Assembly: GCA_964419695.1 (NCBI GenBank)
Contig: CAYQRT010000002.1
Span: forward strand, 1-29,725
Direction of reading: 5' to 3'
From: an uncultured Spirochaetaceae bacterium
GTDB taxonomy: Bacteria > Spirochaetota > Spirochaetia > SZUA-6 > RPPD01
DNA length: 29,725 nucleotides
Shown here: piece after piece, positions 1-29,725 of the stretch
Layout of the letters: every line of letters begins with the position of its first letter
Numbering within the stretch: position 1 is the stretch's first letter
Position numbers and translations under genes: made by a program
The notes under the pieces: generated by a model
Database searches by the model: none
The model's input: only the letters and a program-made list of their open reading frames with translations
What the model was told of the DNA's origin: nothing

Positions 1-1959
1 GATGGTGCCGGTCGGAGCCACCACGGACACCTGGGCATTGCGGTATCCGTATTGCTCGCCCAGCTTAAGGGCTTCATCCCAGACCCGGTGGGCGGTCGCC
101 AGCAGGTCCCGGGGACAGAGTGCCTGATCCAGCCCCTGGGGCGTGACGCTCAATCCTTCGTATTCGCCGGCCGGGGCGTTGTAGGCGGCCCGCCGATGGT
201 TGCGGATCACGCGCAGCATGTGCTCACGGTTGGCCTGGAAACGGGAGAAGGGGCCGTGTTCCTTGGCCAGCAGGGCCGAGGTGCGGTAGGCTTCACCGGT
301 CATAATCGCGGCCAGCCCCCCGGCCAGGGCGCGGCCCTCGGGAGAATCATAGGGGATACCCAACACCATGAGAAGCGCTCCCAGGTTGGCGTACCCCAAA
401 CCCACGGTGCGATAATCGAAACTCTTGCGGGCAATGGCCTGGCTGGGGAACTGCGCCATGACTATGGAAAGCTCCAGGACCATGGTCCAGAGGCGGACCG
501 CGTGAAGAAAATCGTCGAGTTTGAATTGCTGCTTATCAGCGTCGTAGAAGGTGAGCAGGTTGAGGGAGGCCAGGTTGCAGGCGGTATCATCCAGGAACAT
601 GTATTCCGAACAGGGATTGGAGGCGCGGATCTCCCCGTCCTCCGGGCACGTATGCCATTCATTGATGGTTGAATGGTATTGCAGCCCCGGGTCCGCGCAC
701 TTCCAGGCGGCCATCCCGATTTCCTCCCACAGCGAACGAGCCGGCTGGGTACGCAGCGGGTCCTTGTCCGTACGGCGCGTGACCGCGGTCTCCCCGCCGT
801 CGCGAACGGCCTGCATGAAGGCGCTGTCGATGCGCACCGAGTTGTTGGAAGACTGGCCGCTGACGGTGTTGTAGGCCTCACCGTCCCATTCGGTGGTATA
901 GGCGGGCATATCCTGGTGCGCCCGCCCCTGCCGGGCCAGTTCGAGGACCTGGAAGACGAAGGTGGGAGGAATATGGTCGTCGAGCGCGCCCTGGAGGGCG
1001 TTGTAGAGGAGCGAGTTTTTTCCCGGGTCGAATCGTTCCTCCGGAGTCAGGTGGCGGGCTTTTCCGTCCACGGCGGCCAGGATGGCGGCGCAGTGTTCCC
1101 GGATTACCGTGCTGCCGGTCACCAGAGATGCCACCTTGTAGTCTTCTTCCACCTTCCAGTCGATGAATTTTTGAATGTCCGGATGGTCGGCGTCCAGGGT
1201 CACCATGCGCGCGGCGCGCCGGGTGGTGCCTCCGCTCTTGATGGCCGAGGCCGACCGGTCGCCCACGCGCAGGAAGGACAACAGGCCCGAGGAGACGCCG
1301 CCCCCGCTCAAGGGTTCGTCCTTGCCGCGCAGGCTGGAATAGTTGGTCCCCGTTCCCGATCCGTATTTGAACAGCCGGGCCTCCCGGGTGATCAGGTCCA
1401 TGATGCCATTGTCATTGACCAGGTTGTCATCCACCGAGAGAATGAAACAGGCGTGTGGCTGGGGCCGCTCGTAGGCGCTTTTTGATTTTTCCACCCGATT
1501 GGTATCAGGATCCACGTAATAGTGACCCTGGGGGGGGCCGGCGATGCCGTAGGCCGCGAACAGGCCGGTATTGAACCACTGGGGGGAGTTGGGAGCGGCC
1601 ATCTGGCGGGCGAGCATGGCGCACATTTCGTCGTAGAAAGCGTCGGCGTCCTCGTCGGAATCGAAATAATTGTATCTTGTGCCCCATTCTTTCCATGTCA
1701 GGGCCAGCCGGTGAAACACCTGCCGCGCGTCGGTTTCGCCGCCCGTTTTCCCATCGGCTCCGGGAACGCCTGTTTTGCGGAAATACTTCTGGGCGATGAT
1801 GTCGACAGAAATCTGATTCCATGTCTCGGGAACCATGATTTTTTCCTGGCGGAAAATGATCCTTCCGTCCAGGTTTTTTATTTCGCTCGTCCGTTCGCTG
1901 AATCGCACTTGATCATATGGCCCCACGCCCTTTTTGCTGAACCGCCGTTCGATCTTCAC
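1..1959 (-). CDS. nrdJ: Class II (adenosylcobalamin-dependent) ribonucleotide reductase, 5' part only (continues beyond the left edge; absent from the ORF track)
   Basis: Manual translation from GTG at 1959 (GGAGG RBS at 1966-1970): MKIERRFSKKG...VPETWNQISVDIIAQKYFRK, APNSPQWFNTG, PQPHACFI (Cys171), FKYGSGTG, SGGTTRRAA, ASNPCSEY (N448/C450/E452), GLGYANLG, and VAPTGTI at the edge. Open frame throughout, no N-terminal ATP cone. Confidence 0.96.
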   Translation of the reverse strand, partial: MKIERRFSKKGVGPYDQVRFSERTSEIKNLDGRIIFRQEKIMVPETWNQISVDIIAQKYFRKTGVPGADGKTGGETDARQVFHRLALTWKEWGTRYNYFDSDEDADAFYDEMCAMLARQMAAPNSPQWFNTGLFAAYGIAGPPQGHYYVDPDTNRVEKSKSAYERPQPHACFILSVDDNLVNDNGIMDLITREARLFKYGSGTGTNYSSLRGKDEPLSGGGVSSGLLSFLRVGDRSASAIKSGGTTRRAARMVTLDADHPDIQKFIDWKVEEDYKVASLVTGSTVIREHCAAILAAVDGKARHLTPEERFDPGKNSLLYNALQGALDDHIPPTFVFQVLELARQGRAHQDMPAYTTEWDGEAYNTVSGQSSNNSVRIDSAFMQAVRDGGETAVTRRTDKDPLRTQPARSLWEEIGMAAWKCADPGLQYHSTINEWHTCPEDGEIRASNPCSEYMFLDDTACNLASLNLLTFYDADKQQFKLDDFLHAVRLWTMVLELSIVMAQFPSQAIARKSFDYRTVGLGYANLGALLMVLGIPYDSPEGRALAGGLAAIMTGEAYRTSALLAKEHGPFSRFQANREHMLRVIRNHRRAAYNAPAGEYEGLSVTPQGLDQALCPRDLLATAHRVWDEALKLGEQYGYRNAQVSVVAPTGTI

Positions 1960-2070
1960 GTTTGTCCTCCCCGTCTGCGTTTCGAGATCCGTATTATGTG
2001 AGTGAAAAACGCCCCTGAATACGCGGACACCATAACGCGTTTTTTCCTTGAAGTTTATTTTGGCATATTG

Positions 2071-2099
2071 AGTATAAGAATTGTCCGGCGGATGTTCAA
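2071..2099 (-). promoter_or_regulatory. Sigma70-type promoter for nrdJ
   Basis: Minus strand TTGAAC-17 nt-TATACT, about 110 nt upstream of the start codon. Confidence 0.55.
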
Positions 2100-2128
2100 G
2101 CCGGAGGCGAAAGACGAATGAGGCATGA

Positions 2129-2156
2129 GCGGGACGTGAGGATGGTCCCGTTTTTT
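2129..2156 (+). terminator. Intrinsic terminator-like hairpin with its U-tract on the plus strand
   Basis: CGGGAC-9 nt-GTCCCG followed by TTTTTT; both flanking genes are on the minus strand. Confidence 0.45.
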
Positions 2157-2166
2157 CAACCACCCG

Positions 2167-2844
2167 CTAGGGTGCGTAGTAGAAGGGGCCGTTGAGCACC
2201 CCATAGTAGACGTCCGGCTGTTTGGCGTATACGTAATACGTGAACCCCCCGGACAGCCGCTCCTGATTGCGTGAGATGATGGCGGCAACCTCTATTGATT
2301 TTTTGGGCAAAGGGAGCCTGGCCATAAACTGGTCATTGGAGTCATAGACCCATATTTCCGGGCTTGGGAAATTACCCTCCACAAAGAGTTGGGAACCGTC
2401 AAGACGCGGCACGGGAAAACGGGCATTGGACGTCTCCACGTTCGCTTTTTTGATGTAGATCTGTGATGCCACTTTTTTTCCGCTCAGGTCCTCAAGCACC
2501 ACCCGGTAGGAACCTGCGGGCAGAGACTGACCGTAGGGCATGGCAAACCCGCTCGATCCCACCCATTCGCTGTTGCGGATCACGGCTTTCTCCCATTTTT
2601 CCGCCGGCACAGACCAGTAGATCTCCTGGTCGTCATTGATCACATGGAGGAAGCCCAGATCTTTGGCGCCGTCCTTGTCGCTGGCGGCCACGTAGAGCGA
2701 TAATTTCTGGTAGGTGGCGTTCAGCAATTTATTGTGGAAGAGGATCACCTGCCATTCGATGCCGCTCATCTGCGGCGGGTTATCCGAGCAGGACAAAAGC
2801 AGGAGGGGCAGGCAGACGGCGAAAGTCAGGCGAAATCTGCTCAT
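2167..2844 (-). CDS. Hypothetical lipoprotein
   Basis: Basic N-terminus, hydrophobic stretch and lipobox LLLSC at Cys19; ATGA overlap with the hisC stop. Confidence 0.75.
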   Translation of the reverse strand: MSRFRLTFAVCLPLLLLSCSDNPPQMSGIEWQVILFHNKLLNATYQKLSLYVAASDKDGAKDLGFLHVINDDQEIYWSVPAEKWEKAVIRNSEWVGSSGFAMPYGQSLPAGSYRVVLEDLSGKKVASQIYIKKANVETSNARFPVPRLDGSQLFVEGNFPSPEIWVYDSNDQFMARLPLPKKSIEVAAIISRNQERLSGGFTYYVYAKQPDVYYGVLNGPFYYAP

Positions 2845-3950
2845 GACGCAAGCACCTCGTCCAGGGCGGCCAGAAACACCTGGTTCTGCTCATGCGTGCC
2901 GATGGTTACGCGGATGCAATCGCGGATGAGCGGGTGGGAAGGCGCCCGGACGATCACGCCCCGCTCCAGGAGTCGTTCGCAAAGCTCCCGCCCGTCGCGG
3001 CCCACATTGATCAGGATGAAATTGGTGGCCGTGGGCAGGGGCTTCAGGCCGCGCTGCTTGAGCTCCGTGGCCAGGAATCCCTTTTCGCGCGTATTCAATT
3101 CAATACTCCGCGTATAGAACGTTTCATCCCCCACGGCGGCCGCGGCGGCGATCTGGGCCAGGACGGAAACGTCAAAGGGAGGCCGCACCCGGTACATCAT
3201 CTTGACCAGCTTCACGGCGCCCACGCCGTAGCCCACGCGTACGCCGGCCAGGCCGTAGATCTTGGAAAAGCTGCGGATCAGAAAGAGGTTATCCCTCCCC
3301 TCCCGGATCAGGTTCAAGGTGTCGGGGAAAGCAGCCGTTTCGGCGAAATCAGCGTACACCTCGTCATGGATACAAAAAACGTCCTCCGGCACGCGCCGGT
3401 AGAAATCATCGAAGGCTTTTTTATCGATTAACGCTCCGGTGGGATTATTGGGATTGGCGATCCAGATCATCTTGGTCCGGGGAGTGATGCGGGAAAGCAC
3501 GTCGTCCAGGTCGATGGCGAGATGTTTCATGGGAGAGCGGACGATCGTTCCGCGCATGGCGCGGACGGCTATTTCGTAATACGGGAAGGTCAGGTCCGGG
3601 ATCACGGCTTCGTCATCCTGATCCAGCATGGCCATGGCGCAGGCGTAGATGATGCCGTCGCCGCCGTTGCCCAGAATGATGTTATCCGGACTGATGCGGA
3701 GCCGTTGGGCCAGGGCCAGCCGCGCCTCCCGGCCGCTGACTTCCGGGTAGGCGAAACCCTCGGCCGCGCGCCGGCCCAAGGCCGCCAAGGCGGCGGGGGA
3801 CATGCCCAAGGGGTTCTCATTGGAGGCCAGTTTAATAAAGTCCGCGCTTGGCCCGCGCCCCTCGGTTACGGCTTCAGAGACGGTTTTACCCGGTTCGTAA
3901 GGAGTGATGCCGAGGAGGCCGGGATTGAGCCGGCTTCCCAGATTTTTCAT
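2841..3950 (-). CDS. hisC: Histidinol-phosphate aminotransferase
   Basis: IKLASNENPLG, GNGGD, NPNNPTG, DEVY, SFSKIYGLAGVRVGY (PLP lysine), RVTIGT. Confidence 0.92.
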   Translation of the reverse strand: MKNLGSRLNPGLLGITPYEPGKTVSEAVTEGRGPSADFIKLASNENPLGMSPAALAALGRRAAEGFAYPEVSGREARLALAQRLRISPDNIILGNGGDGIIYACAMAMLDQDDEAVIPDLTFPYYEIAVRAMRGTIVRSPMKHLAIDLDDVLSRITPRTKMIWIANPNNPTGALIDKKAFDDFYRRVPEDVFCIHDEVYADFAETAAFPDTLNLIREGRDNLFLIRSFSKIYGLAGVRVGYGVGAVKLVKMMYRVRPPFDVSVLAQIAAAAAVGDETFYTRSIELNTREKGFLATELKQRGLKPLPTATNFILINVGRDGRELCERLLERGVIVRAPSHPLIRDCIRVTIGTHEQNQVFLAALDEVLAS

Positions 3951-4008
3951 ACCGACCCAGACTATTATTTTTAAAAGCCTTTGTATAGGGGGACGCGGGC
4001 CGGTCCGT

Positions 4009-4038
4009 TTGTAATATCTACGGCGGGTATGCTATACT
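4009..4038 (+). promoter_or_regulatory. Sigma70 promoter with extended -10
   Basis: TTGTAA-18 nt-TATACT, with TG-C immediately before the -10 hexamer. Confidence 0.5.
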
Positions 4039-4093
4039 AGTGAGAGGAGGATAAAGGGGTTGCCTTGCCGGGCCAACCTTCCGATATAGTGTA

Positions 4094-5341
4094 ATGATGA
4101 GAAGAATACCCTATTATGTTATACCCTGTCTGGCGTCGCTCCTCTTGGTGGTAAGCCCCTTGGCCGCTCAAACGGAAACCACCGACATTTTCGCGCCCTT
4201 CGTGTCGCGGTTGAGCGTAAATGCGGACACCACGCGCGTCTTCCTTTCCTGGAAAAATTCAGAGGATCTTGCCGGGTTCAAACGCATATACCGGTCCTCC
4301 TCCGAGATCACCGATGCCACTTTCGCCAACGCCTCCCTGATCGCGCGGGTGGCGCCGGAAGTCGAGTCGTACATCGACACGCCGCCCGCGGGGCGGCGTT
4401 TCTTCTACGCGGTCATTGTGGAAGATAAAAATGGGGAACCGTATAATGTTTTCATCCCCTACCGCAACAAAACGATCGCCGGCGTGCGCCTCGAGGAAAA
4501 AGTGGCGGAACGGGACACGGCCGCCACCGTTACGGGGCTGGACGCCTCGGTGGCCGACGGAACTGTCACCCTGCGGTTCACCACCTCCAATCCCGGCAGG
4601 GAACTCATGCTCTACCGAAGCACCTCGCCCATCACCGGCTACCAGGACCTGACCCAGGCTTCGTATTCGATCATCCTGCCCGCGGGCACGGTGCGCACCA
4701 CCGACATGCCGCTGGCCGGCGTCGAATATTATTACGCGGTAGTGGACGCCGACATGTTGAATGCGGGAAAAGCCGTGTTCACCCCCGGGGAGAACGCCAC
4801 GGCGCAATCGGTTCACATCCCCCTGATGGAGGGAATCGCCAGGACGGAAACCATCCCGCCCCGCATCTATCCCCTGCCCGCCCCCCATATTCTCTACGCC
4901 CTGGATACGGGCAAGGAACTGCTCCCCCCCCTGCCGTTTCTGCTTCCTCCCACCATGCGTCTTCCACCGTCCGTGGAGGAAAAAGTGGACCGGATCGCGG
5001 CGCACATCCGGCACCATGAGGCCGTATTGAAATTCGAACTGCTGCCGTTTGACGAGGGCCCGAACCTGGAAGGGGAAGACGCCGCGCTGCAAACCATCGC
5101 CGTGGCCGCGGGCACGGGCGACTACAAGGCCTCGGCTGAAAGCCTGAACCACTTCTTGAGCACCCGGCATTCCCCCGCCACCGAAGCCCGGGCGCGGTTT
5201 TATCTGGGACAGGCATATTACCTGCGCGGCCAATACCGCGAGGCGCTGAAGGAGTTCGTGTTCGCCAATGCCGCCTTCTACGTGGAAACGCAGCCATGGA
5301 TCGACGCCTGTCTGGAAAAGCTGTACACCAGGAACAAGTAG
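4094..5341 (+). CDS. Secreted protein with two FN3-like beta repeats, a Pro-rich linker and a C-terminal TPR
   Basis: Signal peptide (…SPLAA/Q); two repeats of pattern L.W/F…IYRS..IT…D.P..G..Y/FYAV; TPR-like ARFYLGQAYYLRGQYREALKEF. Confidence 0.75.
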   Translation: MMRRIPYYVIPCLASLLLVVSPLAAQTETTDIFAPFVSRLSVNADTTRVFLSWKNSEDLAGFKRIYRSSSEITDATFANASLIARVAPEVESYIDTPPAGRRFFYAVIVEDKNGEPYNVFIPYRNKTIAGVRLEEKVAERDTAATVTGLDASVADGTVTLRFTTSNPGRELMLYRSTSPITGYQDLTQASYSIILPAGTVRTTDMPLAGVEYYYAVVDADMLNAGKAVFTPGENATAQSVHIPLMEGIARTETIPPRIYPLPAPHILYALDTGKELLPPLPFLLPPTMRLPPSVEEKVDRIAAHIRHHEAVLKFELLPFDEGPNLEGEDAALQTIAVAAGTGDYKASAESLNHFLSTRHSPATEARARFYLGQAYYLRGQYREALKEFVFANAAFYVETQPWIDACLEKLYTRNK

Positions 5342-5407
5342 ACGGAAATGGCAATCAGTACGCATCCACCGTCTTCCATAGTCTCCCTGCGGCCTGTCTC
5401 GATGTGG

Positions 5408-7414
5408 TTACGTTTTCTGAAATGACAACTCCACCGCGCCTTCCCAGGATTCCTGCGGCTCCAGCTGCAGTTCCCAGTAGGGCAGGAGGCATATCCCCTG
5501 AAATTGGTCCTTTCCCTTGCCGTTGACACGCGCGTGAGTAAACAACGCGTGCGAAAAGAGCGAGCACGGCTTGATGGCTGAAAGTTCCACGGTCACCGCG
5601 TTCACCTTATCTTCAATCGACACCTTTTTTACATTGACCCGTTTGCCGCGGGCCGCTTCGATTTCAACCAGCGTCTTTTTGGAGGCGTCGAAGAGGCGGA
5701 GGTTTTCCTTCAGGGGCGAGATGAACGACAGGTTGAGCTCCGTGCCGAAGAGGAAGGATGTTTTTTTCTCGCTGATATTGCAGACCTGAAACCCGACGAC
5801 CACGGCGTTCTTCTTGAACACGTATTGTTTTTCCATCATCACCGCCATCTTGCCGCGGCGTCCGTCCAGCAGGCCCTGGTACGTAAACGAAATCTGCCGC
5901 TGCTCACGCTTCACTTCCTTGAGGTCGTAAGCGGCGCCGGGACAGGGACAAAGTTCCTGAATGTAGTCGGAAAGAAAACGCGCGTCGGAGGTTTTTTTCA
6001 AGCGGAAAAAATGTTCAATGAACGTTTTCCGGGGATAGGCGTCCTCCTCGTACTGCCCGTCCCGATGATATCGTTCACGGATGCGCGACATACTGTCGCA
6101 ATAGTTCCAGGAGACCGGCAGGTAATCGATTTCAAACGCCATGCCGTTCTGACGGTGCAGGTAAACGTTCATGTCGCTGGACTGGTAGAGATGTTCCGGT
6201 TCGCCGTCGAAATCGAAATCGGAGGAAATGATGGACGAAAGAAACGATCCCTTGAGCCGGGTGTATTTTTCCGCATTGATGAAACTTCGGTAGATTTCCT
6301 TGCGCAGGGCGTTGTCATAGATACCCAAGTGCCGGCCGTGCCAGTACCCGTAATGGCATTGCCCCTTCCACAACTCCTCCAAGGCGCTTTTCTTGCGGGA
6401 TTTGTCGCCCCGCAGCTGGTGGACGGTCAGGTGGGTATACATCATCTTGGCGTAGAGCAGGGAACTCTCCCTGTATTTGGTGAAGACTTGTTTGAAGTTA
6501 GAGCCGGAACCATCGTAATCCCGTCCCGTTTTCCCCCCGTTACCGTCCCGCCGGTAGGCGGAGGGCGGCATGGTGGCGCGGTAGACGGCCGGTGAAAACG
6601 TGCCCGGAAAAAAGGCCCGCCGCGTCACCAGGCGCGATTTCAGGTATTCCTGGGGAACGATCGGAAGGATCGTGTCCCGGGTATCCTGCAGGCGGGCAAA
6701 AAACTCCTTGAGCCAGTTTTGATGGCGCCACCGGCTGGAAAGCACCAGTTGACGTGTGTAGCAGTCGCCGTCGATCAGGAGGGAAACGACGCGATCGCCG
6801 TCGGGGGAAGCCTGCTTTTTCAGGAACGCGATCACGTCCCGTGGATTTTTGGTAAACAGAAGCTCCTTGAGACGCATGGCCAGGGGAAAGACGATGATGT
6901 TTTTACCCAGCTCCTCGGTAATATGCGGATAATAGATGTCTTCCGCCCGGCAGTGCGCCTGCCGGAAAGCACCGTCGTTGAGAAAGGTGTATTCGATGCC
7001 GCAGGAGCGGAGAATATGCGGCAGGGAAGACTCCCAGATCTGTCCCGGGAGCCAGGCGCCGCGGGGACGCTTGCCGAAATGCGACCGCAGATAAGTGGTG
7101 AAGAGCTCGATCTGGCCGATCTTGTCGATGGGCGGCACCAGCGGCAGGACCGGATCATAGTATCCGCCCCCCACCAGCTCCACCTGTTTGCGCTTCATCA
7201 TTTCATCCAGCAAATTCAGGTATTCAGGGTGATTTTTCTCCAGAAAGCCCAGGACGATGCCCGAATAATGCAGGGTCACGGGCAGGTGTTCGATTTCGTA
7301 GAGGGTACTTAAAAAGTGCTTGTACGTATCCTGATACACGGCTTCGAATTCATGGTCGCTGAATCCCAAAGGCGCGTGCCAATGCACCCCGAACATGAGG
7401 TGGATTGTTTTCAT
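5408..7414 (-). CDS. GH57 family alpha-amylase/4-alpha-glucanotransferase-like protein; catalytic nucleophile apparently missing
   Basis: HWHAP (CSR-1), LHYSG, VELVGGGYYDPVLP, GAWLPGQIWE, MLAKM-like region, GQCHYGYWHG, DFDFDGEPE; 668 aa fits the three-domain architecture. Confidence 0.88.
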   Translation of the reverse strand: MKTIHLMFGVHWHAPLGFSDHEFEAVYQDTYKHFLSTLYEIEHLPVTLHYSGIVLGFLEKNHPEYLNLLDEMMKRKQVELVGGGYYDPVLPLVPPIDKIGQIELFTTYLRSHFGKRPRGAWLPGQIWESSLPHILRSCGIEYTFLNDGAFRQAHCRAEDIYYPHITEELGKNIIVFPLAMRLKELLFTKNPRDVIAFLKKQASPDGDRVVSLLIDGDCYTRQLVLSSRWRHQNWLKEFFARLQDTRDTILPIVPQEYLKSRLVTRRAFFPGTFSPAVYRATMPPSAYRRDGNGGKTGRDYDGSGSNFKQVFTKYRESSLLYAKMMYTHLTVHQLRGDKSRKKSALEELWKGQCHYGYWHGRHLGIYDNALRKEIYRSFINAEKYTRLKGSFLSSIISSDFDFDGEPEHLYQSSDMNVYLHRQNGMAFEIDYLPVSWNYCDSMSRIRERYHRDGQYEEDAYPRKTFIEHFFRLKKTSDARFLSDYIQELCPCPGAAYDLKEVKREQRQISFTYQGLLDGRRGKMAVMMEKQYVFKKNAVVVGFQVCNISEKKTSFLFGTELNLSFISPLKENLRLFDASKKTLVEIEAARGKRVNVKKVSIEDKVNAVTVELSAIKPCSLFSHALFTHARVNGKGKDQFQGICLLPYWELQLEPQESWEGAVELSFQKT

Positions 7415-7569
7415 GCGGGCCTTCCTCCGGTGGAAACACGTTACTGGTCTGGCGAACGCACACGTTTACGTCGGCCAGGGGTGTTGAGTCTCTCAGAGAC
7501 CGCCCCGCCCGTACCCTGACGAACGCGCGCTTTGTGAGCGTGCCTGATGGCGGTTGTTTCACGGAGAAT

Positions 7570-7597
7570 GAAAAAACCTCCGCCCCAAACGGAGGTT
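7570..7597 (-). terminator. Rho-independent terminator after rnfB
   Basis: Minus strand AACCTCCG-TTTGGGG-CGGAGGTT followed by a T run; a second weaker hairpin plus T5 lies at about 7640-7672. Confidence 0.8.
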
Positions 7598-7676
7598 GTC
7601 TTTCATGCTCCCGGCGCGGACATCCCGTCCGCCGCCGATTTAAAAAGGCGGGCAGGCATCACCCTGGTGCCCGTCT

Positions 7677-8489
7677 TCAGTTGGGAATAATGCAGCGCGG
7701 CGGACATTTTTTCTCCGCCGGCCGGCGATCACCCCGGGCCTGGTAGTCGATCGTGGAAAGGTAATCCGTCACCAGAAAGCCGCCCTCGGGCGAACGTTTC
7801 TCGCATAGTTTACACCCGGTGCAACCCACAGTGCAAGCGTTTTTTGTGGCCGCGCCCGAGTCGTGCGAATTGCAGGCCACGATGACGTCGGCGGATTTGG
7901 GAATGAACCGCATGACTTTGGTGGGACAGACTTCAATACACTTGCCGCAGGCGATGCACCGTTCTTTGTCCACCCAGACCAGACCCTGTTCGTCGTAGGC
8001 GATGCAATCCACGGGACAGACCTTGATGCAGCTGCCTTGTCCCAGGCACCCGTATTTACAGATCTTGTCGCCGCCGCCCAGCAGATACAGAGCCGTACAA
8101 TCCCTGAGTCCCGAATAGACGAAAGCATAGCGGGCGGTGCCCCGGCCGCCGCGGCAATGGACCTGCGTCACCGGCCGGTCCTGGGAATAAGACATTTCCC
8201 GTCCCAGGATGGACGCCAGTTTTGCGGCGGTCTGTTCGCCGCCCGGCGTGCACAGGTCGATGGCCGCACCGGCGTCCTTGACAGCCTTGGCGTAGGCGGC
8301 GCAGCCCGCGTAGCCGCAGGCGCCGCAATTGAGCTGCGGCAGGGCCGCTTCCACTTCCTCCAGCTGTTTATCGCGGGCCACGTGCAGGTAGCGGGAGGCT
8401 ATGGACAGTAGCAGTCCGAACACGACGCCCAAGCCGCTGACCGCAAGCAGTGAGGAAAGGGTTGAAAAAAAAGCGTCCCATGCAGTCAT
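7677..8489 (-). CDS. rnfB: Rnf complex subunit B (polyferredoxin)
   Basis: N-terminal TM helix, LPQLNCGACGYAGC, CTPGG, CKYGCLGQGSCIKVCP, CIACGKCIEVCP. ATG at 8489 preferred over the track's TTG at 8495. Confidence 0.93.
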   Translation of the reverse strand: MTAWDAFFSTLSSLLAVSGLGVVFGLLLSIASRYLHVARDKQLEEVEAALPQLNCGACGYAGCAAYAKAVKDAGAAIDLCTPGGEQTAAKLASILGREMSYSQDRPVTQVHCRGGRGTARYAFVYSGLRDCTALYLLGGGDKICKYGCLGQGSCIKVCPVDCIAYDEQGLVWVDKERCIACGKCIEVCPTKVMRFIPKSADVIVACNSHDSGAATKNACTVGCTGCKLCEKRSPEGGFLVTDYLSTIDYQARGDRRPAEKKCPPRCIIPN

Positions 8490-8498
8490 ATGCAATGC

Positions 8499-9089
8499 CT
8501 ACCCGAATATATTCTTTAAAATGGCCATATCAAAGGCCATAAAAGCCAGGGCCATCAATCCGGCGCTGATAAAGGCGATGGGCGCCCCGCGCAGGGCCTT
8601 GGGCACCTTGACCCGGTCGAGTTTTTCCCGGATGGATGACATGAGGATGATGGCCAGGGTAAAGCCCAGGCCGGCGGCGAATCCGGCCACCACGCTCTGG
8701 AGAATGCTGTATTCATTGTTCACGCAGATGAACGCGATGCCCAATACGGCGCAGTTGGTGGTGATCAGCGGCAGGTAGATGCCGAGCGCCTTGTATAATT
8801 CGGGCGAAATCTTGCGTATCACCATTTCCACGAACTGGACCAGAGCGGCAATGACGAGAATGAAGGTAATAATCTCAAGATACTCGATGTTGAGTGGATC
8901 GAGAATTTGTGTGTAGATGACCGAGGTAAAGAACGAGGACAGGGTCATGACAAACACCACGGCGAACCCCATGCCGACGGCGGAATCCATTTTTTTAGAA
9001 ACACCTATGAAGGGACATAACCCCAGGAACTGGGTGAAGATGAAATTATTGATGAACACGAAGGTGATGATGATGCCCACGTAGCTCAT
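8499..9089 (-). CDS. rnfA: Rnf complex subunit A
   Basis: FLGLCPFIGVSKK, LGIYLPLITTNCAVLG. Confidence 0.96.
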   Translation of the reverse strand: MSYVGIIITFVFINNFIFTQFLGLCPFIGVSKKMDSAVGMGFAVVFVMTLSSFFTSVIYTQILDPLNIEYLEIITFILVIAALVQFVEMVIRKISPELYKALGIYLPLITTNCAVLGIAFICVNNEYSILQSVVAGFAAGLGFTLAIILMSSIREKLDRVKVPKALRGAPIAFISAGLMALAFMAFDMAILKNIFG

Positions 9090-9793
9090 GAGGTCTTCTC
9101 CCTTCCCGCGGACGATCGCCTCCGCCCGGACAATAATGAAGCCAACGCGCGGATATCGGAGGAGACGCGCCGGCGGATGGACCCCGCCGCGTTAAACAGT
9201 CCCTTGAGAAAGCCGATGACGAGCAGGGCGCCGGCCGGCGCGGCCAGGACGGCGACGGGCGCCTGGGACAAACCCGGAATTTCCAGAATACCGTCCTCCA
9301 GTCCGGGGATGGGCAGGGGCACCAGGGTCAGGGTGCCGGCCCCCAGCGTTTCCCGAATGAAGGCGATCAGGCACAAGGCCAGGGTAAACCCCAGACTCAT
9401 GCCCAGGGCGTCCAGAACCGAGGGGCCCACGGCGTTCTTGCTGGCGAAGGCCTCGGCCCGACCGATGATGATGCAGTTGACCACCACCAATGGCAGGAAG
9501 ACGCCCAGGTTTTTGGCCAAGGCCGGAGTGAAGGCCTGCATGAGGAGATTGATGATGGTGACGAAAGCCGCGATGACTATGATGAAGGCCGGTATACGCA
9601 CCTTGTCGGGAATGAAATTCTTCAGCAATGAAACCACGATGTTCGATCCCAGAAGCACGAACGTAACCGCCGCTCCCATACCCAGGGCATTGATGAACTG
9701 GTTGGAGACCGCCAGCGTGGGACAAAGGCCGAGCATGATGATAAAGGTGGGATTTTCCTTGAAAATTCCCCTGGTAAAGTCCTTGAGCATCAT
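9086..9793 (-). CDS. rnfE: Rnf complex subunit E
   Basis: ENPTF..MLGLCPTLAVS, IPDKVRIP, LPLVVVNCIIIGRAEAFASKN. Confidence 0.96.
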   Translation of the reverse strand: MMLKDFTRGIFKENPTFIIMLGLCPTLAVSNQFINALGMGAAVTFVLLGSNIVVSLLKNFIPDKVRIPAFIIVIAAFVTIINLLMQAFTPALAKNLGVFLPLVVVNCIIIGRAEAFASKNAVGPSVLDALGMSLGFTLALCLIAFIRETLGAGTLTLVPLPIPGLEDGILEIPGLSQAPVAVLAAPAGALLVIGFLKGLFNAAGSIRRRVSSDIRALASLLSGRRRSSAGREKTS

Positions 9794-10551
9794 TCGCCTC
9801 CTTGGGCCATGACAAAGAGCGACCCTTCCTTGATCGCGGCCGCCACCGCCATAAAACTGATGCTGGCGCCGCTCACCGCGTCCGCCGATTTCCTGGAGAG
9901 CATGGCTTTGACCACGGGTACGCGGGCGCCGCGGGTGCCGCGGAAGTGGCGGTCATAATCCGGCGCTGAAATCATTTTGGTCTGCGCGGGGCTTTCCTCG
10001 GCGTGCAGCACCCGAAACGACCGTACGGTTCCGTCCGGTTCGTACGCGGCCACGATATCGATCTCTCCACCGTATCCCGAACCGGCCAACTCCAGGATGT
10101 ACCCGGAGATGGTTCCCCCGGATCGCAGGATATACCAGGCACGCACCTTATCCTTGCGTCCCCGATCGGTTTTCGCAAACACGCGGGAGAGCTGGCGGGC
10201 ATCATCCGGGGAGAAATCCGGGGCCAGGGCATGCGTGCCGCCGGTTTCAGGATAGTACCGCTCCAGGATCGAGCGGTCCGCAGCGGTGAGGCGCGGATTG
10301 TTCAGCAGCGCGTCCCAGGCAGTTTGTTCCAGCCGCAACGGAAAAGCCGCTTCACCCTGGCTGCGCACGGCATTACCGGACAGTTCGGCCAGGGCCTTGT
10401 TCTTCTCCCGCAATTTGTTTTCCTCGATCACGGGTGCGGTAATCAGGTTGACCAGGGCCAGAGCCAGAGCCACCCCGGCGCAGATGACCACGAGTCTGGC
10501 CACCGGTACGAGCAATTCCCGGATGGCTGGGGCGTCAAGCAGTTTTTTCAT
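9790..10551 (-). CDS. rnfG: Rnf complex subunit G (FMN-binding) with an internal insertion
   Basis: N-terminal TM (LALVNLITAPVIEEN), GSGYGGEI, DAVSGASIS flavinylation motif; position between rnfD and rnfE. Confidence 0.88.
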   Translation of the reverse strand: MKKLLDAPAIRELLVPVARLVVICAGVALALALVNLITAPVIEENKLREKNKALAELSGNAVRSQGEAAFPLRLEQTAWDALLNNPRLTAADRSILERYYPETGGTHALAPDFSPDDARQLSRVFAKTDRGRKDKVRAWYILRSGGTISGYILELAGSGYGGEIDIVAAYEPDGTVRSFRVLHAEESPAQTKMISAPDYDRHFRGTRGARVPVVKAMLSRKSADAVSGASISFMAVAAAIKEGSLFVMAQGGE

Positions 10552-11701
10552 GCTTCTTCCCTATGACCGCGCCGAAAATCTTAGGTTTTATGAAACGATC
10601 CATGAGCGGTACGAACATGTTCATAATGATGATGGACAACGAGACCCCTTCCGGAAGCGAACCGTAAAACCGAATGAGAAAGGTCAGCACGCCGGCCCCC
10701 ACGCCGAAGATGATCTTCCCCGTCCGGGAGAGGGGCGTGGTCACGTAGTCGGTGGCCATGAAAAACGCGCCGAATACGATTCCGCCGGTCAGAAGATGAA
10801 AGAAGACGTCGCCGGAAAACAGGCCGGAAGCGAAGCGCAGGCCGCCGAAAACCCAGACAAGTAGGGCGAAGCTTCCCAGGTAAGCGGCGGGGATTTCCCA
10901 AGAAATGATTTTCCTGATAAAGAGGAATAACGCCCCCAGCAGCAGCAGCAGCACCGACACTTCCCCGATGGAACCGGCCACGTTGCCGACCAGAAGGTCG
11001 ACGTAGCCCCTGGGCAGATGGCCGCCCAACAGGCCGTTCAGACCCTGCGTCACCTGGGAGTCGAATGCGGAGACAGGGTAGTGTTTAGACGCCAGCAGGG
11101 AAAGCGGGCCGCCCAAACCGTGCAGACGTGCGGAAAGAACGGACGGATCCCCGGCCTGGACGGCGACTTCCGCCAGACCGGCCTTGACTGTGCCCAGGGG
11201 AGAAGCACCGGTGACCGCGTCCGCCGCCGCCCCGGCTGCCCCCCAGGCGGGAAGCGTGGTCGGCATGGTCCAGGCGTTCATGGCCTTGGAAAAAGAAAAA
11301 AGGGCGAACACCCGGCCGGCCAGGGCCGGATTCATCCAGTTGGCGCCCAGGCCGCCGAAAGCGTGCTTAACCACGGCCAGGGCGAACACCGACGCGGCGA
11401 TGGGTACATAGACCGGAACGGCCGGCGGCAGGTTCAAACCGATGAGCAATCCGGTGAGAAAGGCGGAACCGTCCGTAATGGTGAGTTTACGGCGGACGGC
11501 ATTAACGGTGAGTTCGGTGGCCAGGGAGGCGCCGATGCAGATGAGGACGGTGATCAAGGCCTGCCAGCCGAACACGAACACGCCCCAGGCCAGGGCGGGC
11601 GTCAGACTTAAGGATACCGACCACATTATCGTGGCCGCGCGCGTGCCTTCGGCCAGATGCGGGGCGGGGGTGACCAGGAGGGGTCTCTTGGCCCGGTTCA
11701 T
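10535..11701 (-). CDS. rnfD: Rnf complex subunit D
   Basis: PAPHL, ITDGSAFLTGLL, KHAFGGLGANWMNPALAGR, GNVAGSIGE, GAFFMATDYVTTP. Start set to ATG 11701 (ATGA overlap with the rnfC stop), not 11815. Confidence 0.95.
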   Translation of the reverse strand: MNRAKRPLLVTPAPHLAEGTRAATIMWSVSLSLTPALAWGVFVFGWQALITVLICIGASLATELTVNAVRRKLTITDGSAFLTGLLIGLNLPPAVPVYVPIAASVFALAVVKHAFGGLGANWMNPALAGRVFALFSFSKAMNAWTMPTTLPAWGAAGAAADAVTGASPLGTVKAGLAEVAVQAGDPSVLSARLHGLGGPLSLLASKHYPVSAFDSQVTQGLNGLLGGHLPRGYVDLLVGNVAGSIGEVSVLLLLLGALFLFIRKIISWEIPAAYLGSFALLVWVFGGLRFASGLFSGDVFFHLLTGGIVFGAFFMATDYVTTPLSRTGKIIFGVGAGVLTFLIRFYGSLPEGVSLSIIIMNMFVPLMDRFIKPKIFGAVIGKKHEKTA

Positions 11702-13038
11702 GGGGCGGCCTTTCCCGACTGACGGAGGCGGGCCATGATCTTTCCCACTTTGAAGGAATGTACCAGGGGAATACGCGAGGGACAGACATAGGCGCAGCAG
11801 CCGCACTCCTTGCAATCCATGAGCCCTGATTGGAGGGCCTTCTCATACAGCCCGTATTCGATGAGGGTGAAGAGGATCGTGGGCAGGAGGCCCCAGGGGC
11901 AGACGTGTAGACAACGGCCGCAGCGGATGCAGGGCGTCCCTGCGTAGGGGGCGGTCTCTTTGCGCGAGAGGGCGACGATGCCCGATACGCCCTTGACCAG
12001 CGGCGTCTCCGGATCAGCCACGGCCAGCCCCATCATGGGTCCGCCTAAAACTATCTTGGCGGGCGGCTCGGAAAAACCGCCGCAATCCTCCAGCAGTTCG
12101 CCGATCTTGGTACCGATACGCGCCTTGATATTGGAGGGCTGGTGCAGCGCGCCTCCGGTGACCGTCACCACTCTTTCAATAAGCGGTTTGCGCCAGACCA
12201 CGGCCTCATACACCGCCAAGACGGTATGGACATTGGCCACCACCGCGCCCACGTCGAGCGGCAGCCCGCCGGAGGGCACCTCACGGTTGAGCACGGCCTT
12301 GAGAACCATCTTTTCATCACCCTGGGGATAACGCACCCGGAGGGACGTCACCGTAAAGGGCAGCTGTTTCTCCGTGATTTTTTCCGTGAGCACCTCGATG
12401 GCGTCCGGTTTGTTCTCCTCCACCGCGAATACGACCCGGTCGGCGCCCGTGATTTTTTGGATGATCTGCGCTCCCTCGACGATTTCATCCGGTTTCTCCA
12501 GCATCAACCGATGGTCGACCGTGAGGAAGGGCTCACATTCCACGCCGTTGATCACCAGCACCCCGATGGGTTTTTCACGACGTACCGTGTACTTGACGTG
12601 GGCGGGAAACGCCGCGCCGCCCAGACCCACCACACCCATATCGGCGATCAGCCCATTGAGCGTCTGGCCGTCCATGTTCTCCCAGGCCTGTTTTTCCAGG
12701 ATCTTCCCCGAGCGGTCGAATTCACCGGCGCATTCAATGGTGACCGCCCGGCAGACCACTCCCTGGGGAAGCATCATGTTTTTGACTTCCTTGACGCGAC
12801 CCGGTACCGGAGAGTGGATGTTGGCCGAAATGAATCCGGAGGCCCGGGCGATGAGCATTCCTTCCTTTACTTCGTCTCCGGGATTGACGAGACATTGCGC
12901 CGGTGCGCCCGTGTGCTGGGACAGGGGGATGACGGCCACCGCCGGGATATGAGCGTTTTTAATGGGCATCCGGGAAGTCCCTTCTTTTCTGTCGCGGGGA
13001 TGCACCCCTCCCCGACCGAATGTGCGGGAACCGTTCAT
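11698..13038 (-). CDS. rnfC: Rnf complex subunit C
   Basis: PLSQHTGAPA, HSPVPG, GVVGLGGAAFPAHVK, NGVECEPFLT, YPQGDEK, GGPMMG, CIRCGRCLHVCP, CKECGCCAYVCPS. Confidence 0.97.
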   Translation of the reverse strand: MNGSRTFGRGGVHPRDRKEGTSRMPIKNAHIPAVAVIPLSQHTGAPAQCLVNPGDEVKEGMLIARASGFISANIHSPVPGRVKEVKNMMLPQGVVCRAVTIECAGEFDRSGKILEKQAWENMDGQTLNGLIADMGVVGLGGAAFPAHVKYTVRREKPIGVLVINGVECEPFLTVDHRLMLEKPDEIVEGAQIIQKITGADRVVFAVEENKPDAIEVLTEKITEKQLPFTVTSLRVRYPQGDEKMVLKAVLNREVPSGGLPLDVGAVVANVHTVLAVYEAVVWRKPLIERVVTVTGGALHQPSNIKARIGTKIGELLEDCGGFSEPPAKIVLGGPMMGLAVADPETPLVKGVSGIVALSRKETAPYAGTPCIRCGRCLHVCPWGLLPTILFTLIEYGLYEKALQSGLMDCKECGCCAYVCPSRIPLVHSFKVGKIMARLRQSGKAAP

Positions 13039-14816
13039 GGCTTTCTCCCGGATGTTTTCTTTCTCTTCTGCACGCCTGCCTTCTTTGCGCCCCTGGATTT
13101 GGCTGGAGCCGCGGCACCCCGGCTCTTTGTGCGGCCGGACGTTTTCTTCTCCGCCGGTTTCCGCGCGGCGGGCGCCCGCGCCGGGACGGACGTGGTGATC
13201 GGCCTTTTTTTCCTGCCGTAAATCAAGCTGGGGAGTGCCGTGTACTCAAGCAGAATTACCGGACAGAGTACGATACTAAAGATGATGATGATTGTCCAGT
13301 TGGCCTGCGCCAGCGCGCCCGCCGGATCACCGTTGCGAAACGATACGGACAGACATTTTCCCTGGTCGAACAGCATTCGTTCCACTGATGTCCGGCTGAC
13401 CCGTCGCGCCAGGTCGTCCAGCCATTGGTCGCCGAAGGCGATCAGCGTTTGGCGGCTCTCCTTCACCGTGATATCCGGCTCGTTCATGCGGTAGGCGGCG
13501 AGGACGATGGCGTCGTTCCGGCCGGGAAGAGCATATGCGGGCGGGGCTCCGTACGCCAGCCGCTCCTGGTACGCGGCATGGGTCACAAAATCCGAAAGAT
13601 CCGGCAGGTCTCCCGGACGCTTGACCGCCGCCAGCCGTCGGACCGCCCCCAGGGTGATGCCTTGTTCCGCGGTACGGGCTTCAGGCACCGGCATACGCGT
13701 GTTCCTTACCTGCGGTTTAAAAAGGAGAACCGCCGGCATGAGGACGAGCAGGCCCACGGCCGCGGAAGGCGCCAGGCGCTGGCTGAACGTCCGGGCGGTT
13801 TTGGGGGCAAAGGAACGCAGAATGGTCAGGGGTTTGAATCGTGCCGGCCTTTCCAGTATGCTTCGTTCCTTGAGCAGGCGGAACAGCCGCAGGATTCCCC
13901 AATGGGCCGCCAGCAGTCCGCCCTGGGCCAACAGGGCCAGGGTGATTTCAAGCAGGTCCGATTTGAAAAGCGAGGTAAAAAAGAACGTCAGCAGAAGGAC
14001 CCCCGTATAGAGAACAAGACGAAGCCAGAGCGGTTTACGGTCCGAATCTTTCCAACCGGACAGTTCCCGGTTTTCCACGAAGTCCTGGTAGACATTAAGG
14101 AACCTTGCCCAATAGTAGCTTAAGAAAAAAAACAGGAGGAACTCCCCTATCCCACCCCTGGTCAACGCCAGCATCCAGGGGAGGACCCCCGCCCCGAACA
14201 GGATGTGAAAAGTCGTTTTACGCGATGCGAACATCAACGCCAAGAAAAAGAGCGCTCCGGCCGCGGCAATGATCACCGTGGTCTCATTGTTGTCGAGCTC
14301 GAGAATCCGCCAATTATCTTCGCGCTTTCCCGCCCAGTCCGTCATGAACAGCGAAAGCGACAGGGGATTGCGCCGGGTAGCCACATACAGGACATCCCAG
14401 GTTACGTTGTTTTCTTTCACCGTGAAATACTCATCCACGCGACGCATATAGTCGTCCCAACGGGGATCGCGAGGATCGAATCGTTCACTCACCCGTGATA
14501 GAGGCAGTGGCATGAGTGAATCAAAATTCGTATAGAGAATGTCAGCGGTCGCCCGTGAAATCACGGTTTCCACGTCCGGCTGCCGGAGCAGGGCGTCCGA
14601 CAGTTCCGCCAGGGGCCGGGGTCCCCGATAGTAAACGGTGTGGTAGCCTTTGAACCGGGAGGGTTTGGCGGAGGGCACGGCGAACAACAAATTGCCGCCC
14701 AACAACACGGCTACGCCTATCATGACCGCCGTGCGCATGACAGCGACCGGTTTTCTCTCGGGAGATTTTTTTCGTTTTTTCGCGGGGAGTGACTTCACGG
14801 GCGTGCTAGAGGACAC
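13035..14816 (-). CDS. Unknown polytopic membrane protein (about 8 TM segments, two soluble domains, Lys/Arg/Ala-rich tail)
   Basis: Long ORF overlapping the DUF212 stop and the rnfC start (ATGA); multiple hydrophobic segments. Start uncertain (GTG 14816 or ATG 14738). Confidence 0.8.
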   Translation of the reverse strand: MSSSTPVKSLPAKKRKKSPERKPVAVMRTAVMIGVAVLLGGNLLFAVPSAKPSRFKGYHTVYYRGPRPLAELSDALLRQPDVETVISRATADILYTNFDSLMPLPLSRVSERFDPRDPRWDDYMRRVDEYFTVKENNVTWDVLYVATRRNPLSLSLFMTDWAGKREDNWRILELDNNETTVIIAAAGALFFLALMFASRKTTFHILFGAGVLPWMLALTRGGIGEFLLFFFLSYYWARFLNVYQDFVENRELSGWKDSDRKPLWLRLVLYTGVLLLTFFFTSLFKSDLLEITLALLAQGGLLAAHWGILRLFRLLKERSILERPARFKPLTILRSFAPKTARTFSQRLAPSAAVGLLVLMPAVLLFKPQVRNTRMPVPEARTAEQGITLGAVRRLAAVKRPGDLPDLSDFVTHAAYQERLAYGAPPAYALPGRNDAIVLAAYRMNEPDITVKESRQTLIAFGDQWLDDLARRVSRTSVERMLFDQGKCLSVSFRNGDPAGALAQANWTIIIIFSIVLCPVILLEYTALPSLIYGRKKRPITTSVPARAPAARKPAEKKTSGRTKSRGAAAPAKSRGAKKAGVQKRKKTSGRKP

Positions 14817-15270
14817 AGAAGGCCACGGCGATAAAGAAGCCTAGTACCGCTCCCACGCCCACCTCGGAAATGCTGTGTCCGTTGATCTCCTTCACTGGTT
14901 TGATATTAAGGCGCCTTTCTTTCTTGAGCAGGGAGATCAGCCGGTTGAGCGTATGGGCCTGGATGCCGGCCGCGCGTCTGACGCCCAGGGCGTCGCGAAT
15001 GACCAGCAGGGCGTAAAAGAACACGACAATGAACAGCGGGTCGCCGACGCCCCTGGTCAAGGCGATGGACGTAGCCAGGGAGGACACCACCGACGAATGG
15101 CTGCTGGGCATGCCGCCGGTGGTCCAGAATATGTATTTCAGGATTTTTAAGGCGCTTCTGGGTTTATTTCTGATGATCTCAATGATCGATTTCATGACTT
15201 GGGCCAGGAACCAGCTGAACACGGTCGCCAGAAACACCGGGCTCGTCACCAAAGCATTTATATGATCCAT
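14806..15270 (-). CDS. Divergent PAP2 family (DUF212) membrane phosphatase/haloperoxidase-like protein
   Basis: WFLAQVMK, TGGMPSSHSSVV, DALGVRRAAG, GHSISEVGVGAVLG. Start moved to ATG 15270 (MDHIN…). Confidence 0.88.
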   Translation of the reverse strand: MDHINALVTSPVFLATVFSWFLAQVMKSIIEIIRNKPRSALKILKYIFWTTGGMPSSHSSVVSSLATSIALTRGVGDPLFIVVFFYALLVIRDALGVRRAAGIQAHTLNRLISLLKKERRLNIKPVKEINGHSISEVGVGAVLGFFIAVAFCVL

Positions 15271-15537
15271 AGCGCCTGTCTTTGCAATGATAATGATATG
15301 CCGTTCGGCGGGAGCATCCCCGGGATGTCTACCGCCGAAGGTCATATGGCCCCGGGCCGCTTTCTGAAAATGGCCAACGCCAGGCCGCCTGGCGCCTTTT
15401 TTCCGAAACCGTGTCCAGTTTCGCTTGAGTCGCCCAAATTGTCAAGACGTTCACGCCGGGGTGACGATTTCAGGAAGCGATTTCCAAGCGAGGCCGGAAA
15501 ACAGAGTATTGAGTGCGCCATTATTTTGTTTTTTTTA

Positions 15538-15565
15538 TTGACACGCCGACTTTTCCAGATAAAAT
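15538..15565 (+). promoter_or_regulatory. Sigma70 promoter for the mlaEFD-like operon
   Basis: TTGACA-16 nt-TAAAAT preceded by an AT-rich UP-like tract. Confidence 0.65.
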
Positions 15566-15575
15566 GAAGGCCAGC

Positions 15576-16364
15576 ATGAGCCAAATCCGCCAATCGGCCT
15601 CCAGAGAATGGGCGCACACCGCCAAAGCCATTCTATCCAGCTATCGTAATTTTTTCTTCTGGATTTTCCGCCGTCCCTTCAATTTCCGCCAGGTCATGGA
15701 ACAGTTTGCCCGTACTATGCTGGAGGGATTCCTGACCATCGTCATCGGGTCCGTGGTCATGGGCATGTTCATCGCCTGGATCGGCGGCTATTTCGGATCG
15801 CTTTACGGCGCCATCACCATCATCGGACCGGCCGCCACCTTCGGCATCATTCATGAGTTCACCATACTCCTGGTCGCCCTGCTCTTTGCCTGCCGCGTGG
15901 GCACGGCCTTTACCGTGGAAATCGGGTCCATGGCCATGAGCGGGCAATTGGACGCCCAGCGTATGATGGCCGTGGAGCCGATCCAGAATATCGTCATTCC
16001 ACGGGTAGTGGCCTCCCTGGTGAGCATCATGCTTCTCCTGGCCATCTCCCACGGCATCGCCCTGCTCGCCTCCGCCTTCTTTCTCCAGATGTGGTTCAAT
16101 ATCACCTTCGCCGCCATTTTTGAGAACGCCTTCGCCTTCATCAAACCGGGCACCATCATTCAGTCCTTTGTACGGGTGGGCGTCATGGGCTTTTTCATCG
16201 CCCTTAACGCCTGCGCCGTCGGCTTCTACTTCTCAGGCGGGGCCGTGGAACTGGGCAAGGCCACCACCAAGTCCATCGTGGTCAACTTCATCTACGTGCT
16301 GCTCATCCACCTGGCCACGGCCATCCTGGTCACCTACAGCCGCTGGTTTATGGATACGCTATGA
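15576..16364 (+). CDS. mlaE: MlaE-family ABC transporter permease
   Basis: LLFACRVGTAFTVEIGSMAMSGQLDAQRMMAVEP.Q.IVIPR, GAVELGKATTKSIV. Start set downstream of the promoter (ATG 15576; ATG 15564 is an alternative). Confidence 0.88.
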   Translation: MSQIRQSASREWAHTAKAILSSYRNFFFWIFRRPFNFRQVMEQFARTMLEGFLTIVIGSVVMGMFIAWIGGYFGSLYGAITIIGPAATFGIIHEFTILLVALLFACRVGTAFTVEIGSMAMSGQLDAQRMMAVEPIQNIVIPRVVASLVSIMLLLAISHGIALLASAFFLQMWFNITFAAIFENAFAFIKPGTIIQSFVRVGVMGFFIALNACAVGFYFSGGAVELGKATTKSIVVNFIYVLLIHLATAILVTYSRWFMDTL

Positions 16365-17113
16365 TACGAATTGCGAACCTTTCCAAATCATTTGAAGACA
16401 ACCGCGTTCTGGAACATATCTCGGTTGAGATCGCCGATGCCGATTCATTCGTCATCGTGGGGAAAAGCGGTATCGGCAAATCCGTGTTCCTCAAATGCAT
16501 CACCCGGCTTATCAAGCCCGACGATGGACAAGTCTTCATCGACGATGAGGACATTGTCTCGGCCCGGCGGGAGGACCTGCTGCGCATCCGACGCAAGATC
16601 GGTCTGGTGCTGCAGGAAGGGGCCCTTTTCGATTCCATGAACGTGTATGAAAACATCGCCTTTCCCCTCATCTATCACAATCTGCTGCCACGCCAGGAAA
16701 TTGAGAAGAAAGTGAGGCATTACCTGGAGGTGGTGGAAATGCCCGAATTCGGCGAAGCCATGCCCTCCGAGTTATCCGGCGGCATGAAACGCAAGGTCTC
16801 CCTGGCGCGGGCCATGGTCCTGGAGCCCAAATACCTGTTGTACGACGAACCCACCTCGGGTCTGGATCCCATGAGCGCCGGCATTGTTGAATCGCTTATC
16901 ATGAAGCTGCAGCGGGAGATGAACATCACGTCCCTGGTCGTGACGCATGACCTGGACCTGGCCCACTACGCGGGCTCGCACATCGCCCTTCTGGACAAGG
17001 GTCAGCTGGTCGCCATCGAGACCAAGGATCAGGCCTTTGCCAAGGAATCTCCCATCTATGAGTATTTCATCCAAAACAGAGAAAGGGTGCACCACAACCA
17101 TGGCAACATCTAA
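16361..17113 (+). CDS. mlaF: MlaF/Ttg2A-family ABC ATPase
   Basis: Walker A GKSGIGKS, QEGALFDSMNVYENIAFPL, LSGGMKRKV, YDEPTSGLDP, VTHD. Confidence 0.93.
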   Translation: MIRIANLSKSFEDNRVLEHISVEIADADSFVIVGKSGIGKSVFLKCITRLIKPDDGQVFIDDEDIVSARREDLLRIRRKIGLVLQEGALFDSMNVYENIAFPLIYHNLLPRQEIEKKVRHYLEVVEMPEFGEAMPSELSGGMKRKVSLARAMVLEPKYLLYDEPTSGLDPMSAGIVESLIMKLQREMNITSLVVTHDLDLAHYAGSHIALLDKGQLVAIETKDQAFAKESPIYEYFIQNRERVHHNHGNI

Positions 17114-17951
17114 GCGACAGATCGTCAAAGTCATCGGCATCTCCCTGCTGGCCGTTCTCACCACCGTTTTTCTGTTCCTCATGATCTTCAAGGTGCAGAT
17201 TTTCACGGGACCCTATTTTTACATCCGCTTCGAACACGTGGGATCCCTGACCGTGGGCGCCGTGGTCCGCACCGCCGGCGTGCGCATCGGCACGGTCTCG
17301 GACATAAAAATCGACCAGAACGACTACCGGACCGTCATCGTCACGGTGACCCTCTACCCGGGCCAGAAAGTGCGCCGGGGGTCGGGTTTTATCGTCATGT
17401 CCGGCAGCCTGATCGGCGACCAGTACATTGAGGTCATCCCCAATCCGGAAGGTGAATTCATAACCGACGGCGAGACATTCAAGGGCGAACCGATCAAGAA
17501 CCTGGATTCGTTTCTACTCTCCAGCGACACGCTCATCAAAGATTTCACCTCGGCCATGAGCACATTGGCCGACATTCTGGCGGAGAACAAGGACGATATT
17601 CGCGCCGTGATCGCCAATCTCAAAGAGTCGTCCGACACCCTGCGCGCGTACATGAGCGACAAAGCCGGCACCGACGGTTCAGTGCTATCCAAACTCTCCC
17701 GGCTTCTTGACAACCTGGACCGTTCCTCCACGGCTCTTACCGCGCTTCTGGAGGACCTGACGTCCAAGGATTCCGTGGTCTCCCTTCTCAACCAGAAGGA
17801 AACGGCCTCGGATATGAAGGTAACGCTGGCCAACCTGCGCAAAATCTCCAGCGGGCTCGTCAACATCACCAACGACCTGGAAACCATCATGTCCGGCGTG
17901 GTCGGGTCCTCGACCGAATCGGGCGCCCCCTCCGATGGCGATAAAAAATGA
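17100..17951 (+). CDS. mlaD: MlaD/MCE-domain protein with a helical C-terminal extension
   Basis: TM anchor, then FEHVGSLTVGAVVRTAGVRIGTVSDI and SLIGDQYIEVIP. Start set to ATG 17100 (MATSKRQ). Confidence 0.9.
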   Translation: MATSKRQIVKVIGISLLAVLTTVFLFLMIFKVQIFTGPYFYIRFEHVGSLTVGAVVRTAGVRIGTVSDIKIDQNDYRTVIVTVTLYPGQKVRRGSGFIVMSGSLIGDQYIEVIPNPEGEFITDGETFKGEPIKNLDSFLLSSDTLIKDFTSAMSTLADILAENKDDIRAVIANLKESSDTLRAYMSDKAGTDGSVLSKLSRLLDNLDRSSTALTALLEDLTSKDSVVSLLNQKETASDMKVTLANLRKISSGLVNITNDLETIMSGVVGSSTESGAPSDGDKK

Positions 17952-18933
17952 TCCCCTGGTCGCGGGACCGGGAGACGACGGCAAGCGTCTGGACCGGGTG
18001 ATCCGCCGGGCCTTGCCCGCTCTGCCCCTGAGCGGCCTTTACCGGCTGATCCGTTCCGGACATATTCTGATAAACGGTCGAAGAGCCCGGAATGATACCC
18101 GGATCCGCACGGGTGACCGTATCCTGGTCGACGCCCCCATCATCACCACACCGCGTCCGAAACATGACGTTGCCCACCCGGACGCGGCGCGGCGCCTGAA
18201 AAAGATCGAATTGTTTTGTAATACTGACATTTTGGCGCTGAACAAGCCTTACGGTGTGCTCGTTCACGGAAACGATTCACTCGATCACCGGGTGAAAACA
18301 GTCCATGGGGAGGCCGCGGCCGCTTCCCTGTCATTTATGCCCGGCCCGGCCCACCGCTTGGACCGCAACACAACGGGTATCATTTTATTCAGCTTGAGCG
18401 TCACCGGAGCCCGGCTCATCACGGCCCAATTCAGGGAACATCGCGTAAAAAAAATATACTGTGCGCTCGTGGACGGGCATGTATCTGAAGCGTCCGTGTG
18501 GCGGGACCGTCTCACCCGCGACCGAACACATAGAAAAACTATTGCCGCGTCTGATAAGGCGGACGGACCGGCCCTGGACGCCGAAACCGTCGTGGTCCCC
18601 CTGTTTTCAGATAGAAAGGCGACACTCGTTCTGTTAGTACCCCATACCGGACGCACGCACCAATTGCGTGCCCAGGCCGCCCTGCACGGCCATTCCCTGT
18701 CGGGTGACGCCAAGTACGGCGGGTCTTCCGCGTCACGCTATCTGCTCCACCATACGGCCCTGTCGGTGGAAAACGGGGAACTCGGCCTTCCCGCATTGCT
18801 CGCCCCGTTCGACCAGTATGCGGATCACGAAATCCTGTCCCGCTTTGGTAAAGACGCGGTCGGCGAGGTATACCGGCGAGCGCGAAGCCTTTTGCCGGAG
18901 GGCGGTGCCGTATTTCCGCCGCCGCTCCCTTGA
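17935..18933 (+). CDS. RluA-family (RluC/RluD-like) pseudouridine synthase with an S4 domain
   Basis: GKRLDRVIRR, LNKPYGVLVH, HRLDRNTTG (catalytic Asp), TGRTHQLRAQ, GDAKYG. Confidence 0.93.
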   Translation: MAIKNDPLVAGPGDDGKRLDRVIRRALPALPLSGLYRLIRSGHILINGRRARNDTRIRTGDRILVDAPIITTPRPKHDVAHPDAARRLKKIELFCNTDILALNKPYGVLVHGNDSLDHRVKTVHGEAAAASLSFMPGPAHRLDRNTTGIILFSLSVTGARLITAQFREHRVKKIYCALVDGHVSEASVWRDRLTRDRTHRKTIAASDKADGPALDAETVVVPLFSDRKATLVLLVPHTGRTHQLRAQAALHGHSLSGDAKYGGSSASRYLLHHTALSVENGELGLPALLAPFDQYADHEILSRFGKDAVGEVYRRARSLLPEGGAVFPPPLP

Positions 18934-18957
18934 CTTGGCCGCCGTTCACTGTATACT
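18930..18957 (+). promoter_or_regulatory. Sigma70 promoter overlapping the pseudouridine synthase stop codon
   Basis: TTGACT-16 nt-TATACT. Confidence 0.6.
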
Positions 18958-18985
18958 TTTGGAGGGAGACAAAGCCGCACGGATC

Positions 18986-19858
18986 ATGAATATTATTGCC
19001 AACGCCTTTCGTCATCTTATCTGGGTACTGCGCGGCGTCCAGGTCTTCGCCCTGATCGGGCGCAGCGGTACGGGAAAAAGTTTCCGTTCTCTGCTTCTGG
19101 CCCAAAAATACAGCATCGAATTGATTGTGGACGACGGACTGCTCATCCGGGATCAAAGGATCCTGGCGGGCCGGTCATCCAAACGGGAAAAAGCCTACCT
19201 GTCCGCCATCAAGACCGCCCTGTTCACGGACGACCTCCAACGCCGCGAGGCGCTCCAGGTGTTGAAGCGGGAAAAATTCAAGCGGATCCTTCTTTTGGGA
19301 ACCTCCCTGGGCATGGTTACCCGCATCGCCCGCAGGCTGGAACTGCCCGCTCCCACGCGTGTCTTCACCATAGAAGACATTTCCACCGAAGAAGAAATCA
19401 AGCAGGCCATGAAGGCGCGCAAGACCGAGGGCAAGCACATCATTCCCGTGCCGGCTTTGGAGGTGAAGCGCAATTATCCCCATTTGATTTATGAGACGAT
19501 AAAGATTTTCTTCACCAGGCGTTTTTTCCGCACGGAAAAGCAGAAGATGTTTGAAAAGACCGTGGTCCGCCCCGAATTCACCCAACGCGGCCGTCTGGAG
19601 ATTTCCGAAATCGCATTAGGTCAGATGGTCCTGCACTGTGTCAGTGAATACAACCCCATCCTCAAGATTGAGAAAATCCAGGTCAAACGCGAGTTGGAAG
19701 GGTTCCAGATGACTCTGAACCTGCGTGTTCCTTACGGCGTCGAGTTGAGCCGGTCCATCGCCGATCTGCAAAAATATATAATCGAAAATATTGAAAGTTA
19801 TTCCGGGATAAGGCTTTTCAAGGTCGATATACTTATCTCAAAGATCGAACGGCACTGA
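18986..19858 (+). CDS. P-loop NTPase-like protein with a probable C-terminal Asp23/Gls24-like domain
   Basis: VFALIGRSGTGKS, IVDDGLLI, AGRSSKRE, HIIPVP..EV, EKTVVRP.F..GRLEISE. Start set to ATG 18986 rather than 18668. Confidence 0.78.
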   Translation: MNIIANAFRHLIWVLRGVQVFALIGRSGTGKSFRSLLLAQKYSIELIVDDGLLIRDQRILAGRSSKREKAYLSAIKTALFTDDLQRREALQVLKREKFKRILLLGTSLGMVTRIARRLELPAPTRVFTIEDISTEEEIKQAMKARKTEGKHIIPVPALEVKRNYPHLIYETIKIFFTRRFFRTEKQKMFEKTVVRPEFTQRGRLEISEIALGQMVLHCVSEYNPILKIEKIQVKRELEGFQMTLNLRVPYGVELSRSIADLQKYIIENIESYSGIRLFKVDILISKIERH

Positions 19859-19977
19859 CGACGCGCTGTATCGGAATAATGCGGACACACGCGTGCCTAC
19901 TGTATTTTTTTATAAGTTATATGCATATTTTCACCCGTGAATCCGATAATTGTATACAACGAGTCGTAAAATCTCGA

Positions 19978-20007
19978 TTGACAGCCTTACGATGAGCTGA
20001 TTATGCT
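19978..20007 (+). promoter_or_regulatory. Sigma70 promoter
   Basis: TTGACA-18 nt-TATGCT, 22 nt upstream of the ATG. Confidence 0.6.
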
Positions 20008-20029
20008 TGAGGCAAGCGAGGGGGTTTAG

Positions 20030-21406
20030 ATGAAAACGCTTTTCACTATGTTGGCACTGGTGGCCGCGGGGTTGTTGTTTATCAACGCCGATACCACTGA
20101 CGACGACACCATGCCGCTCGTCACCGAACCGCTGGACGCGGAACCGGTGGACGCGGCGCCCGCCGACACCGAGCCGGCCGTAACGGCCACGGCCGCCGCG
20201 CTCGTGCAGGCCAATTCCAACCACTACCGTATTTTCTATGAAGGCACGGAAGCGGACGCACAGAATTTCGCGGTGCGCATGGAAAGCTGCCTGGAATTGT
20301 ACAATTCCGTTCTTCACTTCGACCTGTCCAAGATGAAGGTGAAAATGAAGGTGCGCATCTACGCCGACAAGAGCGGTTTCGATACCTACCTGGAATCGGT
20401 CATCAAGGAGACCAAGGACGACTTCGTCTATATCCACTATTCAGACCTGGGCAAATGCGAACTGGTGGGCTTTTTAAAGACCGTTGAAGCCGATTTTTAC
20501 ACGGCCCTGCTGCATCAAGGCGCGGTCCAGTTCCTGAAGGCGTACGTGGCCAATCCTCCCCTGTGGCTTCAGGAAGGGTTGGCGGCCTATTTCGAACAGG
20601 CCGTGTTCAGCACGTCCAAGAACAAGTACGACCTGCCCTCCGACCTGGTCTGGCTCACCACCCTTAAAAAAATGGTAAAAGGCGAATCGGATCAGCAGTT
20701 GATCGGTTTCGACACCTTCCTGACCCTGGACAAATCCCAGGCCCAGATGCAGCTGGCGGCCTTTTATCCCGAGGCCTGGGGGCTGGTGTATTTCCTCCTC
20801 AACAGCCAGGACAGCAATGTCAACCGGATCCTCTGGGATTCCATCGGGGCCCTCGATCCCGCCCTCTCCATGGCCGATAACGCCGCCCGGGTCAAGGAGA
20901 AGGCTTTTGGCTGGTACGGCGTGGCCAAGATGGAAACGGATTTCAGAAATTACTACAACGGTTTGAAAACCCTTTCCGATCTGGTGGCGGAAGGCGTTAC
21001 GTACTACACCAACAATGATCTTGATAAATCACGTGACAGCTTCTCCAAGGCCCGTAACCGCAGTCCTGATAATTACATTCCCTGGTACTATCTGGGACTC
21101 ATCAGCTACAATAAAAAGGATTACGCCGGGGCCGAGACGGATTATCTCAAGGCCATGGACCTGAAAGCGCCCGAGGCATTGATTAATTTCGCCATCGGCG
21201 TCAATGCCTACGCCGACAACAATTACGAAAAGGCCGCCACGTTCCTCAAAACCGCCAAACAGCTGGATCCCGACCGCTATGGCGCCAAAGTCGATTCCAT
21301 CCTGACTGAAATCGAGGGCGGCGTGGTCGCTCCTCCGGCTGAGGACACACAGCCGCTGGAAACCCCCACCCCCCCGGCGGATGACGGCGGCAGCGATCAA
21401 GGCTGA
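20030..21406 (+). CDS. Secreted protein with a degenerate gluzincin/peptidase-MA-like domain and C-terminal TPRs
   Basis: Signal peptide; LLHQGAVQ…PPLWLQEGLAAYFE; TPRs (PWYYLGLISYNKKDYAGAETDY); acidic Pro/Thr-rich termini. Confidence 0.78.
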   Translation: MKTLFTMLALVAAGLLFINADTTDDDTMPLVTEPLDAEPVDAAPADTEPAVTATAAALVQANSNHYRIFYEGTEADAQNFAVRMESCLELYNSVLHFDLSKMKVKMKVRIYADKSGFDTYLESVIKETKDDFVYIHYSDLGKCELVGFLKTVEADFYTALLHQGAVQFLKAYVANPPLWLQEGLAAYFEQAVFSTSKNKYDLPSDLVWLTTLKKMVKGESDQQLIGFDTFLTLDKSQAQMQLAAFYPEAWGLVYFLLNSQDSNVNRILWDSIGALDPALSMADNAARVKEKAFGWYGVAKMETDFRNYYNGLKTLSDLVAEGVTYYTNNDLDKSRDSFSKARNRSPDNYIPWYYLGLISYNKKDYAGAETDYLKAMDLKAPEALINFAIGVNAYADNNYEKAATFLKTAKQLDPDRYGAKVDSILTEIEGGVVAPPAEDTQPLETPTPPADDGGSDQG

Positions 21407-21431
21407 TTGTACGGCGAATTATGCATTCGAT

Positions 21432-21463
21432 AAAGCGTATTCCCCCGGGGAATACGCTTTTTT
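21432..21463 (+). terminator. Rho-independent terminator
   Basis: Perfect inverted repeat AAAGCGTATTCCC…GGGAATACGCTTT followed by more T. Confidence 0.85.
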
Positions 21464-21507
21464 TATGCAATGGAGTCATGGATGTGACTGGAGAAAACAT
21501 GAGGTGA

Positions 21508-21536
21508 TTGAACTAGCGGCTGATTTTGAGTATGCT
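21508..21536 (+). promoter_or_regulatory. Sigma70 promoter for hisS
   Basis: TTGAAC-17 nt-TATGCT. Confidence 0.6.
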
Positions 21537-21607
21537 TCAGACGAATAGCGCCGCCGAAAGGCGCTCTCCGCCTGCTCTATATCCCGCAGAGAAAAGAGGC
21601 CCATTCA

Positions 21608-22918
21608 GTGAAAGCGTCCATTGAACCCCGGCTCCTGAAAGGATTCCGTGACTTTCTCCCCCATACGGAAATTATCAGGAAATCCATCATCCGCAAACTG
21701 GAAACCGTCTTCGAGCAATTCGGCTTCGTCCCCATAGACACACCGGCCATCGAATACGCCGATATTCTTCTGGGTAAGAGCGGCGGAGAGACCGAAAAAC
21801 AAATCTACACGTTTCAGGACCAGGGGGACCGTCAGGTAGCCCTGCGCTTCGACCTGACCGTACCCTTCGCCCGTTTTCTGGCCCAGCACCGAGCGGAGCT
21901 CACCATCCCCTTCAAGCGCTATCATATTGCCAAAGTCTGGCGCGGTGAAAAGCCCCAGGAAGGGCGGTATCGCGAATTCATGCAATGCGATTTTGATATC
22001 GTGGGGGTGGACTCCGCCTCGGCCGATCTGGAAATACTCCTGCTCATGTACCGCAGTTTCAAGGCCCTCAGGCTGGAGAAGTTCACCATTCATTTTTCTC
22101 ACCGGGGGGTTTTCAATGATTTTCTCGCCTCCCTGGGTGTCGACAAAAACTCAGAGGAAGTGCTCCGGACGGTCGACAAATCAAAAAAAATAGGACGGGA
22201 CCAGACCGGCGAGGAGCTCAAAAAGCTGCTTCCCGAGGCCGCCGCCGCCCGGGTCATGGAGTTTATCTCCCCGGAAGGCTCGCTGGAATCCACCGTTAAA
22301 AAAATGGTTCAGACATTGGGTGTCGACAATCGGCACGTGGCCCGTCTCACGAGCCTCCATAATGGACTTGAGACTTTGGGCATCGCTTCCTTCTTCACCC
22401 TCGATACGTCCATCACCCGCGGTCTCGATTACTACACGGCCCTGGTCTTTGAGACTTTTGTCGACGGCGCCGAACACCTGGGTTCGGTATGTTCGGGCGG
22501 ACGCTACGACAATCTGGTGGCATTGTACTCACCGGAACAGCTGTCGGGTATCGGCGCCTCCATCGGCCTGGACCGGCTGTTGGCCGTCCTGGAGACCATC
22601 GGCGGACTTCCGTCCGGCCGGGGAGCGGTCCGGGTTGTCATCCCCGTCATCGACGAGGATCTGACCGGGTATTACCACAAACTGGCCGAGATGCTGCGCA
22701 GCGAAGATATAGCCGTGGAGGTTATCCTCAGCCGTACGAAACTCGCCTCCCAGTTCACCCAGGCCGAAAAAAAGGGCATAGCCTACGCGGTATTGGTGGG
22801 CGGCCGGGAACGGGAGCAGAATGTCGTACATATTCGGGATTTCCACCGGCGTCAAAACCATGAAAACCTATCGGTGCCCGAAGCCATCGTCAAGCTGAAA
22901 GATCTTTTGGGACGGTGA
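21608..22918 (+). CDS. hisS: Histidine--tRNA ligase
   Basis: LKGFRDFLP, IDTPAIEY, LRFDLTVPFAR, WRGEKPQEGRYREFMQCDFD, RGLDYYT, GGRYDNL, GASIGLDR. Confidence 0.97.
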   Translation: MKASIEPRLLKGFRDFLPHTEIIRKSIIRKLETVFEQFGFVPIDTPAIEYADILLGKSGGETEKQIYTFQDQGDRQVALRFDLTVPFARFLAQHRAELTIPFKRYHIAKVWRGEKPQEGRYREFMQCDFDIVGVDSASADLEILLLMYRSFKALRLEKFTIHFSHRGVFNDFLASLGVDKNSEEVLRTVDKSKKIGRDQTGEELKKLLPEAAAARVMEFISPEGSLESTVKKMVQTLGVDNRHVARLTSLHNGLETLGIASFFTLDTSITRGLDYYTALVFETFVDGAEHLGSVCSGGRYDNLVALYSPEQLSGIGASIGLDRLLAVLETIGGLPSGRGAVRVVIPVIDEDLTGYYHKLAEMLRSEDIAVEVILSRTKLASQFTQAEKKGIAYAVLVGGREREQNVVHIRDFHRRQNHENLSVPEAIVKLKDLLGR

Positions 22919-23214
22919 CGATCGTGTCAGCGGCTTCCGGCCCCCAGGGGGTTTTCACCGTGGCCGTCAAGGTTATTCCCTCGGCTCCCGCCAATAAATT
23001 CGCGGGGCGGCGCGGTGAAGAGCTGGTGTTTAAAATCAACGCACCGCCCGCTGACGGCAAAGCCAATCGCGAACTGATTTCGTTCCTGGCATCTTCACTC
23101 GGTATCGCCAAGAGCAGGATCGTGTTATCAAGGGGCGCTTTATCGCGCCACAAGGTCATCACCCTGCCCCTGGCGGTGCGCGGCATACTGTCAACGCTGT
23201 TCCCCTCATCATGA
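22915..23214 (+). CDS. DUF167 (YggU-like) protein
   Basis: VKVIPSA, INAPPADGKANRELISFLA..LGI.KS.I.L..G..SR.K; GTGA overlap with hisS. Confidence 0.88.
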   Translation: MTIVSAASGPQGVFTVAVKVIPSAPANKFAGRRGEELVFKINAPPADGKANRELISFLASSLGIAKSRIVLSRGALSRHKVITLPLAVRGILSTLFPSS

Positions 23215-23257
23215 CGGAGTCGCATCCGGCCAGGGGGAAATCGTCACGGTCCGTTTA

Positions 23258-23286
23258 TTGACAAATAAAACAAGCACCGCTATAGT
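23258..23286 (+). promoter_or_regulatory. Strong sigma70 promoter for the EF-G paralogue
   Basis: TTGACA-17 nt-TATAGT. Confidence 0.72.
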
Positions 23287-23414
23287 AAAGCACCATTCGA
23301 ATATCCGTTTCTTGCGACTCGGTTTCATGGTATCAACTTAATCTCATTGAGGCGCGCCTAATATAACGAAAAGACACTAATATACTCCCCTCGGGGTTCA
23401 CTAAGGAGTTCAGT

Positions 23415-25493
23415 ATGGGTTACGCAACCTCTTCCATCCGGAATATCGTCTTGTGCGGACACGGCAGCACCGGTAAAACGACGCTGACCGAACAGATGTT
23501 GTTTACCGGGGGCGTCATTCCCAAAGCCGAACCGGTCGAAACCGGCAAATCGGTCAGCGATTACACCGAGCAGGAAATAGCCCGCAAGGTTTCGATCCAT
23601 ACCTCCCTTTCCCACCTTGATTATCACGGCGTCAAAATAAACATCCTCGACACTCCCGGCATCGCCGACTTTGTGGGCGAGGCCGTGGCCGCCTTCCGCG
23701 CCGCCGAGGCCGCCGTGGTGCTGGTGGGAGCCGATACCGGGGTGCAGATCGAAACGGTCAAGATCTGGCGCCGCCTTTCCAAGATTTCCTACCCGCGCGT
23801 TATTTTCATCAACAAGATGGAAAAGGAGCACGCCGATTTTGATAAAGCCCTGGAAGACCTGCGCGCCAAATTTTCGGGCACCTTTGTTCCCGTTTCCATT
23901 CCCGTGGGCAAGGGTGCCGGGTTCAAAGGCGTCATCGATTTGTTGTCCATGAAGGCGTCGGTGTCCGGTGACGATAAAAAATCAGCCTCGGAGGCTGTTC
24001 CGGCCGACATGGCCGAGGCGGCCAAGAAATACCGCGACGTTCTCGTGGAAGCGGCCGCCGAGGGTGACGACAAGCTCATTGAGAAATTCTTCGCCAAAGG
24101 CACGCTCGCCGACGAAGAGATCCTGACCGGCCTCAGAAAAGCGGTGCACAGCGGAAAAATATTCCCCGTGCTCTGCGGCGCGGCCGTGGACAACAAGGGC
24201 GTGGCCACACTGTTGGATTTCATCGTCACCGCCTGTCCCCCGCCGCATGGTGAGGCCAAGGGGAAGGACATCAAAGAACAGGAAGTGGCGCGCGCCTGCG
24301 ACCCCGCCCAACCCCTGTCGTGTTTCGTGTTCAAGACGAGCATCGACCAGTTCTCGGGACGTATGTCTTTCGTCAAGGTGCTTTCCGGCACGCTGACGCC
24401 GGACTGCGACCTGGTAAACGTCCGCGGAGAGAAAAAGGAAAAATCTGGCAAACTGCACTGCCTGGTCGGAAAGAAAATCGACGACGTCTCCGAACTTGCC
24501 GCGGGCGATATCGGCGTGATGTTGAAACTGGCCACCGTCAACACCAATGACACCCTCTGCGCTCCGGACGCCCTCATCTGTTATGAACCGCTGGCGTTAC
24601 CCCAGCCCGTGCACGCGGTGGCCATCTCCGCGGTGTCCAAAAAGGACGAAGACAAACTCAACCAGATCCTGCATCGCGCCGCCGAAGAAGATCTTACCTT
24701 CAAGCTGGCGTTCAACACTGAAACCAAGGAGACCGTGGTCTCCTGCATGGGCGAACTGCATCTTTCCATCGTCCTGGACCACATTAAGGAAAAACAAAAA
24801 ATTGAGATTGAAACGAGTATCCCCAAAGTGGCTTACCGCGAAACGCTGCAAGCCGCTTCGGCCGCGGAATACACCCACAAAAAGCAGACGGGCGGCCACG
24901 GACAGTACGCCAAAGTGGTGCTGGAGATCAACCCACTCAAGCGGGGAGACCAGTTCAGCTTTGTCAATGCCGTGTTCGGCGGGGCCGTTTCCAAGGGCTA
25001 TATGGCCGGCATAGAAAAAGGCATTTTGGAGGGCATGGAGCACGGTTTTCTGGCCGGGTATCCCATCGTCGATCTGGAGGCCAAAGTGGTGGACGGCAAG
25101 GAACATCCGGTGGATTCGTCGGAAATGGCCTTCAAGCTGGCCGCCCGCGGCGCCCTGAAAGCAGCCATGGACAAGGCCAAACCGGTCCTGCTCGAACCCG
25201 TCATGAACCTGATCGTGTACGCGGACGAGCAGTATCTGGGAGACGTCCTGTCCGACATCTCCAGCCGGCGCGGCAAGGTGCAGGGTCAGGAACCCATCGG
25301 CGGCGGCATCCTCGAGGTACGCGCCCAGGTGCCCCAGGCCGAGCTGCTGCGCTACTCCATTGACCTGAAGGCCATGACATCCGGCACCGCCTCGTTTGAA
25401 ATGGAATTCGACCATTACAGCCCGATCACGGGCAAGATCGCGGATGACGTGATCAAAGCCTCCCAGGCCGCCAAGGAAGAGGCGCACGCCTGA
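23415..25493 (+). CDS. fusA: Elongation factor G paralogue (EF-G II type)
   Basis: GHGSTGKTT, DTPGIADF, NKME, GELHL, VAYRET, KKQTGGHGQYA, HPVDSSEMAF, LLEPVM. Switch I reads RKVSI instead of canonical RGITI; AAGGAG RBS. Confidence 0.92.
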   Translation: MGYATSSIRNIVLCGHGSTGKTTLTEQMLFTGGVIPKAEPVETGKSVSDYTEQEIARKVSIHTSLSHLDYHGVKINILDTPGIADFVGEAVAAFRAAEAAVVLVGADTGVQIETVKIWRRLSKISYPRVIFINKMEKEHADFDKALEDLRAKFSGTFVPVSIPVGKGAGFKGVIDLLSMKASVSGDDKKSASEAVPADMAEAAKKYRDVLVEAAAEGDDKLIEKFFAKGTLADEEILTGLRKAVHSGKIFPVLCGAAVDNKGVATLLDFIVTACPPPHGEAKGKDIKEQEVARACDPAQPLSCFVFKTSIDQFSGRMSFVKVLSGTLTPDCDLVNVRGEKKEKSGKLHCLVGKKIDDVSELAAGDIGVMLKLATVNTNDTLCAPDALICYEPLALPQPVHAVAISAVSKKDEDKLNQILHRAAEEDLTFKLAFNTETKETVVSCMGELHLSIVLDHIKEKQKIEIETSIPKVAYRETLQAASAAEYTHKKQTGGHGQYAKVVLEINPLKRGDQFSFVNAVFGGAVSKGYMAGIEKGILEGMEHGFLAGYPIVDLEAKVVDGKEHPVDSSEMAFKLAARGALKAAMDKAKPVLLEPVMNLIVYADEQYLGDVLSDISSRRGKVQGQEPIGGGILEVRAQVPQAELLRYSIDLKAMTSGTASFEMEFDHYSPITGKIADDVIKASQAAKEEAHA

Positions 25494-25553
25494 CAAAAGC
25501 CGAGATAGGTCTTCGTGGCGTCCCGGTGAGGTTTTTAAGTTCCGGAAAGTGAT

Positions 25554-26564
25554 TCAACAGATTCGCGGCAGCATGTCCGCCAGCAGCATGTCCACAATGC
25601 GCGTGCCGCCCGCCCGGGTCTTAAGGAAAACGCGGCAGAGGGGATCATCGGTCACGGTGCCTATGATATCGGCGCGGGCGCCCAGTTCCTGATTCCGCAT
25701 TGTCTCCAGCACGTCCGCGGCCACGCCCTGCTCGCAAACCACGATTACCTTGCCTTCATTGGCCAGATAGAGCGGATCAAATCCGGTCAACTCGCAGATG
25801 GCCCTCACCTCGTCCCGCACCGGCAGCGCTTCTTCCTCAATTTCCAACGACAACCGGGAACCTTGAGCCAACTCCACCAGGGTGGTGGCCACACCGCCGC
25901 GGGTGGGATCGCGCATCACCCTGATCGATCCCGGCGGAAAATGATCTACAATCCTTTTTATCAGGGGCCAGAGCGGGGCGCAGTCGCTCTGCACGTCGAA
26001 ATCGATGGGGAAATCCCCGCGCGCCTTCATGACCGCGGCGGCGTGGTCTCCCAGGGTGCCGGAGATAATTACGGCGTCGCCGCTCTTCATGGCCAGCGGT
26101 GAGAGACCCGCGTGCGCCCCCGGAAAGCCCACGCCGGCGGTGGTGATGAAGATTCCGTCCGCCTGCCCCCGGGGCACCACTTTGGTATCCCCGGTAACCA
26201 CCGTCACGCCCGTTTCTCCGGCCGTTCGCGCCAGGGAAGAGACGATCGTCTTCAGGTCTCTGAGGGAAAACCCCTCTTCGATGATGAATCCGGCGGAGAG
26301 ATACCGCGGTTCCGCGGCGCAGACCGACAGGTCATTGACTGTTCCCGCCGCGGAAAGTTTTCCGATATCCCCTCCCGGGAAAAAGACGGGACGGATCACG
26401 TACCCGTCGGTGGTAAAAGCCAGCTTTCCACCGCGGCTTTCCACCAGGGCGCTGTCCAGGAGGTCGGACAGGGAGCGATTGTCGAACGCGGGCACGAAGA
26501 CTTCCTCCACCAGCCGGTGGGTGGCGGAGCCGCCATTGCCGTGTTCGAGTTTTATGATGTCCAT
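25554..26564 (-). CDS. hypE: Hydrogenase maturation carbamoyl dehydratase HypE
   Basis: HGNGG, FTTDGYV..P.FFPGGDIGKL, GTVNDL, GDTKVV, MRDPTRGG, DPLYLANEG, C-terminal PRIC. Start set to ATG 26564 (AGGAAGG RBS). Confidence 0.96.
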   Translation of the reverse strand: MDIIKLEHGNGGSATHRLVEEVFVPAFDNRSLSDLLDSALVESRGGKLAFTTDGYVIRPVFFPGGDIGKLSAAGTVNDLSVCAAEPRYLSAGFIIEEGFSLRDLKTIVSSLARTAGETGVTVVTGDTKVVPRGQADGIFITTAGVGFPGAHAGLSPLAMKSGDAVIISGTLGDHAAAVMKARGDFPIDFDVQSDCAPLWPLIKRIVDHFPPGSIRVMRDPTRGGVATTLVELAQGSRLSLEIEEEALPVRDEVRAICELTGFDPLYLANEGKVIVVCEQGVAADVLETMRNQELGARADIIGTVTDDPLCRVFLKTRAGGTRIVDMLLADMLPRIC

Positions 26565-26721
26565 ACCTTCCTGCATAACGCCTGCCTTCTTAAGGGATAG
26601 TGTCCGGGGCCGGACTGCGGGGGGCCCGCTCTCCCGCCTCCCCCGCGCGCCGCCGATGACCGCCCCAGTATGCTTGCGTGTTCCGGTTGTCAAGCTTAAG
26701 GTGCAGGGAGGGTCGAGCCGT

Positions 26722-27651
26722 TCATGTCCCCTCAATCACGACCAGTCCGCCCAGACGGCGTGGATCGATTTCCACGGTGCGTACCAGCGCCTTCAGCTGG
26801 GCCAGCGGAAAGGCGGCGTCTTTGACGAACTCGCCGCCGATCTGCCAGAAGGGGCTTTCCTTAACGATCCAGCGAATGACGGCGCAGAACACCAGGGAGC
26901 TCTTTATTCCCCCCACCGATTCGATGCTGATGGAGATGATCTCCCCTTTGTCCAGGTGATCCTTCTCCAACAAGAGGAGTTTCATGCCCTCGGTCGAAAT
27001 GTCGACCAGGTACGCGTCCACCGAATTATTAATGATCACCTTGGTAAAGATGCTGTGCCTCTGATCCCTGTTCACGAAGGCGGCCTGAGCGCCGGCGCCG
27101 TCCGTCCGTCCCCCCCCGTCGGCGTCCAGCCGTTTGGCCGCCGTTATCCTGGTGCCGCACACGCTGCCTTCTCCCTGCCAGACGGTCTCTCGGCCGTCCC
27201 GGTCTATGAAGACCAAATGGAAGGCGTCCAGCGCCATTTTGGCCGAAACCAATCCAATGCCGAAACGGTTATAGGCGTGGCGTTCACGGTACGCTTGAAA
27301 TTCGGCCGAGGTAATATCGATTTTTTCCGAATCGTCATTGATATTTATCGGTAGTTTCCCCAGATCGAATCCCCCGGCCTGATCCGTGACCACGATCTTC
27401 AAGTAATTCCCCTTGACCGACAATTCGACGATCACCTGCTGCTCCACCAGGCGCTCATGGAGCGCCCTGACCGAATTGGTCACCAGCTCCGTCAGGGCGT
27501 ACTTGAGCAGGATGTTTTCCGATTCCTTGACCGGAAAATCAACCAGCTCAAGAATCTTGAAAAAATCGGCTCCATTAAGCCGGGGTGAGAAATGGATGCT
27601 CAGGTTCTGATAGCAATTGCCTTTGTAGACGATGTAATTCATATGATCCAC
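26722..27651 (-). CDS. HATPase_c (RsbW/anti-sigma kinase-like) domain fused to a C-terminal PilZ-like domain
   Basis: N-box ELVTNS, G1 DQAGGFD, G2 RFGIGL; then RDQR…LVDISTEG and VIRW…IGGEF. Start GTG 27651 or ATG 27642. Confidence 0.78.
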   Translation of the reverse strand: MDHMNYIVYKGNCYQNLSIHFSPRLNGADFFKILELVDFPVKESENILLKYALTELVTNSVRALHERLVEQQVIVELSVKGNYLKIVVTDQAGGFDLGKLPININDDSEKIDITSAEFQAYRERHAYNRFGIGLVSAKMALDAFHLVFIDRDGRETVWQGEGSVCGTRITAAKRLDADGGGRTDGAGAQAAFVNRDQRHSIFTKVIINNSVDAYLVDISTEGMKLLLLEKDHLDKGEIISISIESVGGIKSSLVFCAVIRWIVKESPFWQIGGEFVKDAAFPLAQLKALVRTVEIDPRRLGGLVVIEGT

Positions 27652-27656
27652 AGTGA

Positions 27657-27678
27657 AGTATAGTGATAAATTTCAAAA
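27657..27678 (-). promoter_or_regulatory. -10 box (TATACT) overlapped by a Rex/Crp-Fnr-like palindrome
   Basis: Plus 27661-27678 TAGTGATAAATTTCAAAA; minus-strand TATACT at 27657-27662. Confidence 0.4.
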
Positions 27679-27692
27679 TGAAAAGGACGATT

Positions 27693-28817
27693 TTACCGGG
27701 AGTCATTCCCGCGGTGCGGGGCGGACGGCGTGGATCCGTAACGGAAATGAATCCCGCAGGCACCCTCGGCGCTGACCATGCAGGCTCCCAGGGGCCGTTC
27801 CGGAGAGCATTCCCGCCTGAAAAGCGGACATGACGGCGGATCAAGCCGGCCGCGCATCACGTCGCCGCAGCGGCATCCGGGCGGTTCGGCGGCCGCGGGC
27901 AGGGAGAGGGGGAATTTTCTCCCGGCGTCATAGGAAGCGTACCGCTCGGCGCAGATTAACCCGCTCCCGGGTATGACCCCCAGCCCCCGCCAGGAGGCGT
28001 CGGCCGACCGGAAGACCTCGGCCACCGCCTGGCGGGCCACGGTGTTGCCGTCCGGGGTTACGGCCCTGGTGTACTGTATTTCGGTTTCCGCCCGTCCGGC
28101 CACGGTCTGTTTGAGGAGCAGCAGAACCGAACTGAGCATGTCCGTGGGTTCAAATCCGGAAACCACGCAAGGCAGGCGGAAAGACGACACAAAGTGGTCA
28201 TACATGCGCGCCCCGGCCACCGCGGTGACGTGGCCCGGACAGATGAATCCGTGGAGGCCGATCGATTGCCCGTCCACCAGCGCCGCCATGGCCGCGGGCA
28301 TGGTTTTCAAGGCGGTGAGAACGCTGAAGTTGGCCAGGTTCCGTTCCCCGGCCGTCAGGATGGCCATGGCCACGGTGGGCGCCGTGGTCTCAAACCCGAT
28401 CCCCAGGAAGACGACCTCCTTTTCAGGTGAACGCGCGGCCATCTCCACCGCCTCCAACGGAGAGAGGCAGACACGCACGTCCCGGCCGGCGGACCGGGCT
28501 TCAAGCAGGTTGCCCGCGGTGCCCGGCACCTTGAGCATGTCGCCGAAACTGGCGACGACCGTATCCTCGCGGCCGGACAGCGCCACGGCCGCGTCTATAT
28601 AGTCCTGCGTGGTGACGCACACCGGACAACCGGGGCCGCTTTTCAGACGAAGGTTCTCCGGCAGTAGGCCGTGCAGGCCGTACCGAACGGCGGTCAGCGT
28701 GTGACCGCCGCAAATTTCCATGTAGGAGACGGGCTCCCGCGGCATGAGCGAGCGTATCTCTTCAGCCAGGAACAGCGCCGCCTTTTTATCACGGAATTCA
28801 TCGACAAACCGTATCAC
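27693..28817 (-). CDS. hypD: Hydrogenase maturation protein HypD
   Basis: MEICGGHT, GPGCPVC, GIGFETTAP, PGHV, C-terminal CRCGDV…C.LF…C…P.GACMVSAEGAC. Confidence 0.97.
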   Translation of the reverse strand: MIRFVDEFRDKKAALFLAEEIRSLMPREPVSYMEICGGHTLTAVRYGLHGLLPENLRLKSGPGCPVCVTTQDYIDAAVALSGREDTVVASFGDMLKVPGTAGNLLEARSAGRDVRVCLSPLEAVEMAARSPEKEVVFLGIGFETTAPTVAMAILTAGERNLANFSVLTALKTMPAAMAALVDGQSIGLHGFICPGHVTAVAGARMYDHFVSSFRLPCVVSGFEPTDMLSSVLLLLKQTVAGRAETEIQYTRAVTPDGNTVARQAVAEVFRSADASWRGLGVIPGSGLICAERYASYDAGRKFPLSLPAAAEPPGCRCGDVMRGRLDPPSCPLFRRECSPERPLGACMVSAEGACGIHFRYGSTPSAPHRGNDSR

Positions 28818-29050
28818 GTATTCTCCGATTCCCGGCTCAGGGAATCCATCTCATGAAACAGCCGCAACGTTTCCTCCGCATCGCGCACGTCCAGTTTCTG
28901 GATGGCGAATCCGGCGTGCACCAGCACGTAGTCTCCGACCGCCGCGTCGGGCAGCAAACGGAAGCTGGCCGGATAGCGCACGCCGCCCGATTCCACCGTG
29001 CCGCTTTCCCCGTCACGGATGAGTATTTTCATGGGTACCGCCAGACACAT
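28814..29050 (-). CDS. hypC: Hydrogenase maturation chaperone HypC
   Basis: MCLAVP, VGDYVLVHAGFAI; GGAGG RBS. Confidence 0.97.
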   Translation of the reverse strand: MCLAVPMKILIRDGESGTVESGGVRYPASFRLLPDAAVGDYVLVHAGFAIQKLDVRDAEETLRLFHEMDSLSRESENT

Positions 29051-29725
29051 CAGTTCCTCCTTCGTTCACCCAGGCTGGCGGCCGCCACCGCGGCCTGTCC
29101 CAGGGAGATGCCGCCGTCATTGCAGGGAACCCGGGTGTGAACCACGGGGATTAATCCTGCGGCTTCCAGGCCGTGCATCATTCGCTCCAATAGCAATTTG
29201 TTTAAAAAGCAACCGCCGCTCAACACCACCCGGGTGTGCCCGCGTTCCCGCGCCGCGGCCACGGCTGTTTCTGTCATCACCTGAGCCAATCCGGCGTGAA
29301 AACGGGCGGCGATAGCGGATACCGGCCGTCGGGACTGAAGATCCGCCACCGCCTGCCTGATCGCATGTTTCCAATCAATCCGCCGCAGTCCGTCCCGGGT
29401 TGTGACGGGGAATTCGTATCCTTTTTCATCAGTCCGCCGGTCGGCGCATTGCTCGAACATGACGGCCGGCTGGCCCTCGTAGCGGGTGTCAAGACAGACG
29501 CCGGCCAGGGCGGAGAAGGCGTCGAAGAGCCGGCCGCACCCGGACGTGAGGGGCAATCCCGTGCCGTGTTCCAACTGGTGGACGGTCACCCGGCGCTTTA
29601 TTGAAGGAATCCGCGCCAAAGCCGGTGACAGGTGTTCCTCCCAGTCGCGCCCGAAGGTCGCATGCACACAGGACAGGCTCATGCGCCAGGGTTCGCGTAC
29701 GGCCAGTTCTCCGCCGGGCATGGCC
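29050..29725 (-). CDS. hypF: Carbamoyltransferase HypF, 3' part (starts beyond the right edge)
   Basis: REPWR, TSGCGRLFDA, YEGQPA, IAARFH, LSGGCFLN, VPCNDGGISLGQ. Confidence 0.95.
   Translation of the reverse strand, partial: AMPGGELAVREPWRMSLSCVHATFGRDWEEHLSPALARIPSIKRRVTVHQLEHGTGLPLTSGCGRLFDAFSALAGVCLDTRYEGQPAVMFEQCADRRTDEKGYEFPVTTRDGLRRIDWKHAIRQAVADLQSRRPVSAIAARFHAGLAQVMTETAVAAARERGHTRVVLSGGCFLNKLLLERMMHGLEAAGLIPVVHTRVPCNDGGISLGQAAVAAASLGERRRN

Follow-up and report, generated by a model that had tools for sequence, protein, structure and literature searches.

ORF-X, a gene of the window (the whole stretch of 29,725 nucleotides from an uncultured Spirochaetaceae bacterium that was analysed here), is judged by its sequence to encode an inner-membrane protein of a large family that so far has no name. 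The product lacks a cofactor motif and is tentatively regarded as a membrane protein, specific to its lineage, that partners the RnfC/RnfD module.

The ORF-X gene and its association with rnfC

ORF-X occupies positions 13035..14816 of the minus strand and ends with a TGA stop codon at 13035-13037. It encodes 593 amino acids from a GTG start codon, or 567 amino acids from an ATG at 14736..14738 (minus strand; M27), which is the form proposed by the gene caller; judged by eye, a good Shine-Dalgarno site is missing in front of both. The plus-strand frame of the same region contains stop codons throughout. An earlier sequence-only reading had proposed an ORF here without giving a strand; the ORF is real, and its strand is minus. 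Since a six-frame genome search matches the ORF in 37 of 41 related genomes and a profile search of cluster representatives finds 1042 clusters at 50% identity, a chance ORF can be excluded on the grounds of sequence conservation.

The neighbouring genes named here are likewise on the minus strand. The stop codon of ORF-X overlaps the start codon of rnfC in an ATGA (13035..13038). The rnfC gene (11698..13038; TIGR01945, 509 bits) is followed by rnfD, rnfG, rnfE, rnfA and rnfB (7677..11815), and the conserved cluster ends with a gene for a GH57 glycoside hydrolase (5408..7414). Directly upstream of ORF-X is a DUF212 (divergent PAP2 family) gene (14806..15345), which overlaps the GTG start by 11 nt. 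A scan for promoters and terminators found nothing usable inside the rnf/ORF-X operon, and the public sequencing runs for the window include no listed RNA run and only DNA runs with at most 0.20 of the sampled words. The genome of the window has a second rnfC, on contig C75, and a single ORF-X match.

How general is this arrangement? Within the taxonomic order to which the window belongs, 18 of 20 loci have rnfC directly after ORF-X. In a class-wide sample of 151 genomes, 99 have ORF-X and 140 have rnfC (cut-off E<=1e-20), these genomes being related, so that all such counts are of non-independent events. Of the 99 genomes with ORF-X, 72 have a listed rnfC directly downstream in the same orientation; a recheck of all 23 remaining genomes with any rnfC match added 17 more, giving a total of 89/99 with rnfC or an rnfC-like gene in this position. 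DUF212 is directly upstream on the same strand in 54/99, and the link of ORF-X to rnfC is the tighter of the two. In at least 10 genomes having a canonical rnfC elsewhere, ORF-X stands beside a divergent rnfC-like copy that scores below the cut-off. The 4-nt stop/start overlap with rnfC or its like is found in three distant lineages (the window, L035 and L036). In a small genome (G213), the cluster is reduced to DUF212, ORF-X, an RnfC-RnfD fusion and a 189-aa ORF, no Fe-S domain being found in the RnfC part of the fusion, and the reduced clusters of another family (L019, L020) retain ORF-X together with RnfC, RnfD being either present or absent. The ATGA overlap and the adjacency in 89 of 99 genomes point to ORF-X being a co-expressed gene of the rnf operon. 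A genetic tie to Rnf, as in the earlier reading, is supported.

There are exceptions on both sides. In all four sampled genomes of one family (f7), ORF-X has stayed in its old position between the RluD gene and those of RF, PEGA and FtsY, no rnfC is found at E<=1e-20, and the sole DUF212 match is far off on the chromosome or on another contig. Conversely, 45 of the 140 rnfC-bearing genomes of the class sample have no ORF-X match. One of 1.14 Mb (G134) has DUF212 directly before an rnfC-like gene, and a search at E<=1 still finds no ORF-X in it; the cluster of this genome consists of DUF212, rnfC-like and rnfD-like genes, three small membrane ORFs and GH57, with RluD divergent. Both kinds of exception, and the presence of two rnfC but one ORF-X match in the window genome, are counted against a partnership with the RnfC/RnfD module. 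Not every Rnf requires ORF-X, and it is not a core redox subunit; at the level of sequence, it matches none of RnfA, RnfB, RnfC, RnfD, RnfE and RnfG and has no redox cofactor site. The block comprising RluD, DUF212, ORF-X, rnf, GH57, RF and PEGA is syntenic across the class, and therefore some of the adjacency may reflect inherited order rather than shared function.

Family, topology and fold

All members of the family that were found belong to the window's own class of spirochaetes, including hypothetical proteins recorded as Borrelia hermsii and Treponema denticola; the ORF-X protein of G213 is letter-identical to a protein recorded as Borrelia hermsii. The family became visible only through six-frame genome searches and the profile search; a word-indexed protein search gave just two non-self relatives. 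A search with an 8-row alignment gave six loci, all of MAGs of uncultured Spirochaetales or Spirochaetaceae. With the family profile, the window protein scores highest of all (E 4.6e-179, full length); it has both the D-P-R-x-D and the P...H-x-x-x-Q motifs and, by definition, all 11 invariant columns of a 23-member alignment. Pfam and NCBIfam assign it to no family, Pfam finds no Rnf or Nqr family in 23 members at E<=1, and NCBIfam has no match to seven further members. A search of PDB sequences with whole-family, PD1 and PD2 profiles (the two soluble domains described below) found nothing below E 0.036, and the ESM Atlas gave no lead, its best score (0.75) being to a spirochaete cluster without a name. 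No description of the family was found in literature searches on bb0070/bb0071/bb0072, Borrelia RnfC/RnfD, T. denticola Rnf and spirochete rnfC. Judging from the gene numbering, bb0071 may be the Borrelia burgdorferi member. According to a Tn-seq table, a bb0071 mutant was unrecovered from larval ticks (PMC6516651). The protein had been described earlier as an unrecognised polytopic membrane protein, and it still is one, with no Pfam, NCBIfam or PDB match, with eight helices in its model and with no characterised family unrelated to Rnf that matches it.

In an AlphaFold2 model, helices span residues 19-46, 177-195, 201-219, 223-251, 261-284, 288-322, 344-365 and 498-526. They account for all eight hydrophobic segments of the sequence-only reading, six of which are detected by a Kyte-Doolittle scan at 1.5. 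With the sides of the domains assigned by the positive-inside rule (net charge) over 147 family members, ORF-X is predicted to have eight transmembrane (TM) helices, both termini in the cytoplasm and two periplasmic alpha/beta domains, PD1 and PD2. On the minus strand, the order is as follows. TM1 (residues 27-47; 14676..14738), a signal-anchor helix by hydrophobicity and in the model, possibly cleaved, precedes PD1 (residues 48-176; 14289..14675; pLDDT about 90), a ferredoxin-like alpha/beta domain predicted from net charge to be periplasmic. The modelled membrane core TM2-TM7 (residues 177-365; 13722..14288) includes a basic TM6-TM7 loop, predicted to be cytoplasmic (residues 311-343; 13788..13886; median net charge +5), in which H/P324-x-x-F327-x-P329 is conserved. 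It is followed by PD2 (residues 366-497; 13326..13721; pLDDT 85.8), again predicted to be periplasmic, and by TM8 (residues 498-527; 13236..13325), defined by hydrophobicity and the model.

The two motifs noticed in the soluble domains are present and genuinely conserved. In the PD1 motif RFDPRDPRWDDYM...YF (residues 112-131; 14424..14483, minus strand), identity among the 147 aligned members is 100% at D117, 98% at P118, 97% at R119, 98% at D121 and 97% at F131; in the PD2 motif LPDLSDFVTHAAYQE (residues 404-418; 13563..13607, minus strand), it is 97% at P405, 100% at H413 and 95% at Q417, and W465 of PD2 is at least 95% identical. Mapping of conservation over these members thus places the majority of the most strongly conserved residues in the two domains (D117-P-R-x-D121 with F131 in PD1; P405, H413, Q417 and W465 in PD2). 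Within the TM helices, W214 is the sole position conserved at 85% or more, and at none of the helix positions in the 147-member alignment is a charged residue conserved at 70% or more. ORF-X has two cysteines in all, neither CxxC nor CxxCH, and no cysteine is among the conserved positions of the family; a flavinylation motif of the SGAT type (S/T-G-A-S/T) is also absent from its sequence. The earlier statement that it lacks Fe-S, haem and FMN motifs is consistent with this. As predicted periplasmic domains, PD1 and PD2 could not meet cytoplasmic ferredoxin. The periplasmic position of most of the most conserved residues is also counted against a partnership with the RnfC/RnfD module, RnfC being cytoplasmic in solved Rnf complexes.

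The basic ends of the protein are a different matter. The C-terminal Lys/Arg/Ala/Pro-rich tail (residues 528-593; 13038..13235, minus strand), with a net charge of +21 and disordered in the model, is present as described, having 22 K/R vs 1 D/E in residues 531-593. The basic N-terminal stretch (residues 1-26; 14739..14816, minus strand), predicted to be cytoplasmic, contains 8 K/R if translation starts at the GTG, but it disappears with the ATG start, since the ATG of the gene caller is M27; relatives of the same genus have long basic N-terminal extensions that start with ATG. A C-terminal tail as long as that of ORF-X is found only in the window protein and an 88%-identical relative. Among the 147 members, 10 have a C-terminal tail of at least 40 aa and 14 an N-terminal extension of at least 25 aa, the medians being 20 aa and 12 aa, respectively, and a minority of relatives have a comparably basic extension at either end (for example, the N-terminus of P0004, net +22). 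The long basic tails are thus predicted to be cytoplasmic add-ons of a few lineages, outside the family core; as they are not a family-wide feature, the mechanism cannot centre on them.

Comparison of folds with Foldseek gave no match to the full model at E<=0.001, only weak RND, FtsX and Wzc rows; the top rows are mostly of the RND superfamily (best E 0.021, TM-scores about 0.2). With VIA-align, the full model reaches Z >=8 for generic helix bundles only, and Z 5.6-5.8 (rmsd 6.1-10.5 Å) for RND chains. The modelled PD1 has as neighbours HMA domains (Z 7.0-7.4), MmpL11-D2 (4y0l; Z 6.6), the periplasmic region of MacB (3ftj; Z 6.1) and FtsX (8tzk; Z 6.0); its ferredoxin-like fold is a common one, and HMA, CutA and S6-type domains score equally or better. 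PD2 alone has no structural neighbour (best Z 4.1 among 48,161 chains; best Foldseek E 0.71), its matches to the ectodomains of Patched, Dispatched and NPC1 being weak (Z 2.2-3.6). An internal duplication relating PD1 to PD2 was rejected (hhalign probability 0.06%). A predicted complex of RnfD (388 aa) with residues 27-535 of ORF-X, from alignments of 18 rows each, scored 0.00 twice, a result that is uninformative either way.

A proposed partner of RnfC and RnfD, and other explanations

What would such a protein do beside rnfC? In solved Rnf complexes, the flavin sites of RnfG and RnfD are on the periplasmic side and RnfC is cytoplasmic. In the spirochaete Rnf or Rnf-like pump, ORF-X would be produced along with the RnfC/RnfD module and may anchor, assemble or stabilise it. 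The conserved basic loop between TM6 and TM7 would point towards RnfC on the cytoplasmic side, and the bipartite periplasmic module of ORF-X would be on the same side as the flavin-bearing sites of RnfG and RnfD. Of the roles named earlier (scaffold, chaperone or transporter), that of a partner or scaffold for RnfC/RnfD is the best reading, and a proton-driven transporter is disfavoured because no TM position is conserved as a charged residue. A bolder version, which we consider unlikely, is that ORF-X and RnfC/RnfD are the core of an Rnf-derived, spirochaete-specific membrane machine in which ORF-X is a new periplasm-facing subunit with a different output, for example membrane ion or flavin chemistry coupled to a periplasmic process. 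Such a machine would persist in G213, where the RnfC part has no Fe-S domain and the machine could therefore hardly be a ferredoxin:NAD+ oxidoreductase; ORF-X would contribute to it a fold not seen before (PD2).

It is somewhat less than likely that ORF-X is an envelope protein independent of Rnf, handling a periplasmic or membrane substrate, and that its place beside rnfC is inherited operon order. The family f7, which retains ORF-X without rnfC at E<=1e-20, the mostly periplasmic location of the most conserved residues and the synteny, from G213 to f7, of the functionally unrelated RluD, GH57, RF, PEGA and FtsY genes all fit this idea; however, adjacency to rnfC or its like (89/99 vs 54/99 for DUF212) survives rearrangement and reduction of the cluster, and three lineages far from one another share the 4-nt overlaps. 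The folds are consistent with it to a degree, as PD1 is weakly like the porter-type subdomains of MacB, FtsX and RND proteins and the weak full-length Foldseek matches are mostly RND-superfamily transporters. MacB/FtsX permeases have four TM helices, one periplasmic domain and an ABC ATPase partner, and RND proteins have 12 TM helices. Like the porter-type subdomains of MacB/FtsX and RND (MmpL11-D2), PD1 is a beta-alpha-beta sandwich directly after TM1; unlike these proteins, ORF-X has eight TM helices and no ATPase partner in its operon, where no ABC ATPase is encoded (the only one nearby is in a divergent Mla cluster on the other strand), and all these fold matches are below Z 8. No FtsX or RND Pfam family is matched at E<=1 in the 23 members, and a MacB/FtsX permease was set aside in view of the eight TM helices, the two domains and the missing FtsX match. 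An ion-driven envelope transporter would need a conserved charged TM residue, and none is conserved. It is very improbable that ORF-X derives from an RND-type transporter by truncation after TM8. RND proteins consist of two homologous halves with a proton relay of conserved charged TM residues, in the order TM1, periplasmic domain, TM2-TM6, TM7, periplasmic domain, TM8. The order of ORF-X (TM1, PD1, TM2-TM7, PD2, TM8) equals these first eight TMs, and both the top Foldseek rows and the weak matches of PD2 to Patched, Dispatched and NPC1 lean the same way; against such a descent are the low VIA-align scores and large rmsd, the lack of any RND Pfam family in 23 members at E<=1, the lack of anything like a proton relay and the lack of a detectable sequence relationship between PD1 and PD2.

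DUF212 offers another possible partner. In this scheme, which is distinctly improbable, ORF-X and the PAP2-like DUF212 protein carry out a periplasm-facing reaction of lipid or polyprenyl phosphate, with ORF-X binding or transferring the substrate and DUF212 recycling the carrier. DUF212 is directly upstream in 54/99 genomes, including G213, L035 and the window, and the acidic D-x-R-x-D motif of PD1 recalls the acidic loop motifs that occur in lipid-linked glycosyltransferases. On the other hand, DUF212 is elsewhere or not found in 45/99, with ORF-X still beside rnfC, and G134 retains DUF212 beside an rnfC-like gene without ORF-X; the best 49-50 rows listed by the fold searches contain no GT-C, WaaL or Wzy chain, and no Pfam match of these types was found in the 23 members scanned. 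The least probable of all is the scheme put forward earlier, a cytoplasm-facing scaffold or chaperone with its domains at the electron-input side of Rnf and its tails binding ferredoxin, nucleic acid or anionic lipid. The net charge of +21 of the C-tail, the predicted cytoplasmic side of both tails and the basic extensions in a minority of relatives, which hint at selection in those lineages, speak for it; most members lack such tails, both folded domains are predicted to be periplasmic, and ORF-X has no cofactor or ferredoxin-binding motif.

Known Rnf systems and the place of ORF-X

The partner reading has parallels elsewhere. Rnf has a core of six subunits, to which Rnf1 of Azotobacter vinelandii adds RnfH, an extra cofactor-free cytoplasmic subunit; the review that describes it nowhere mentions spirochaetes or Treponema (PMC12174285). 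Like RnfH, ORF-X is a lineage-specific, cofactor-free candidate addition to the six-subunit core; it differs from the cytoplasmic RnfH in being polytopic with predicted periplasmic domains, and no sequence relationship was found. RseC (RseC_MucC, PF04246) is a small putative regulator whose gene lies just before rnfC in several clostridia and is required for Rnf-dependent autotrophy in Clostridium ljungdahlii; the same study found no rseC in the spirochaete Treponema primitia (PMC9124969). ORF-X, too, directly precedes rnfC and encodes a membrane protein outside the six core subunits; unlike the small RseC, its product has 593 aa, eight predicted TM helices and two predicted periplasmic domains, with no PF04246 match. 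ORF-X as a replacement for RseC is a weakened idea, the window genome having an RseC_MucC homologue on contig C249, and ORF-X as a flavin transferase was set aside, a normal ApbE being present on contig C42. In Treponema pallidum, the 'noncanonical Rnf' cluster tp0147-tp0153 was reported, from RT-PCR (data not shown in the source), to be co-transcribed, and pathogenic treponemes have been proposed to draw on this Rnf for their energy metabolism (PMC4436053). This cluster is syntenic with that of ORF-X, as observed in G134, which probably belongs to the T. pallidum group and where ORF-X has been lost; as ORF-X is missing there, the noncanonical Rnf cluster can exist without it.

Anaerobes depend on Rnf as a central pump for energy conservation. 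A seventh gene that is present across the class and brings a periplasmic module of its own would alter the picture of the spirochaete Rnf complex and could help to explain the 'noncanonical Rnf' of pathogenic treponemes. The family extends to pathogens, its members in records named Borrelia hermsii and Treponema denticola being annotated as hypothetical only, and PD2, with a confident model and no structural neighbour, is a good target for structure determination. Even if ORF-X were independent of Rnf, it would still represent a large, conserved family of spirochaete envelope proteins without a name.

The ORF-X gene and its family

The sequence-only reading had described ORF-X at 13035-14816 and had named no strand. 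The plus-strand reading of this interval contains many stops, and the gene lies on the minus strand, where a GTG start at 14816 gives a product of 593 aa and an 11-nt overlap with the end of the upstream gene. In the public gene call the protein starts at an ATG at 14738 (M27) and has 567 aa; by eye, neither the GTG nor the ATG is preceded by a clear ribosome-binding site. The basic N-terminus that had been described does hold 8 K/R in 26 residues, and it is present only with the GTG start; it depends on the choice of start because the public call begins at M27. Long basic N-terminal extensions beginning with ATG occur in same-genus relatives. The other observations were confirmed: the eight hydrophobic segments are all helices in an AlphaFold2 model, the two motifs are found at residues 112-131 and 404-418, the basic C-tail (residues 531-593) has 22 K/R and one acidic residue, and inspection by eye found no Fe-S or haem motif in the protein, which has two cysteines.

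No Pfam or NCBIfam model matches ORF-X. Pfam matches were likewise absent from all 23 aligned relatives and NCBIfam matches from 7 further family members, and sequence searches of the PDB gave no match. A word-indexed protein search returned two relatives only (88% and 48% identity), and a six-frame search of 41 genomes from the window's order found a match in 37. A 23-member profile run against 1.84 billion proteins matched 1042 cluster representatives at E≤1e-3, of which 383 reached E≤1e-30; most of the matches are 500-580 aa long. Of 201 genomes sampled across the phylum, 17 had a match, all 17 within the window's own class and none among the 173 of other classes; in a class-wide sample the figure was 99 of 151. 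Close relatives belong to MAGs of uncultured Spirochaetales or Spirochaetaceae, and two distant members are letter-identical to "hypothetical protein" records named Borrelia hermsii and Treponema denticola. ORF-X is a genuine gene, and its family is large and as yet without a name. Searches of the openly accessible literature yielded no description of the family, which is no proof of absence; a 2025 review of Rnf and Nqr neither mentions spirochaetes nor describes the family (PMC12174285).

Gene order around ORF-X

On the minus strand of the window the order is DUF212 (14806-15345), ORF-X, rnfC, rnfD, rnfG, rnfE, rnfA, rnfB and GH57; the Mla and RluD genes lie on the plus strand, divergent from this cluster. 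The ORF-X stop overlaps the rnfC start in the sequence ATGA. In 18 of 20 loci of the window's order, rnfC is directly 3′ of ORF-X. A same-strand rnfC directly downstream was found in 72 of the 99 class-sample genomes with ORF-X, among the rnfC places listed, 49 further places lying outside them. Rechecking all 23 remaining genomes with any rnfC match added 17 with an rnfC-like gene directly downstream, for a total of 89 of 99, a count which, like those of presence, covers related genomes and not independent events. The ten non-adjacent cases are four genomes of one spirochaete family (f7) and G233, G362, G354, G272, G345 and G264, some of the latter having ORF-X on short contigs. ORF-X thus stands directly before rnfC or an rnfC-like gene almost always.

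In at least 10 genomes, including the one with the T. denticola-named protein, a canonical rnfC is located elsewhere and ORF-X adjoins a divergent rnfC-like copy below the family cut-off. At the locus of genome G055 (L035), a divergent RluD gene is followed by DUF212, ORF-X, rnfC-like, rnfD-like, three small ORFs and GH57. At that of G213 (L036), the order is M29 peptidase, DUF212, ORF-X, an RnfC-RnfD fusion, a 189-aa ORF without a family match, release factor and a PEGA-domain gene. ORF-X has a 4-nt overlap with the next gene in both. The fusion (L036:5008-7326) is a 772-aa ORF whose N-terminal part is RnfC-like (RnfC_N, Complex1_51K) and whose membrane part is RnfD-like, and no 4Fe-4S domain match was found in it at E≤1e-3.

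Several other features of these clusters and of the window were observed. The DUF212 gene, encoding a membrane protein of the divergent PAP2 family, heads the cluster. The GH57 gene (5408-7414, minus strand) closes it in 18 of the order's 20 loci (L009-L026 among them), as well as in L035 and in L037, the locus of G134, a conserved association between a glycogen-type enzyme and an ion pump. Reduction of the ORF-X-linked clusters varies in extent: L019 has ORF-X, RnfC and GH57, L020 has RnfD in addition, L017 and L026 lack tblastn matches to RnfG and RnfB, and no RnfB match was obtained in L009 and L010, which belong to the window's own genus, though the window has rnfB. At 25554-29721 (minus strand) lie an AIR-synthase-related (HypE-like) gene, HypD and, at the window edge, a C-terminal part of HypF; such hydrogenase maturation genes fit an anaerobe with ferredoxin-linked metabolism. 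The putative ORFs 2167-2844 (minus), 4094-5341 (plus) and 18668-19858 (plus) have no Pfam match at 1e-5, the last showing a weak Asp23 match (E 4e-4).

Predicted topology and conserved residues

In the full-length AlphaFold2 model (mean pLDDT 75.3, pTM 0.65), TM1 (residues 19-46) is followed by an alpha/beta domain, PD1 (about 56-174), six helices (177-365) including the TM6-TM7 loop, a second alpha/beta domain, PD2 (about 372-497), and TM8 (498-526), both ends of the protein being disordered. An alignment of the window protein with 146 members of 430-760 aa, taken from the representatives that the profile matched and from the two relatives of the word-indexed search, gave median net charges of +2 for the N-terminus, +1 for the TM2-TM3 loop, +5 for the TM6-TM7 loop and +4 for the C-tail, with -2 for PD1 and -1 for PD2. 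From these charges the positive-inside rule predicts an N-in and C-in arrangement of the eight TM helices, with both termini and the basic loop cytoplasmic and both folded domains periplasmic. TM1 could be a cleaved signal peptide.

Positions conserved in at least 85% of the 147 members are nearly all in the two domains: R112, D117 (100%), P118, R119, D121, F131 and Y144 in PD1, and P376, P378, P405, H413 (100%), A415, Q417, P431, W465, L482 and Q485 in PD2. Position 55 of PD1 is W in 88% of members and F in the window protein. Outside the domains only W214 (TM3) and F327 (cytoplasmic loop) reach this level, and the alignment has no conserved charged position in the TM helices. The conserved polar residues are thus carried by the two predicted periplasmic domains.

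Possible roles of ORF-X

Several observations speak against an obligate link with Rnf. In all four f7 genomes, ORF-X has RluD on one side and the release-factor, PEGA and FtsY genes on the other; the site contains neither rnf nor DUF212, and rnfC was not found in these genomes at E≤1e-20. This position is the ancestral place of ORF-X. No ORF-X match was found in 45 of the 140 rnfC-bearing genomes of the class sample. In the 1.14-Mb genome G134, DUF212 directly precedes an rnfC-like gene and ORF-X is absent even at E≤1; this gene order is that of the T. pallidum cluster tp0147-tp0153, which a paper on T. pallidum calls a noncanonical Rnf and reports as co-transcribed by RT-PCR (data not shown there; PMC4436053). 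The window's own genome probably has two Rnf clusters, because a second full rnfC lies on contig C75 (8708-10114, 534 bits with a neighbouring same-frame match); its one ORF-X match is that of the window. Moreover, part of the ORF-X-rnfC adjacency may be inherited gene order, since synteny extends over the entire block throughout the class. An Rnf-independent envelope protein, against which the adjacency in 89 genomes stands, is nevertheless a somewhat unlikely reading. It is improbable that ORF-X and the PAP2-like DUF212 protein are partners in a lipid-phosphate reaction. DUF212 is directly upstream in at least 54 of the 99 genomes (a lower bound, 11 DUF212 places lying outside those listed), against 89 for rnfC or rnfC-like genes.

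Fold comparisons bear on a third reading, that of a truncated RND relative. The order of helices and domains matches that of an RND protein up to its eighth TM, and the weak Foldseek hits of the full model, none at E≤0.001, are mostly RND-superfamily transporters (best E 0.021). VIA-align against 48,161 chains shows PD1 as a ferredoxin-like sandwich, with HMA domains at Z 7.0-7.4 and MmpL11-D2 at Z 6.6, and the membrane part as similar to generic helix bundles; in a second look, Z was 6.1 for the MacB periplasmic region, 6.0 for FtsX and 5.6-5.8 for RND chains, all too low by the tool's own standard to show anything beyond a widely shared arrangement. Modelled on its own, PD2 has a confident fold (pLDDT 85.8) and no structural neighbour, the best Z being 4.1 and the best Foldseek E 0.71; PD1 and PD2 show no sequence relationship. 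Because no test placed ORF-X in the RND superfamily, this reading has a low probability. The tails bear on the sequence-only reading, a cytoplasmic scaffold acting through them. A C-tail of at least 40 aa occurs in 10 of the 147 members and an N-extension of at least 25 aa in 14. The very basic extension is at one end or the other: at the C-end (net +21) in the window protein (13038-13235, minus strand) and its 88%-identical relative, and at the N-end (net +14 to +22) in the 48% relative P0004 and seven representatives (P0005, P0019, P0049, P0064, P0082, P0102 and P0121). This switching suggests that a basic tail in the cytoplasm is under selection, irrespective of the end at which it stands. 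Since long tails are rare and at varying ends, they are recurrent lineage-specific appendages, predicted to be cytoplasmic, and not the family core; a scaffold acting through them is the most remote of these readings, and the earlier interpretation is partly supported.

What could ORF-X do beside RnfC and RnfD? The two closest role analogues are both unrelated to it. The gene for RseC, which is unrelated in sequence, adjoins rnfC on its 5′ side in several clostridia, and Clostridium ljungdahlii requires it for Rnf-dependent autotrophy (PMC9124969); RnfH is a cofactor-free extra subunit of A. vinelandii (PMC12174285). An RseC homologue and an ApbE are both encoded in the window's genome, and ORF-X carries no cofactor motif. 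The gene family that ORF-X represents is new, class-wide and linked to the Rnf cluster, and one of its domains has a fold without a known neighbour. We tentatively favour, at a little under even chances, the reading that it is made together with RnfC and RnfD as a lineage-specific membrane partner of the RnfC/RnfD module, which it would anchor, assemble or stabilise, with its conserved basic TM6-TM7 loop on the RnfC side and its PD1/PD2 module on the periplasmic side.

Follow-up and report, generated by a model that had tools for sequence, protein, structure and literature searches.

A gene lying between hypD and hypE in a spirochaete contig, here called gene X, encodes a fusion of a GHKL domain, a linker, and a PilZ domain, and judged from sequence comparison and an AlphaFold2 model, we give about even odds (a probability of roughly 0.5) to its product being a kinase-like protein, dedicated to its operon, that regulates the Hyp machinery of a Spirochaetota clade in a PilZ-controlled, ATP-dependent manner. 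The link of X to the hyp genes is well supported, being both strict and deep: a fused ortholog lies directly upstream of hypE in 12 of 12 distinct neighborhoods (37 to 69% identity to the window protein, the window being the whole 29,725-nt stretch of DNA analyzed) and between hypD and hypE in 11 of those 12. HypA to HypF are generally viewed as forming a constitutive assembly line for [NiFe]-hydrogenase maturation that is controlled chiefly at the level of transcription, and no second-messenger input to it is known. The genes and spacers around X are arranged as follows:

25554 to 26576, minus strand: hypE, 340 aa from the ATG at 26576 (Pfam AIRS and AIRS_C)
26577 to 26721, minus strand: X-hypE spacer, 145 nt, GC-rich (read from the sequence)
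26722 to 27642, minus strand: gene X, 306-aa GHKL-linker-PilZ protein (open reading frame, homolog starts, Pfam, AlphaFold2 model)
27643 to 27692, minus strand: hypD-X spacer, 50 nt, AT-rich, with one weak sigma-70-like match
27693 to 28817, minus strand: hypD (Pfam HypD, PF01924, E = 6e-135; CGHT, GPGCPVC, GFETT, and CPGHV motifs)
28814 to 29050, minus strand: hypC (Pfam HupF_HypC, E = 3e-24)
29050 to 29725, minus strand: 3′ part of hypF, running off the window end (Pfam HypF_C_2, E = 7e-60)

The neighbors of X are bona fide HypC, HypD, HypE, and HypF; HypE of the window has a C-terminal PRIC motif, and its homologs are 337 to 347 aa long. On the same strand, hypD lies upstream of X and hypE downstream, with hypC and the 3′ part of hypF further upstream, and the Pfam matches to HypD and AIRS/AIRS_C bear out the placement between hypD and hypE that had been proposed in a first-pass annotation. 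Neither window spacer (hypD-X or X-hypE) holds a terminator-like site, and the sigma-70-like match in the hypD-X spacer (TTTTCA-16-TATACT) is a consensus match only. The X-hypE spacer ranges from 0 to about 285 nt at other loci. The idea that the spacers contain a riboswitch or another kind of RNA element was rejected: an Rfam E-value scan of positions 25000 to 29725 returned nothing relevant, and the X-hypE spacers of five loci gave no alignment and are not conserved.

Gene X is real and not a chance open reading frame; full-length homologs were found (n = 13; E = 1e-86 to 1e-160). The 309-aa frame from a GTG that had been annotated earlier (26722 to 27651, minus strand) is present, but its start likely lies downstream: every homolog begins at the ATG three codons past the GTG (MNY...), so the gene is likely 26722 to 27642, with its stop codon at 26722 to 26724 and the GTG at 27651 as an alternative start that would add three residues. 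The GC3 of X (0.74) is like that of the neighboring genes (0.73 to 0.79), and a recent horizontal insertion was rejected on this ground. An anti-phage defense role was likewise rejected, as PADLOC returned no match for X. No Hyp-family match to X was found in Pfam or NCBIfam, and judged by these models X is not a core Hyp maturation protein (HypA to HypF). The features of the protein are as follows:

27127 to 27642, minus strand: GHKL (Bergerat-fold) ATP-binding domain, residues 1 to 172 (Pfam HATPase_c_2 and HATPase_c; Foldseek)
27475 to 27489, minus strand: N box ELVTN, with E52 and N56 (alignment)
27370 to 27384, minus strand: G1 box DQAGG, with D87, G90, and G91 (alignment; most relatives have DxGGG)
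27250 to 27261, minus strand: G2 box GIGL, with G128 and G130 (alignment)
27151 to 27156, minus strand: G3 box GT, G163 and T164 (alignment)
27073 to 27126, minus strand: Gly/Ala-rich interdomain linker, residues 173 to 190 (low pLDDT, variable alignment columns)
26725 to 27072, minus strand: PilZ domain, residues 191 to 306 (Pfam PilZ, PF07238; Foldseek)
27058 to 27072, minus strand: degenerate RxxxR motif NRDQR, residues 191 to 195 (sequence, alignment)
26986 to 27003, minus strand: DxSxxG motif DISTEG, residues 214 to 219, with D214, S216, and G219 (sequence, alignment)

By its boxes and the alpha/beta sandwich fold of the model, the N-terminal half of X belongs to the GHKL superfamily. It is laid out like SpoIIAB (strand, helix, N-box helix) but has an additional beta-hairpin at its N terminus; in the AlphaFold2 model, the N-box helix is preceded by only about 40 residues, which form the hairpin and a short helix. 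The N box does not vary among the 14 fused and 40 split (stand-alone) relatives and aligns with the N boxes of PDK and RsbW. E52, N56, D87, G90, G91, G128, G130, G163, and T164 are invariant in the fused family (306-aa numbering); R126-F127, directly before the G2 box, is also invariant, and the ATP lid is long and conserved (LPxxIN...FQxYRExH..RFGIGL). With its nucleotide-binding boxes intact, this kinase-type domain is predicted to bind ATP. The window protein scores 26.7 bits against Pfam HATPase_c_2, marginally below the 27.4-bit cut-off; P0216, a fused but distant relative, exceeds this cut-off with 38 bits, the stand-alone GHKL relatives have precomputed HATPase_c_2 matches, and the HATPase_c_2 and PilZ models both match 14 of 14 family members. 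Foldseek matched the N-terminal half to RsbW (TM-score of 0.71) and SpoIIAB (0.61 to 0.65; scores on the target), and also to the PDK and BCKDK kinases. When the PDB was searched with a fused-family profile, RsbW alone was returned (E = 0.11), while a split-family profile was more informative and returned PDK, BCKDK, and RsbW; the best profile matches were to PDK/BCKDK, from the N box to the G1 box (EL.NN..RA...D.GGG; E = 3e-5). Pfam found neither a HisKA/DHp nor a sensor domain in X, and a sensor histidine kinase was rejected because neither Pfam nor the model shows a DHp/HisKA domain.

The AlphaFold2 model of X has a pLDDT of 83.5 (about 90 over the GHKL core) and a pTM of 0.82, the latter suggesting a defined packing of the two domains. 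The linker, which varies in length and sequence among homologs, is predicted to be disordered (pLDDT of <50 at residues 178 to 195 of the 309-aa model). The PilZ domain is modeled as a beta-barrel with a C-terminal helix (residues 283 to 295) and a conserved terminal strand (GLVVIEGT); it scores 24.9 bits against Pfam PilZ, above the 22.5-bit cut-off, and Foldseek matched the C-terminal half to the PilZ domains of YcgR, MotI, Alg44, and PP4397. Pfam, the box residues, and Foldseek uphold the earlier view of an RsbW/SpoIIAB-type GHKL domain without a His domain, and Pfam, the alignment, and the codons do so for the linker and the PilZ domain with DISTEG intact and NRDQR altered. In NRDQR, N191 stands in place of the first Arg, and R192 and R195 are retained; both of these, along with the D, S, and G of DxSxxG, are invariant in the alignment, and the spacing from RxxxR to DxSxxG is short (19 residues in X). 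Hyp-linked orthologs mostly have RRxxR or RKxxR. The first position deviates only in the window protein and P0001 (N), P0002 (S), and P0013 (K), and N or S at this position is limited to the window's own subclade. As far as the alignment indicates, the ancestral and most present-day orthologs carry both c-di-GMP-binding motifs in PilZ. Because the first Arg of RxxxR is replaced, c-di-GMP binding is perhaps weak or lost in the window subclade.

It is possible, although we hold this reading only tentatively, that PilZ in the window subclade no longer binds c-di-GMP and acts only as a protein-protein adaptor, which would make X a constitutive, or solely ATP/ADP-responsive, Hyp accessory factor. 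The three closest sequences (window protein, P0001, and P0002) do not have the full RxxxR signature of PilZ receptors, the Pfam PilZ match begins only at profile position 20, past the RxxxR region, and the PilZ half diverges faster than the GHKL half (identities of 31 to 64% versus 49 to 77%); the orphan PilZ proteins of Xanthomonas, which are nonbinding, offer an analogy. However, R192, R195, and the complete DxSxxG are invariant, conservation of the PilZ domain within the subclade is otherwise high (78% overall identity), and most orthologs keep a canonical RxxxR. An adaptor role in the window subclade is compatible with a PilZ-regulated, kinase-like Hyp regulator in the rest of the family.

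A c-di-GMP connection of X gains independent support from inside the hyp cluster itself. At L047 and L048/L049, the loci of the deepest subclade (sharing 37% identity with the window), the hydrogenase/hyp cluster also contains, between hypB and hypF, a gene for a GAF-GGDEF-EAL protein with SGDEF, ECL, DDFG, and QG signatures, a co-location seen in one subclade only (two genomes about 78% identical). In the window, neither Pfam on open reading frames of ≥150 aa nor phmmer on six-frame translations revealed a GGDEF or TPR-protein partner gene.

Sequence comparison places X as a fused paralog of a widespread Spirochaetota two-gene GHKL + PilZ module, whose two parts evidently work together. At loci with a stand-alone GHKL gene, a PilZ gene of ~108 aa lies immediately downstream (25 of 25, plus L045 and L046), the two genes often overlap by 4 to 11 nt, and the PilZ partners have canonical RxxxR and (D/N)xSxxG motifs. 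The split pair shares with X a homologous GHKL domain (E = 1e-22 to 1e-34), the PilZ domain, and the same gene and domain order. It differs in comprising two translationally coupled proteins, in always being divergent from the gene for a ~1,000-aa TPR protein, and in never occurring near hyp genes at the loci examined. A neighbor-joining tree indicates at least three independent GHKL-PilZ fusions, and independently fused forms also exist outside hyp clusters. The linkage to hyp genes on which the first-pass idea depended holds for the orthologous fused clade but does not extend to the architecture as such, which occurs outside hyp clusters as the split pair and as other fusions.

At loci of the Oceanispirochaeta type, the split pair is followed by a gene for a STAS anti-sigma-antagonist (TIGR00377, E = 7e-26) and by another gene of the RsbW-like kind, an arrangement suggesting that the family originally served in classical partner switching. 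Were X itself to work in this way, it would be an anti-sigma factor or a Ser kinase whose partner, a STAS antagonist or sigma factor, has its gene elsewhere. X would then control transcription, be it of the hydrogenase or hyp genes or of others, without acting on Hyp proteins directly; we rate this as rather unlikely. RsbW and SpoIIAB are the nearest characterized relatives of X by both sequence and fold. Yet X scores far below the cut-offs of the NCBIfam equivalogs (22 versus 135; 18 to 22 bits versus 135 to 155 across spIIAB and RsbW), and no STAS, sigma-factor, or PP2C gene lies in the 29.7-kb window or at the hyp-linked loci (Pfam and phmmer for nearby STAS and sigma genes), a point against partner switching, whose genes are usually clustered. 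The classical form, to which the first-pass annotation had related X, is thus not indicated.

The neighborhoods in which X precedes hypE are L001/L002, L003, L006/L007, L008, L009, L010, L012/L013, L044, L047, L048/L049, and L004/L005, a count that leaves out the basal fused proteins P0014 and P0016. At L004/L005, an ankyrin-repeat gene takes the place of hypD upstream and ribosomal-protein genes lie downstream, and the X-hypE adjacency is retained. Linkage of homologs to hyp genes, the absence of which would have refuted the first-pass idea, is thus found in every neighborhood read for the orthologous fused clade. Outer flanks comprise EF-G, esterase, or methyltransferase genes or rpsL downstream and hydrogenase genes or AraC/DUF4349 upstream; since they vary, the hyp linkage is not merely one inherited block. 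Identities across loci are 42 to 69% for X, 55 to 65% for HypD, 51 to 65% for HypE, and 72 to 89% for EF-G, and by this measure X is as conserved as HypD and HypE. Several loci (L012, L009, and L047) have X-hypE spacings of 0 to 14 nt, which implies that X would be cotranslated with hypE there.

These data bear on whether X is a passenger, that is, a general c-di-GMP gene inserted between hypD and hypE and vertically kept, with a role unrelated to hydrogenase (e.g., in motility or biofilm formation, as for many PilZ proteins and perhaps for the split paralogs). This reading would fit the absence of hyp genes near the split paralogs and the restriction of hyp-linked X to one phylum, in a search for related loci that used a narrower alignment and was biased towards close Spirochaetota. 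It would also fit the long (145 to 285 nt) and unconserved X-hypE spacers at several loci, given which X and hypE need not share their regulation everywhere. Nevertheless, we consider a passenger improbable, as linkage holds from 78% down to 37% identity despite reshuffled outer flanks, adjacency to hypE survives even without an adjacent hypD, the short spacings imply cotranslation, constraint on X equals that on HypD and HypE, and in one subclade a GGDEF-EAL gene was recruited into the same cluster. Highly improbable is an ATP-driven assembly or chaperone factor (like Hsp90 or MutL) acting on the large subunit or the HypCD scaffold: although the GHKL superfamily includes ATPase clamps and X is encoded among enzymes of an ATP/GTP-consuming assembly line, X (172 aa plus PilZ) lacks the transducer domain required by GyrB/MutL/Hsp90-type GHKL ATPases, its best sequence and fold matches are protein kinases and not ATPase clamps, and, to our knowledge, Hyp systems elsewhere function without an X-like factor.

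Under the preferred reading of X as a dedicated, PilZ-regulated Hyp regulator, the PilZ domain would sense c-di-GMP (in the window's subclade, it may bind c-di-GMP weakly or serve as a protein-contact surface only) and would change how active the tethered GHKL domain is or how strongly it binds its partner. In turn, that GHKL domain would phosphorylate a Hyp protein or bind one in an ATP-dependent manner, as SpoIIAB does its partners. HypE is probably the target, being the likeliest candidate because its adjacency to X persists even at a locus that lacks an adjacent hypD. In effect, synthesis of the cyanide ligand and of the Fe(CN)2CO cofactor would be tuned post-translationally, and with it the maturation of the neighboring sulfhydrogenase-like (group 3b-like) hydrogenase. 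The conserved place of this fused gene between hypD and hypE suggests that hydrogenase assembly may be tied to c-di-GMP. We infer the c-di-GMP binding, the kinase activity, the target, and the direction of control. Counting against this reading, we know of no Hyp protein that is a kinase substrate and of none with a STAS fold. A more specific form, in which X is a c-di-GMP-gated Ser/Thr kinase or ATP-dependent clamp with HypE (or HypD) as the protein it directly modifies or sequesters, we regard as unlikely.

Among known systems, RsbW and SpoIIAB (HATPase_c_2; PDB 6M36/6M37, 1TIL, and 1L0O) resemble X in being small GHKL proteins without a DHp/His domain, in their strand-helix-N-box-helix start, and in the N, G1, G2, and G3 boxes, and they are its best fold match. 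Unlike them, X has a PilZ fusion, begins with the additional beta-hairpin, carries a long, conserved insert in its ATP lid, falls far below equivalog cut-offs, and lies in a hyp operon without a nearby STAS or sigma gene. Kinases of the mitochondrial PDK/BCKDK type share a GHKL domain of the protein Ser kinase type and gave the best N box-G1 profile matches; the substrate of these Ser kinases is a metabolic enzyme rather than a STAS protein. X differs from PDK in having neither the large N-terminal four-helix regulatory domain nor lipoyl-domain docking. With YcgR, MotI/DgrA, Alg44, PP4397, and PA4608, X shares the PilZ beta-barrel, C-terminal helix, and DxSxxG. The RxxxR of canonical PilZ receptors is present in most X orthologs, whereas the window protein is without the first Arg; X also differs from such receptors in its short motif spacing and in its partner domain, which is GHKL kinase-like and not YcgR-N or a glycosyltransferase.

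The concept proposed for X, modulation by c-di-GMP by way of the surface of a bound receptor, has precedents. In HapZ-SagS of P. aeruginosa and in CckA and ShkA of Caulobacter, c-di-GMP reportedly modulates a GHKL histidine kinase. In Streptomyces, c-di-GMP acts on the anti-sigma factor RsiG, which is helical and non-GHKL, in its control of sigma WhiG (PMC7005675). X differs from all of these as a PilZ-GHKL Ser-kinase-like fusion linked to metallocenter assembly genes. The genes for HoxJ/HoxA/HoxBC (H2 sensing), FhlA/HycA, and HypX lie within or close to hydrogenase or hyp clusters, and their products tune hydrogenase production. Known hydrogenase regulators are transcriptional two-component or sigma-54 systems or, in one case, a CO-ligand enzyme, and we know of no hydrogenase regulator or accessory factor with a PilZ or RsbW-like domain. 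A literature search found no link of PilZ or c-di-GMP to hyp genes and no description of an X-type regulator.

X offers a testable handle on post-translational control of hydrogenase assembly, and in sediment spirochaetes such control might couple H2 metabolism to redox state or to whether the cells are sessile or motile. For the c-di-GMP field, the combination of PilZ and an RsbW-like GHKL domain, both split and fused, is a new effector architecture; for the partner-switching field, PilZ is a possible new input domain. If X does prove to be a c-di-GMP-gated kinase or clamp on HypE or HypD, assembly of the [NiFe] cofactor (Fe(CN)2CO) would have its first post-translational checkpoint, and for the first time a nucleotide second messenger would be seen to control metallocenter biogenesis. 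The split pairs would then represent a wider class of Spirochaetota Ser kinases under PilZ regulation, one that has yet to be described.

The spirochaete carrying gene X comes from salt-marsh sediment. A single 151-nt metatranscriptome contig matches X at 96% identity and possibly reflects DNA carry-over. A metagenome scan contributed just one further hyp-linked locus, L044, along with L045 and L046, both partial loci of the split module.

Gene X, the minus-strand gene that encodes a GHKL kinase-like domain, a Gly/Ala linker and a PilZ domain, lies in the window among hydrogenase maturation genes on the same strand, in the order (upstream to downstream) hypF 3' part, hypC, hypD, X and hypE:

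29050 to window end, minus strand, hypF, 3' part
28814-29050, minus strand, hypC
27693-28817, minus strand, hypD (Pfam HypD, E 6e-135)
26722-27651, minus strand, gene X, longest ORF (309 aa from a GTG start)
26722-27642, minus strand, gene X, preferred limits (306 aa, ATG start)
25554-26576, minus strand, hypE (AIRS and AIRS_C; C-terminal PRIC)

All 13 homologues first found start at an ATG three codons inside the GTG (MNY/MHY...), and we therefore prefer the shorter limits; residue numbers refer to the 306-aa protein unless stated otherwise. The ORF, GHKL boxes, linker, DISTEG and NRDQR motifs and hypD/hypE flanks listed in the first-pass annotation were all present where it had placed them. 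The spacers flanking X (50 nt, AT-rich, upstream; 145 nt, GC-rich, downstream) showed no terminator-like site. Since GC3 is the same in X (0.74) as in neighboring genes (0.73 to 0.79), X is not a recent import. A single 151-nt rhizosphere metatranscriptome contig matched the 5' part of X (27481-27631) at 96% identity, and among metagenomes, those from salt marshes represented the window sequence best (up to 42% of the words sampled).

A word-indexed search of 5.8 billion proteins recovered only 13 full-length homologues (50 to 78% identity), from spirochaete MAGs. Synteny with hyp genes had been proposed as a check on the initial reading, and X was directly 5' of hypE in every neighborhood read. 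hypD was directly upstream in all but one; the order hypD-X-hypE was found at L001/L002, L003, L006/L007, L008, L009 and L010, as well as for the more distant homologue P0206 (L012/L013) and a 45%-identical copy (L044). At the exception (L004/L005, homologue P0013), the X-hypE adjacency is retained, with an ankyrin-repeat gene upstream and rpsL-rpsG-tuf downstream. The ankyrin-repeat protein (L005 3-896, plus strand) has eight repeats (E 1e-78), and such repeats are infrequent in bacteria. In L013, a 111-aa ORF (7552-7887, plus strand) that matches no Pfam family is called between hypD and X; the L012 assembly of the same locus does not have this call. Identities to the window proteins across loci were 42 to 69% for X, 55 to 65% for HypD, 51 to 65% for HypE and 72 to 89% for EF-G, with the GHKL half of X (49 to 77%) better conserved than the PilZ half (31 to 64%). 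The X-hypE spacing ranged from 0 to 14 nt (L012, L009, L047) up to ~285 nt, and the long spacers were not conserved between loci. The hydrogenase associated with X is nearest to sulfhydrogenase (group 3b) subunits, with scores under the equivalog cut-offs. X is a real, constrained gene, and its linkage to hypE, and usually to hypD, is strict and deep despite reshuffled surroundings.

A search seeded with the basal members of the clade recovered a further group of homologues (P0015 group, ~37% identity to the window protein). The cluster at its loci (L047 and L048/L049) runs from the genes for the small and large subunits through hycI, hypA and hypB to an oppositely oriented GAF-GGDEF-EAL gene, and then to hypF, hypC, hypD, X and hypE, after which come genes quite unlike those downstream of hypE elsewhere. 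A c-di-GMP turnover gene has thus been recruited to the hyp cluster in one subclade:

L047 3096-5081, minus strand, GAF-GGDEF-EAL gene between hypB and hypF
L048 and L049 3161-5140, minus strand, GAF-GGDEF-EAL gene between hypB and hypF

The encoded protein carries SGDEF and ECL (variants), DDFG, KIAG and QG signatures; judging from these, the EAL half, at least, looks catalytic.

Pfam HATPase_c_2 scored 26.7 bits on X, slightly below its 27.4 cut-off, and HATPase_c also matched; HATPase_c_2 and PilZ were both matched by 14/14 family members, while NCBIfam similarity to SpoIIAB and RsbW was weak. A confident AlphaFold2 model built from the family alignment (mean pLDDT 83.5; pTM 0.82) is disordered at the linker (178-195, 309-aa numbering). 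Among PDB structures, the N half of the model resembled RsbW (TM 0.71 on the target), SpoIIAB (0.61 to 0.65) and PDK/BCKDK kinases, and a profile of stand-alone GHKL relatives matched PDK4, PDK1, RsbW and BCKDK at the N and G1 boxes (E 3e-5 to 7e-4). The nearest characterized proteins are therefore all GHKL-superfamily protein Ser kinases. Four nucleotide-binding boxes, listed here, were invariant across the fused family and 40 relatives with separate (split) GHKL and PilZ genes:

N box, E52-LVT-N56
G1 box, D87-QAGG
G2 box, G128-I-G130-L
G3 box, G163-T164

No DHp/HisKA or sensor domain was found in X, and the ~40 residues upstream of the N-box helix form a beta-hairpin and short helix, as in SpoIIAB. 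This half is predicted to be an ATP-binding domain of the kinase type, and its nucleotide site is complete.

The PilZ half passes the Pfam cut-off (24.9 versus 22.5 bits), and its model matched the c-di-GMP-bound PilZ domains of YcgR, MotI, PP4397, VCA0042 and Alg44. DxSxxG is intact (DISTEG, 214-219), and at the RxxxR site (NRDQR, 191-195 in X) the majority of orthologues have canonical RRxxR or RKxxR. The first Arg is missing only in the window protein, P0001 (N), P0002 (S) and P0013 (K). The PilZ half of the window protein is a member of PF07238 in which just one of the two ligand motifs is intact. Loss of the Arg may have weakened or abolished ligand binding in the window subclade, where PilZ might serve as a non-binding adaptor, a tentative reading compatible with the operon-dedicated regulator model set out below.

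When 1.84 billion representatives were searched exhaustively with a profile, no more than 116 matches came up. Most are stand-alone ~175-aa proteins that align to the GHKL half with E values of 1e-20 to 1e-41; the remainder include ~105- to 130-aa PilZ proteins aligning to the C half. At two loci in complete genomes, a ~108-aa PilZ gene begins within the 175-aa GHKL gene. The GHKL-then-PilZ order also holds at 25 more GHKL-bearing loci, all in GTDB genomes, and at two partial metagenome loci (L045 and L046):

L011 6001-7869, split GHKL-PilZ module
L014 6001-6844, split module
L015-L039, around 6000-6900, split modules

The GTDB split loci are without exception from Spirochaetota (Oceanispirochaeta, Salinispira, Spirochaetaceae MAGs), and the module appears to be uncharacterized. 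Split PilZ partners have canonical RxxxR and (D/N)xSxxG, and almost every pair is transcribed divergently from a gene for a ~1000-aa TPR protein, in which no further domain is recognizable. No hyp genes were found within 6 kb of these split pairs. In Oceanispirochaeta-type loci the pair is followed by a STAS anti-sigma antagonist, another RsbW-like gene and a gene with an HD domain, a continuation absent from the other split loci examined. ORFs of ~750 to 770 aa with no Pfam family lie near split or fused GHKL-PilZ genes at three unrelated loci (L033 7386-9647, L036 7407-9716 and L041 3-2300, all plus strand).

In a neighbor-joining tree of GHKL domains, a single clade held every hyp-linked protein together with P0014, P0015 and P0016. 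Two more groups of fused proteins (P0018/23/215/216/217 and P0030/37) branched apart from it, each nested among split forms; the separately fused P0216 (L041) has no adjoining hyp genes. This placement implies at least three independent fusions. By the Rosetta-stone argument, repeated fusion suggests that GHKL and PilZ function together as a unit, in line with the high pTM of the model that spans both domains. X belongs to a kinase-like, putatively PilZ-regulated module that is rare and confined to spirochaetes, and one lineage of this module is now fixed in the hyp operon.

We consider X to be an operon-dedicated regulator with roughly even odds (about 0.5). Its PilZ domain would sense c-di-GMP and alter either the activity of the GHKL domain or its affinity for a partner; the GHKL domain would then phosphorylate a Hyp protein or bind it in an ATP-dependent manner. 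HypE is the first candidate target, because only the hypE adjacency is universal. Individual steps are rated much lower than the whole; kinase action on a Hyp protein, for example, is doubtful. The earlier proposal of a link from c-di-GMP through phosphorylation to hydrogenase maturation is partly supported, by the hyp linkage and by the GGDEF-EAL gene in the cluster of one subclade; the window protein itself lacks the first Arg of RxxxR.

The GHKL half is a distant relative of RsbW/SpoIIAB and PDK/BCKDK with a similar putative mode of action. It fails the RsbW/SpoIIAB equivalog models and lacks their defining STAS or sigma gene context, and for these reasons we do not class it with the anti-sigma factors. 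A classical partner-switching or anti-sigma role with partners encoded elsewhere is unlikely, as STAS and sigma genes are absent from the window and every hyp-linked locus read. Somewhat less likely still is a passenger gene unrelated to hydrogenase, against which stand the depth of synteny, the tight X-hypE spacing at several loci and the GGDEF-EAL gene in the cluster. An Hsp90- or MutL-like assembly ATPase is very improbable, given the lack of a transducer domain in X and the fact that kinases are its best matches.

The histidine kinases under c-di-GMP control (CckA, ShkA, HapZ-SagS) are analogues of X in concept only. The same holds for RsiG, an anti-sigma factor under c-di-GMP control (PMC7005675). 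A survey of PilZ domains (bioRxiv 10.1101/814665) describes the Hanks-type PilZ-containing Ser/Thr kinase Pkn1 and does not mention a GHKL fusion. Neither a PilZ-GHKL architecture nor a PilZ or c-di-GMP link to hydrogenase maturation was found in the literature searched; the first-pass annotation likewise knew of no such regulator in hyp operons. X offers specialists in hydrogenases and in c-di-GMP a good starting point for experiments.

Elsewhere, the window carries a complete Rnf-type ion-translocating ferredoxin:NAD oxidoreductase operon (order rnfC, D, G, E, A, B), which agrees with an anaerobic energy metabolism based on ferredoxin and H2. A 593-aa ORF with an N-terminal hydrophobic stretch lies immediately upstream of rnfC in the same orientation and is one of three sizeable ORFs with no Pfam family:

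15513-17951, plus strand, Mla-like lipid ABC transport set (MlaE permease, ABC ATPase, MlaD)
13035-14816, minus strand, 593-aa ORF, no Pfam family
7677-13038, minus strand, Rnf operon
5408-7414, minus strand, GH57 family alpha-amylase/4-alpha-glucanotransferase-like gene (668 aa)
4094-5341, plus strand, 415-aa ORF, no Pfam family
2167-2844, minus strand, 225-aa ORF, no Pfam family

Long plus-strand ORFs within positions 1-2000 (52-672, 673-1485 and 1522-2001; 59 to 64% GC) have Arg/Gly/Pro-rich translations and look like shadow ORFs; the real gene there may lie on the opposite strand or extend past the window start.
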